Part shown: piece by piece, positions 1 to 19,611 of the stretch | How the letters are laid out: each line of letters opens with the position of its first letter | How positions within the stretch are numbered: position 1 is the stretch's first letter | Source: a virus | Taxonomy: Duplodnaviria > Heunggongvirae > Uroviricota > Caudoviricetes | Direction: 5' to 3' (one strand) | Virus record (IMG/VR): IMGVR_UViG_2585427757_000001 | Coordinates: 1 to 19,611 of that record | DNA length: 19,611 nucleotides | Position numbers and translations under genes: made by a program | The notes under the pieces: model-generated | Database searches by the model: none | Told to the model about the DNA's origin: nothing | Seen by the model: the letters and a program-made list of their open reading frames with translations, nothing else

Positions 1-1
1 G

Positions 2-319
2 CGTGGATGTGCAGGCACAACAACAGACAGTTCGGGTTACTGCGATAAGCATCGCGGTGAAGGCTGGGTGCAGCACCAGCGCGGACTGAGCCGCCACCAG
101 CGTGGCTATGGCTCAAAATGGACGGTGATTCGCGCCCGTATTCTGAAGCGCGATAAAGGTCTGTGTCAGTTGTGTCTGCGTGCCGGTGTGGTGAGCGAGG
201 CGAAAACCGTCGACCACATCATCCCGAAAGCGCATGGCGGAACAGACGCAGACAGCAACCTGCAGAGTCTGTGCTGGCCCTGCCATAAAGCGAAAACAGC
301 GCGCGAACGAATCAGGTGA
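2..319 (+). CDS. HNH (His-Me finger) endonuclease, 5' end cut by the window edge
   Basis: Frame is open from base 2 to the stop at 317-319; the first in-frame start in the ORF track is GTG at 68. Translation contains CQLC...DHIIPKAHGG...N...CWPCH, an HNH motif with paired Cys. It sits directly upstream of the terminase genes, as in HK97-like phages. Confidence 0.8.
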   Translation, partial: RGCAGTTTDSSGYCDKHRGEGWVQHQRGLSRHQRGYGSKWTVIRARILKRDKGLCQLCLRAGVVSEAKTVDHIIPKAHGGTDADSNLQSLCWPCHKAKTARERIR

Positions 320-434
320 TAATTATTCTCACTTGTAGGGAGGGGCGGGGCAAATCCCTACAGCCCTGGCTGTCCGGGACCGCCCCCCTCGTCAAATTTT
401 TACACCCGCGAAATTAAAAATTTCAGGATTTGAC
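320..434. other. Candidate cos / packaging-recognition region between HNH and small terminase
   Basis: 115-bp non-coding gap. It has an 8-bp inverted repeat (tgtaggga 334-341 / tccctaca 355-362) around a G-rich loop (ggggcggggc), a C-rich block (ccgcccccctc 380-390), then an A/T-rich tract (aaatttttac...aaattaaaaattt 395-423). Position between HNH and TerS is where HK97-like phages carry cos. Confidence 0.35.
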
Positions 435-905
435 ATGTCAGAAAAATCTGTTGCGCCCGGAAGAGGGAGAAAGCCGAAGCCGACTACCCGTAAGGAACTG
501 GCAGGCAATCCCGGCAAGCGGGCATTAAATAAGTTTGAACCAAAATTCACGCCGATCACCCATGCTGAGCCTCCCGAGTGGTTTGATGAAACCGCTCGTC
601 ATATGTGGGACACCATTATTCGTGAGCTCTGTGCCCAGCGAGTTCTTTATGTTACTGATTTGCACAACGTCGTTGCATTCTGCACTGCTTTTCGCAACTG
701 GCATGAGTCGCAGCAGGAGGTTATGCGCGTTGGGATTACGGTAGAGAGTGAGGCGGGGCCAAAGAAAAACCCGGCACTCACGGCGGCAAATGAGGCCGCC
801 AGACAAATGGTGACATTCGGTAGTTTATTAGGACTCGATCCTGCCAGTCGGCAGCGGCTTATCACGCCGAAGCAGGGGAGCGATAATCCATTTAAAAACC
901 TATGA
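435..905 (+). CDS. Terminase small subunit (P27-like family)
   Basis: 156-aa ORF with a basic N-terminus ([21 protein letters not shown]), directly upstream of and overlapping the large terminase (ATG 902 inside TGA 903-905). Confidence 0.8.
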
Positions 906-2632
906 CACGAAAAAATTACGTGAACGTTAATGCCGCAAATCAGTATGCACGTGACGTGGTTCGCGGAAAAATTCAGGTTTGCCGTTATGTCGTTCTGGCC
1001 TGCCAGCGTCACCTTGATGACCTGGAAAATTCAGTTAAAAAAAACTATCCGTTTAAATTTGATAAAGATAAAGCTGAGCGGGTGGCGAAATTTATCCAGC
1101 TTTTGCCACACACCAAAGGAGAGTGGGCATTTAAGCGGATGCCCATTACGCTTGAACCCTGGCAGTTGTTCTGTATCTGTGTTGTGTTTGGGTGGGTGAG
1201 AAAAAAGAGCGGTCTGCGTCGATTTCGCGAGGCTTACAACGAAATACCCCGTAAAAACGGGAAATCAGCAATGTCTGCTGGCGTTGGTCTGTATATGTTT
1301 GCCTGCGATGATGAATTTGGCGCTGAAGTGTATTCCGGGGCCACAACAGAGAAACAGGCGTGGGAAGTTTTTCGTCCAGCCAGACTGATGGCGCAACGCA
1401 CGGAGCCATTGCGTGAAGCATTTGGTATTGAAGTACATGCTCAAAGCATGAGCCGTCCGGAGGACGGTGCCCGTTTTGAACCGTTGATTGGAGATCCCGG
1501 AGACGGCGCGTCGCCGAGTTGCGCTCTCATTGATGAATATCACGAGCATCAGACCGATGCACTTTACCAGACGATGCAAACCGGGATGGGGGCACGTCGT
1601 CAGCCGCTGATTTTTGGTATCACCACTGCGGGCTATAACATTGAAGGGCCATGCTACGACAAACGGCGTGAAGTGATCGAAATGCTTGAAGGGATTGTGC
1701 CCAATGATGAACTGTTCGGGATTATTTATACCATTGACGACGGGGATGACTGGACAGATCCGGCGGTATTGCGTAAAGCGAACCCCAATATGGGGATTTC
1801 TGTCTACAGTGATTACCTGTTATCTCAACAGCGCGCGGCAATTAACAACCCACGAAAAGTGGGCGTGTTCAAAACGAAACATCTGAATATCTGGGTGGCA
1901 GCAAAAGACGCCTTCTTCAATCTTGTAAACTGGCAGAAATGTGAGGACAGGAGTCTGACGCTGGAGCGTTTTGAGGGGCATACCTGCATTCTGGCGTTTG
2001 ACCTTGCGCGAAAGCTGGATTTGAACGCAATGGTACGGCTTTTTACCCGAGAGATTGACGGTAAAACGCATTATTATTGTGTCGCACCCAAGTTTTTTGT
2101 TCCCTACGACACAATCTATAGCGCTGATGTGACAGACAGTCGCACAGCAGAACGTTATCAGAAGTGGGTTGAAGGGGGATTTATTACCGTTACCGATGGT
2201 GCGGAAATTGATTACCGGGAGATCCTTGAGTCTGCGAAAGAAGCAAATCGCTTAAACGCAGTGGAGGAGTCACCTATAGATCCCCACGGAGCCACAAACC
2301 TTTCTCACCACCTTGCTGATGAAAACTTAAACCCTATTACCATCATTCAGAACTACACCAATATGTCGGATCCCATGAAGGAACTTGAGGCGGCTATCGA
2401 GGCCGGGCGTTTTCATCATGATGGTAATCCTGTGATGACATGGTGTGTCAGCAACGTGATTGGAAAGCACATTCCCGGCGACGATGATGTTGTTCGTCCG
2501 ATCAAACAAGGTAACGAAAACAAAATCGATGGTGCTGTGGCGCTGATTATGGCGATTGGTCGTTGCATGCTATTTGAGAAAGAAGACACGCTGTCTGATC
2601 ACATTGAGTCCTACGGGATCCGCTCGCTGTAA
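902..2632 (+). CDS. Terminase large subunit
   Basis: 576-aa ORF. N-terminal ATPase region with a Walker A-like GKS motif ([12 protein letters not shown]) and acidic stretches ([17 protein letters not shown]); C-terminal nuclease-like region; typical size and position. Confidence 0.92.
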
Positions 2633-2643
2633 CTGAGGTAATT

Positions 2644-2826
2644 ATGATCATGCTGATTCTCGCGCCTCTGGTGGGCGTGCTGGGTGCGATTTTGCTGGCG
2701 TATGGTGCCTGGCTGATTTATCCCCCGGCGGGGTTTGTTGTTGCCGGGGCGTTGTGCCTGTTCTGGTCGTGGCTGGTGGCGCGATATCTCGACCGTACAC
2801 AGTCGTCTGTCGGCGGAGGTAAATAG
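2644..2826 (+). CDS. Small hydrophobic protein, two predicted transmembrane helices, unknown function
   Basis: 60-aa ORF ([49 protein letters not shown]...). Good SD (gaggt 2633-2637) 6 nt before ATG; GC content matches flanking genes; sits between large terminase and portal. Confidence 0.5.
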
Positions 2827-4067
2827 TGTTCTTTTCGGGATTATTTCAAAGAAAAAGTAACGCACCGGTGACCACGCCAGCAGAGCTGGCAGATGCTATC
2901 GGGCTGTCCTACGACACCTATACCGGAAAGCAGATCAGCAGCCAGCGGGCCATGCGACTGACGGCGGTTTTTTCCTGCGTCAGGGTGCTGGCAGAGTCGG
3001 TCGGGATGTTGCCCTGCAATCTGTATCACCTGAACGGCAGCCTGAAACAGAGAGCCACCGGCGAACGTCTGCATAAGCTGATCTCCACGCATCCTAATGG
3101 CTATATGACGCCGCAGGAGTTCTGGGAGCTGGTGGTCACCTGTCTGTGTCTGCGGGGAAACTTTTACGCCTACAAAGTGAAAGCATTTGGCGAAGTGGCT
3201 GAACTGCTGCCCGTCGATCCCGGTTGTGTGGTACCGAAGCTTAACAGTAGCTGGGAGCCGGTCTATCAGGTCACATTCCTGGACGGCTCCACGGATGTAC
3301 TGAGCCAGGAAGATATCTGGCATGTGCGCACGCTGACGCTGGACGGTCTGGTGGGACTGAATCCCATCGCCTATGCCCGCGAGGCAATATCGCTGGCAGC
3401 TGCGACCGAAGAGCACGGGGCCAGACTGTTCAGCAATGGTGCGGTGACGTCCGGTGTGTTGCGTACAGAGCAGACGCTGTCGGATCAGGCTTATGAGCGC
3501 CTGAAGAAAGATTTTGAGGAGCGTCACACCGGGCTTGGCAATGCTCACCGCCCGATGATCCTTGAGATGGGGCTGGACTGGAAGTCGATGGCGCTGAACG
3601 CCGAGGACAGCCAGTTCCTGGAAACCCGCAAGTTTCAGCTTGAAGAAATCTGTCGTCTGTTCCGGGTGCCATTGCACATGGTGCAGAACACCGATCGCGC
3701 CACCTTCAACAATATCGAAGAGCTGGGGCTGGGATTTATCAACTATTCACTGGTGCCGTATCTGACCCGCATTGAGCAGCGGATCAACACCGGACTGGTA
3801 CGAAAAAGTAAGCAGGGCGTTTATTACGCCAAATTTAACGCCGGGGCGTTACTGCGCGGAGATATGAAGTCCCGTTTTGAAGCCTACGCCACCGGGATCA
3901 ACTGGGGAATTTACTCTCCTAATGACTGCCGTGACCTGGAAGATATGAATCCGCGTCCCGGTGGTGATGTCTATCTCACACCTATGAACATGACCACGAA
4001 ACCCTCCGATGGCAGTAAAGCCGGTAAGCAGAAGGATAACGCCAATGCAGACGAAACAACGTCTTGA
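2826..4067 (+). CDS. Portal protein (HK97-like family)
   Basis: 413-aa ORF. GTG start at 2826 preceded by SD ggaggt (2814-2819). Translation, size and position after terminase match HK97-family portals. Confidence 0.9.
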   Translation: MFFSGLFQRKSNAPVTTPAELADAIGLSYDTYTGKQISSQRAMRLTAVFSCVRVLAESVGMLPCNLYHLNGSLKQRATGERLHKLISTHPNGYMTPQEFWELVVTCLCLRGNFYAYKVKAFGEVAELLPVDPGCVVPKLNSSWEPVYQVTFLDGSTDVLSQEDIWHVRTLTLDGLVGLNPIAYAREAISLAAATEEHGARLFSNGAVTSGVLRTEQTLSDQAYERLKKDFEERHTGLGNAHRPMILEMGLDWKSMALNAEDSQFLETRKFQLEEICRLFRVPLHMVQNTDRATFNNIEELGLGFINYSLVPYLTRIEQRINTGLVRKSKQGVYYAKFNAGALLRGDMKSRFEAYATGINWGIYSPNDCRDLEDMNPRPGGDVYLTPMNMTTKPSDGSKAGKQKDNANADETTS

Positions 4068-4695
4068 TGTACCGCTGAGTCTGAAATCTGTCAGTGACTC
4101 CGGTGAGTTTGAAGGGTATGGCTCCGTCTTTGGTGTAAAGGACAGCCACGATGATGTGGTGATGTCCGGGGCATTTGCTGCTTCCCTGCGGGCGTGGAGT
4201 GACAGAAAAGCGTTACCTGCGCTGCTCTGGCAGCACCGCATGGATGAACCCATCGGTGTTTACACCGAAATGAAGGAAGACGATGTCGGACTTTACGTCA
4301 GGGGACGGTTGCTTATTGATGATGATCCCCTCGCAAAACGCGCACATGCACACATGAAGGCCGGTTCGTTAACCGGCCTTTCTATTGGGTACGTCCTGAA
4401 AGACTGGGAATATGACCGGAGCAAAGAAGCCTTTCTGCTGAAAGAAATCGACCTCTGGGAAGTCAGTCTGGTGACGTTCCCGTCTAACGACGAGGCGCGG
4501 ATCAGCGACGTCAAGAACGCACTGGCCCGCGGGGAAATCCCCGAACAGAAAAAAATCGAAAGAGTCCTGCGTGATGTCGGACTCTCCCGTACCCAGGCCA
4601 AAGCATTCATGGCCGGGGGCTATGGCGCACTATCCCTGCGCGACGCTGAGGATGTGGGCTCTGCACTGAATGCACTGAAAAATCTGAACTTCTAA
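4045..4695 (+). CDS. Prohead maturation protease (HK97 family)
   Basis: Translation is an HK97 prohead protease-like sequence (GYGSVFGVKDSHDDVV...GLSIGY...EVSLVTFPSND). The ORF is open from ATG 4009, but ATG 4045 has a better SD (aaggat 4031-4036); the start choice is uncertain. Overlaps the portal 3' end. Confidence 0.85.
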   Translation: MQTKQRLDVPLSLKSVSDSGEFEGYGSVFGVKDSHDDVVMSGAFAASLRAWSDRKALPALLWQHRMDEPIGVYTEMKEDDVGLYVRGRLLIDDDPLAKRAHAHMKAGSLTGLSIGYVLKDWEYDRSKEAFLLKEIDLWEVSLVTFPSNDEARISDVKNALARGEIPEQKKIERVLRDVGLSRTQAKAFMAGGYGALSLRDAEDVGSALNALKNLNF

Positions 4696-4709
4696 TCAGG
4701 AGAAATACG

Positions 4710-5915
4710 ATGGCGGTTGATATTAAAGATGTCGAACAGGTCGCGCAGGAGCTGCAGCAGAAGTTTGACGACTTCAAAGCAAAGAACGACAAGCGCGTGG
4801 ATGCGATTGAGCAGGAAAAAGGCAAACTTGCCGGGCAGGTGGAAACCCTGAGCGGGAAACTCAGCGAGCTGGAAAACCTCAAAAGCGACCTTGAAAAAGA
4901 GCTGCTTGAGCTGAAACGTCCGGCAGGTGGTGCGCAAAATAAACTGGCCACCGAGCACAAAGAGGCGTTTGTGGGCTTTCTGCGTAAAGGCCGTGAAGAC
5001 GGTCTGCGCGATCTGGAGCGCAAGGCATTGCAGGTGGGCACCGATGAAGACGGCGGCTATGCCGTGCCGGAAGCACTGGATCGCAACATTCTCACCCTGC
5101 TGAAAGATGAAGTGGTGATGCGCCAGGAAGCCACGGTGATCACCGTTGGTGGTTCCGACTACAAAAAACTGGTGAATCTGGGCGGTACGGCTTCCGGATG
5201 GGTTGGCGAGACTGACGCGCGCTCCCAGACTGCCACCTCAAAACTGGGCCTGATTGAACCTTTCATGGGGGAAATCTACGGTAACCCGCAGGCCACCCAG
5301 AAAATGCTGGATGATGCCTTTTTCAACGTGGAAGCCTGGATCAACAGCGAGCTGGCAACCGAATTTGCCGAACAGGAAGAAATTGCCTTTACCACCGGCG
5401 ATGGTACCAAGAAGCCGAAAGGGTTCCTGGCGTATGAATCCACGGATGAAACCGATAAGGTCCGGGCGTTCGGCAAACTTCAGCATATTGTATCCGGCGA
5501 CGCGACTGCGGTGACCGCAGACGCCATTATCAAACTGATTTACACGCTGCGTAAGGCACACCGCACCGGCGCGAAGTTCATGATGAACAACAACAGCCTG
5601 TTTGCCATCCGTCTGCTGAAAGACACCGAGGGTAACTATCTGTGGCGTCCGGGGCTGGAACTGGGGCAGCCGTCCTCTCTGGCGGGTTACGGTATCGCTG
5701 AAAACGAACAGATGCCGGATATCGCCGCTGATGCGAAAGCCATTGCATTTGGTAACTTCAAACGGGGTTACACCATCGTTGACCGTATCGGCACCCGCAT
5801 TCTGCGTGACCCGTACACCAATAAACCGTTTGTCGGTTTTTATACCACCAAGCGCACCGGCGGGATGCTGGTCGATTCGCAGGCCATCAAACTGCTGAAG
5901 ATTGCAGCGGCGTAA
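4710..5915 (+). CDS. Major capsid protein, HK97 fold, with N-terminal coiled-coil delta (scaffolding) domain
   Basis: 401-aa ORF with SD aggag (4693-4697). The first ~100 aa are a charged heptad-like coiled-coil stretch (VEQVAQELQQKFDDFKAKNDKRVDAIEQEKGKLAGQVETLSGKLSELENLKSDLEKELLELKR), followed by a capsid-fold body. No separate scaffold gene is present, and a protease gene lies immediately upstream. Confidence 0.92.
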   Translation: MAVDIKDVEQVAQELQQKFDDFKAKNDKRVDAIEQEKGKLAGQVETLSGKLSELENLKSDLEKELLELKRPAGGAQNKLATEHKEAFVGFLRKGREDGLRDLERKALQVGTDEDGGYAVPEALDRNILTLLKDEVVMRQEATVITVGGSDYKKLVNLGGTASGWVGETDARSQTATSKLGLIEPFMGEIYGNPQATQKMLDDAFFNVEAWINSELATEFAEQEEIAFTTGDGTKKPKGFLAYESTDETDKVRAFGKLQHIVSGDATAVTADAIIKLIYTLRKAHRTGAKFMMNNNSLFAIRLLKDTEGNYLWRPGLELGQPSSLAGYGIAENEQMPDIAADAKAIAFGNFKRGYTIVDRIGTRILRDPYTNKPFVGFYTTKRTGGMLVDSQAIKLLKIAAA

Positions 5916-5922
5916 TCACTCA

Positions 5923-5950
5923 GGGGCGCGGAACTGCGCCCCCTGTTCTG
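5923..5950 (+). terminator. Stem-loop immediately downstream of the capsid gene (possible attenuator or partial terminator)
   Basis: ggggcgc (5923-5929) pairs with gcgcccc (5936-5942) around a 6-nt loop, followed by cctgttctg. The T-tract is weak, so this may modulate rather than stop transcription. Confidence 0.4.
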
Positions 5951-5964
5951 ACGGGTGAAGAATC

Positions 5965-6165
5965 ATGATCCTGAAACAAGATCTGAAATGGTCACCGGAC
6001 GGTATGCGTGTTGAGGTCATTCGGGCCGGTGAGTATGACGACGGGGCGCTTCCTGCCCAGGTGCAGGAGATTGCACTTCAGGCCGGGTTAGCAGAGCGCG
6101 GAATCAGTGCAAAAAGCAGTAAAGCGGCAAAAGAGAAAAAAGCCACGACCAGTAAAGAGGGCTGA
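5965..6165 (+). CDS. Small hypothetical protein between capsid and head-tail connector genes
   Basis: 66-aa ORF co-oriented with the operon, with a Lys/Ser-rich C-terminal tail (SAKSSKAAKEKKATTSKEG). Its stop sits 2 nt before the next gene's start. Confidence 0.45.
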   Translation: MILKQDLKWSPDGMRVEVIRAGEYDDGALPAQVQEIALQAGLAERGISAKSSKAAKEKKATTSKEG

Positions 6166-6167
6166 GT

Positions 6168-6491
6168 ATGCTTCTGACAATGGAAGAGATTAAAGCCCAA
6201 CTCCGGCTGGATGAGGATTTCGATACTGATGACCGCCATCTGCAACTGCTGGCATGTGCGGCGCAAAAGCGGACGGAAACGTATCTGAACCGGAAGCTCT
6301 ATGCACCGGATGAAACCATTCCGGACAGCGATCCGGACGGGCTGCACCTGCCGGATGATATTCGTCTGGGGATGCTGATGCTTATCAGCCATTTTTACGA
6401 AAACCGCTCGTCGGTTACGGAAGTGGAGAAACTCGACATGCCGCAGAGTTTTGACTGGCTTGTCGGCCCGTACAGGTATTTCCCGCAATGA
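6168..6491 (+). CDS. Head-tail connector protein (gp6-like)
   Basis: 107-aa ORF (MLLTMEEIKAQLRLDEDFDTDD...). Size, acidic N-terminus and position after the capsid fit gp6-type connector proteins. Confidence 0.75.
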   Translation: MLLTMEEIKAQLRLDEDFDTDDRHLQLLACAAQKRTETYLNRKLYAPDETIPDSDPDGLHLPDDIRLGMLMLISHFYENRSSVTEVEKLDMPQSFDWLVGPYRYFPQ

Positions 6492-6898
6492 AAATTCGTC
6501 AGGCGCAGACCAGCGCAACCTACATTCTGCCGGACCCCGGTGAACTGAATAAACGCGTCCTGATCCGCCAGCGGGTGGATATGCCCGCGGATAACTTTGG
6601 CGTGGAGCCTCAATACCCGGTTACGTTCCGGGCATGGGCGAAGGTTATCCAGACCAGTGCCACCACCTGGCAGGAAACCGCGCAGACCGGGGACGCCATC
6701 ACCCATTACATCACCATTCGTTACCGCCGGGGGATCACCGCTGATTATGAGGTGGTCTGTGATGACAATGTGTACCGGGTGAAACGTCAGCGCGATCTGA
6801 ACGGAGCGCGGCGCTTTCTGCTGCTGGAGTGTACGGAGCTGGGTGCCGAAGAAGAAATGGGAGGTCGCCGTGGATCAGACAGCATTTTTACACGTTGA
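6488..6898 (+). CDS. Head closure / head-tail adaptor protein
   Basis: 136-aa ORF, start overlapping the previous stop (ATGA at 6488-6491); position and size fit the head-tail joining family. Confidence 0.7.
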   Translation: MKIRQAQTSATYILPDPGELNKRVLIRQRVDMPADNFGVEPQYPVTFRAWAKVIQTSATTWQETAQTGDAITHYITIRYRRGITADYEVVCDDNVYRVKRQRDLNGARRFLLLECTELGAEEEMGGRRGSDSIFTR

Positions 6899-7379
6899 TT
6901 TCAAACAACCGGAGGAGATGGAGTTTAACCGTGCCAGGCTCCGAAGGGCATTCGTTCAAATCGGGCGTGTCTATATGCGTGATGCCCGGCGGCTGGTGAT
7001 GCGACGTGGTCGGTCGGCACCGGGTGAAAACCCCGGCTATCAGACCGGACGACTTGCTCGTTCGATTGGTTACATGGTCCCCCGTAAAAGCTCCCGTCGT
7101 TCTGGCCTGATGGTCAGGATTTCCCCTAACCAGAAAAACGGGCAGGGAAACCGCCGTATCACCGGTGATTTTTATCCGGCTTTTTTGTTCTATGGCGTGA
7201 GGCGAGGGGCAAAGCGTCGTCGCAGCCATCATCGTGGTGCATCCGGTGGCAGCGGCTGGCGACTGGCTCCACGTAATAACTTCATGGTGGAAACGCTTGA
7301 AAAGAACCGCAGTTGGACACGCTATTTTCTGGCGCGGGAATTGCGTAAATCACTGAAGCCGGAGCGACGACACAGATGA
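6870..7379 (+). CDS. HK97 gp10-like head-tail joining protein (highly basic)
   Basis: Arg-rich protein containing QTGRLARSIGY, which resembles the gp10-family motif. The ORF is open from GTG 6843; GTG 6870 has the best SD (gggaggt 6858-6864) and ATG 6918 is another candidate, so the start is uncertain. Confidence 0.65.
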   Translation: MDQTAFLHVDFKQPEEMEFNRARLRRAFVQIGRVYMRDARRLVMRRGRSAPGENPGYQTGRLARSIGYMVPRKSSRRSGLMVRISPNQKNGQGNRRITGDFYPAFLFYGVRRGAKRRRSHHRGASGGSGWRLAPRNNFMVETLEKNRSWTRYFLARELRKSLKPERRHR

Positions 7380-7936
7380 AACTGACGCCTGTTATTGCTG
7401 CACTGCGTGCCCGCTGTCCGTATTTTGAAAACCGGGTTGCAGGCGCGGCCCAGTTTAAAAATCTGCCGGAGGTCGGAAAGCTGAAACTCCCGGCGGCATA
7501 TGTTGTACCGGGTGATGATTCTCCGGGAGAAAACAAAAGCCAGACCGACTACTGGCAGGAGCTGAAAGAGGGTTTCTCCGTGGTTGTCATACTGAGTAAC
7601 GGGCGTGATGAGCGCGGTCAGTTTGCCTCGTATGATGCGGTGGACGATGTTCGGCAAATGCTCTTTAAGGCCCTGCTGGGCTGGAATCCGGAAGCGTGCG
7701 GTAACCCGATTACCTATGACGGCGGCACGCTGCTGGATCTGAACCGTCATGAGCTGATTTATCAGTTCGATTTTTCGGTCATCAGCGAGCTGACCGAAGA
7801 CGATACCCGCCAGCAGGATGACCTGAACAGTCTGGATGAACTGCGAACGCTGGCGATTGATGTTGATTATCTCGATCCCGGTAACGGGCCTGACGGCGAT
7901 ATCGAACATCACACCGAAATAACCTTTCCTTCCTGA
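7376..7936 (+). CDS. Putative neck / tail-completion protein
   Basis: 186-aa ORF, start overlapping the upstream stop, located just before the sheath gene. Function is assigned by position only. Confidence 0.55.
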   Translation: MKLTPVIAALRARCPYFENRVAGAAQFKNLPEVGKLKLPAAYVVPGDDSPGENKSQTDYWQELKEGFSVVVILSNGRDERGQFASYDAVDDVRQMLFKALLGWNPEACGNPITYDGGTLLDLNRHELIYQFDFSVISELTEDDTRQQDDLNSLDELRTLAIDVDYLDPGNGPDGDIEHHTEITFPS

Positions 7937-7944
7937 GAATCATC

Positions 7945-8106
7945 ATGTTTGTAAAACCCCTGAAAGGGCGGTCAGTTCCTGACCCTGCCCGTGGAGACCT
8001 TTTGCCTTCTGACGGGCGAAATGTGGAAGAAAGCAGCTACTGGCTTCGCCGTATAGCGGCGTGTGATGTGGTACGTGTTAAACAGGATAAGGCTAAAGAA
8101 TCATGA
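7945..8106 (+). CDS. Possible small ORF (53 aa) upstream of the sheath gene, absent from the supplied ORF track
   Basis: ATG 7945 to TGA 8104-8106 (MFVKPLKGRSVPDPARGDLLPSDGRNVEESSYWLRRIAACDVVRVKQDKAKES). It fills an otherwise non-coding 166-bp gap in a tightly packed operon; the SD is weak. Confidence 0.3.
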   Translation: MFVKPLKGRSVPDPARGDLLPSDGRNVEESSYWLRRIAACDVVRVKQDKAKES

Positions 8107-9599
8107 CAATAAGTTTTAGTGCTGTTCCGTCGAATACGCTGGTGCCGTTGTTCTACGCCGAGATGGACAATTCTGCGGCAAATACTGCACAGGACAGCGG
8201 AGCATCGCTGCTGATTGGTCATGCCAATAACGGTGCAGAGATTGTTGCCAACAGTCTGGTACTGATGCCGTCGGCAGACTATGCACGCCAGATTTGTGGT
8301 GCGGGAAGTCAGCTGGCGCGTATGGTCGAGGCTTATCGCCAGACCGACCCGTTTGGTGAGCTGTATGTGATTGCCGTTCCTGAATCCACAGGCGCGGCGG
8401 CAACGGTTACGCTGACGGTGACCGGGGCGGCAACCGAAACCGGCACGGTGAATGTCTATGTGGGACGTACCCGCGTGCAGGCTCCGGTGACCAACGGCGA
8501 TAACGTCACGACGATTGCCAGCAGTATCAAAGATGCCATCAATGCCGTTCCGGCCCTGCCGTTTACGGCTTCATCTTCGGCAGGCGTGGTCACACTGACC
8601 GCGCGTCATAAGGGGCTTTGCGGGAATGAAATTCCTGTCAGCCTCAATTACTACGGCTTTGGTGGGGGCGAAGTGCTGCCAGCGGGCGTACAGATTGCCG
8701 TGGCGACGGGTACCGCCGGAACGGGTGCTCCGGTTCTCACCGGCGCGGTGGCTGCAATGGCGGATGAGCCGTTTGATTATATCGGACTGCCGTTCAACGA
8801 CACGGCCTCCGTTAACACGCTGGTGACCGAGATGAACGATACCAGCGGTCGCTGGAGCTATGCGCGTCAGCTGTATGGTCATGTGTATACGGCAAAGATC
8901 GGCACGCTGTCAGAACTGGTGACCGCAGGTGACCAGTTTAACCAGCAGCACATTACCCTGGCGGGGTACGAAAAAGAGACCCAGACGCCTGCCGACGAAC
9001 TGGCGGCAAGCCGTACCGCCCGCGCAGCGGTGTTTATTCGCAACGATCCGGCACGTCCCACGCAGACCGGTGAGCTGGTGGGTATGCTGCCTGCGCCGAA
9101 GGGGAAACGGTTCACGATGACCGAACAACAGACCCTGCTGTCTCATGGCGTGGCAACGGCGTATGTCGAAAGCGGGGTACTGCGCATTCAGCGTGATGTC
9201 ACCACGTACAGGAAAAACGCTTACGGGGTTGCGGATAACAGCTACCTAGACAGTGAGACTCTGCATACCAGCGCGTATGTACTGCGCAAACTGAAATCCG
9301 TCATTACCAGTAAGTACGGGCGTCACAAGCTTGCCAGTGACGGTACCCGCTTTGGTCCCGGTCAGGCGATTGTCACCCCGGCGGTGATCAAAGGGGAACT
9401 GCTGGCAACCTACCGTCAGCTTGAGCGTGCGGGGATCGTGGAAAACTACGCACTGTTTAAGCAGTACCTGGTTGTGGAGCGTGATGCCAGCGATCCGAAC
9501 CGCCTGAACACGCTGTTCCCGCCTGACTATGTTAACCAGTTGCGTGTCTTTGCCGTGGTTAACCAGTTCCGTCTTCAGTATTCAGAGGAGTCCGCATAA
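8103..9599 (+). CDS. Contractile tail sheath protein
   Basis: 498-aa ORF, immediately followed by a ~118-aa tube-like gene and a chaperone/tape-measure set; the order is typical of myovirus tails. Confidence 0.85.
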   Translation: MTISFSAVPSNTLVPLFYAEMDNSAANTAQDSGASLLIGHANNGAEIVANSLVLMPSADYARQICGAGSQLARMVEAYRQTDPFGELYVIAVPESTGAAATVTLTVTGAATETGTVNVYVGRTRVQAPVTNGDNVTTIASSIKDAINAVPALPFTASSSAGVVTLTARHKGLCGNEIPVSLNYYGFGGGEVLPAGVQIAVATGTAGTGAPVLTGAVAAMADEPFDYIGLPFNDTASVNTLVTEMNDTSGRWSYARQLYGHVYTAKIGTLSELVTAGDQFNQQHITLAGYEKETQTPADELAASRTARAAVFIRNDPARPTQTGELVGMLPAPKGKRFTMTEQQTLLSHGVATAYVESGVLRIQRDVTTYRKNAYGVADNSYLDSETLHTSAYVLRKLKSVITSKYGRHKLASDGTRFGPGQAIVTPAVIKGELLATYRQLERAGIVENYALFKQYLVVERDASDPNRLNTLFPPDYVNQLRVFAVVNQFRLQYSEESA

Positions 9600-9955
9600 T
9601 GGCCCGTATCGGGGGAACCTGTTATTTCAAAATTGACGGTCAGCAGCTATCGCTGACCGGCGGCATTGAGGTGCCCATGAACAGGACGGTCAATGATGAC
9701 ATCATCGGCCTGGACGGTTCAGTGGACCGCAAGGAAACTCACCGTGCGCCTTATGTCAAAGGGACCTTCAAGGTGCCGAAGAATTTTCCGGTGAGCAAAA
9801 TCACCTCGTCTGATGAGATGACCATCACTGCCGAGCTGGCGAACGGTCAGGTCTATGTACTGTCGTCTGCCTGGCTGCACGGCGAAGCGAACCATAATGC
9901 CGAAGAAGGCACGGTCGATCTTGAGTTCCACGGTGAAGAAGGGGATTACCAGTAA
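9599..9955 (+). CDS. Tail tube protein
   Basis: 118-aa ORF with strong SD ggaggag (9583-9589); start overlaps the sheath stop; canonical position after the sheath. Confidence 0.8.
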   Translation: MARIGGTCYFKIDGQQLSLTGGIEVPMNRTVNDDIIGLDGSVDRKETHRAPYVKGTFKVPKNFPVSKITSSDEMTITAELANGQVYVLSSAWLHGEANHNAEEGTVDLEFHGEEGDYQ

Positions 9956-10224
9956 TGAAAGAGCTTGAGTTAAAGAAACCGATTACCGCTCATGGCGAGA
10001 CACTCTCCGTACTGGAGTTTGATGAGCCCACCGGGAAAGATGTCCGCGAGCTGGGGTATCCCTACCAGATGAATCAGGATGAGTCCGTCAGACTTCTGGC
10101 GCATGTGGTGTCGAAATACATTGTGCGGCTGGCGAAAGTGCCGCAAAGCTCTGTCGACCAGATGTCTCCGGCAGACCTGAATGCAGCGGCGTGGCTTGTG
10201 GCTGGGTTTTTTCTCCAGGCCTGA
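9955..10224 (+). CDS. Tail assembly chaperone (G-like)
   Basis: 89-aa ORF between tube and tape measure; its 3' end overlaps a second ORF in the -1 frame. Confidence 0.7.
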   Translation: MKELELKKPITAHGETLSVLEFDEPTGKDVRELGYPYQMNQDESVRLLAHVVSKYIVRLAKVPQSSVDQMSPADLNAAAWLVAGFFLQA

Positions 10225-10373
10225 CGGCTGAATACCTCACTGATCGCTTCTTTGACTGCGCCAGCTACTGGCGCATTAATCCCTTCGAATTGCTGAATAT
10301 GCCGATCAGTGAAATTCCCTTGCTGGTCAGTCAGGCAAACAGGATAGAGCAGGAGAAACGCACACATGGCTGA
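10191..10373 (+). CDS. -1 frame extension of the tail assembly chaperone (GT-like fusion C-terminus)
   Basis: This ORF is in the -1 frame relative to 9955-10224, overlaps its last 34 nt, and ends 8 nt inside the tape measure gene. It has no convincing independent start (the track uses GTG). Confidence 0.55.
   Translation: MACGWVFSPGLTAEYLTDRFFDCASYWRINPFELLNMPISEIPLLVSQANRIEQEKRTHG
10204..10213 (+). promoter_or_regulatory. Candidate programmed -1 frameshift slip site (gggttttttc)
   Basis: A T6 run lies inside the overlap of the two chaperone frames. The zero-frame codons ggg ttt ttt can re-pair in the -1 frame (A-site ttt to ttt). Confidence 0.45.
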
Positions 10374-12198
10374 ATTTGAGCTTAAGGCGTTGATCACCGG
10401 TGTCGACAGGCTTTCTCCCGGGCTGTCGAAAATGCAAAAGAAAATCCGGGGATTTAAACGCCAGGCGGAAGAAGCGTCACAGGGTGGGCTGGCGCTTGGT
10501 GGAGGACTGGCAGCGGGGCTGACGCTTTCCCTGAAATCTTATGCCGATCAGGAAAACGCCGCTACCGGGCTGAAAGTCGCCATGATGGATGCGAACGGCG
10601 AGGTTGGAAAGAGCTTTCAGGACATCAATAAACTGGCTATTGGCCTGGGTAACCAGCTACCCGGTACAACGGCTGATTTCCAGAACATGATGCAGATGCT
10701 GGTGCGTCAGGGGATCCCGGCAGAAAACATTCTGGGTGGTGTGGGTAAAGCGACAGCTTATCTTGCGGTACAACTGAAAAAAACACCGGAAGCGGCTGCT
10801 GAGTTTGCTGCAAAGATGCAGGATGCTACCGGAACGGCGTCAGAAGACATGATGGGGCTGTTCGACACTATCCAGAAGGCGTTTTATCTGGGCGTTGACG
10901 ATACCAACATGTTGTCCTTCTTCACTAAAACCAGTTCTGTTCTGAAGATGGTGAACAAGGACGGTCTTCAGGCTGCACAGAGCCTTGCCCCCATCAGCGT
11001 CATGATGGATCAGATGGGGATGAACGGGGAGTCGGCAGGTAATGCCCTGCGAAAAGTTATCCAGTCCGGATTAAGTGTTAAGAAAATCAGGGACGTCAAT
11101 AAAGTCATGGCCCGCCAGAAACTCGGGGTACAGCTCGATTTTACTGACGGCAAAGGAAGTTTTGGCGGTCTTGATAACATGTTCAGGCAACTGGCAAAGT
11201 TGCGAAAACTGACCGACGTTAAGCGAACAGGCGTACTTAAGGCAATATTTGGTGATGATGCCGAAACCCTTCAGGTGGTCAATGCCCTGATCGATAAAGG
11301 AAAGGATGGCTACGATCAGATCCAGCAGAAGATGAATAAACAGGCCAGCCTGAATAAACGTGTTCAGGCTCAGCTTGGTACGCTGTCCAACCTGTGGGAG
11401 GCAATGACGGGGACCGCAACTAACGGTCTTGCAGCTATTGGCGGCGCATTTTCTGGTGACGCTAAAAATATCACGCAATGGCTGGGGGAGTTGGGGGAAA
11501 AATTCACGAAGTTTGCGGATGAAAATCCCCGGGTTATTCGCGGCGTCGTCGGGCTTGCTGCCGGTCTTGCGATTCTGAAACTGGGATTGATGGGCGTTGG
11601 CGGTGCCATCAGTATTGTCAGCAGGATCATGTCGATGACGCCGATTGGCATGATTGCGACGGCGATAGCCCTGGCTGCGGGATTAATTATCACTAACTGG
11701 GATGTTGTCGGACCTTATTTTAAGAAACTCTGGGAAACCATTGGTCCTTATTTTGAGGCTGGCTGGGAACTCCTTAAGAAAGTTTTTGCCTGGTCGCCGC
11801 TGGGGATGGTGATCAATAACTGGGGGCCGGTTGTTAAGTGGTTTCAGGATATGTGGGACAAGCTGAAGCCAATTATTGAGTGGTTTACCGACAGTTCCGG
11901 TGACACGGTCGATGCCATTAACTCTGCGCAGTGGGGCGCGGGTGCTTATGATGCTTATGGGACGGGAATACCGACGCGGGGATACACACCTTATCCGGCG
12001 GTGGATCCGGCTCAGTCAAACAACGCCTCCGATGCCACAGGCCCGAATCCCTTCATGATTAACAAAGCTATCGCGCCAAAAGTTGATGGCGAGATCAAGG
12101 TTTCATTTATGAATATGCCACCAGGTATGCGGGTTACGGAAACACGTTCCAGTGGCATTGATATTAATCACGATGTTGGGTACACCAGATTTAGGTAA
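10366..12198 (+). CDS. Tail tape measure protein
   Basis: 610-aa ORF with SD aggag (10351-10355). Long Ala/Gly/Leu-rich helical protein with a C-terminal hydrophobic segment and repeated W/GPYF motifs (GPYFKKLWETIGPYFEAGWELLKK...WGPVVKWFQDMWDKLK); position after the chaperone pair. Confidence 0.88.
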   Translation: MAEFELKALITGVDRLSPGLSKMQKKIRGFKRQAEEASQGGLALGGGLAAGLTLSLKSYADQENAATGLKVAMMDANGEVGKSFQDINKLAIGLGNQLPGTTADFQNMMQMLVRQGIPAENILGGVGKATAYLAVQLKKTPEAAAEFAAKMQDATGTASEDMMGLFDTIQKAFYLGVDDTNMLSFFTKTSSVLKMVNKDGLQAAQSLAPISVMMDQMGMNGESAGNALRKVIQSGLSVKKIRDVNKVMARQKLGVQLDFTDGKGSFGGLDNMFRQLAKLRKLTDVKRTGVLKAIFGDDAETLQVVNALIDKGKDGYDQIQQKMNKQASLNKRVQAQLGTLSNLWEAMTGTATNGLAAIGGAFSGDAKNITQWLGELGEKFTKFADENPRVIRGVVGLAAGLAILKLGLMGVGGAISIVSRIMSMTPIGMIATAIALAAGLIITNWDVVGPYFKKLWETIGPYFEAGWELLKKVFAWSPLGMVINNWGPVVKWFQDMWDKLKPIIEWFTDSSGDTVDAINSAQWGAGAYDAYGTGIPTRGYTPYPAVDPAQSNNASDATGPNPFMINKAIAPKVDGEIKVSFMNMPPGMRVTETRSSGIDINHDVGYTRFR

Positions 12199-12205
12199 AG
12201 ACGAA

Positions 12206-12227
12206 CAGGGAGGGCCGTCCCTCCCTG
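12206..12227. terminator. Perfect 9-bp GC-rich hairpin between convergent genes
   Basis: cagggaggg-ccgt-ccctccctg; it lies 8 nt after the tape measure stop and 3 nt after the antisense gene's stop. On the minus strand it is followed by ttcgtcttt. Confidence 0.5.
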
Positions 12228-12230
12228 AAC

Positions 12231-12677
12231 TTACTGTGCGAACACGCAATTTCGGCCTGATGGGGAGCCGACAATTCTGGACATTTTTTCGCAAATAACA
12301 GTTACTTGTTCTCCTTTTTTAAGAGCAGCAGCTGTTGATTTTTCAGAGTCTTGCATCTCCATTCTTGCTGGCATGAATTCATTTTCAGTTCTGAATTTAA
12401 TAATTATAGAGTCAGTAAAGTCCTTATCAATGGATTGTACGATACCTCTAACGGCGATTAATTTACCTTTTAACTGTTCATCGGTAGCGACTTCATTTTC
12501 TTCATACTCTTTAAACAGCTGTCGAGCAGTAGTGTTGTAGATTTCTTTTTGCGGTGCCGCAGCTTCCGTATCGGATGAGTATGAAGAATTAGAGCCTTTA
12601 TCGTTATTGCCTGCAAAATATCCAATAATCACCAACCCGATGAAAATATATAAAATCCATTTTAATAATTTCTTCAT
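12231..12677 (-). CDS. Membrane-anchored protein of unknown function with a putative OB-fold-like extracytoplasmic domain; antisense AT-rich moron
   Basis: 148-aa ORF on the opposite strand to the operon. Strong SD on the minus strand (aaggtga, 5 nt before ATG). N-terminal hydrophobic anchor (KKLLKWILYIFIGLVIIGYFAG) without a lipobox Cys, a Ser-rich linker, then a ~100-aa domain (KGKLIAVRGIVQSIDKDFTDSIIIKF...LKKGEQVTVICEK). The surrounding DNA is markedly AT-rich compared with the flanks. Confidence 0.7.
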   Translation of the reverse strand: MKKLLKWILYIFIGLVIIGYFAGNNDKGSNSSYSSDTEAAAPQKEIYNTTARQLFKEYEENEVATDEQLKGKLIAVRGIVQSIDKDFTDSIIIKFRTENEFMPARMEMQDSEKSTAAALKKGEQVTVICEKMSRIVGSPSGRNCVFAQ

Positions 12678-12739
12678 GTTATCACCTTAATGCTAATAAT
12701 TTATATAGTTACAAATGGTAATGGCTACCACTACAAATT

Positions 12740-14116
12740 ATGGCATTACCAGTAAATATTACTACTGATAATAAATATGGGACTTATATGACGTGGAAAG
12801 ACAGGCTTCAGGATGCGTCATTTCGCAGCGTGCCGTTTAAGGTTGAAGAAGAAAGTGCGGGAACCGGTCGCCGTGTGGAAACACATGAATACCCGAACCG
12901 CGACAAGCCCTATACCGAAGATCTGGGAAAAGTCACTTTCCGCCCGTCCATCACAGCTTATGTGGTGGGAGATGACTGCTTTGACCAGCGCGATCGCCTG
13001 ATTGAAGCGCTGAATAAACCCGGTCCCGGCACACTTGTCCACCCGACATATGGTGAGCTGAAAGTCTGTGTTGACGGGGAAGTTCGGGTCAGCACATCGA
13101 AAAGTGAAGGGCGTATTGTCCGCTTTGACCTGAAGTTTGTCGAAGCAGGAGAACTCTCTTACCCCACATCAGGTGCGGCGACGGCGCAGACGCTGATGTC
13201 ATCCTGTTCTGCACTGGATGACTGCATCAGTGACAGCTTCAGCGGTTTCAGTATCGATGGTGTGGCGGATTTCGTGCAGAACGACGTTATCGGTAATGCC
13301 AGCACAATGCTTGGGTATGTTTCTGATGCGATGAAAGTGGTGGATTCTGCCGTATCGGATGCCGCCAGGCTGTTGCAGGGGGATATCTCGGTACTTCTGC
13401 CGCCGCCATCCTCAGGCAAAAATTTCGTTGAGCAGGTGCAGAAAATGTGGCGTACCGGGAAACGCCTTTATGGTAACGCCAGCGACCTGGTCACCATGAT
13501 CAAAACGCTTTCCGGTGTCAGCCTCGGCAGCGATCTGCAACCGCGCGGCGTCTGGAAAACGGACAGTAAAACCACCGCCACGGCGACGCAGCAGCGTAAC
13601 GTGGTTGCCAGCACCCTTCGTACGACCGCAATCAGCGAAGCGGCGTATGCCGTCACCCGATTGCCTGCGCCAACAACTTCCGCGGTGATGCAGAATTCCG
13701 CAGTGGGGCAGGCAACAACACCCGCGCAGAGCACTGGCTGGCCTTCCGTCACGCATCCGGCACTGAACAATGCACCGGCGGTGAAAAACACGGTTGACCT
13801 GCCAACGTGGGAAGAACTGACCGACATTCGCGACACACTGAATACGGCAATTGATAAGGAGTTGTCCCGTACAACCAGTGATGCGCTGTTTCTGGCGCTG
13901 CGCCGGGTGAAAGCAGATCTGAATGCGGATATCAACACGCGCCTTGAACAGTCTGCACGGATCATTCAGCGCACACCGGATGAGGTTTTACCCGCGCTGG
14001 TGCTGGCGGCGACCTGGTTTGATAACGCGGCGCGTGACGCGGACATTATCCGGCGTAATGCCATTACGCATCCCGGCTTTGTGCCGGTGATCCCTCTGAA
14101 GGTGCCAGTGCAATGA
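12740..14116 (+). CDS. DNA circularization protein (Mu N-like)
   Basis: 458-aa ORF directly after the tape measure region, as in Mu-type tails. ATG 12740 lies in the AT-rich insert; the next in-frame ATG at 12788 (MTWKDRLQD...) is an alternative start. Confidence 0.8.
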   Translation: MALPVNITTDNKYGTYMTWKDRLQDASFRSVPFKVEEESAGTGRRVETHEYPNRDKPYTEDLGKVTFRPSITAYVVGDDCFDQRDRLIEALNKPGPGTLVHPTYGELKVCVDGEVRVSTSKSEGRIVRFDLKFVEAGELSYPTSGAATAQTLMSSCSALDDCISDSFSGFSIDGVADFVQNDVIGNASTMLGYVSDAMKVVDSAVSDAARLLQGDISVLLPPPSSGKNFVEQVQKMWRTGKRLYGNASDLVTMIKTLSGVSLGSDLQPRGVWKTDSKTTATATQQRNVVASTLRTTAISEAAYAVTRLPAPTTSAVMQNSAVGQATTPAQSTGWPSVTHPALNNAPAVKNTVDLPTWEELTDIRDTLNTAIDKELSRTTSDALFLALRRVKADLNADINTRLEQSARIIQRTPDEVLPALVLAATWFDNAARDADIIRRNAITHPGFVPVIPLKVPVQ

Positions 14117-15192
14117 ACGACAATGTCACGCTACGGGTAAATGGCCGGGAGTGGAATGGCTGGACATCGGTGCGCATCGGTGCCGGTATTGAACGGCTGG
14201 CGCGGGATTTCAGTGTGGAGATCACTCGCCAGTGGCCGGGAGATGAGGGTATCACCACGCTTCAGCCGCGCATTAAAAACGGTTCAAAAGTGGAAGTGCT
14301 GATTGGTGATGAGCTGGTGATCACCGGCTGGGTGGAGGCGACTCCCGTTCGTTACGATGCCCGTTCGGTCAGCACCGGTATTGCCGGACGTAGTCTGACG
14401 GCTGACCTGATTGACTGTGCAGCCGAACCGACACAGTTTAACGGACGCTCGCTGGTGCAGATTGCGCAGGCGCTTGCTGCGCCTTTCGGCATTGAGGTGG
14501 TGAACAGCGGTGCGCCATCGGGTGTTATTCCTGATGTTCAGCCTGATCACGGTGAAACGGTGATTGAGGTAATCAACAAAATACTCGGTCAGCAGCAGGC
14601 GCTGGCTTACGACGACCCGCACGGCAGGCTGGTGATTGGCGGTATTGGCTCAACGCGGGCACATACCGCGCTGGTACTTGGGGAAAACATCCTTTCCTGT
14701 GATACGGAGAAGAGTATCCGGGAGCGGTTTTCTGTTTACCAGGTGGCGGGGCAGCGTGCCGGAAACGACGATGATTTCGGTGAGGCCACCACCACCGCGC
14801 TGCGGGCCCGCACAGAGGACGCATTTATTGCCCGTTACCGTCCGATGTATATCAGGCAGACAGGGCAGGCCACGGGGGCAGGTTGTATTGCGCGTGCTGA
14901 CTTTGAAGCCCGACAACGGGCGGCGCGGACGGATGAAACCACCTATGTGGTGCAGGGCTGGCGACAGGGTAACGGTACGCTGTGGCAGCCCAACCAGCGG
15001 GTGATTGTCTTCGATCCGGTCTGTGGTTTCGACAATACCGAACTGCTTGTCTCGGAAGTCACGTTTACTCAGGACCAGAACGGCACCCTGACGGAAATCC
15101 GTGTCGGCCCACCTGATGCTTATCTGCCTGAACCCGAAGCCCCCGGCGCGCGGAAAAAGAAAAAAGCCAGAGTACAGGAGGACCCGTTCTGA
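14113..15192 (+). CDS. Baseplate hub / tail protein (Mu P-like)
   Basis: 359-aa ORF with start overlapping the upstream stop; its position between the N-like and spike-like genes matches the Mu baseplate order. Confidence 0.75.
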   Translation: MNDNVTLRVNGREWNGWTSVRIGAGIERLARDFSVEITRQWPGDEGITTLQPRIKNGSKVEVLIGDELVITGWVEATPVRYDARSVSTGIAGRSLTADLIDCAAEPTQFNGRSLVQIAQALAAPFGIEVVNSGAPSGVIPDVQPDHGETVIEVINKILGQQQALAYDDPHGRLVIGGIGSTRAHTALVLGENILSCDTEKSIRERFSVYQVAGQRAGNDDDFGEATTTALRARTEDAFIARYRPMYIRQTGQATGAGCIARADFEARQRAARTDETTYVVQGWRQGNGTLWQPNQRVIVFDPVCGFDNTELLVSEVTFTQDQNGTLTEIRVGPPDAYLPEPEAPGARKKKKARVQEDPF

Positions 15193-15740
15193 TGAGGACG
15201 ATTGAAGCCATGCAGCGACAACTTCTCGGCCTGATTGGGCGGGCAGTGGTGAAAAGCATCAGTGCCGCCACGAAATGTCAGACTGTGGATGTGTCCCTGA
15301 TTGCCGGTGAACCCAAAGCCGGGGTTGAACATCTTGAACCCTACGGTTTTACCGCAAGGGCAAACAGCGGTGCGGAAGCGGTGGTGTTGTTTCCGGATGG
15401 CGACCGTTCTCATGCGGTGGTTGTTACGGTGTCGGACCGGCGCTACCGCCTGAAAGGGCTGCAGACGGGTGAGGTGGCTGTCTATGACGATCAGGGGCAG
15501 TCTGTGACGCTGACCCGGGAGGGGATCGTGGTGGACGGTGCAGGTAAAACGATCACGTTTCGCAATGCGCCCAGAGCACGTTTTGAAATGGACCTGGAAG
15601 TGACCGGACAGGTGAAAGACCTGTGCGACTCCGGCGGTACCACCATGTCAGCGATGCGGCTTGCCTATAACGGGCATCGTCACAGAGAGAACGGTCAGGG
15701 CAGTAACACCGACAAACCTGATAAAGCGATGGAGGCATGA
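15192..15740 (+). CDS. Baseplate assembly / spike protein (gpV-like)
   Basis: 182-aa ORF with SD ggagga (15177-15182); size and position typical of gpV-type baseplate spike proteins. Confidence 0.75.
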   Translation: MRTIEAMQRQLLGLIGRAVVKSISAATKCQTVDVSLIAGEPKAGVEHLEPYGFTARANSGAEAVVLFPDGDRSHAVVVTVSDRRYRLKGLQTGEVAVYDDQGQSVTLTREGIVVDGAGKTITFRNAPRARFEMDLEVTGQVKDLCDSGGTTMSAMRLAYNGHRHRENGQGSNTDKPDKAMEA

Positions 15741-16165
15741 TGGAACTGTGGCTGACGGTGAACGGTAAACGCACCTGCGCCAGCGCACAGCTGGATCCGC
15801 TGACCCGCGCCGTGGTGATTTCCCTGTTTACTTGGCGGCGGGCGGAGCCTGATGACAACGCCGATGTCCCGATGGGATGGTGGGGGGATACCTGGCCTGC
15901 GGTACAGAATGACCGTTACGGCTCCCGACTGTGGCTGCTTCAGCGCAGCAAACTGACCAATCAACTGGTGCAGACGGTAAGGGGGTATATCCGCGAATGC
16001 CTGCAATGGATGATTGATGACGGCGTGGTGTTCCGTATTGATCTGGATATCCGCCGTACCGGGATTAATGAACTGGGTAACAGTATCACTCTCTGGCGTC
16101 GTGACGGACCGGTAATGATTTCTTTTGATGATCTGTGGAGTGCGATAACGCATGGCGGACAGTGA
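15737..16165 (+). CDS. Mu gp46-like baseplate protein
   Basis: 142-aa ORF translationally coupled to its neighbours; sits between the spike and J-like genes. Confidence 0.75.
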   Translation: MMELWLTVNGKRTCASAQLDPLTRAVVISLFTWRRAEPDDNADVPMGWWGDTWPAVQNDRYGSRLWLLQRSKLTNQLVQTVRGYIRECLQWMIDDGVVFRIDLDIRRTGINELGNSITLWRRDGPVMISFDDLWSAITHGGQ

Positions 16166-17210
16166 ATTTCAGCGCCCGACGCTGGCAGAAAATATCAGTA
16201 TGCTCCGTAACGATTTATTCGCCAGGCTGGACGTCAGCGACACGCTCCGGCGCATGGATGAAGACGTGCGGGCAAAGGTGTATGCGGCGGCGCTGCATAC
16301 GGTCTACGGGTACATCGATTATCTGGCAATGAATATGCTGCCTGACCTGTGCGATGAGTCCTGGCTGGCGCGACATGCTGCGATGAAACGGTGTCCGCGC
16401 AAAGGGGCCACGGCTGCCAGCGGGTATATGCGCTGGGAAGGTGTCAGCGATGGCCTGAAGGTGACTGCCGGGAGCGTGATTCAGCGCGATGACCTGGTTC
16501 AGTACACGGCAACTGCCGATGCAACCAGCTCCGGTGGTGTCCTGCGTGTGCCGATCACTTGCTCAACTACAGGCGCGGTCGGTAACGCTGACGACGGTAC
16601 GGCATTAATCCTGGTCACGCCGGTGAATGGTCTGCCGTCTTCCGGTGTTGCAGATACCCTGACTGGCGGATTCGATACTGAAGATCTGGAAACGTGGCGC
16701 GCCCGCGTCATTGAGCGGTATTACTGGACGCCGCAGGGCGGGGCTGACGGGGACTATGTCGTCTGGGCTAAAGAAGTGCCCGGCATTACCCGCGCATGGA
16801 CATACCGTCACTGGATGGGAACGGGAACTGTCGGTGTGATGATTGCCAGCAGTGACCTGATTAATCCCATTCCGGAAGAATCAACGGAAACGGCGGCAAG
16901 ACAACATATCGGGCCACTGGCCCCGGTGGCAGGCTCTGACTTGTATGTGTTCAGGCCGGTGGCACATACGGTGGATTTTCATATCCGCGTGACGCCGGAT
17001 ACACCGGAAATACGGGCTGCCATCACCGCGGAGTTGCGTTCGTTCCTGCTGCGTGATGGTTATCCGCAGGGAGAACTGAAGGTGTCGCGTATCAGTGAGG
17101 CGATTTCCGGTGCGAACGGGGAATACAGCCATCAGTTGCTTGCACCGGCAGACAATATCTCCATTGCAAAAAATGAACTGGCGGTTCTGGGGACGATTTC
17201 ATGGACGTGA
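16152..17210 (+). CDS. Baseplate J-like protein
   Basis: 352-aa ORF in the canonical J position before the gp48-like and tail fibre genes. Confidence 0.8.
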
Positions 17211-17785
17211 CAAACGATGATTACATCCGTCTGTTGTCTGCACTGTTGCCCCCCGGTCCGGCGTGGTCAGCCAGCGATCCGGCGATTGCCGGTGCGGCAT
17301 CGTCATTAACCCGCGTTCATCAGCGTGCGGATGCCCTGATGCGGGAGCTGGATCCGCGCACCACCACCGAACTGATAAACCGCTGGGAGCGTCTGTGCGG
17401 CCTGCCGGATGAATGTATTCCCGCAGGGACACAGACCCTTCGCCAGCGTCAGCAACGACTGGATGCGAAGGTTAACCTGGCGGGCGGCATCAATGAGGAT
17501 TTTTACCTTGCACAGCTTGCTGCCCTGGGCAGACCAGACGCTACCATCACGCGATACGACAAAAGCACGTTCACCTGCTCATCAGCCTGCACTGACGCTG
17601 TGAATGCGCCGGAATGGCGGTATTACTGGCAGGTCAACATGCCAGCCGCCACCAACACCACCTGGATGACATGTGGCGATCCCTGTGATTCCGCACTGCG
17701 TATCTGGGGCGACACCGTTGTCGAGTGTGTGCTTAACAAACTCTGCCCGTCGCATACCTACGTAATTTTTAAATATCCGGAGTAA
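17201..17785 (+). CDS. Mu gp48-like tail protein (YmfQ-like)
   Basis: 194-aa ORF overlapping the J-like gene's 3' end and directly preceding the tail fibre gene; the arrangement is as recalled for Mu-type tails and the e14 remnant. Confidence 0.7.
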
Positions 17786-17788
17786 TCC

Positions 17789-18532
17789 ATGCATCGTATA
17801 GACACGAAAACCGCGCAGAAGGATAAGTTCGGCGCGGGTAAGAACGGTTTTACCCGTGGTAACCCCCAGACTGGCACACCTGCCACCGATCTGGATGATG
17901 ACTACTTTGATATGTTGCAGGAAGAACTCTGCAGCGTGGTGGAGGCATCCGGTGCCAGCCTGGAGAAGGGGCGAAACGACCAGTTGCTTACCGCGCTTCG
18001 TGCTCTGCTGTTAAGCCGCAAGAATCCGTTTGGTGATATCAAATCGGATGGCACCGTGAAAACAGCTCTCGAAAACCTTGGTTTGGGAGAAGCGGCAAAA
18101 CGGAATGTGGGCAACGGGGAAAACCAAATCCCTGATATGTCTTTCTGGACGGTTACTGGTGGCAATGGAAATTTTGTGATTCGTCAACCTGACGGGCTAA
18201 TCATTCAGATGGTTACTGTAAGTATAAGCGGCCCGGTGGCGATGAATGGAATGACTGATAATGCTTATGCCATTACAGGTTCTAATAAGTCTTATATTGC
18301 CACAGCCACATTGCCCTTTGTATTTCCTAATAAGGTGCTGGGCGTTATCCCTCTGGTATCAACAACAGCTTATGGTGGTGTATCCAGTAATATTACAGGT
18401 TCATACGCGACTGCGGTTTGTTCTTTTGCCGCTGTCAGGGGAAATAATACGATTGTGTTCAAAGTCGACAAACCACTGAATGCAGCCTTTCCTTCAGATA
18501 CCAGCGTCTCAGCGTTAATCATTGGACGGTAA
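17789..18532 (+). CDS. Tail fibre protein: constant N-terminal part plus variable C-terminal receptor-binding part
   Basis: 247-aa ORF with SD ggagt (17779-17783). The N-terminus ([26 protein letters not shown]...) resembles the conserved start of Mu/P2-type fibres. Composition becomes AT-richer after about 18100. The gene contains the candidate invertase crossover site at 18066-18091. Confidence 0.8.
18066..18091. other. Candidate site-specific invertase crossover site (hix/gix/pix-like 26-mer)
   Basis: ctctcgaaaacc-tt-ggtttgggagaa; the reverse complement is TTCTCCCAAACC AA GGTTTTCGAGAG. Two imperfect 12-bp inverted half-sites flank a central dinucleotide, matching the TTCTnnnAAACCAAGGTTTnnGAnAn pattern of Hin/Gin/Cin/Pin sites. 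It lies inside the fibre gene at the constant/variable boundary. Confidence 0.55.
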
Positions 18533-18534
18533 GA

Positions 18535-18978
18535 ATGAACTCAGTATTCTTTTCACCCGGAAGTAAAAGTTTTTATCTGCAAGAATTGTTTCCAGAATAT
18601 GAGGATGCGGGAACGCTTCCTGATGATGTTATTGAAATTACCAGAGAAACATATGAGCAATTTCTTGGGCTGCATCCAGAAGGGAAAGAAATTGGCGCTG
18701 ACAGTTCAGGACGGCCAGTATGGATTAATTCCCCACCCCCTTCAAAAGAGGATGAGGTGTTGACGGCTGAAATGAAAAAAATATCTTTGGTTTCTGAAGT
18801 CAATACCTACATCAATACTCATCAGTGGCCTGGCAAAGCGGCGATTGGTCGTCTGAAAAGTGAGGAACTGGCGCAATATAATTTGTGGCTGGATTATCTG
18901 GACGCACTGGAACTGGTTGATACCTCCAGTGCTCCAGATATTGAATGGCCTACGCCTCCGGCAGTTCAGGCCAGATGA
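18535..18978 (+). CDS. Tail fibre assembly protein (Tfa)
   Basis: 147-aa ORF directly after the fibre gene; C-terminus (...LDYLDALELVDTSSAPDIEWPTPP...) shows the Tfa-type motif. Confidence 0.8.
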   Translation: MNSVFFSPGSKSFYLQELFPEYEDAGTLPDDVIEITRETYEQFLGLHPEGKEIGADSSGRPVWINSPPPSKEDEVLTAEMKKISLVSEVNTYINTHQWPGKAAIGRLKSEELAQYNLWLDYLDALELVDTSSAPDIEWPTPPAVQAR

Positions 18979-19552
18979 CATCCGGCGCGGTGCTGGTATC
19001 TGTTGCCGTCACCGTGTCAATGTAATCCAGCACAGCGTTAAGGCGAGTGATTTCTGCTTGCGTCAGCTGCCGCCCGGCCTGTAATTTCAGCTGAATCAGA
19101 CTGATGGAAGCCATAGCAGCATCAATCAGCGACTGGCGCTGTGCTTCTGCCACGTCTACTGCGGCGCTATGCTGTGCCTCAGTATCGGTCACCCATTTCT
19201 CACCATCCCATTTATCGAATGGCGTTAACGGGGCGATAGTAGTTGTATTTTCAGGGTAATCACCCGGAGCTGTGATTTCTTTTGATTCTCCTGTTTCAGT
19301 GCTATATACCGTTTCACCGCGATGATCTGGCACATATTCCCATGAGTTAAAATCTGCAGAACGGCAAATTGCATAACCAGCTTTATATGAGCCAGGAGCA
19401 TCTAAACAGGAACATGCCGGAATACCGACGCCAACCGCAAGATATTCAGTTGATGTGGAAATATATTCCCGCGTTTCACCATCATAATTATAAATGGTAA
19501 TGTCTCCCGCTTTTATGGCAATGAGTTCGTTATTTAATACGGCTTTATTCAT
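18950..19552 (-). CDS. Second tail fibre assembly protein, inverted orientation (Tfa')
   Basis: 200-aa minus-strand ORF with SD on the minus strand (gaggg, 6 nt before ATG). Its C-terminus (...LDYIDTVTATDTSTAPDVIWPELPEA) parallels the + strand Tfa C-terminus; the two genes converge and overlap by 29 bp (18950-18978). Confidence 0.8.
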   Translation of the reverse strand: MNKAVLNNELIAIKAGDITIYNYDGETREYISTSTEYLAVGVGIPACSCLDAPGSYKAGYAICRSADFNSWEYVPDHRGETVYSTETGESKEITAPGDYPENTTTIAPLTPFDKWDGEKWVTDTEAQHSAAVDVAEAQRQSLIDAAMASISLIQLKLQAGRQLTQAEITRLNAVLDYIDTVTATDTSTAPDVIWPELPEA

Positions 19553-19562
19553 CAGGCAGCCC

Positions 19563-19611
19563 TCACGATATAATTAAAGGCAATGTTACGAGGACGGTTT
19601 TCGTTTGCAGT
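19563..19611 (-). CDS. 3' end of an alternative tail-fibre variable segment, inverted orientation; partial, continues beyond the window
   Basis: Minus-strand frame open from the window edge to a stop at 19563-19565 (...LQTKTVLVTLPLIIS*), ending 10 nt before the Tfa' start. Called from context only: 16 codons are visible. Confidence 0.35.
   Translation of the reverse strand, partial: LQTKTVLVTLPLIIS

Follow-up and report, generated by a model that had tools for sequence, protein, structure and literature searches.

Where does the packaged genome of this prophage begin and end? The window, by which we mean the whole 19,611 nt stretch of viral DNA analysed here, opens inside an HNH endonuclease gene and runs across a short intergenic gap into the terminase genes. 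A sequence-only reading had proposed that a cos site lies in this gap and that packaged genomes would start and end there. Homology to the defined ends of phages phiP27, SfI and HK97 supports that proposal: positions 338–423 are very probably the cos site of a temperate phiP27/SfV-like myovirus prophage with an HK97-type, HNH-assisted terminase. This assignment would fix the start and end of the packaged genome for the window and give the prophage a complete cos-type packaging module.

The packaging genes around the gap

The gap is bordered by the genes of an HNH-assisted packaging machine. On its left lies the 3′ part of the HNH gene (1–319, + strand, 105 of 116 codons), open in frame 2 up to a TGA stop at 317–319; the complete gene, encoding 116 aa, is present in the nearest E. 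coli relative (L127). The translation of 1–319 matches the Pfam HNH family (E=2.9e-16), with both CxxC pairs and the DH...N...H motif intact. The protein is 80% identical in amino acid sequence to the HNH protein of SfI and 34% identical over 70 aa to HK97 gp74 (E=1e-10), and its closest solved structure is 5h0m (E=3.3e-13). On the right, after the gap at 320–434, come terS, which encodes a small terminase subunit of the P27 family (435–905, + strand; Pfam Terminase_4, E=2e-22), and terL, which encodes the large subunit (902–2632, + strand; Pfam TerL_ATPase and TerL_nuclease). Open reading frames and Pfam matches thus bear out the earlier description of an HNH gene adjoining the terminase genes across 115 bp.

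The large subunit and the genes that follow it tie the module to HK97. TerL is 25% identical to HK97 gp2 over 510 aa (E=9e-24), and the head module downstream of it is HK97-like, with Pfam matches to Phage_portal, Peptidase_S78 (prohead protease) and Phage_capsid (HK97-fold). The locus has the composition of an HK97-type module: an HNH gene next to cos and terminase, a gp2-homologous TerL, and an HK97-like portal, protease and capsid. This arrangement of HNH gene, cos and terminase has already been described for HNH-assisted packaging of the HK97 type (PMC11331095, PMC3592412). Further along the window lies a contractile tail of the Mu/SfV-like type, and every packaging and structural ORF of the window is full length. 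Terminases of the Nu1 or gpA type were not found, Pfam returning only Terminase_4 and TerL_ATPase/TerL_nuclease. PADLOC gave no match for three small or odd ORFs, and no inverted repeats of at least 16 bp were found around the facing tail-fibre assembly genes.

The small subunit is the one part of the machine that cannot be traced to HK97 by sequence. TerS of the window is 50% identical to that of SfI, and both belong to the P27 family. It shows no detectable sequence similarity to HK97 gp1 (BLASTP E=44; hhalign probability 0.1%), an arginine-clamp nonamer to which no Pfam family is assigned, and sequence and profile searches of the P27-family TerS against the PDB returned no match. Because the sequence of TerS resembles neither gp1 nor any solved structure, the HK97 model of TerS–DNA recognition applies here by analogy rather than by homology.

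A ten-base-pair box aligned with three defined phage ends

The nearest annotated relative already carries a cos feature at the corresponding place. Positions 1–1000 of the window, covering HNH, the gap, terS and the start of terL, are 97.7% identical in DNA to the Stx2e phage phiP27. Its two GenBank entries (AJ298298 and NC_003356) each contain a misc_feature labelled 'cos-site' at 21806–21815, 10 bp long, with the sequence CGCCCGCCCC, placed between the HNH gene L34 and the terS gene L35. Pairwise alignment brings this feature onto window positions 381–390 (+ strand), where the window reads CGCCCCCCTC and 8 of 10 box positions are identical. Gene order, box position, flanks, G-rich block and right half are the same in the two genomes; the box itself differs by two changes.

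Ends determined on virion DNA fall in the same register. Run-off sequencing of SfI virion DNA, compared with the prophage sequence, left a 10-nt gap, TGCCCGCCCC, from which its authors concluded that SfI is packaged from cos, as had been postulated for SfV (PMC3636060). Joining the end of the SfI record to its start puts TGCCCGCCCC in exact register with window 381–390.

HK97 provides a third end from a more distant phage. Its GenBank record closes with GGGGGGGGGATCAAATCTTCAAAACCTTTGCCCCAAATGAC followed by CGCCGCCAAA and starts with GTTTGAATTTAACGCTAACCCGATTTTTTTAG. The numbering used in the structural work on HK97 TerS (T16, the A-tract, the C/G pairs near 21) matches that of GenBank, which places the top-strand cut at the record junction (PMC11331095). 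A further report gives HK97 10-nt 3′ overhangs and states that the HNH protein gp74 stimulates cos cleavage in vitro (PMC9410871). With the cut at the junction and 3′ overhangs of this length, the overhang is made up of the final 10 nt of the record. The HK97 left half, GGGGGGGGGATCAAATC-N22-GAC before CGCCGCCAAA and then G, aligns to the window with no gaps. Numbered leftward from the box and rightward from the predicted top-strand cut, the correspondences are the G run, CAAATC at −30 to −25 (ATCAAATC at −31 to −25), GAC at −3 to −1, a 10-mer starting with CGCC, and G at +1 (G391 of the window). HK97 fits this register though none of the DNA patterns that we used had picked it. Downstream of the cut both sites have an ACCCG step followed by an A/T tract, and both TerL and HNH are homologous. 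HK97 differs in the position of CCCG (+19 to +22, against +15 to +18 here), in its distance from HNH to cos (~320 bp, against 61 bp here), in a TerS unrelated at the sequence level, and in being a siphovirus, whereas the prophage here has a Mu/SfV-like contractile tail.

The ends of three phages, each defined independently, thus fall together at 381–390, and comparison with the cos sites of related phages, the check that the sequence-only reading had proposed, comes out in favour of its claim. By this homology the box is the cohesive end (cosN core). At the right genome end it is predicted to protrude as a 3′ single-stranded extension, and the left end would carry its complement. We infer the 3′ polarity in the SfI/P27 lineage from HK97 and from the SfI run-off gap, where the reads lack the 10 nt instead of overlapping there, as expected for 3′ extensions. 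Full-text literature searches with the overhang strings returned only unrelated papers.

The bases next to the box suggest how it may be cut. On the left stands GAC (378–380), at whose edge the bottom-strand nick is predicted (380/381). It reaches maximum conservation in our 36-site profile, a value to be read with the caveat that the last three bases of the search pattern forced GAC on the pattern-seeded loci; GAC is also kept in loci gathered through TerS and in HK97, while a minority class of loci gathered through HNH has TAC. On the right stands GTC (391–393), with the top-strand nick predicted at 390/391. This flank varies more: it is ATC in SfV-type sites, GTT in HK97 and CCC in a third class of right halves. 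Given these flanks, GAC and GTC, each predicted nick lies 5′ of a GTC on its own strand. The same symmetry holds in P27-type sites and in SfI-type sites with G at +1, is weaker in HK97 and most SfV-type sites, and is absent from the CCC class.

The box of the window carries one private base. The box variants found in nature include TGCCCGCCCC, CGCCCGCCCC, CGCCCGCCTC, CGCCCGCCTA, GGCCCGCTTG, CGCCGCCTCA and CGCCCCCCTA, with CGCCGCCAAA in HK97. Relative to phiP27, the C-to-T change at box position 9 is common to other E. coli prophages, while the G-to-C change at position 6 (window position 386) is private. Position 386 is the sole difference from the nearest E. coli genome (99.9% identity over 1000 bp), which has G there, as do 8 of 8 close relatives examined. 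The exact variant of the window is absent from IMG/VR, the JGI metagenomes and the GTDB representative genomes. A megablast search of E. coli genomes with 53 nt spanning the cut also gave no match, presumably an effect of low-complexity filtering.

Such a change in the middle of the cut site could reduce nicking, and the locus could then be a dead relic of cos, in a cryptic prophage left unable to cut by the base at 386 or by defects outside the window. That C386 is the only change in 1000 bp, with every close relative keeping G and the variant missing from three large collections, speaks for this possibility. Against it, box position 6 is naturally variable, and the classes CGCCCCCCTA and CGCCGCCTCA carry C there; CGCCCCCCTA is identical to the window box at 9 of 10 positions and differs only in the last base. 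The GAC and GTC flanks and box positions 2–4 and 7 are intact, as are the packaging and structural ORFs of the window, and the change could itself be a base-calling error in a run of C. Given the natural variability of position 6 and the near-identity of the CGCCCCCCTA class, we expect the site to work, and consider a dead cos improbable.

Conserved elements and folding on either side of the cut

Comparison of related loci separates what is constant at this cos from what varies. We gathered sites by a pattern scan that specified only GGAC-N10 plus the right half (120 IMG/VR loci), and further sets seeded by TerS (22 loci) and by HNH (80 loci), and built a conservation profile from 36 non-redundant cos regions, in which the conservation of the right half is partly imposed by the search pattern. 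Conserved elements of the profile are the G block, CAAA, GAC, TC at +2/+3, the T-run, ACCCGCG and the A/T tract. Within the box, positions 2, 3, 4 and 7 are conserved and positions 1, 5, 6, 8, 9 and 10 are variable. The window has the full phiP27/SfV-type architecture: G block and CAAAT at −43 to −25, GAC at −3 to −1, RTC, T-run and ACCCGCG.

Upstream of the box, a G-rich block (338–350) and CAAATC (351–356) together form an element at −43 to −25. Although the search pattern did not include the G block, nearly all loci have it, at a constant distance from the box, and the G block with CAAA recurs in the TerS-seeded and HNH-seeded loci, in HK97 and in a Gilliamella prophage. We regard this element as a candidate termination or nuclease-docking subsite comparable to cosQ of lambda. 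It always accompanies the HNH gene while right half and TerS are exchanged. Tentatively, it may be a cos subsite that has so far gone uncharacterised, at which HNH or the TerL nuclease docks or which acts in a cosQ-like termination. No element of this type is described in the HK97 packaging literature that we examined.

Between this element and GAC lies a variable spacer (357–377). Its region holds the palindromes ACAGCC-CT-GGCTGT (360–373) and GTCCGGGAC (372–380). Dyad symmetry in the spacer is marginal: among 16 distinct spacers the mean best stem is 3.69, against 3.29 in shuffles, and 45 of 1000 shuffles score as high.

The right half (394–423) comprises a T-run, ACCCGCG at +14 to +20 and a 13-bp A/T tract at +21 to +33, the last two strongly conserved. 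CGCGAAATTAAAAATTT (407–423) is invariant in TerS-seeded loci whose TerS proteins are only 51–54% identical, which indicates strong selection on this non-coding DNA. HK97 offers a parallel: its TerS site spans +15 to +29 and consists of C/G base pairs and then a 9-bp A-tract, and the protein reads one G:C pair together with the shape of the adjoining A-tract, 15–29 bp downstream of the cut (PMC11331095). On these grounds the right half of the window is a candidate small-terminase recognition site, comparable to cosB.

A short motif, GTCAAATCC, recurs around these elements. Direct copies lie at 350–358 (GCAAATCCC) and at 391–397 (GTCAAAT), and an inverted copy on the minus strand (426–434) abuts the terS start codon, so that 351–357 pairs with 426–432 and 391–397 with 428–434 as perfect 7-bp inverted repeats. 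In TerS-seeded loci the motif persists in a diverged form, GTTGAC or ATTGAC, and it is absent from SfV-type right halves.

The sequence-only reading had suggested that the A/T tract could be a bending-protein site, and an IHF site like I1 of lambda cosB is the form in which we weighed it. A/T-rich tracts (394–402 and 411–423) are indeed present and adjoin the cut, and TCAA-N4-TTA at 392–402 is, by eye, a partial match at 7 of 9 positions. The IHF consensus WATCAANNNNTTR, however, does not occur in 320–434 with at most one mismatch, and its 14 matches elsewhere in the window are what chance would give (12.3 expected). In HK97, moreover, it is TerS that recognises the equivalent A-tract, by its DNA shape (PMC11331095). 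A place in the candidate small-terminase recognition region accounts for the A/T tract better, and we hold an IHF site here to be unlikely.

The same reading had called the gap structured and GC-rich, and its predicted structure is indeed stronger than chance would give. Folded as single-stranded DNA, the gap reaches −22.1 kcal/mol, whereas 200 dinucleotide-shuffled versions give −13.7 ± 2.4 (z=−3.5) and none of the 200 does as well; as RNA its z-score is −2.1. Several repeats are visible. A perfect 8-bp inverted repeat, TGTAGGGA at 334–341 and TCCCTACA at 355–362, flanks the G-rich run GGGGCGGGGC (342–351). A perfect 9-bp inverted repeat, AAATTTTTA/TAAAAATTT (394–402/415–423), surrounds CACCCGCGAAAT; among 2000 dinucleotide shuffles, 1.9% contain a perfect inverted-repeat arm of 9 bp or more. 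Finally, CCGCCCCCCTC at 380–390 is 82% complementary to GAGGGGCGGGG at 340–350.

The 8-bp repeat and the G/C complementarity, which had drawn attention to the gap, exist in the window without looking maintained across relatives. The 8-bp repeat is lineage-specific: scored in register across 73 distinct left halves, it reaches 8/8 only in the window and in L127, whose left half is identical, and it scores 0–7/8 in the 71 others, with whole classes at 0–2/8. We therefore dropped the 8-bp hairpin as a conserved feature of cos. The C-rich block that had been paired with the G run is there, and its complementarity is real; it is the cohesive end itself by the alignments above, and not the arm of a structural repeat. 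An inverted repeat maintained between G block and overhang is likewise not clearly supported. The G consensus is kept alongside the overhangs CGCCGCCTCA, GGCCCGCTTG and CGCCGCCAAA, and since the block stays G-rich whatever the overhang, the complementarity does not look maintained. Some of it persists, both partners being G- or C-rich.

The GC-rich segment might instead be a regulatory hairpin in RNA or DNA, for instance a terminator, a target for antitermination or a site of mRNA processing, lying between the lysis/HNH and terminase genes. The folding excess would suit such a role, and stem changes among close relatives are transitions that would keep G-U pairs. Yet terminator-like sites number 0 against 1.2 expected, a terminator and promoter scan of the gap found nothing, and Rfam gave no match at E≤1. 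What the other left halves share is not the stem but the G run and CAAA, set at a constant distance from the cut even in HK97, where the flanks are different. We regard this alternative as very improbable. Headful (pac) packaging with a merely intergenic gap, for which we found no supporting point, is more remote still: the large terminase is HK97-type, cohesive ends have been defined in the nearest characterised relatives, and the non-coding DNA is conserved far beyond the divergence of the coding sequence.

A packaging model, its relatives and mosaicism at the cut

A cos site at 338–423 suggests a route by which the prophage genome could be packaged. On a concatemer, the P27-family TerS would bind the right half at 394–423, a few base pairs inside the DNA to be packaged, and would position TerL, which would act together with the HNH protein encoded just upstream. 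Two nicks 10 bp apart, the top one at 390/391 and the bottom one at 380/381, each 5′ of GTC, would leave 10-nt 3′ extensions: the right end would carry 5′-CGCCCCCCTC-3′ and the left end the complementary sequence. Packaging would proceed rightward, first through terS and terL, then the head and tail genes, then the rest of the genome. On approaching the next cos, the motor would meet the G-rich/CAAATC element at 338–356 about three helical turns before the cut, where its role would probably be in termination, like that of cosQ in lambda, or in nuclease docking.

The layout recalls lambda, with several differences. Lambda likewise has a G/C-rich cohesive end followed by an A/T-rich stretch. Its overhangs are 12-nt and 5′, it is not known to have an HNH partner, and its TerS is of the Nu1 type, acting at R sites and with an IHF site, whereas the IHF consensus is absent from the window gap. 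The lambda cos is tripartite, with an upstream termination element, a nicking site and a downstream small-terminase region by the terS gene (PMC6739421). The window would share this tripartite logic, the cosQ-like role of the G block being the part that we infer.

Closer to the window, the sites of SfI, SfII, SfIV and SfV share the G block, the GAC flank, the T-run and the ACCCGCG box. They differ in a right half that diverges beyond ACCCGCGAAA and has no GTCAAAT copies, in a box that starts with T, and in A at +1 in most SfV-type sites.

The site is of a known kind. With cos already annotated in a phage 97.7% identical over this region, the finding is correct but ordinary, and it reveals no new kind of system; novelty, if any, lies in the fixed-distance G block shared with HK97. 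What the comparison adds is a base-resolution map of cos of the HK97/P27/SfV type, in which the G block, GAC, 4 of 10 overhang positions and the right-half box are conserved, and the spacer and 6 of 10 overhang positions are variable. The map should help in annotating prophage ends and in the design of cos plasmids.

The window combines segments of two lineages. From 923 onward it is ~94% identical in DNA to SfI, SfII and SfIV, against ~86% to phiP27 from terL onward. Judged from these identities, the prophage is a mosaic that carries the phiP27 cos site, with P27-type HNH, cos and terS joined to SfI-type genes from terL through the tail.

Exchange between lineages also marks the cut itself. 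Three IMG/VR contigs end near cos (L079, L083 and L027), none of them at a predicted nick; at 11–31 nt away, these ends are uninformative about the termini. Many E. coli prophage matches to positions 1–1000 stop at query position 385, 388 or 413. One locus (L158) is identical to the relatives of the window up to CGCCCGCC and then continues with an unrelated right half and a different terS and terL, and in another (L159) an SfV-type right half takes over precisely where the box ends. In the HNH-seeded set, one and the same left half is joined to three or more types of right half. Junctions in the box or at its edge are expected if these are physical DNA ends able to anneal between lineages, and they point to lineages recombining exactly at the cohesive end.

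Lineage junctions at the cohesive-end box and the terS/terL boundary

The predicted cohesive end, a 10-bp box at window 381–390 in the gap between the HNH and small terminase (terS) genes, coincides with breaks in phage lineage. Aligning the E. coli prophage loci L158 (strain E300082, record pE300082_261) and L159 (strain JNE23-001) to window 381–391 placed lineage junctions within or at the edge of the box. One left half, comprising the HNH gene and G block, adjoins any of three mutually unrelated right halves, whose terS genes differ. For E. coli E300082 this prophage region is listed twice, on a 262-kb plasmid-annotated record and on the strain's chromosome record.

A second mosaic junction, marked by a shift in DNA identity, lies at the terS/terL boundary (window 902–923). 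HNH, cos and terS are phiP27-like, at 97.7% identity, whereas DNA from position 923 on is ~94% identical to Shigella phages SfI, SfII and SfIV and only ~86% identical to phiP27. Both TerS types share an ...NPF motif at the C-terminus.

Conservation and variation of the cos site

The cos architecture of the window recurs in the bee-gut genome Gilliamella sp. wkB178 (L160, 2250–2450), where the G block is followed by CAAATC, GAC, CGCCCCCCTA, GTC, a T-run and AACCGCG, together with a P27-family terS. The design therefore reaches beyond Enterobacteriaceae. Within the right half, a perfect 9-bp inverted repeat, AAATTTTTA (394–402) and TAAAAATTT (415–423), flanks the conserved ACCCGCG box, and SfV-type sites retain a T5...A5 form of the repeat. 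This repeat may reflect reading of the site by the small terminase.

Mid-box, window position 386 is a private C, with G in every relative checked; it is the sole mismatch to the nearest E. coli genome across 1000 bp. Because this C creates a six-C run, it is possibly a base-calling error.

For the overhang of HK97, an HNH-assisted cos phage, we adopted 10-nt 3', as given in the Figure 1 legend of PMC9410871 and also by PMC11331095. The discussion of PMC9410871 disagrees with its own legend, giving '12-nt 3'' for HK97 and '10-nt 5'' for lambda; the two numbers appear to have been swapped there.

Tail-fibre assembly genes and additional reading frames

Two genes matching the tail-fibre assembly family Caudo_TAP (18535–18978, plus strand; 18950–19552, minus strand) converge with a 29-bp overlap, a facing arrangement resembling invertible tail-fibre segments of Mu/e14-type phages. 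A search across 17700–19611 found no inverted repeats of at least 16 bp, and the window contains no invertase gene.

Between the tape-measure and DNA-circulation genes, on the opposite (minus) strand, a 148-aa ORF (12231–12677) matches the tRNA_anti-like OB-fold domain at E=2.9e-19. This ORF resembles an inserted 'moron', and PADLOC returned no defence-family match for it. Neither Pfam nor PADLOC matched a 60-aa ORF (2644–2826) that separates terL from the portal gene; its counterpart in the nearest E. coli genome is annotated YmfR, an e14 prophage gene name.

Follow-up and report, generated by a model that had tools for sequence, protein, structure and literature searches.

The gene at positions 2644–2826 (+ strand) of the 19,611-nt stretch of phage DNA that we analyzed, hereafter the window, is near certainly ymfR of an SfV/phiP27/e14-type prophage and lies in the late structural operon. 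The gene is already known and named (YmfR, IPR020297, PHROG 502), and what the present analysis adds to it is the reach of its family and its fixed position. As judged from comparison of the loci, the position of this small gene between those for the large terminase subunit (TerL) and the portal protein, and its apparent coupling to the portal gene, are conserved in phages whose hosts range from E. coli to Lactobacillus and Mycobacterium. In the searchable literature, no paper describes this conserved position or coupling. The HK97-type head and packaging module is among the best-studied parts of virus biology, yet it holds a hairpin gene without an assigned function, which roughly one in four complete E. 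coli genomes carry and which also occurs in phages of three or more bacterial phyla.

The window protein is identical at 59 of 60 residues to E. coli K-12 YmfR (b1150, e14 prophage), which has the same length and neighbors and differs in nothing of substance. The window ymfR is thus another allele, set in an intact head module, whereas the K-12 gene in e14 is flanked by remnants, of the TerL gene (aaaE) on its 5′ side and of the portal gene (beeE) on its 3′ side. In K-12 MG1655, b1150 is labeled ‘IPR020297 domain-containing protein YmfR’ of the e14 cryptic prophage, IPR020297 being the InterPro entry of YmfR. The protein also matches PHROG 502, ‘membrane protein’ (phrog_502, E 1.5e-28, residues 1–55), a family that PHROGs places in the category ‘moron, auxiliary metabolic gene and host takeover’. 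RefSeq lists ‘ymfR: protein YmfR’ between ‘terminase large subunit’ and ‘phage portal protein’, and several RefSeq-annotated E. coli strains carry a gene with 100% DNA identity to the window ymfR. By megablast, ymfR is present in 1343 of 5426 complete E. coli genomes, with a median of one copy and a maximum of four. The surrounding DNA (2400–3100) is ~91% identical to phiP27, SfII, SfIV, SfI, ST64B and related phages, and the same gene appears as L37 in phiP27, sb3 in ST64B, orf3 in SfII and gp3 in phiKO2. It is annotated as ‘putative integral membrane protein’ in phiP27 and ST64B, with a similar call in SfII. A preceding examination of the window, made from its letters alone and here called the sequence-only reading, had remarked that a membrane protein is unexpected among packaging genes; since the gene was already named and catalogued, this is an overstatement for anyone who annotates prophages. 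In E. coli ECGI0523 (locus L144, 1225–2598), ymfR is intact and the downstream portal gene is split into pieces of 157 and 276 aa so that, as in K-12 e14, ymfR outlasts the decay of the head module.

Searches of the literature for ymfR returned incidental mentions, in which it figures among co-induced e14 genes or serves as a neutral site for integration, and no functional study of YmfR; a search for small membrane proteins encoded at the terminase-portal junction yielded general text on holins only, and a search for phrog_502 gave no result. Expression of K-12 ymfR rose by log2 4.5, together with that of ymfL, ymfM and ymfQ, under an SOS-inducing siderophore-ampicillin conjugate (PMC10012262). 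The gene has also been used as a neutral integration site, its deletion being without cell phenotype (PMC9145139), and it is listed in e14 excision deletions.

The ymfR open reading frame has an ATG start and 60 codons, followed by a TAG stop. The TerL gene precedes it (902–2632, +; PF03354, E 4.6e-25, and PF20441, E 3.6e-41) and ends in a TAA at 2630–2632, with ymfR starting 11 nt further on; 5′ of TerL, Pfam identifies a P27-type TerS and an HNH endonuclease. On the other side lies the gene for an HK97-type portal protein (2826–4067, +; PF04860, E 2e-107). Pfam therefore agrees with the neighbors assigned in the sequence-only reading, and the 60-aa ORF with a good Shine-Dalgarno sequence that it described is present, with GAGGT at 2635–2639 (+), 4 nt 5′ of the ATG. 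The same reading gave ymfR the composition of its neighbors. This holds only roughly: the GC content of 59.6% (GC3 0.69) is near that of the portal gene (55.2%, 0.66) and above that of TerL (48.5%, 0.50), and the excess of GC fits a peptide rich in Gly, Ala, Pro and Leu rather than foreign origin.

The 3′ end of ymfR is built into the start of the portal gene. The portal Shine-Dalgarno sequence GGAGG (2815–2819, +) falls within Gly-Gly codons of ymfR, 6 nt 5′ of the portal GTG, and a ‘GG-x’ C-terminus recurs among ymfR homologs. In the sequence TAGTG (2824–2828, +), the ymfR stop (2824–2826) and the portal start (GTG from 2826) share one base, and this junction directly supports translational coupling of the two genes. 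A scan of 2300–3200 found zero promoter-like sites, and the terminator-like sites that it returned around ymfR were weak consensus matches only. Folding of 2625–2720 gave a z of 0.32, hence no RNA structure signal, and the CCCCCGGCGGGG hairpin in ymfR is simply P-P-A-G coding. An RNA element or terminator within ymfR was rejected on the folding score and the weakness of the terminator-like matches. The GenBank record of SfII places a ‘putative rho-independent terminator’ in the 5′ part of ymfR (L005, 2370–2419; window ~2652–2701), an annotation that the folding and the scan do not support.

The sequence-only reading had proposed that conservation of the ORF be checked in related phages. A word-indexed search recovered 161 close relatives, Enterobacterales throughout, and a profile search of 1.84 billion cluster representatives recovered 413 clusters at 50% identity with E ≤ 1e-3. 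The best 150 of these 413 matches are short except for one 1523-aa protein, and nearly all have 45–110 aa; no fusion of the hairpin to TerL or to the portal was seen among them. The 1523-aa match was rejected as a fusion because it is spurious, and long open frames in high-GC loci were likewise rejected as fusions. The family core reads G-x2-G-x6-GAW-x2-Y-x-PAG-x4-G. All 74 diverse members that we aligned match phrog_502, while Pfam has no family for the window protein, neither Pfam nor NCBIfam has one for any of the 74 members, and the PADLOC defence models gave no match to YmfR.

Viral contigs and bacterial genomes were also scanned with a degenerate DNA pattern that encodes the core (G-A-W-x-[IV]-Y-x-P-A-G-[FY]). 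All 120 matches in viral contigs lie in frame within small family ORFs, as do 51 of the 52 matches in bacterial genomes within such ORFs. The bacterial matches within Proteobacteria come from Enterobacterales, Burkholderiales, many Alphaproteobacteria and Halopseudomonas, and the others from Ruminococcaceae, Solirubrobacteraceae and a Mycobacterium genome assembled from a metagenome. Proteobacteria, Firmicutes and Actinobacteria thus all have prophages that carry the family. In a set of 36 distinct alleles from enterobacteria, the annotated frame has the lowest dN/dS (0.47, against 0.60–1.39 in the other five frames), with 0.39 for the helices, 0.67 for the C-terminal tail, and 0.06 and 0.13 for the flanking TerL and portal segments. 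These values point to moderate purifying selection on ymfR among close relatives, as would be expected of a protein in which Ile, Leu, Val and Met are interchangeable, and the deep conservation is the stronger evidence of coding.

In the loci checked, the gene is found in one slot. The ORF downstream of the family gene is a PF04860 portal in 22 of the 23 viral loci tested and the ORF upstream is TerL in 16 of 17; after de-duplication, the next ORF in viral loci mostly starts at −1 or −4 from the stop of the hairpin gene. These downstream portals are mostly 20–44% identical to the first (reference) portal, with one near-duplicate at 92%. In the bacterial loci, an ORF of at least 200 aa starts between −29 and +14 from the stop in 43 of 51 cases (25 at −1 and 9 at −4), and the remaining loci are mostly cut by contig ends and include at least one frameshifted portal. 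All ten downstream bacterial ORFs tested are portals, including those of the Ruminococcaceae, Mycobacterium and Solirubrobacteraceae loci. Yersinia YeP1, Pseudomonas VW-6S and Klebsiella ST101-KPC2phi6.3 have the same arrangement, as has Lactobacillus phage J-1 with its gp3, GYGAFLINKPTGFMVCGG. We delimited the YmfR family by similarity to K-12 YmfR together with an HMM match, a length of ~50–70 aa, two hydrophobic helices with the W-x2-Y-x-P-A-G turn, and the TerL-portal slot, the last being an empirical feature established in the present analysis, and the window protein shows all of these features.

Presence of the hairpin gene is patchy when phages are chosen by their portals. We sampled 16 phages by portal similarity alone and scanned them with an HMM made from the 74-member alignment, which found a hairpin ORF in about six, four of them clear and two weaker. 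The clear ORFs, in the slot and with E values of 4e-8 to 4e-5, are those of Vibrio K303, Ralstonia YO079_4, Edwardsiella EPP-1 and Mycobacterium JuicyJay (gp12); the weaker matches, which have the same architecture, are Geobacillus NIIg9.7 gp03 (E 0.016) and Vibrio P3 (E 0.05). The HMM found no hairpin ORF in the other ten, including HK97-like mEp506 and Streptomyces phiBT1, where TerL directly adjoins the portal. With about ten of 16 sampled phages lacking the gene, HK97-type heads can evidently assemble without the hairpin. We also sought a feature of the portal that follows the presence of the hairpin gene and found none, the N-terminal portal motif M-x-GLFG being present both with and without it.

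Other phages with a PF04860 portal carry unrelated cargo between TerL and the portal: a homing endonuclease in Xanthomonas MK21, a PAPS reductase in an Oscillospiraceae phage, and a RelB/ParE-like pair with an acidic 67-aa protein in Streptococcus Javan38 (cargo-bearing junctions at L132 780–1454, L127 719–1495 and L129 436–1333). The junction is therefore a permissive, general insertion slot, and the hairpin is its sole recurrent, vertically kept occupant.

The sequence-only reading described a highly hydrophobic membrane protein of two helices, and the predictions bear this out. YmfR has a GRAVY of 1.23 and its first charged residue is R47; hydropathy divides it into two hydrophobic stretches, residues 2–25 and 31–46, parted by YPPAG. 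AlphaFold, run with the 74-sequence alignment, returned a helical hairpin with helices at residues 2–25 and 27–56 (mean pLDDT 87). Helix 1 (residues 2–25; 2647–2718, +) carries a small-residue face formed by G11/G14/G21(-A22), along with the aromatics W23 and Y20. The tight turn Y26-P-P-A-G30 (2719–2733, +) lies within the most conserved stretch, G21–G35, and is followed by helix 2 (residues 31–46 by hydropathy; 2734–2781, +), along which G30/A34-G35/C38/S42/A46 form a second small-residue stripe. The polar, basic C-terminal tail R47…K60 (2782–2823, +) is poorly conserved, and its last codons are the portal ribosome-binding site. Among the 74 diverse members, G35 is present in all, G14 and G21 in 73 each and W23 in 63. 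In the turn, Y26 is kept in 57, P28 in 68, A29 in 56 and G30 in 66 of the 74; in helix 2, I32 is kept in 59 and S42 in 41, and position 47 is Arg or Lys in 56 of 73.

The distribution of charge gives the hairpin a direction. In a set of 110 cluster representatives, the two uncharged helices span a median of 17 and 16 residues, and Lys plus Arg average 2.1 residues N-terminal of helix 1, 0.12 in the loop and 2.5 C-terminal of helix 2. The nearest charge N-terminal of helix 1 is Asp in 53 of these 110 proteins, and helix 2 is followed by a basic residue (Arg or Lys) in 86. The positive-inside rule would place both termini in the cytoplasm, with the turn facing outward. We infer that YmfR inserts into the membrane, and the predicted form is an N-in/C-in hairpin in the cytoplasmic membrane with the W-x2-Y-x-P-A-G turn at the outer face. 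A fold search of PDB and BFVD with the AlphaFold model returned just the hairpin of V-ATPase subunit e (E 5.9) and uncharacterised viral hairpins, and a profile search of PDB sequences with the family gave no match.

The small-residue stripes suggest that the hairpins may pack together as dimers or larger rings. Tandem duplications occur in the family (P0156, P0177, P0185 and P0200): these proteins have 102–122 aa and two hairpins, each with GAW…PAG, which hints that the functional unit holds at least two hairpins. The small-residue faces and the duplications together thus suggest packing of hairpin against hairpin.

We tentatively favor the possibility that YmfR assists the head and packaging module as a late, dispensable accessory factor and would act with the portal at the cytoplasmic membrane. 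The TerL-portal linkage, fixed in all three phyla, points to a role bound up with that module. A conserved accessory factor had been among the suggestions of the sequence-only reading, and the deep conservation and strict position support that much of it, the mechanism being a proposal of ours. In this proposal, the overlap of the ymfR stop with the portal start would lead to YmfR and portal being made together. The YmfR hairpins would sit in the cytoplasmic membrane with both ends inward, where they may contact the portal and would supply a membrane site or chaperone for new portal subunits, for the prohead initiator or for the packaging complex. If YmfR is such a partner of the portal at the membrane, it bears on the old question of how exactly one portal ring is built and placed at one capsid vertex.

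A parallel to this proposed role is found in phage T4, in which assembly of the gp20 portal initiator takes place at the inner membrane and involves gp40 and the host YidC (PMC9958956). The T4 gp40 protein is a phage-encoded inner-membrane factor that works on the portal as head assembly begins, which is the job proposed for YmfR; the two are likened by that job as unrelated proteins, between which no sequence relationship is expected. T4 gene 40 is not adjacent to gene 20. A more specific and more doubtful form of the proposal is that a ring or patch of hairpins in the membrane nucleates or holds the portal dodecamer or the packaging motor, and that this is widespread in HK97-type assembly and packaging. 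Were it true, the initiation of head assembly at the membrane, which has so far been peculiar to T4, would be a common trait of temperate phages in Gram-negative and Gram-positive hosts alike.

Several features of YmfR weigh against a role with the portal. Very little of the protein would face the cytoplasm: an N-terminal tail is missing from the enterobacterial proteins, and the C-terminal tail, of 14 aa, is the least conserved part of the protein (dN/dS 0.67). The conserved residues instead lie inside the membrane and at the outward turn, and YmfR presents no obvious conserved surface for binding of a soluble portal. Moreover, start/stop overlaps are common throughout the late operons of phages, and coupling by itself therefore argues only weakly for a physical partnership. 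Conservation within the membrane and minimal cytoplasmic parts would fit a host effector or a holin-like oligomer equally well.

The first of these alternatives is a host-directed small membrane effector, in which the hairpin would modulate a conserved host membrane protein or the bilayer late in infection and the adjacency to the portal would merely reflect the timing of expression. Many bacterial small membrane proteins regulate larger ones. Consistent with such a role, conservation is in the membrane and the outward turn rather than on cytoplasmic surfaces, the PHROGs category includes host takeover, and the hairpin gene is dispensable in many portal relatives. We nevertheless consider it unlikely. 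The family occurs in Gram-negative and Gram-positive hosts, which would call for an almost universal target; all copies checked occupy the TerL-portal slot, an unusual constancy for host-takeover cargo, and the true cargo of that slot is sporadic and unrelated. The lack of a PADLOC match also argues against it. If YmfR does act on the host membrane, it is an unusually universal small effector.

A holin-like or lysis-timing protein, that is, a class II pore former or antiholin that would oligomerize via its glycine stripes and affect membrane potential or lysis timing, appears improbable. Class II holins and pinholins, such as S68 of phage 21, are small proteins with two TM helices in an N-in/C-in arrangement, glycine or small-residue faces and late expression. 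YmfR resembles them in size, in its basic C-terminal tail and small-residue stripes, and in having two N-in/C-in TM domains as predicted from hydropathy, AlphaFold and charge. Its expression is apparently lytic-phase, given the absence of a promoter-like site and the e14 co-induction, and ymfR has Met codons at positions 1 and 3. The M1/M3 pair, however, is not conserved among ymfR homologs, so that the family, unlike class II holins, has no conserved dual start. The gene also lies outside the lysis cassette: the identical prophage of strain B7A has a separate cassette of two holin-family genes and an M15 endolysin gene ~3.4–4.5 kb upstream, before the HNH gene, and the phiP27 endolysin gene L30 is upstream as well. 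None of the 74 members matches a holin family in Pfam or NCBIfam, and a holin-like function would leave the portal linkage across phyla unexplained.

Also improbable, and somewhat more so, is a virion-associated ejection or pilot protein, present in a few copies at the portal or head and inserting into the recipient membrane during DNA entry. The gene adjoins that of the portal and would be co-translated with it, and a weakly hydrophobic, Gly/Ala-rich hairpin could conceivably switch between sequestered and membrane-inserted states. But profile and fold searches found no relative in solved structures, and we found no report of YmfR in the virion. Tape-measure and tail-tip proteins normally do the job of DNA entry in sipho- and myoviruses, and insertion into the membrane of the producer cell during synthesis would keep YmfR out of proheads.

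Very improbable is a prophage-expressed moron for superinfection exclusion, of the kind of HK97 gp15 or T4 Imm, which would keep the DNA of incoming phages from entering the cell. Small membrane proteins do serve as exclusion genes in other phages, these two among them, and YmfR resembles both as a small phage-encoded inner-membrane protein, here encoded in the structural block. Exclusion morons such as HK97 gp15 and T4 Imm show early or prophage expression and a sporadic distribution, whereas YmfR has a fixed position, is co-induced with other e14 genes in K-12 and lacks a promoter of its own, the scan having found zero promoter-like sites and only weak terminator-like matches, with no RNA structure (z 0.32). 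Its location is constant in all loci checked, its presence being patchy only at the scale of the whole portal family, and the same slot and overlap are kept with portals only 20–44% identical to the reference portal. Deletion of K-12 ymfR had no cell phenotype in a study in which phage exclusion was not assayed. Hence the suggestion of the sequence-only reading that a host-interaction or exclusion protein is carried in this slot is not favored, given the absence of a promoter-like site, the e14 co-induction and the fixed position. From the late-operon setting, the coupling to the portal, the lack of a promoter of its own, the e14 co-induction and the separate holins, we infer that YmfR is neither a lysogen-expressed exclusion moron nor the main holin of the phage.

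That the ORF arose by chance in GC-rich spacer, the case that would have undone the sequence-only reading, or that it is a mere translational leader for the portal, is excluded as judged from conservation at the protein level: its last codons do carry the portal Shine-Dalgarno sequence, its stop overlaps the portal start and its dN/dS of 0.47 is merely moderate among close relatives, but the peptide motif is conserved across phyla although the DNA differs, one HMM matches all 74 members with G14, G21 and G35 invariant or nearly so, and the pattern scans of viral and bacterial sequences matched almost wholly in-frame small ORFs.

Two labels that databases attach to the gene, ‘moron’ (PHROG) and ‘head-tail joining protein W’ (several GenBank records), are not supported. 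The second is given to the ymfR homolog in GenBank ON470603, ON470584, ON470580 and PQ793804. Lambda gpW is a soluble head-tail joining protein; its gene has a similar size and the same place, between A (large terminase) and B (portal), and the label apparently came from this position in the lambda order A-W-B. In contrast to gpW, YmfR is hydrophobic (GRAVY 1.23) and uncharged over residues 1–46, and the Pfam gpW family gave no match to YmfR even at E values up to 1. A hydrophobic hairpin without similarity to gpW makes the ‘W’ label a misannotation.

Three other places in the window drew attention. Directly 3′ of the major capsid gene is a 66-aa ORF (5965–6165, +) without a Pfam match, whose counterpart in the identical B7A prophage is labeled ‘hypothetical protein’. 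The lone reverse-strand gene of the tail module (12231–12677, −) lies between the tape-measure gene (10366–12198) and a Mu-N-like DNA_circ_N gene (12740–14116) and encodes a 148-aa protein with a tRNA_anti-like OB-fold (PF12869, E 2.9e-19). Its product gave no PADLOC match, and it looks like a moron. Finally, two convergent tail-fibre assembly (Caudo_TAP) genes at 18535–18978 (+) and 18950–19552 (−) overlap at their 3′ ends, and the pair resembles the edge of an invertible tail-fibre segment such as those of e14 (pinE) and Mu (G).

Follow-up and report, generated by a model that had tools for sequence, protein, structure and literature searches.

The closest described counterpart of the locus examined here is the E/E+E′ gene pair of phage P2, in which Christie et al. 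are said to have described, in 2002, a −1 frameshift at the heptamer T_TTT_TTG. The frequency of this frameshift is about 10%. The −1 frameshift is annotated in the P2 record (NC_001895) at GTC GGT TTT TTG, where T_TTT_TTG stands in phase. No downstream stimulatory hairpin has been reported for P2-like phages (PMC3091744), and in the relatives of SfV type we likewise found no conserved RNA structure just downstream of the run.

The G/G-T pair of phage lambda occupies the same gene position and follows the same logic, with two proteins that share an N-terminus and are made in a ratio set by low-level −1 slippage. The lambda shift reportedly takes place at G_GGA_AAG, in work attributed to Levin, Hendrix and Casjens (1993) and to Xu, Hendrix and Duda (2004, 2013 and 2014). 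In lambda the tape measure protein is the partner of G, and of GT through its G part, while T has the major tail subunit as its partner; the ratio is about 30:1 and neither protein is found in the virion (PMC5009743). Phage Mu is the closest system in tail architecture (sheath L, tube M, DUF2635 and a DNA circulation protein), and its chaperone falls within PF10109 ('E, or 41 or 14'). In Mu a 144-nt gap precedes the tape measure gene, the frame that is open across this gap is +1/−2, with the run CGG GGG CGA, and the frameshift is −2 (PMC5009743, PMC2628397). Outside tail genes, the same tandem-slippage rule, X_XXY_YYZ, governs IS3/IS911 and dnaX, and U_UUU_UUC occurs among the frameshift motifs of insertion sequences; these systems, however, need an upstream Shine-Dalgarno-like element and/or a downstream hairpin or pseudoknot, none of which is conserved in the SfV-type loci.

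Gene neighbourhood and overlapping frames of the chaperone cassette

The window, by which we mean the whole 19,611-bp stretch of DNA that was analysed, is identical to the entire contig JOQW01000055.1 of NCBI assembly GCA_000714295.1. It is a prophage contig carrying the late region of an SfV-like temperate myophage with a Mu-type tail. The 802 bases around the chaperone cassette are 98-99% identical at the DNA level to Shigella phages SfV, SfI and SfII and likewise to Escherichia phage vB_EcoM-689R6, and matching DNA is present in 1,086 of 5,426 complete E. coli genomes. A sequence-only reading of the window had proposed a programmed −1 ribosomal frameshift in the tail assembly chaperone, at a T6 run in the overlap between two ORFs. 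The features that bear on this proposal are as follows.

8103-9599, tail sheath gene (Pfam)
9599..9955, plus strand, tail tube gene, 118 aa (PF10618 Tail_tube, 2.4e-33; so annotated in SfV-like phages and RefSeq E. coli)
9955..10224, plus strand, chaperone gene 'G', 89 aa, counterpart of P2 gpE (PF10109 Phage_TAC_7)
10191..10193, plus strand, GTG taken by ORF finders as the start of a free 60-aa ORF
10206..10212, plus strand, putative shift site, G_TTT_TTT in the window, with the T6 run at 10207-10212
10212..10373, plus strand, predicted −1-frame extension 'T' of 53 codons, SPGLTAEY...EKRTHG, ending in TGA at 10371-10373
10351..10355, plus strand, AGGAG, putative Shine-Dalgarno sequence of the tape measure gene, read off the sequence
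10366..12198, plus strand, tape measure gene, 610 aa (PF10145, 1e-26)
12740-14116, DNA circulation protein gene (Pfam)

Two overlapping ORFs lie directly between the tube and tape measure genes, the gene order of a G/GT cassette. The tube gene forms the upstream boundary, its stop overlapping the chaperone ATG as TAATG. At the other end the start of the tape measure gene overlaps the stop of T as ATGGCTGA, an arrangement that is retained in most relatives, and the putative Shine-Dalgarno AGGAG sits within the T segment, 10 nt upstream of the tape measure ATG at 10366. The chaperone matches PF10109 Phage_TAC_7 over residues 4-86 with 60.3 bits (gathering cut-off 25; 1.9e-16), and it also matches the tail protein family phrog_166 (1.5e-23). 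Further downstream, between the tape measure and DNA-circulation genes, the minus strand carries a 148-aa ORF (12231-12677) with a match to PF12869, tRNA_anti-like, an OB fold (2.9e-19); its placement in the tail operon is of the moron type, and it is also present in contigs with an identical tape measure protein.

In the zero frame the chaperone gene ends ...GCT GGG TTT TTT CTC CAG GCC TGA, with its stop at 10222-10224. The second ORF, as listed from its GTG, runs from 10191 to 10373, encodes 60 aa and is in the −1 frame relative to the first. The overlap of 34 nt given by the sequence-only reading is correct in its coordinates but understates the extent to which two frames are available, since the −1 frame is open already from 10083 and overlaps the chaperone gene by 142 nt. 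From there it runs open to the TGA at 10371-10373, at the start codon of the tape measure gene. Stops at 10229, 10241 and 10253 close the +1 frame, so that the window, unlike Mu, would use −1, and its extension does not lie in a +1/−2 frame. The element gggttttttc, which had been placed within the overlap, is located at 10204-10213, and a tetramer, T_TTT at 10209-10212, is the sole shift-prone motif that the overlap contains in phase. The predicted fusion, join(9955..10212, 10212..10373), computes to 139 aa (...LVAGFF|SPGLTAEY...EKRTHG), in agreement with the roughly 140 aa that had been forecast. Its predicted junction peptide is VPQSSVDQMSPADLNAAAWLVAGFF[P/S]PGLTAEYLTDR, and the junction may also be written ...LVAGFFPPGLTAEYLTDR. 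A T6 run is expected by chance 0.043 times in a 142-nt overlap, and in-phase heptamers are found about once per kb in the genes of the window. By itself the window is no more than suggestive and leaves chance open; the significance of the run rests on comparative data.

Coding in the −1 frame beyond the T-run

For this comparison we used six phages that differ in their chaperone and tape-measure modules (EPP-1, AH07, SfIV, phiP27, ST64B and YeP1) together with 25 loci from one-genome-per-species contigs, giving a total of 29 unique sequences including the window. Of two scans for related loci, that of genome contigs supplied useful diversity and that of viral contigs 100%-identical copies only. 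We observed that the −1 frame is open from the T-run onward in all 29 unique loci, and that in nearly all of them it ends 7-10 nt inside the tape measure gene. The T peptide carries a motif, ...A.[YF]W[RK].[NP]P....L......A.RI..., that is conserved among the relatives. Searches with tblastn recovered the peptide in 18 phage records at identities down to 40%; overall its conservation extends down to 35-40% identity, it is also conserved across 24 genomes, and the T part matches phrog_32181 (4e-40). An alignment of 16 conceptual fusions shows residues without any variation to either side of the junction, those in the T part being A103, P110, A128 and R130. Both the arrangement and the extension peptide are therefore conserved among related phages. 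The −1 translation upstream of the T-run is unconserved, and conservation of the peptide starts exactly at the T-run and not at the GTG.

The distribution of nucleotide diversity in an ungapped alignment of 13 relatives leads in the same direction. Upstream of the run diversity is concentrated at the third position of the zero frame (0.462 vs 0.141 and 0.093 at the other two), while in the gap between the chaperone and tape measure genes it is concentrated at the third position of the −1 frame (0.374 vs 0.185 and 0.108). Given that the peak moves to the −1 third position, the gap codes for protein in the −1 frame under purifying selection.

How this segment is reached by ribosomes can be judged from the start codons that are available to it. 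Up to and including the run, the −1 frame contains an ATG, GTG or TTG in only 9 of the 29 loci, and in none of these nine is it preceded by a Shine-Dalgarno sequence; where present, the upstream start codon is always a by-product of the conserved tryptophan codon of G. In six relatives the entire −1 ORF is devoid of any start codon. No Shine-Dalgarno motif was found upstream of GTG 10191 in the window. On these grounds the GTG is not credible as an initiation site, as the sequence-only reading had held, and independent initiation is not, from the comparison, the conserved route to the T segment. That the −1 ORF is nevertheless an independent small gene (60 aa from GTG 10191), or that the 141-nt gap is non-coding, we regard as extremely unlikely. 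The 60-aa ORF is indeed produced by gene callers in the source assembly and in vB_EcoM-689R6, PHROG 32181 gathers such ORFs, and RefSeq PGAP annotates nothing in the gap; the scarcity of start codons, the onset of peptide conservation at the T-run, and the coding periodicity and purifying selection in the −1 frame all stand against these two views. The comparative pattern shows that translation reaches the −1 segment only in continuation of the chaperone. We also tried termination-reinitiation at the stop codon of G and rejected it, there being no start codon at that place (the CTG of the window is CTA in EPP-1).

The cassette can be compared directly with P2 E/E+E′, which belongs to the same family, PF10109, and has the same place, flanked by FII (tube) and T (tape measure). 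The short and long products measure 91 and 142 aa in P2, those of the window 89 and 139 aa. Aligned by hhalign with P2 E+E′, a profile of the 16 fusion sequences gave a probability of 81% and an E-value of 1.2e-5 over 119 columns spanning G and T, with VAGFF placed on VVGFL of P2; the score is moderate and the identity about 22%. In both phages the run codes for the Gly-Phe motif, homologous between them, close to the C-terminus of the shorter product, and in both the extension ends a few nucleotides inside the tape measure gene. An end-to-end alignment in which the shift falls at homologous codons identifies the cassette in the window as a homologue of the proven P2 case. The two differ in that the tail module of the window is of Mu/SfV type and that of P2 is of P2 type, and in that the SfV-type shift is predicted from sequence. 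The heptamers also differ: P2 uses T_TTT_TTG, the SfV-type family T_TTT_TTC or T_TTT_TTT, and the window has G_TTT_TTT. Lambda, with which we detected no sequence similarity, differs further in its siphovirus tail, its heptamer and the tRNAs involved. Sequence searches of PDB, Pfam and NCBIfam with the T part or the fusion returned nothing except PF10109, and the T part alone matches no Pfam or NCBIfam model.

The Pfam identities of the neighbouring genes, the relatives and the homology with P2 E+E′ together bear out the conserved G/GT arrangement that had been recognised between tube and tape measure. It is therefore very probable, in our view, that the cassette is the tail-assembly-chaperone frameshift of an SfV-like myophage, homologous to P2 E/E′ and analogous to lambda G/GT. 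The comparisons support a G/GT-type chaperone frameshift that is real and conserved in the family to which the window belongs. Its mechanism is already known: it is the textbook G/GT route to two tail chaperones at a fixed ratio and involves no new principle. What this contig adds beyond the known mechanism is a shift in the register of its T-run, and its shift site should be read with caution.

Phase of the T-run in the family and in the window

Phe85 and Phe86 of the chaperone are invariant in the relatives, and in all 28 of the other unique sequences the shift site reads NNT TTT TTC or NNT TTT TTT, that is, an in-phase T_TTT_TTY, with a run length of T6-T7. Where the residue before the run is glycine, its codon in these 28 sequences is always GGT, whereas all four synonyms are used for the adjacent alanine codon. 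From the fixed phase of the run beside a variable alanine codon, we conclude that the shift site is, on this comparative evidence, under selection. The fixed phase also favours tandem slippage of tRNA-Phe in the ribosomal P and A sites over slippage of the polymerase, which would tolerate GGV TTT TTT equally well; GGV TTT TTT is absent from the 28 other unique sequences.

Transcriptional slippage, in which RNA polymerase would add one U on T6 or T7 and normal translation would then yield G-T, seems to us very unlikely. In its favour, what all relatives conserve is a homopolymer, T6 or T7; the window keeps its T6 in spite of the shifted phase, which would be of little matter to a polymerase; and E. 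coli genes contain UUUUUUU less often than expected in each of the three phases, which transcriptional slippage may explain (PMC4066793). Only the ribosome reads phase, however, and the T_TTT_TTY phase is kept in 28 of 28 sequences. In addition, the documented bacterial runs are of about 9 A or T (PMC5009743), as in Thermus dnaX and Shigella mxiE, against T6 in the window and T6-T7 in the relatives, and the P2 record gives the homologous site as a frameshift in translation.

An in-phase X_XXY_YYZ within the overlap is thus present in every other unique relative and missing from the window, where the phase is G_TTT_TTT (GCT GGG TTT TTT CTC), one base out of register. The sequence of the run in the window is GGGTTTTTTCTCC; the variant may also be given as GGGTTTTTTC, its canonical counterpart being GGTTTTTTCC. 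The difference amounts to GG-T6-CC becoming GGG-T6-C, i.e. one G gained and one C lost on the flanks of T6, and it is synonymous in G. Thus the −1 frameshift at T6 proposed by the sequence-only reading is upheld for the family, by the run, the coding in the −1 frame and the homology with P2, and requires qualification for this copy, whose T6, being one base out of phase, is either mis-sequenced or a weakened site.

The variant is confined to the window in every collection that we searched. Compared with E. coli Santai (L001), the sole differences over 9254-10421 are at 10206 (G for T) and 10212 (T for C). Among 91 close copies, 88 have GGT TTT TTC, two have GGG TTT TTC (L060 and L066) and one is the window variant. 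None of the 973 places searched in 901 complete genomes of E. coli had it, the closest being 97.8% identical (two mismatches in 91 nt). Nor did it turn up in IMG/VR, where 118 of 119 matches to the pattern are canonical, or in metagenome contigs. Anchoring on the downstream motif gave 240 instances of the locus and 74 unique haplotypes, all of them canonical except for the contig of the window itself and the two copies with GGG TTT TTC. With L194 added, three contigs besides the window have GGG TTT TTC, in which a G takes the X position. Contigs with an identical tape measure protein are decisive: over 8181-15198 two Logan assemblies (L237 and L241) match the window at every position but 10206 and 10212, an ENA assembly (L238) differs additionally at 8529 and 8531, and all three read GGTTTTTTCC.

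The draft assembly GCA_000700445.1 shares both of its SfV-like prophages with GCA_000714295.1, and the two appear to be near-clonal strains from one project. At the locus (JNMR01000055.1, 2589-3008; L239) this sister draft reads GGGTTTTTTCC, i.e. GGG-T6-CC, one base too many, in the context GCTGGGTTTTTTCC. G and T are there called as one ORF of 139 aa, identical to the predicted frameshift product and a singleton among the copies examined; if this sequence were real, that prophage would make G-T only and no free G. Window positions 7574-8185 are identical to JNMR01000090.1 and positions 8181-15198, except for the run, to JNMR01000055.1, which also matches the flanks of the first stretch, so that the window is a mosaic of these two prophage contigs. 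The JNMR01000090.1-like patch of about 600 bp comprises the end of the tail terminator gene, the DUF2635 gene and the start of the sheath gene, and reflects either recombination between co-resident prophages or a chimeric assembly.

That a single homopolymer junction has two different lengths in the sister assemblies, each of them seen nowhere else, suggests a technical artefact. We therefore think it probable that G_TTT_TTT is a one-base register error of the draft assembly and that the real phage has T_TTT_TTC. The database proteins that cover both G and T (P0001-P0006) are without exception singletons from Logan and ENA assemblies that contain several homopolymer indels (for example AGFSSSLTAEY... 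and RFDCASY). We rejected these as natural fusions because they derive from singleton, indel-ridden assemblies; they indicate that the T-run region is often mis-assembled in public data.

The alternative, that G_TTT_TTT is real, is possible but doubtful. The window would then be a rare mutant, possibly arising by insertion of a G offset by deletion of a C 7 nt downstream, and its cassette would remain functional by single-tRNA slippage on the in-phase U_UUU, the tRNA-Phe on 10210-10212 re-pairing on 10209-11, after which UCU would be read. Several observations speak for it and against an artefact: 24 other homopolymers of at least 5 nt in the same 7 kb are error-free, every phage ORF in the window is intact, a putative intermediate with the added G only, in which G and T are fused in frame, exists in the sister assembly, GGG TTT TTC occurs in the three contigs mentioned above, and U_UUU and U_UUC belong to the small set of tetramers on which E. 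coli ribosomes shift, at 0.8-1.8% with a pseudoknot (PMC4066793). On the other side, the variant occurs just once in more than 1,200 copies; without selection, a pair of changes only 7 nt apart is very unlikely in 7 kb of DNA that is otherwise identical; the apparent sister strains with their shared prophages leave little time for compensatory evolution; and tetramers are about ten-fold weaker than heptamers and at background level without a stimulator. A site that is not only genuine but functional, in which a +1 insertion fused G and T and a −1 deletion 7 nt downstream then restored G, we consider unlikely. Such a site would be a G/GT cassette working off an out-of-phase run, by single-tRNA or polymerase slippage; it would illustrate how a recoding site can undergo compensatory evolution in nature, and phase would be less essential than its strict conservation suggests. 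We stress that recoding sites sit on homopolymers, where draft assemblies err, and that calls from a single record should be checked against relatives.

Predicted slippage, stimulators and annotation

In the mechanism that we propose, most ribosomes would translate 9955-10224 and release the 89-aa chaperone, while a minority would slip back by one nucleotide on the U-run encoding Phe85-Phe86 and continue in the −1 frame to 10373, yielding the 139-aa G-T fusion. At the family shift site, T_TTT_TTC or T_TTT_TTT, tRNA-Phe could re-pair in both the P and the A site. By analogy with lambda, the shared N-terminal domain would bind the tape measure protein and the T extension would recruit the tube subunit, frameshifting supplying a fixed, low G-T:G ratio. 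Should the sequence of the window be real, the tetramer U_UUU (10209-10212) would be the one place for cognate re-pairing: with GUU opposite the tRNA-Phe in the P site, perfect re-pairing would be left to the second tRNA-Phe, and the product would read ...AGFF|SPGL.... The output of G-T would then probably be several-fold to about ten-fold lower. A tandem slip on GGG_TTT was considered and rejected, as both tRNAs would mis-pair.

Reporter measurements in E. coli are available for the motifs concerned (Sharma et al. 2014, PMC4066793, Tables S2/S3). U_UUU_UUC gave 0.12% without a stimulator, 0.89% with the IS911 stimulators and 7.6% with the IS3 pseudoknot; the corresponding values for U_UUU_UUU were 0.33%, 0.45% and 10.2%. 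The tetramer U_UUU gave 0.14% without a stimulator and 0.80% with the IS3 pseudoknot, and was not tested with IS911 elements. The stimulator-free values of U_UUU_UUC and U_UUU are near background (PMC4066793).

We searched the locus for stimulators of this kind. Folds of the single sequence were not significant (z −1.9 for 10213-10300, z −0.8 for 10150-10380), and RNAalifold, applied to 15 group-1 and 7 group-2 relatives, revealed no conserved structure within about 45 nt of the run. The sole consensus helix is a perfect 8-bp hairpin at 10257-10275, TGCGCCAG-cta-CTGGCGCA, located inside T, 45 nt downstream of the run. It is present in 13 of the 15 group-1 relatives, with changes in the loop only and without covariation, and is broken in the two most divergent members of the group. 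We rejected it as a stimulator, given its distance, the lack of covariation and its disruption in these two members, and the conserved peptide DCASYWRI alone could explain it. By eye, no Shine-Dalgarno-like stimulator was seen upstream, in 10185-10205. The 10 nt downstream of the run thus showed no conserved stimulatory structure, and by the reporter data the heptamer acts weakly on its own; both points count against the proposed mechanism.

We found no experiment in the literature on the chaperone frameshift of an SfV-type phage and no publication that cites the source accessions, and an annotation of slippage is absent from all public records that we examined. The T segment is left as a gap of 84-141 nt in SfV, SfI, SfII, SfIV, phiP27, ST64B, EPP-1, AH07 and RefSeq E. 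coli (10225-10365, 141 nt, in the window), and the fusion is likewise unannotated in the YeP1 record. In vB_EcoM-689R6 and in the source assembly of the window, T is called as a free hypothetical ORF of 60 aa. PHROG 32181, a profile of 63 positions listed under 'unknown function', is, by its match to this segment, the mis-called T. The practical value of the present analysis lies in annotation, since about 1,000 of the 5,426 complete genomes of E. coli contain a member of the SfV-type family.

Elsewhere in the window we noted two further heptamers that stand in phase. One is A_AAA_AAG at 1201-1207, inside the gene for the terminase large subunit (902-2632); A_AAA_AAG is the most shift-prone heptamer in E. 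coli. The other is T_TTT_TTG at 7181, within the gene at 6918-7379. Both are probably incidental, because in-phase heptamers occur about once per kb across the genes of the window.

Follow-up and report, generated by a model that had tools for sequence, protein, structure and literature searches.

What does a small gene, antisense to the late tail operon in which an SfV/SfII-type prophage (Mu-type tail) of E. coli carries it, contribute to the phage or to its lysogen? The gene (12231..12677, minus strand, ATG start) encodes 148 aa plus stop, and its product is found in RefSeq as WP_000734912.1 under the name 'OB-fold protein'. Coordinates refer to the window, i.e., the whole 19,611-nt stretch of DNA that was analyzed. 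An initial annotation had described the gene as a moron whose membrane-anchored product might exclude superinfecting phages, mask a receptor or serve as other lysogenic-conversion cargo, and our literature search found no study of this protein.

A variable cargo slot in the late tail operon

The moron gene lies within a 582-bp AT-rich cassette (12202..12783), delimited by blastn junctions, sequence and base composition. The left flank is the tail tape-measure gene (TMP; 10366..12198, plus strand), which matches PF10145, and the right flank is a Mu-N-like gene for a DNA-circularization/tail protein (N; 12788..14116, plus strand, start according to PGAP), which matches PF07157. These profile matches confirm the position between the two genes, antisense to the operon, that had been read from the sequence. 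The AT-rich island is equally evident, as GC content is 0.35-0.37 across 12250-12850 compared to 0.51-0.60 in both flanks. The gene had also been taken as the only one of the window outside virion assembly, and this holds. It is not the only minus-strand gene, as a tail-fibre assembly gene lies on that strand at 18950-19552.

Comparison of related prophages revealed a variable slot, which is empty in some and holds different cargo in others. It is empty in SfII, SfV and SfI, and an empty slot contains only a terminator; in SfII, the blastn junctions leave 53 bp with a plus-strand rho-independent terminator where the cassette sits. In phage SKA5, the same position holds 681 bp of different cargo. 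The flanks shared with these four phages are 95-97% identical. Of the 49 E. coli relatives that were sampled, 28 have an empty slot and the remainder hold other AT-rich cargo. Besides the moron, at least four types of cargo are found in the slot. They are small and mostly envelope-targeted, and include a 170-aa secreted protein, a 225-aa lipoprotein, a 145-aa protein with two TM segments and a bPH_1 protein. The junction between the TMP and N genes (TMP|N) in SfV/SfII-like prophages is thus a cargo hotspot. About 20% of complete E. coli genomes have this junction, and about 1.5% carry the moron cassette itself; S19-651 and STEC005 are examples of lysogens. That close relatives either have or lack a self-contained cassette between the same conserved neighbours, together with atypical base composition and a terminator hairpin, bears out the designation as a moron, its promoter being a conserved candidate.

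The last ~25 codons of the tape-measure gene co-vary with the slot cargo. The idea that the moron is functionally coupled to the C-terminus of TMP was considered and rejected, since TMP of the type in the window also accompanies an empty slot, with differences confined to the last ~25 residues. Recombination with a junction in the 3' end of the TMP gene explains the co-variation sufficiently.

The moron gene and its same-slot alleles differ with pN of about 0.16 and pS of 0.68-0.80 (saturated), a pattern indicating that the gene is under purifying selection. In prophages of Buttiauxella and Scandinavium the gene co-diverges with its flanks, and in one E. coli lineage the allele has been swapped (P0008 type), giving 71% amino acid identity within flanks that are 98-99% identical. 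The gene has also been lost: a 143-bp deletion in E. coli 042 and relatives takes the candidate promoter, Shine-Dalgarno (SD) sequence and transmembrane (TM) segment, and two IS1 insertions are further cases of loss. Selection is therefore not universal.

Expression signals of the cassette

The strong SD sequence ascribed to the gene is AAGGTG (12683..12688, minus strand), located 5 nt 5' of the ATG, and comparison of upstream regions shows that AGGTGAT is retained in the remaining slot alleles. A terminator-like GC-rich hairpin (12206..12227, minus strand) begins 4 nt beyond the stop codon, where it had been reported. Read from 12227 to 12206, it has a 9-bp stem with 7 GC pairs and a loop of 4, followed by TTCGTCTTTA, and the T-rich tail is present on the minus strand only.

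The region 5' of the gene contains a candidate extended -10 promoter, TGcCATAAT (12737..12745, minus strand; TGCCATAAT), ~60 nt upstream of the ATG. Across five slot alleles, TGC-ATAA-TT is the sole conserved block in otherwise diverged upstream regions. A sigma-70 consensus scan of the 110-bp region upstream of the moron gene found no canonical promoter and manual inspection of the upstream region found no acceptable -35, so the promoter call rests on conservation across alleles. With this candidate element, the SD sequence, the open reading frame and the terminator-like hairpin, the cassette may form an independent transcription unit, and it may be expressed in lysogens.

Protein architecture and topology

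The protein begins with a putative signal-anchor (codons 2-22; 12612..12674, minus strand), which comprises a basic stretch (KK..K) and a hydrophobic helix and is modeled by AF2 as a helix at residues 2-22. Residues 1-128 contain no Cys on inspection of the sequence; the N-terminal region therefore has no lipobox, and the single membrane anchor stands as originally described. The anchor is followed by a disordered Ser/Asn-rich linker (codons 23-45; 12543..12611, minus strand), identified from the AF2 model and the family alignment, with pLDDT <50 at residues 25-39. This agrees with the Ser-rich linker noted before, and both its sequence and its length differ across family members. The remainder is the OB-fold domain (codons 46-148; 12234..12542, minus strand) with an NEVA(T)D motif and the invariant cysteines C129 and C144. 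The AF2 model, fold comparison and a match to PF12869 all uphold the OB fold that had been suggested from the beta-rich pattern. This order of N-terminal anchor, low-complexity linker and single OB barrel is common to PF12869 and PHROG 8545.

The topology is predicted to be N-in/C-out with a periplasmic OB domain. This prediction draws on the charge of the N-terminus (+3, against -2 for residues 23-45), on four relatives in which a lipobox replaces the anchor, and on the invariant Cys pair, as exactly two Cys lie within the OB domain in 81 of 83 homologues. The domain is acidic (net charge -1, pI 5.5) and probably disulfide-bonded.

Relationship to Sie2009 and other OB-fold proteins

The moron protein matches PF12869 (tRNA_anti-like) in Pfam over residues 2-130 with an E-value of 2.9e-19 and 69.5 bits, where the curated cutoff is 23.5 bits, and PHROG 8545 ('superinfection exclusion Sie-like') over residues 1-146 (1.5e-49). 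The same two families are matched by Sie2009, the orf2 product of Lactococcus phage Tuc2009 that is identical to SieLC3 (PHROG 8545, 7.4e-79; PF12869, 4.6e-11). An hhalign comparison of the enterobacterial profile with Sie2009 gave 97.6% probability (E 2.6e-12, 128 columns), and the OB domain alone gave 94.9% (E 4.1e-8, 82 columns). By these profile comparisons, the moron protein is a distant relative of Sie2009 and a member of the PF12869/PHROG 8545 family. The identity is about 27% over aligned columns, and with such remote homology the function may have diverged. Members of PF12869 are mostly uncharacterized.

The two proteins have in common a basic N-terminus, one TM helix and an acidic single OB domain, and the Ser/Thr-rich linker of Sie2009 resembles the low-complexity linker of the moron protein. 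Both are prophage cargo. They are of similar size (148 aa for the moron protein, 173 aa for Sie2009). The conserved Cys pair is lacking in Sie2009. As the host of Sie2009 is Gram-positive, its domain faces the cell wall and not the periplasm. Of the two, exclusion has been demonstrated for Sie2009 only.

Searches of PDB sequences with the single sequence and with the profile returned nothing meaningful. The nearest fold to the moron OB domain is 3F1Z, a structural genomics entry from Klebsiella pneumoniae described as a 'putative nucleic acid-binding lipoprotein', which shares 16-20% identity with the moron protein, was missed by sequence and profile searches and was recovered by fold comparison only. 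In contrast to this lipoprotein, the moron protein is TM-anchored. Outside the family, the closest folds are OB domains that bind ssDNA or tRNA. The NCBIfam search gave only a sub-threshold match to SpoIIIAG.

A further likeness, drawn from published descriptions, is to TcdC of C. difficile, the other studied relative that was found, which shares a membrane anchor and a PF12869-type OB domain with the moron protein. HHpred placed the C-terminal OB domain of TcdC in PF12869, and experiments located this domain outside the cell; Lactobacillus phages A2 and Lrm1 carry TcdC-like genes, in each case between cI and int (PMC3575817; 10.1101/872283). However, TcdC has an additional coiled-coil dimerization segment, and its role is discussed in terms of regulating toxin expression; it is not known to act in phage exclusion.

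Genomic context of relatives

Relatives in other phages usually lie just downstream of an immunity repressor. Among 50 evaluable viral loci outside the slot, 32 are preceded by an immunity-repressor gene in the same orientation, and in 10 of these 32 the gap between repressor and homologue is just 14-31 nt. In phage Carl1 the order is repressor, hypothetical gene, homologue, terminator. The Sie2009 gene likewise lies between repressor and integrase, in contrast to the moron gene, which is antisense in a tail operon. In decayed prophage immunity regions of Pantoea and Pectobacterium, a homologue is kept beside a broken cI. These copies could be read as housekeeping genes, but this was rejected because the fragmented cI directly precedes them. 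The great majority of family contexts are immunity regions of prophages or morons in tail operons.

Proposed superinfection exclusion and alternative explanations

We lean, with somewhat better than even confidence, towards the moron product being a prophage-expressed inner-membrane superinfection-exclusion factor that acts in the periplasm and belongs to the PF12869/PHROG 8545 family together with Sie2009. The exclusion suggested at the outset thereby gains support from homology (Sie2009, PHROG 8545 and hhalign) and from the repressor-linked contexts of relatives. Given the relationship to Sie2009, the moron would most likely protect the lysogen by keeping the DNA of other phages from entering it. 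The protein would be made in the lysogen and be bitopic, with a short basic N-terminus in the cytoplasm and a single TM helix, from which ~25 flexible linker residues lead to the acidic OB domain on the periplasmic side of the inner membrane. In this position, it could hinder incoming phages between adsorption and DNA entry, either because it binds a component of the tail tip, the tape measure or the ejection apparatus, or because it obstructs an entry site in the inner membrane. Activity, target and range are in this respect inferred. As the envelopes of Gram-negative bacteria and Lactococcus differ, the molecular target cannot be the same as that of Sie2009. By position and function, there is an analogy with gp15 of HK97, an inner-membrane exclusion moron that adjoins the TMP gene in a temperate phage of E. 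coli, as here; this likeness is one of analogy only, and no search linked gp15 to the moron protein. HK97 gp15 is a much smaller protein that is not known to contain an OB domain.

The protein might instead be lysogenic-conversion cargo unrelated to phage exclusion, i.e., a periplasmic OB protein that alters envelope physiology through stress tolerance, oligosaccharide or lipid binding, or immunity to a periplasm-acting toxin. We regard this as unlikely. The only family member found with a demonstrated phenotype is the exclusion protein Sie2009, the immunity-region and tail-operon contexts described above point away from such a role, and searches of Pfam, NCBIfam and PADLOC linked the protein to no particular family of stress or immunity proteins.

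The initial annotation had also offered Cor and Llp as analogues. Cor (phi80/N15) and Llp (T5) are small envelope proteins that are encoded near tail genes and exclude superinfecting phages, and both are outer-membrane lipoproteins that mask and inactivate FhuA. The moron protein is likewise a small envelope protein from a tail-gene region, and a minority of its family are lipoproteins, which would suit masking of a receptor or a block of adsorption. However, without a lipobox the moron protein would be expected to remain in the inner membrane, out of reach of receptors in the outer membrane, and its Pfam and PHROG matches at E<=1 include no family annotated as Cor or Llp. Furthermore, Sie2009-type lactococcal systems are described as stopping DNA injection (PMC7693887), and Sie2009 itself as blocking injection rather than masking a receptor (PMC7693887; PMC10883804). 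The analogy with Cor and Llp thus fails for want of both lipobox and homology, and receptor masking appears quite improbable.

A cytoplasmic counterpart of this layout is found in AbiP and PdpSau, which have a superficially similar arrangement of TM segment and OB domain, the latter binding nucleic acids (PMC10127798), and the moron product could correspondingly be a membrane-anchored Abi protein or, alternatively, bind nucleic acids in the periplasm and so trap the DNA of incoming phages. Binding of G-quadruplex DNA by the TcdC OB domain in vitro (PMC3575817) and the ssDNA- or tRNA-binding function of the closest non-family folds would fit such a role. Nevertheless, we consider it very improbable. 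The predicted topology is opposite, with the domain in the periplasm as judged from charges, lipoprotein relatives, the Cys pair and the extracellular TcdC (10.1101/872283), and PADLOC returned no match for the moron protein, Abi systems included. [quoted passage not shown] Finally, an accessory that the phage needs for its life cycle or virion assembly, as the place inside the tail operon beside the tape-measure gene and the co-varying TMP C-terminal ~25 residues might suggest, is highly improbable for an AT-rich gene antisense to the late operon that is missing from viable SfII, SfV, SfI and SKA5 with 95-97% identical flanks and has relatives in immunity regions.

Implications for phage exclusion in E. 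coli

The Sie2009 family is already known, and its Gram-negative representatives are uncharacterized. We tentatively propose, while regarding it as rather doubtful, that membrane-anchored PF12869 OB proteins are one ancient superinfection-exclusion module of temperate phages that spans Firmicutes and Proteobacteria and, from its place on the outside of the cytoplasmic membrane, targets a conserved part of the genome-delivery machinery, e.g., the tape measure or tail tip. Sie2009 and the phage TcdC-like genes would represent its Firmicutes side, and the E. coli moron and the homologues in P2-like, 186-like and lambda-like immunity regions its Proteobacteria side. If so, C. difficile TcdC would be a relic exclusion protein of a phage-derived PaLoc, and the position of the moron between TMP and N, tail proteins thought to enter the envelope, would reflect linkage to the target.

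If exclusion by the moron protein itself is confirmed, E. coli gains a member of the Sie2009 family that is amenable to genetics. How this family blocks DNA entry has been a question since 2002, and a Gram-negative member with a periplasmic OB domain would enable escape-mutant and structural work on this block. The TMP|N hotspot offers a compact place to seek further exclusion or conversion factors, and exclusion factors such as the one proposed here affect the host range of phages in therapy.

The OB-fold gene and its signals

The window covers the late (head and tail) part of a temperate E. coli prophage that is SfV/SfI/SfII-like and has a contractile tail of Mu type. The stretch 11500-13500 has matches at 95-99% in 1,096 of the 5,426 complete E. 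coli genomes, as well as in the Shigella phages SfI, SfII and SfV. The antisense gene described in the initial annotation is real, as are its AT-rich setting and its signals. The 148-aa ORF (12231-12677, minus strand) lies between genes for a tape-measure protein (TMP; Pfam PF10145) and a Mu-N-like DNA-circularisation protein (N; PF07157), and GC is 0.35-0.37 over 12250-12850 compared to 0.51-0.60 in the flanks. On the minus strand, a strong SD (AAGGTG) precedes the ATG by 5 nt, and a GC-rich 9-bp hairpin (12227-12206), whose T-rich tail is confined to that strand, follows 4 nt past the stop. A canonical sigma-70 promoter was not detected around the ORF. Upstream of it, five slot alleles show little conservation apart from one common block, TGC-ATAA-TT, about 60 nt before the ATG, which reads TGCCATAAT in the window (12745-12737, minus strand) and TGCTATAAA in other slot alleles. 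Judged by its conservation, this block looks like an extended -10 element and is a candidate promoter.

At the end of the window, two PF02413 tail-fibre assembly genes are convergent and overlapping (18535-18978, plus; 18950-19552, minus). In L001, the closest genome, this part is arranged differently and a frameshifted recombinase gene comes after it. This suggests an invertible tail-fibre segment like the G segment of Mu; within the window, the only inverted repeat detected is a weak one of 16 nt.

Family, architecture and topology

The OB fold that had been guessed from the sequence is borne out by a match to PF12869 (tRNA_anti-like; 69.5 bits, cutoff 23.5) and by the RefSeq product name, 'OB-fold protein'. 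Family, fold and a 'Sie-like' label are already public through Pfam, PHROGs and RefSeq, and our literature search turned up no publication about this protein or about any family member from Gram-negatives. The named ones among 90 homologues all come from Enterobacterales genera (Escherichia, Salmonella, Buttiauxella, Scandinavium, Pantoea, Serratia, Erwinia, Pectobacterium and Dryocola). Among the invariant positions are the cysteines C129 and C144 and, in the capping helices, a NEVA-D motif; of 83 homologues exceeding 130 aa, 81 have a domain with exactly two cysteines. Four of the 90 carry a lipobox instead of the TM anchor. Because the N-terminus is +3, some relatives are lipoproteins, the cysteine pair is conserved and 3F1Z is a lipoprotein, the features point to a bitopic inner-membrane protein, N-in/C-out, with a periplasmic domain that is probably disulfide-bonded. 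The acidity of the domain (pI 5.5, net charge -1) does not favour binding of nucleic acids.

Cargo turnover at the TMP|N junction

Alignment with relatives places the cassette junctions at 12202 and 12783. In place of these 582 bp, SfII has 53 bp holding only a plus-strand rho-independent terminator, while the SKA5 phage has 681 bp that carry an AT-rich gene for an unrelated 170-aa protein bearing a signal peptide (PHROG 8976, a family of unknown function). In an evenly spaced sample from 1,104 matching E. coli records, 49 rows had both flanks matched. The slot was empty in 28 and held the SKA5-type protein in 12, the OB-fold gene in four (one with a deletion), a 125-aa bPH_1 protein in two, a 225-aa lipoprotein in two and an antisense 145-aa protein with two TM segments in one. 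All cargoes are AT-rich (GC 0.31-0.42). SfV/SfII-like prophages have a cargo hotspot at the TMP|N junction (slot 12199-12787 in the window), and the four cargoes other than the OB gene have no assigned function (L002 2281-2793, L017 955-1332, L018 990-1667, L019 872-1309 and L020 930-1607).

TMP has a mosaic C-terminus of ~85 residues (window 11940-12198) that exists in long and short forms. Its last ~25 residues co-vary with the slot cargo; the left recombination junction therefore lies inside the TMP gene. Empty-slot phages have a plus-strand intrinsic terminator between TMP and N, within the late operon (L003 2215-2253). In the window it is replaced by the hairpin at 12206-12227, T-tailed on the minus strand only, so that the variants may differ in the read-through that their downstream tail genes need.

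The OB cassette occurs in 79 of the 5,426 complete E. coli genomes, 72 at ≥99% identity and seven as a ~73% identical allele. It also decays. E. coli 042 and several other genomes have lost 143 bp between short repeats (equivalent to window ~12609-12751; L014 2501-2946 in E. coli 042), and with them the upstream/promoter region, SD, start codon and TM helix; IS1 insertions interrupt the gene in two further genomes. RefSeq still annotates the deleted 042 allele as a 128-aa 'OB-fold protein'.

Relatives and selection

Buttiauxella and Scandinavium prophages carry the OB gene in the same slot and antisense orientation, at 71-72% amino acid identity, while TMP and N stand at 74-84%. Such similar divergence of gene and flanks indicates that the gene has long occupied the slot. 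One E. coli lineage has a 71% allele within flanks 98-99% identical, which indicates cassette exchange. Throughout the slot alleles compared, pN is ~0.16 and pS 0.68-0.80 (saturated), and the gene is therefore under purifying selection.

A scan of IMG/VR yielded relatives in 102 viral contigs; 80 were retained, 25 of them with the TMP|N arrangement. Among the 55 non-slot loci, 50 were evaluable, and in 32 an immunity-repressor-type gene (186-type CI, XRE-HTH or HTH+S24) lies within 2.5 kb upstream, on the same strand. The loci are non-independent, yet they cover four repressor clusters of three types. The gap to the homologue is just 14-31 nt in 10 of the 32. Burkholderia phage Carl1 has the order repressor, hypothetical gene, homologue, terminator, and a Klebsiella phage has a Zn-ribbon/TM/OB version antisense amid baseplate genes. 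Fragments of a 186-type CI repressor gene directly precede apparently chromosomal copies in Pantoea and Pectobacterium (L009/L010 7006-7973; L025 5848-6114), which are decayed prophage immunity regions that have retained the OB gene. The Pantoea remnant also retains a 267-aa multi-TM gene downstream. In three IMG/VR loci (L081, L084 and L086), the homologue adjoins a convergent gene for a ~505-aa AAA_15/AAA_21 ATPase, a type common in defence systems, and a ~190-aa gene with no Pfam match is also present.

Relation to Sie2009 and proposed function

The OB protein falls in phrog_8545, 'superinfection exclusion Sie-like' (1.5e-49, PHROGs), a label that originates from orf2 of the Lactococcus phage Tuc2009, i.e., Sie2009. 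Sie2009 itself matches both phrog_8545 (7.4e-79) and PF12869 (4.6e-11). The enterobacterial family profile aligns to Sie2009 at 97.6% probability (E 2.6e-12, 128 columns), and still at 94.9% (E 4e-8, 82 columns) without TM and linker. Lactococcal Sie systems are described as preventing DNA injection of heterologous phages (PMC7693887). A second studied relative is TcdC of C. difficile, assigned to PF12869 by HHpred (PMC3575817), whose C-terminal OB domain was demonstrated to be extracellular; TcdC-like genes also lie between cI and int in Lactobacillus phages (bioRxiv 10.1101/872283). A 352-aa viral 'Host cell surface-exposed lipoprotein' (BFVD A0A8S5U313) matches the OB model (Foldseek E 1.5e-7); its name resembles descriptions of Ltp exclusion lipoproteins, and it may combine two exclusion-type modules.

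The exclusion function proposed in the initial annotation is thus supported by homology and context, by way of Sie2009 and not by way of the FhuA-masking lipoproteins Cor and Llp that it named. The best-supported reading, which we consider somewhat probable, is a block to phage genome entry after adsorption. Lysogenic conversion unrelated to phage, or toxin immunity, is possible though rather unlikely. Receptor masking of the Cor/Llp type is improbable, as the OB protein has no lipobox and matches no Cor- or Llp-annotated family in Pfam or PHROGs. Abortive infection of the AbiP/PdpSau type, or a DNA trap, is slightly more doubtful still, given that the domain is acidic and its predicted topology is N-in/C-out (PMC10127798). 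Participation in virion assembly is highly improbable, since close relatives without the cassette are viable. Under the favoured block to genome entry, the lysogen would make the OB protein and anchor it in the inner membrane, where a ~25-residue tether would hold the domain at the periplasmic face. This is where tape-measure and ejection proteins act, and the protein may there block genome entry of adsorbed phages in the manner of Sie2009-type systems.

Follow-up and report, generated by a model that had tools for sequence, protein, structure and literature searches.

Pin-type switches have been known since the 1980s, and the P segment of the e14 element together with its invertase PinE was reportedly described by Plasterk and van de Putte in 1985. 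The G segment of phage Mu, about 3 kb in length, and its invertase Gin follow the same logic as the locus considered here: a constant fibre part (Sc) is continued by one of two tips (Sv or Sv'), the chaperones U and U' are encoded alongside them, the two cassettes are convergent, the crossover sites are 26 bp long, and a serine invertase adjoins the segment. The sites of the Din family, including pixL, pixR and gix, are listed in Table 3 of PMC3241671, which together with the K-12 sequence supplied the reference site sequences for this analysis. In the P segment of K-12, which has the same pixL as our locus, both orientations coexist in clonal cultures (PMC4272514), and the inversion of the e14 segment is driven by both PinE and PinQ (PMC12529663). 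Against this background we describe a tail-fibre locus that is very probably a Pin-type (Din-family) invertible segment, orthologous to the e14 P segment and residing in an intact SfV-like prophage.

The window, i.e. the whole 19,611-nucleotide stretch of DNA analysed here, corresponds to the morphogenesis arm of an SfV-like prophage, as indicated by its Pfam matches. These comprise the small and large terminase, the portal, an S78 prohead protease and an HK97-type capsid protein, as well as the tail sheath, the tape measure and a DNA-circularisation protein, with Baseplate_J and a Mu gp48/YmfQ-like gene lying upstream of the fibre. Among isolated phages, the Shigella phages SfI, SfII, SfIV and SfV are 94-96% identical to the window. 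The host element is an intact SfV-like prophage that combines an HK97-type head with a Mu-type contractile tail. A scan for promoters and terminators over 17000-19611 yielded counts that were not above those of shuffled sequences, and inside the segment itself promoter-like and terminator-like sites were likewise not in excess over shuffles.

The fibre gene (17789-18532, plus strand, 247 aa in the ORF list) begins 3 bp after the Mu gp48/YmfQ-like baseplate gene. Its constant 5' part, Sc, spans approximately codons 1-96 (17789..18077, plus strand), up to the core of a crossover site, and is weakly similar to the N-terminal region of the phage Mu fibre protein S (PDB 5yvq, E=0.038). The site itself is a proximal 26-bp Din-family crossover site at 18066-18091, with the core TT at 18078-18079 and the sequence CTCTCGAAAACC-TT-GGTTTGGGAGAA. 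The window contains no second copy, even when up to three mismatches are tolerated, and the site was matched in none of 200 dinucleotide shuffles, with zero occurrences expected by chance. Its reverse complement, TTCTCCCAAACC-AA-GGTTTTCGAGAG, is identical to the pixL site of e14 at 26 of 26 positions (Table 3 of PMC3241671), and the site in the stfP gene of K-12 e14 carries the same 26-mer. The site shows imperfect dyad symmetry around a central 2-bp core, in agreement with known dix sites. The original prediction had described it as an exact match to the crossover consensus; the exactness holds with respect to pixL, but not with respect to the idealised palindromic consensus, as the outer half ends in GAGAG. 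The shift in composition that had been noted at this point is also present inside the 247-aa fibre gene, with GC falling from about 0.55 to about 0.43 (0.53-0.565 over 17800-18099 and 0.41-0.45 over 18100-18899).

Downstream of the core lies the variable C-terminal tip in its currently expressed form, Sv(+) (18080..18532, plus strand), which belongs to the invertible segment and is read in frame with Sc to give the 247-aa fibre. The first 12 nucleotides of Sv(+) constitute the inner half-site and are followed by a 48-bp linker (18092-18139) that is conserved across several phages; the similarity of the window to SfI, SfII and SfV ends at base 18139, as does that of L012, a P1-like contig. Searches with Sv(+) recovered a weak match to Gp53-like_C (E=1.3e-4, under the Pfam cut-off) and no sequence relative in the PDB. 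This 146-aa expressed tip is followed by its paired chaperone gene, tfa (18535..18978, plus strand), coding for a 147-aa protein of the Caudo_TAP family (E=2.7e-28); the exact 147-aa Tfa was found in 4193 index blocks, always adjoining the same convergent partner. That partner is the chaperone gene of the silent cassette (18950..19552, minus strand, 200 aa, Caudo_TAP E=1.8e-32), whose counterpart in the RefSeq relatives is annotated as tfaE. The two chaperone genes converge with an overlap of 29 bp (18950-18978), so that the convergent pair of tfa genes foreseen from the sequence is recovered both as ORFs and as Caudo_TAP matches at the places given for it.

The silent fibre tip, Sv', is represented in the window by its last 19 codons and stop codon (19552..19611, minus strand). 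The minus-strand translation of this stretch, TANENRPRNIAFNYIVRAA*, is the C-terminus of a 266-aa fibre encoded in two relatives, L002 and L010; the second fibre segment expected on the minus strand at the edge is thus present, but what the window contains is its 3' end and not its beginning. The complete Sv' tip, as recovered from relatives, possesses a Collar domain (E=1.3e-15) and has sequence relatives in a short tail fibre (PDB 9cuy, 7e-26) and the tip of T4 gp37 (2xgf, 1.3e-17), which places it among the Collar or T4 gp37-gp12-like tips. The two tips are unrelated to each other, as would be expected of alternative receptor-binding domains. The proposed kinship with the Mu G, P1 C and e14 P segments is therefore borne out at the level of architecture, with a constant Sc and two cassettes of a tip and a Tfa convergent within the segment.

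The window contains a single crossover site and ends about 450 bp short of the expected distal one. Relatives extending further were sought by exact-protein look-ups and by BLAST against complete E. coli genomes. An isolate assembly contig (L003/L014) is 100% identical to window positions 12789-19611 and stops exactly at the distal core. The length of the segment including both cores is 1986 bp in the sequences of the 100% identity class (L003 1-1986; L002 5490-7475; contig L005), which places the distal core at the window-equivalent position 20062-20063, about 451 bp past base 19611; the window would accordingly hold the proximal three quarters of the invertible segment. In L013, which is 98.7% identical to the window and encodes exactly the same 247-aa fibre, the region beyond the edge comprises, in this order, the minus-strand Collar-type tip, a site (7223-7248) of the sequence TTCTCCCAAACC-AA-CGTTTATGAAAA, which is pixR, and an invertase gene of 184 aa on the plus strand with Resolvase and HTH_7 domains. 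The same layout is seen in the complete genome of E. coli fS25a (L001; 97.9% identical to the window, distal site at 9050-9075), where the invertase is annotated as pinE, and L010 similarly combines a distal pixR-type site with a 184-aa invertase. The invertases of these relatives (PF00239 and PF02796) start with MLIGYVRVST, are 96-98% identical to K-12 PinE and are encoded by genes that read away from the segment. The second site and the serine invertase anticipated past the 3' edge are thus encountered in all isolate-genome relatives whose sequence reaches that region, and to judge from these close relatives the window's own genome probably carries an invertase as well. A generic inverted-repeat search on L001 missed the distal site, because only the 12-nucleotide inner half is common to both sites, and a half-site pattern search recovered it.

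Comparisons across genomes provide evidence for the inversion itself. In an isolate assembly (L004) and in a metagenome contig (L002), Sc is 100% identical to that of the window but is joined at the site to the other tip, and the rest of the segment is reversed with respect to the window at 99.6-100% identity. The flipped fibre ORF codes for 266 aa (in L002 and L010), of which the first 101 are identical to those of the 247-aa fibre and are followed by GSALPVGVPVPWP...; hence translation runs through the crossover site in frame whichever way the segment lies. Similarly, the complete E. coli genomes L001 (fS25a) and L010 (PRO_A-1443) carry the segment in opposite orientations, while sharing identical RefSeq accessions for their baseplate proteins, both tfa products, pinE and the gene that follows it. 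Within the inner half-site, a C/T difference occupies the proximal site of one of these two genomes and the distal site of the other; the outer half-sites do not move. From this travelling polymorphism, the exchange can be mapped to the core region, with the outer half-site as one limit and position 6 of the inner half-site as the other. A census of junctions in 5426 complete E. coli genomes recovered the Sc|Sv(+) junction in 39 of them and the flipped Sv(+)|pixR-pinE junction in 158. The two orientations that were predicted to coexist are accordingly both seen (the window and L003 against L004 and L002, and L001 against L010), as a comparison across genomes rather than within one culture. Two contigs of about 2 kb that are bounded by the cores (L005, L007) were also considered as decisive proof of mixed orientation within one read set, and were set aside because the break would look no different in a genome with two prophages that have the cassette in common; at least two copies of the cassette are present in many genomes.

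These observations are best accommodated by a switch of the following kind. The fibre gene would be transcribed together with the baseplate genes from the upstream late operon, with its first ~96 codons fixed. The 1986-bp segment that begins at the TT core (18078-18079) contains two convergent cassettes, each with a fibre tip and its own Tfa, and a serine invertase, most probably PinE-like, would be encoded just outside its far end. The invertase is predicted to recognize both 26-bp sites, which are inverted relative to each other, to cleave them at the 2-bp cores and to rotate the half-sites, and the resulting inversion would join the fixed N-terminus in frame to the other tip, together with its chaperone. 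In the orientation of the window this would give the 247-aa fibre, and in the flipped orientation the 266-aa fibre with its Collar/T4-gp37-like tip, such that progeny phage would each display one of two presumed receptor specificities. Membership of the Din family further suggests a dependence on Fis and an enhancer; a scan of low power for pairs of Fis cores 48 bp apart in the first 300 nucleotides of the pinE and cin genes of the relatives and of K-12 revealed no clear pair, K-12 pinE included. If the switch operates in this manner, the SfV-like prophage is probably capable of producing virions of two kinds, distinguished by their receptor-binding tips. Such a capacity would be of relevance to host-range prediction and to the correct annotation of the fibre, as the orientation in a reference sequence is arbitrary, and inversion would also explain the assembly breaks and differences observed at this locus.

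The crossover site alone is not diagnostic of such a switch, because the fibre genes of SfV and SfIV carry the identical 26-mer and neither phage has a working switch. SfV has one cassette and no invertase; in SfIV the second tfa is cut by an IS element and an invertase is again lacking. This precedent of a 26-mer persisting without an invertase raises the question of whether the window locus could itself be a locked remnant, in which the ancestral cassette and site have been kept, the genome now lacks either the invertase or the distal site, and the fibre is fixed at 247 aa. It might be invoked in support of such a state that the window ends before the distal site and the identical contig L003 at it, and that one relative (L021) has a Resolvase fragment of 42 aa only. 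Nevertheless, both cassettes of the window locus are intact ORFs, and this intact convergent double cassette sets it apart from the SfV and SfIV fossils. Moreover, the same sequence is found flipped at 100% identity in L004, and a full-length invertase is encoded by all SfV-type relatives whose sequence continues beyond a complete double cassette. Even the loss of the resident enzyme need not lock the segment, as Din invertases also act in trans, PinQ being able to invert the e14 segment (PMC12529663). We therefore regard a locked locus as very unlikely. A somewhat better but still low probability attaches to the idea that the segment serves, instead of or besides host range, as a host-defence switch, in which a free receptor-binding fragment without a baseplate would block other phages. 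According to Kirigo et al. (2025), the e14 P segment gives rise to StfE2 when it inverts, and this protein inhibits the adsorption of T2 (PMC12529663). In a comparable manner, an ORF from the invertase-proximal flank of the present relatives (MPFARYFCIFINVGLGE...) is fused to the other tip upon inversion, and a distal ORF exists in both orientations, with 182 aa in L001 and 163 aa in L010 and the same 17-aa leader. However, StfE2 was reported from a defective prophage with another Sv allele, whereas the prophage under study has a complete morphogenesis module, for which the classical host-range role suffices; furthermore, the distal ORF lies outside the window and its expression is putative.

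A different question, concerning which invertase serves the exact lineage of the window, is raised by L002, the only contig of the 100% identity class that continues past the distal site, since it shows a cin-type gene there and not pinE. This contig matches the window at 100% identity over 12589-18092 and at 99.6% within the segment. On its distal side it encodes a 186-aa invertase on the minus strand, reading towards the segment and 91% identical to the Cin of D6. Its distal site (7462-7487) is TTCTCCCAAACC-AA-GGTTTAAGATTG, with the stop codon of the invertase located in the outer half-site GGTTTAAGATTG, which differs from cixL of D6 by one nucleotide, and the next genes are lydA/B, darA and ddrB in the order of D6. 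Taken at face value, these features would imply that the lineage is served by a P1/D6-type Cin, with an SfV-like tail joined to a P1-like cin-lydAB-darA block. Several lines of evidence speak against this interpretation. From 48 bp inside the segment onwards, 5.2 kb of L002 agree at 99.4% identity with the P1-like plasmid contig L012, and the two halves of the junction match separately, one to chromosomal prophages and the other to ~92-kb P1-like plasmids, meeting at the crossover site. The L002-type junction is absent from the complete E. coli genomes searched, and exact-pattern scans of genome, viral and metagenome contig collections likewise recovered no such junction. Roughly 35 kb of the 57-kb contig would belong to the P1-like side, as estimated by coordinate arithmetic with the first ~5 kb of that side read, which suggests a chimera joined through the 62-74 bp that prophage and plasmid have in common, made up of the 48-bp linker and the site. 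In addition, the break in L003, L005 and L007 falls precisely on the core TT, which fits a pixR-type flank with a G next to the core; a Cin-type flank shares AAACC with the proximal site and so would not give a break at that position. L002 was not relied on for the type of invertase because the nearest homologue of its invertase, a cluster representative with 98% identity, is encoded on a P1-like plasmid contig instead of next to an SfV-type tail. That L002 is a metagenome chimera is hence more likely than that it is a real hybrid, and service of this lineage by a Cin is the least probable of the readings weighed here. Alternatively, the segment could be a portable plug-in host-range module, with L002 the product of an invertase-mediated exchange between a plasmid cix and a prophage pix site. 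The cassette is widespread, and the segment occurs in either orientation downstream of further tail modules, P2-like ones among them, with 96-98% identity behind SfV/Mu-like, P2-like and Wedge1/sheath-initiator constant parts and partly in P1-like plasmids, and across these unrelated tail types the inner half-sites are invariant and only the outer half-sites differ. We consider this reading unlikely, albeit not as unlikely as the preceding ones; if true, it would mean that Din sites mediate the transfer of cassettes between phages, beyond inversion within one phage.

With the Pin-type invertible segment as the preferred reading, the locus can be placed among the other members of the Din family. 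The H segment of Salmonella and its invertase Hin share the recombinase family and a 26-bp type of site with an AA core; however, Hin flips a promoter; fibre genes are absent, and no coding 3' end is swapped. The C segment of P1/D6 with Cin has the same architecture, and P1-like plasmid contigs contain the same inner half-sites (GGTTTGGGAGAA) and carry the TfaE-like/Collar cassette. On the other hand, cin of P1/D6 is directed at the segment and has its end within cixL, while pinE in the well-supported relatives of the window reads away from it, and the constant part of the P1 fibre is unrelated to that of the window. The affinity to Mu extends to the upstream baseplate genes, which are homologues of Mu gp44-48, but the gix sites of Mu differ in having a GA core and other half-site sequences, and the Mu fibres are about twice as long, with the similarity to Mu S being marginal (E=0.038). 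The closest counterpart is the e14 P segment, in which the proximal site is identical to that of the window (pixL) and the distal site to that of its relatives (pixR). The gene order is likewise shared (ymfQ, fibre, tfa, convergent tfaE and stfE, and pinE), as is the 29-bp overlap of the tfa genes, and the DNA of the e14 tfaE/stfE cassette is 89-94% identical to the window-type cassette. Thus, the locus offers no novelty in kind, its mechanism being already known and its crossover site shared exactly with e14. The differences lie in the carrier and in the expressed half of the segment: e14 is a defective remnant, whereas the window derives from an intact SfV-like prophage, the segment measures 1986 bp as against ~1.8 kb in e14 (1797 bp, PMC12529663), and a 247-aa fibre with a 147-aa Tfa stands in place of the 209-aa StfP and the 137-aa TfaP, with the expressed tips of the two elements being devoid of DNA similarity.

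The roughly 2-kb cassette, at 96-98% nucleotide identity, is found 3' of unrelated fibre constant parts at the loci L017 and L019-L026, among them a P2-like type and a Phage_Wedge1/Sheath_initiator type besides others, and both of its orientations are represented in this set. Throughout these loci the inner half-site (GGTTTGGGAGAA) is unchanged while the outer half-sites vary. Just within the segment, a 48-bp stretch coding for 16 amino acids (window 18092-18139) is kept in SfI, SfII, SfV and P1-like plasmid contigs, with the tips differing beyond it; the conserved unit therefore exceeds the 26-bp site. The convergent tfa genes share 29 bp at their 3' ends (window 18950-18978), so that both C-termini are encoded on opposite strands of one DNA stretch, and the same 29-bp overlap is seen in tfaP/tfaE of the K-12 e14 locus (L009 5518-5546).

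An identical copy of the pixL 26-mer, the proximal crossover site of e14, is also retained in the fibre genes of the Shigella phages SfIV (L027 1789-1814) and SfV (L028 1949-1974). In SfV both the second cassette and the invertase are absent, and in SfIV an IS element interrupts the second tfa (L027 3090-4236). These loci are decayed forms of the switch.

In the metagenome contig L002 (7414-12603) an SfV-type tail and the invertible segment are connected, at the crossover site, to a P1/D6-like block with cin, lydA/B, hdf, darA, ddrA and ddrB. The block shares 99.4% identity with the P1-like plasmid contig L012. The junction is either a metagenome chimera formed via the ~62-74 bp in common, or a real inter-replicon recombinant at a Din site.

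Which gene comes directly after the invertase varies from one relative to another, and frequently it is one tied to defence, encoding a KAP P-loop NTPase, McrA, GmrSD or an AAA_15/AAA_21 protein (L001 9935-12271, L009 7347-8180, L021 6820-8607 and L018 7485-9582). The pin-adjacent prophage end looks like a variable defence hotspot. Within the tail operon of the window, the interval between the tape-measure and DNA-circularisation genes spans 541 bp and houses a lone minus-strand ORF of 148 amino acids (12231-12677), whose product has an OB-fold domain of the tRNA_anti-like type (PF12869, E=2.9e-19). This ORF looks like a moron insertion, because the corresponding interval in the E. coli relative L001 is just 24 bp.

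In the two complete E. coli genomes that carry the segment in opposite orientations, a second, minus-strand ORF begins within the flank next to the invertase (MPFARYFCIFINVGLGE; L001 8552-9100, L010 5609-6100) and runs into the silent tip, whichever one that is. The product would be a tip protein devoid of the baseplate-binding N-terminus. It would be comparable to StfE/StfE2 of e14, for which a block of T2 adsorption has been reported (PMC12529663).

Follow-up and report, generated by a model that had tools for sequence, protein, structure and literature searches.

The question raised by the right end of this tail operon was whether its AT-rich DNA is a receptor-binding module that was exchanged independently of the rest of the tail, and whether the boundary of the exchange coincides with a recombination site inside the fibre gene, as a first-pass annotation had proposed. 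The window (the whole stretch of 19,611 nucleotides analysed, virus record IMGVR_UViG_2585427757_000001) is of the SfV/e14-like prophage type, with an HK97-like head and a Mu-like tail. The closest complete E. coli genome was 97.7-97.9% identical and S. flexneri SFBU0723 96.2% identical. Baseplate genes gp45-gp48 were collinear with those of SfV (95.9% over 16000-18139), and a Pfam Phage_Mu_Gp48 match was found for 17201-17785.

Position 18066 to the window end very probably represents the left-hand two-thirds of an invertible tail-fibre segment of the Din family (Pin/Gin/Cin type) in an SfV/e14-like prophage, a segment whose tips have been exchanged horizontally. A serine invertase, predicted from relatives to be encoded just beyond the window, would recombine 18066-18091 with an inverted partner site, and inversion would exchange the tip that continues the reading frame of the constant 101-codon N-terminus for the alternative one, both tips having a Tfa of their own; this copy probably still inverts. 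Sequence inside the site would meet the backbone solely via the crossover and would therefore have its own evolutionary history. Modules consisting of a tip and a Tfa N-domain would be replaced by recombination in short conserved flanks: at one end the inner half-site and 48-nt linker, at the other the Tfa C-terminal domain. Such modules are in circulation across SfV/e14-like, P2-like and P1-like elements.

The reading of the AT-rich region as an exchanged cassette is supported, and the finding, while correct, is an ordinary one: the arrangement is that of the long-known, classical Din-family segment and involves no new principle. Invertible fibre segments, and the horizontal traffic of their modules between P1, P2, Mu and e14, belong to textbook knowledge; mosaic exchange of invertible fibre segments among these elements was reportedly described by Sandmeier (in 1992) and Haggard-Ljungquist (in 1992).

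The fibre gene, crossover site and chaperone genes

The features of the locus are listed in Table 1. The fibre gene, which represents the expressed state of the invertible system, was collinear with SfV orf21, e14 ycfK/stfP and a RefSeq gene in the 97.7% identical relative L001. A weak match to Gp53-like_C, under the Pfam cut-off, was observed for amino acids 134-218, and the N-terminus was weakly similar to Mu fibre S (E 0.038) in a PDB sequence search; PDB sequence searches with the fibre and tfa(-) returned nothing beyond this match.

Table 1. Features and base composition of the tail-fibre locus (window coordinates)
Feature	Position	Strand	GC	GC3	Remarks
Baseplate genes (GC from 13500-17500)			0.56-0.61, about 0.58	0.62-0.63	
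Tail-fibre gene, 247 aa	17789-18532	+			Open reading frame; in frame across the crossover site
Constant (backbone) fibre part	17789-18065	+			Tail-operon composition
Fibre codons 1-101 (constant part and site)	17789-18091	+	0.531	0.584	
26-bp Din-family crossover site (left, pix-type)	18066-18091	.			CTCTCGAAAACC TT GGTTTGGGAGAA; central dinucleotide 18078-18079
Fibre codons 102-247	18092-18532	+	0.449	0.395	
Conserved linker just inside segment (16 protein letters, 48 nt)	18092-18139	+			Common to many otherwise different cassettes
Putative cassette-specific receptor-binding tip, AT-rich	18140-18532	+			No similarity in SfV, e14 or other collinear relatives
tfa(+), cognate tail-fibre assembly chaperone gene	18535-18978	+		0.365	Pfam Caudo_TAP, E 2.7e-28
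tfa(-), second chaperone gene, TfaE-type	18950-19552	-		0.418	Pfam Caudo_TAP, E 1.8e-32
3' end of silent, promoterless alternative tip (Sv')	19553-19611	-			Cut by window end

The crossover site consists of two imperfect inverted half-sites around the central dinucleotide and lies in frame within the fibre, where it encodes LENLGLGE. Its sequence was identical in L001, L002, SfV, SfIV, 689R6, K-12 e14 and L1PEag1, and one base differed in XH990. The published e14 inverted repeat (TTGGTTTGGGAGAAGG) overlaps the site in 15 of 16 bases, and the layout agrees with the 26-bp consensus layout quoted in PMC4134206, which deals with 26-bp crossover sites, tail-fibre allele switching in E. coli prophages and trans-acting invertases. 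Inversion of the e14 P segment, with its inverted repeats, by PinE, PinQ or PinR has been described (PMC12529663).

Two opposed tips, each with its own tfa gene, are present: 18092-18532 with 18535-18978 on the plus strand, and 19553-19611 with 18950-19552 on the minus strand, the two tfa genes overlapping by 29 nt. Both tfa products scored above the curated cut-off for Caudo_TAP (PF02413; 99.1 and 112.7 bits against 22.1), their likeness to each other being confined to the C-terminal ~80 amino acids (33%). According to PMC9608196, which cites the Mu Tfa structure, the N-domain of Tfa proteins binds the fibre and is variable, while the C-domain is conserved. HK97 tfa was 92% identical to tfa(-) over 18898-19480, and tfa(-) is the chaperone for the silent alternative tip. 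The open frame of this tip (...NIAFNYIVRAA*) ends at the start of tfa(-); in L001 it goes on as a Collar-domain fragment of 182 amino acids, after which come the right-hand site and pinE.

A repeat search within the window yielded no partner site, the window ending (19611) before the expected position. The right-hand site of L001 (TTCTCCTAAACC AA CGTTTATGAAAA, 7050-7075) is equivalent to a position about 465 nt past the window end; for the locus beyond 19611 the right-hand site would be expected to resemble TTCTCC(C/T)AAACCAACGTTTATGAAAA, in inverted orientation. The pinE product of L001 matched Resolvase (PF00239, E 1.4e-51) and HTH_7 (PF02796); no invertase gene lies within the window. In L002 and L007 the invertase gene is a remnant.

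Relatives and sharing of the cassette

The constant fibre part was 95-97% identical in all SfV/e14-type relatives, yet most E. coli records were not collinear across about 18090: only 39 of the 1983 that matched 17400-18800 spanned the junction, and in an evenly spaced sample of the E. coli alignments 58 of 60 ended within 18067-18143. Matches to collinear relatives (95-97%) reached 18139 in SfV, SfIV and L1PEag1, by which the linker is delimited, 18117 in K-12 e14, and 18092 in XH990 and 689R6. Past these limits unrelated fibre tips are carried, and alignments of other prophages start again at 18808-18916, in tfa(+). The annotated claims that the boundary lies at the recombination site and that the receptor-binding end moved independently of the tail were both supported. 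The result marks where the predicted host-range determinants of this prophage family get swapped.

The cassette also occurred elsewhere, at 94-98% identity. A P2-like prophage matched it from 18067 and a P1-like phage-plasmid from 18075, and in these it follows unrelated fibre N-termini of 426 and 756 amino acids, respectively; the constant fibre part is missing from both kinds of carrier. P2-like prophages whose H fibre tip is invertible (E. coli PCP06021; the O157:H43 T22 phage) share the cassette, from 18067 as far as the window end, next to a recombinase gene, with 98% identity in 18140-18807 and about 94% overall; the match to the T22 phage was limited to 18067-18139 (86%), with divergent sequence after it. 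In contrast, their baseplate and shaft genes (V, W, J, I, H) are unrelated and the outer half-site is TTCTCGCATACC. The P1-like L012 was 94.4% identical over 18075-19602. The tip and the chaperone N-domain (18140-18807) are found as one unit on three unrelated tail types. Of 5426 complete E. coli genomes, 242 carried the module 18140-18800, but only 39 had it contiguous with this constant part.

Identity within the cassette was uneven. It was 98%, 92.6% and 88.7% to the P2-like L008, and 99%, 93% and 83% to the collinear L002, over 18140-18807, 18808-19252 and 19253-19552, respectively. The cassette is a mosaic of sub-modules with separate histories; exchange as such, claimed at first pass for a single cassette, stands, but not as a single unit. 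The right boundary of the block common to the P2-like and P1-like elements falls about 50-70 nt within Sv' (L001 6602-6619), away from the right-hand site; the cassette therefore cannot simply be equated with the complete invertible segment.

Among known systems, the e14 P segment of E. coli K-12 (stfP/ycfK, tfaP, tfaE, stfE, pinE) has the same order of ymfQ, fibre, tfa(+), tfa(-), silent tip and pin, with an identical left crossover site and identities of 95.5% up to 18117 and 89% over 18823-19602, whereas the tip and tfa(+) N-domain (18118-18822) are unrelated. The segment in the window is accompanied by what looks like a full SfV-like set of tail and head genes, while e14 is a deleted remnant. 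In the Shigella phages SfV, SfI, SfII and SfIV the tail operon is 96% identical to 18139, site sequence included; in SfV a single, dissimilar tip and a lone tfa precede a terminator and the gtr genes, with no invertase, and the second tfa of SfIV is broken by an IS element. The inversion switch in this group is degenerate. The P1 C segment (Cin) and Mu G segment (Gin) resemble the present locus in having a 26-bp site in the fibre gene, constant and variable parts, convergent chaperones and an adjoining serine invertase, but the constant fibre part and outer half-site differ, and the fibre here is 247 amino acids as against 756. A P1-like phage-plasmid carries the cassette of the window at 94-95% identity.

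A tblastn of the tip against phage records returned distant relatives only (about 35%) and no donor clue. When species-representative genomes were scanned using the tip protein, the only matches were to Shigella flexneri (99%) and, distantly, Enterobacter and Pantoea, with no sign of a low-GC donor genus. Promoterless tips of this kind are usually annotated as 'hypothetical' or 'phage tail protein', and the arrangement can assist their annotation as well as the choice of fusion points for re-targeting phages or tailocins.

Composition across the crossover site

The GC content of 18092-19552 was 0.457, compared to 0.542 for positions 1-17788 and the higher values of the baseplate genes (Table 1), and was ~2.4 sd low relative to upstream windows of 1461 nt (mean 0.541, sd 0.035, minimum 0.450). 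GC3 dropped from 0.58-0.63 to 0.27-0.44 across the break. A second AT-rich island, lower still (GC down to 0.32), was seen in the window at 12000-13000. A raw-GC change-point was flat over 17600-18250 and could not place the break at the site; codon position was therefore required to localise it. A two-segment change-point was fitted to the third-codon positions of seven consecutive plus-strand genes (from the gene at 14113 to tfa(+)), with a support interval defined by a log-likelihood ratio (LLR) within 2 of the maximum and with 2000 permutations. The peak fell at 18025-18061 and the support interval (17983-18169) spans the crossover site; the LLR was 29.9, against a permutation maximum of 11.5 (n=2000).

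The profile is not uniform, and the AT-rich break after the site was confirmed. The AT-richness had been said to run through both tfa genes, but it is discontinuous, forming a compositional mosaic. The truly AT-rich blocks are 18140-18807 and 19253-19552 (GC 0.41-0.45, GC3 0.27-0.40), whereas the C-terminal half of tfa(-) (18950-19252) is backbone-like (GC 0.545, GC3 0.564). Within tfa(+), the N-terminal domain (18535-18807), which travels with the tip, is AT-rich (GC3 0.319) and the conserved C-terminal part (18808-18978) has a GC of 0.50 and a GC3 of 0.439. The AT-rich blocks are the specificity modules (fibre tip and fibre-binding Tfa N-domains) and the GC-normal block is the conserved Tfa C-domain. 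The fibre N-terminus shares the operon's composition as annotated, although over 101 codons to the site end and not ~95.

These modules may instead be AT-rich by nature, through a mutational or selective regime, for example rapid diversification or relaxed codon selection while silent, with no foreign origin involved; this account of the composition is a tentative one and rather unlikely. Every unrelated alternative cassette examined had a low GC3 (0.33-0.48, compared to 0.59-0.64 in the constant part), the cassette of the P1-like plasmid lies below its own backbone (0.35-0.43 against 0.47-0.52), and the split runs inside a single gene, tfa(-) (0.27 in its N-terminal half). Against it, the Tfa C-domains are GC-normal despite sharing the same invertible segment and expression regime, and horizontal sharing across phage families was directly observed. 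The shift is mainly at third positions, so amino-acid composition is not the driver. This account concerns the cause of the composition and not the exchange, and is compatible with horizontal exchange of the tips. The pin gene is also AT-rich, less strongly than the cassettes; as AT-richness is common to pin and all alternative cassettes examined, no particular donor is indicated. P1-like elements were considered as a compositional donor, since their total GC fits (0.45 against 0.46-0.50), but were unconvincing given that the GC3 of the cassette is below that of the P1-like backbone.

Routes of exchange and inversion states

For wild-type Din invertases, the strongly favoured substrate is a pair of inverted sites in cis together with a Fis-bound enhancer, which in Din-family systems lies in the 5' part of the invertase gene. 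This preference weighs against a route, improbable overall, in which an invertase, and not homologous recombination, transfers cassettes between co-resident phages by acting intermolecularly at crossover sites (a natural recombinase-mediated cassette exchange). The outer half-site was backbone-specific (CTCTCGAAAACC, TTCTCGCATACC and TCCTCAATTACC), unlike the inner half-site and the 48 nt after it, which were identical across SfV-like, P2-like and P1-like carriers, and identity to the P1-like copy starts at 18075, 3 nt before the central dinucleotide; invertases also work in trans on heterologous sites (PMC12529663, PMC4134206). However, the shared block stops short of the right-hand site, and ordinary inversion re-joins any segment sequence at the core, so a sharp break there is expected however the cassette arrived. 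There is a slim chance that the half-site pattern records invertase recombination between different replicons, or that it goes back to an inversion module having been captured at quasi-sites. If so, Din invertases would be agents of fibre-cassette transfer between unrelated phages, beyond on-the-spot switching.

That the loss of collinearity at about 18090 reflects just two inversion states of one segment, with no cassette exchange, is very improbable. Some breaks at the site do come from nothing more than inversion: L002 (IHE3034) and L007 (FDAARGOS_1297) are one prophage in opposite states, the alignments of L007 to the window breaking at 18073-18092, and the reciprocal hybrid sites of these two relatives (not the window's own genome) put strand exchange at the central TT. 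Similarly, in 689R6 the constant part is joined to a collar-type tip that is silent in L001. Inversion is refuted as the sole explanation by the tips of SfV, SfIV, K-12 e14, XH990 and L1PEag1, which have no similarity to either tip here, and by the occurrence of the cassette on P2-type and P1-type shafts.

A chance fluctuation in GC, for which the island at 12000-13000 and the flatness of the raw-GC likelihood over about 650 nt could be cited, has a negligible probability and is refuted by the permutation result and by the recurrence of the same step, which six SfV/e14-type relatives show and which is also present in the P2-like context.

Gene order and composition of the fibre region

The ORF map of the window (terminase, portal, protease, major capsid, sheath, tube, tape measure) places the Mu-type baseplate genes gp45 to gp48 before the fibre gene and two tfa genes, a gene order also found in E. 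coli K-12 e14 (ymfQ, ycfK/stfP, tfaP, tfaE, stfE, pinE). The Shigella phages SfV, SfI, SfII and SfIV were 96% identical to positions 16000-18139; among complete E. coli genomes, strain fS25a came nearest, with 97.7% identity over 16000-19611. The 3' ends of the two tfa genes overlap by 29 nt (18950-18978), identically in all examined relatives with both genes, and their conserved C-terminal motifs give rise to an imperfect inverted repeat of 16 nt (18888-18903/19016-19031).

Coordinates of the fibre-region genes of the window and of the genes adjoining pin in five relatives
Feature	Sequence	Position	Strand	Source
Fibre gene, 247 aa	window	17789-18532	+	ORF map
tfa(+)	window	18535-18978	+	ORF map
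tfa(-), convergent with tfa(+)	window	18950-19552	-	ORF map
KAP P-loop NTPase gene, adjoining pin	L001 (fS25a)	7935-10271		
DUF262 protein gene, adjoining pin	L002 (IHE3034)	7298-9187		
McrA gene, adjoining pin	L009	7233-8066		
McrA-like endonuclease gene, adjoining pin	L004	6082-6915		
GIY-YIG protein gene, adjoining pin	L011	7185-7958		

The first-pass annotation had described the DNA from just after the candidate crossover site through both tfa genes as clearly more AT-rich than the upstream baseplate genes, and the N-terminal codons of the fibre as sharing the composition of the operon. The GC content of 18092-19552 was 0.457, compared to 0.56-0.61 for the baseplate genes and 0.542 for 1-17788, with third codon positions accounting for most of the drop. 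The baseplate genes had a GC3 of 0.62-0.63 and fibre codons 1-101 one of 0.584 (operon-like, as described), against 0.395 for codons 102-247; the N part of tfa(+) stood at 0.319 and the N half of tfa(-) at 0.27. The AT-richness is nevertheless patchy, since the C-terminal half of tfa(-) (18950-19252; GC 0.545, GC3 0.564) and the C part of tfa(+) (GC 0.50) depart from it; the observation is confirmed for the region as a compositional mosaic, but not as a uniform feature. Raw GC was flat over 17600-18250 in change-point analysis and cannot localise the break, while GC3 across seven consecutive genes gave a peak at 18025-18061 (support interval 17983-18169; log-likelihood ratio 29.9, the highest value among 2000 permutations being 11.5). 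The break is thus genuine, and its position is compatible with the crossover site, where it had been placed.

GC3 was low in all alternative cassettes examined in the SfV/e14 family (tips 0.35-0.48, tfa(+) 0.32-0.37), with values of 0.59-0.64 for the constant part and intermediate values for pin (0.41-0.45). The same step is present in the P2-like context. On the P1-like plasmid, cassette and backbone have equal total GC (0.45 vs 0.46-0.50), but GC3 is still lower in the cassette. As every cassette examined has low GC3, low GC is a property of the whole module class rather than a single-donor signature. In the species-representative genomes, Escherichia and Shigella were the only genera with the tip protein itself; Enterobacter and Pantoea had distant relatives.

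Positions 12000-13000 form a second AT-rich island, stronger than 18092-19552. Here the tape-measure gene and a gpN-like gene are separated by an AT-rich insert of approximately 526 nt (12199-12739, GC 0.32-0.43). It carries a minus-strand ORF (12231-12677, 148 aa) with a tRNA_anti-like OB-fold domain (PF12869, E 2.9e-19), for which a PADLOC search returned no match. SfV, SfI, SfII and 689R6 lack the insert, its flanks being adjacent there, and it looks like a moron.

Loss of similarity at the junction and the cassette on other backbones

In a search of the phage collection, matches to SfV, SfI and SfII ended at 18139 and those to 689R6 at 18092, and matches to P2-like phages started at 18067. 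Pairwise BLAST gave left-hand alignments of 95-97% identity which ended at 18092 (XH990, 689R6), 18117 (K-12 e14) or 18139 (SfV, SfIV, L1PEag1), and in these six relatives similarity past the break was detected only from the conserved C-terminal region of tfa (18808-18916) onward. Complete E. coli genomes yielded 1983 records matching 17400-18800, only 39 of which span the junction. Of 60 evenly spaced alignment rows from this search, 2 spanned the junction, 6 started at 18067-18073 and 52 ended within 18075-18143 (18 at 18092, 17 at 18139-18143 and 6 at 18117-18118). The anticipated drop in identity at about 18090 is thus present in relatives.

E. coli PCP06021 carries the stretch between 18067 and the window end inside a P2-like prophage (V, W, J, I, a 426-aa H fibre, recombinase, sheath), with 98% identity in 18092-18807, 92.6% in 18808-19252 and 88.7% in 19253-19552. 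On pSBF22b, a 96.9-kb P1-like phage-plasmid with darA, block 18075-19602 (94.4% identity) forms the end of a 756-aa fibre adjoined by a recombinase gene. The outer half-site is backbone-specific (CTCTCGAAAACC in the window, TTCTCGCATACC in the P2-like and TCCTCAATTACC in the P1-like element), and the inner half-site, GGTTTGGGAGAA, is the same in all three; in the 48 nt past it, the P1-like copy shows no difference and the P2-like copy a single differing base. Of 5426 complete E. coli genomes, 242 carried module 18140-18800, nearly always at ≥95% identity. The cassette has been replaced among collinear prophages and one cassette occurs on three tail types, which supports the earlier interpretation that the receptor-binding end was exchanged independently of the rest of the tail.

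Unit of exchange

The collinear prophage of IHE3034 was 99% identical to the window in 18140-18807, 83% in 19253-19552 and 73% in 19553-19611. The block common to fS25a and the P2-like and P1-like elements stops at 6602-6619 of the fS25a locus, where it has covered only a few codons of the second tip, and from ~6811-6853 onward similarity returns at 78-82%, across the right-hand site into pin. Given these identities and a right end inside the second tip, the exchange unit is smaller than the invertible segment; it consists of the fibre tip plus the N-terminal domain of its cognate chaperone, between conserved flanks. This unit agrees with PMC9608196, based on the Mu Tfa structure, in which the variable N-terminal domain of Tfa binds the fibre tip and the conserved C-terminal domain drives assembly. 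The two Tfa proteins of the window resemble each other only over their last ~80 residues, and the compositional mosaic tracks the Tfa domain limits.

Modules would be exchanged mainly via homologous recombination within the conserved flanks. That similarity breaks off sharply at the core is not proof of site-specific transfer, because ordinary inversion re-joins the segment contents to the backbone exactly there; homology common to the different backbones is absent left of the core.

Crossover site and inversion

The crossover site (18066-18091, CTCTCGAAAACC TT GGTTTGGGAGAA) codes for LENLGLGE in the fibre frame. The identical 26-mer occupies the same position in SfV, SfIV, 689R6, K-12 e14 and three more E. 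coli prophages, and the XH990 site differs by one base. Its layout, 26 bp around a central dinucleotide, is the one that PMC4134206 describes for tail-fibre switching by invertases, and it overlaps in 15 of 16 bases with TTGGTTTGGGAGAAGG, the inverted repeat of the 1797-bp e14 P segment (PMC12529663). The window stops at 19611, within the 3' end of another fibre tip, encoded on the minus strand. In fS25a this second tip extends to a 182-aa Collar-domain fragment, and the partner site (TTCTCCTAAACC AA CGTTTATGAAAA) and pinE (Resolvase and HTH_7 domains) come after it. The window copy probably remains invertible, depending on the DNA past its end.

One prophage, with identical protein accessions, is present in strains IHE3034 and FDAARGOS_1297 (L007) in opposite inversion states. 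The two sites of L007 are exact reciprocal hybrids of those of IHE3034, with the junction at the central TT/AA, which shows site-specific inversion at 18078-18079 for the prophage family. In both strains the invertase gene adjoining the segment is a 123-nt remnant (L002 7074-7196; L007 5817-5939), and the flip reflects either a trans-acting invertase elsewhere in the genome or an inversion older than the truncation; trans-acting invertases have been reported for e14 (PMC12529663) and EC958 prophages (PMC4134206). The site, the in-frame constant and variable parts and the paired chaperones are all present, and inversion at the central dinucleotide would join either tip, with its chaperone, in frame to the constant part of the fibre.

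This is the same classical Din-family arrangement as Mu G/Gin, P1 C/Cin and e14 P/Pin, and an invertible, exchangeable tail-fibre system is an already known, ordinary finding. Haggard-Ljungquist et al. (1992) reportedly described how fibre genes move horizontally between unrelated phages, and Sandmeier et al. (1992) and a review by Sandmeier (1994) are said to have covered how fibre motifs are acquired and rearranged around inversion systems.

SfV (L003 5290-6426) keeps the crossover-site sequence, with one tip, one tfa, a terminator and then gtr genes, and lacks an invertase; in SfIV (L006 6336-8014) the second tfa is split by an ISEhe3 insertion. Both arrangements look like decayed forms of the switch. 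In E. coli O157:H43 T22, a P2-like phage carries an orphan outer half-site (TTTTCATAAACG; L005 ~3480-3530) immediately upstream of a complete H-type crossover site adjoining the invertase; this half-site may be the scar of an older recombination at the site. The gene adjoining pin is different in each of the five relatives tabulated, and the prophage end past the invertase resembles a variable slot that takes up defence-type cargo.
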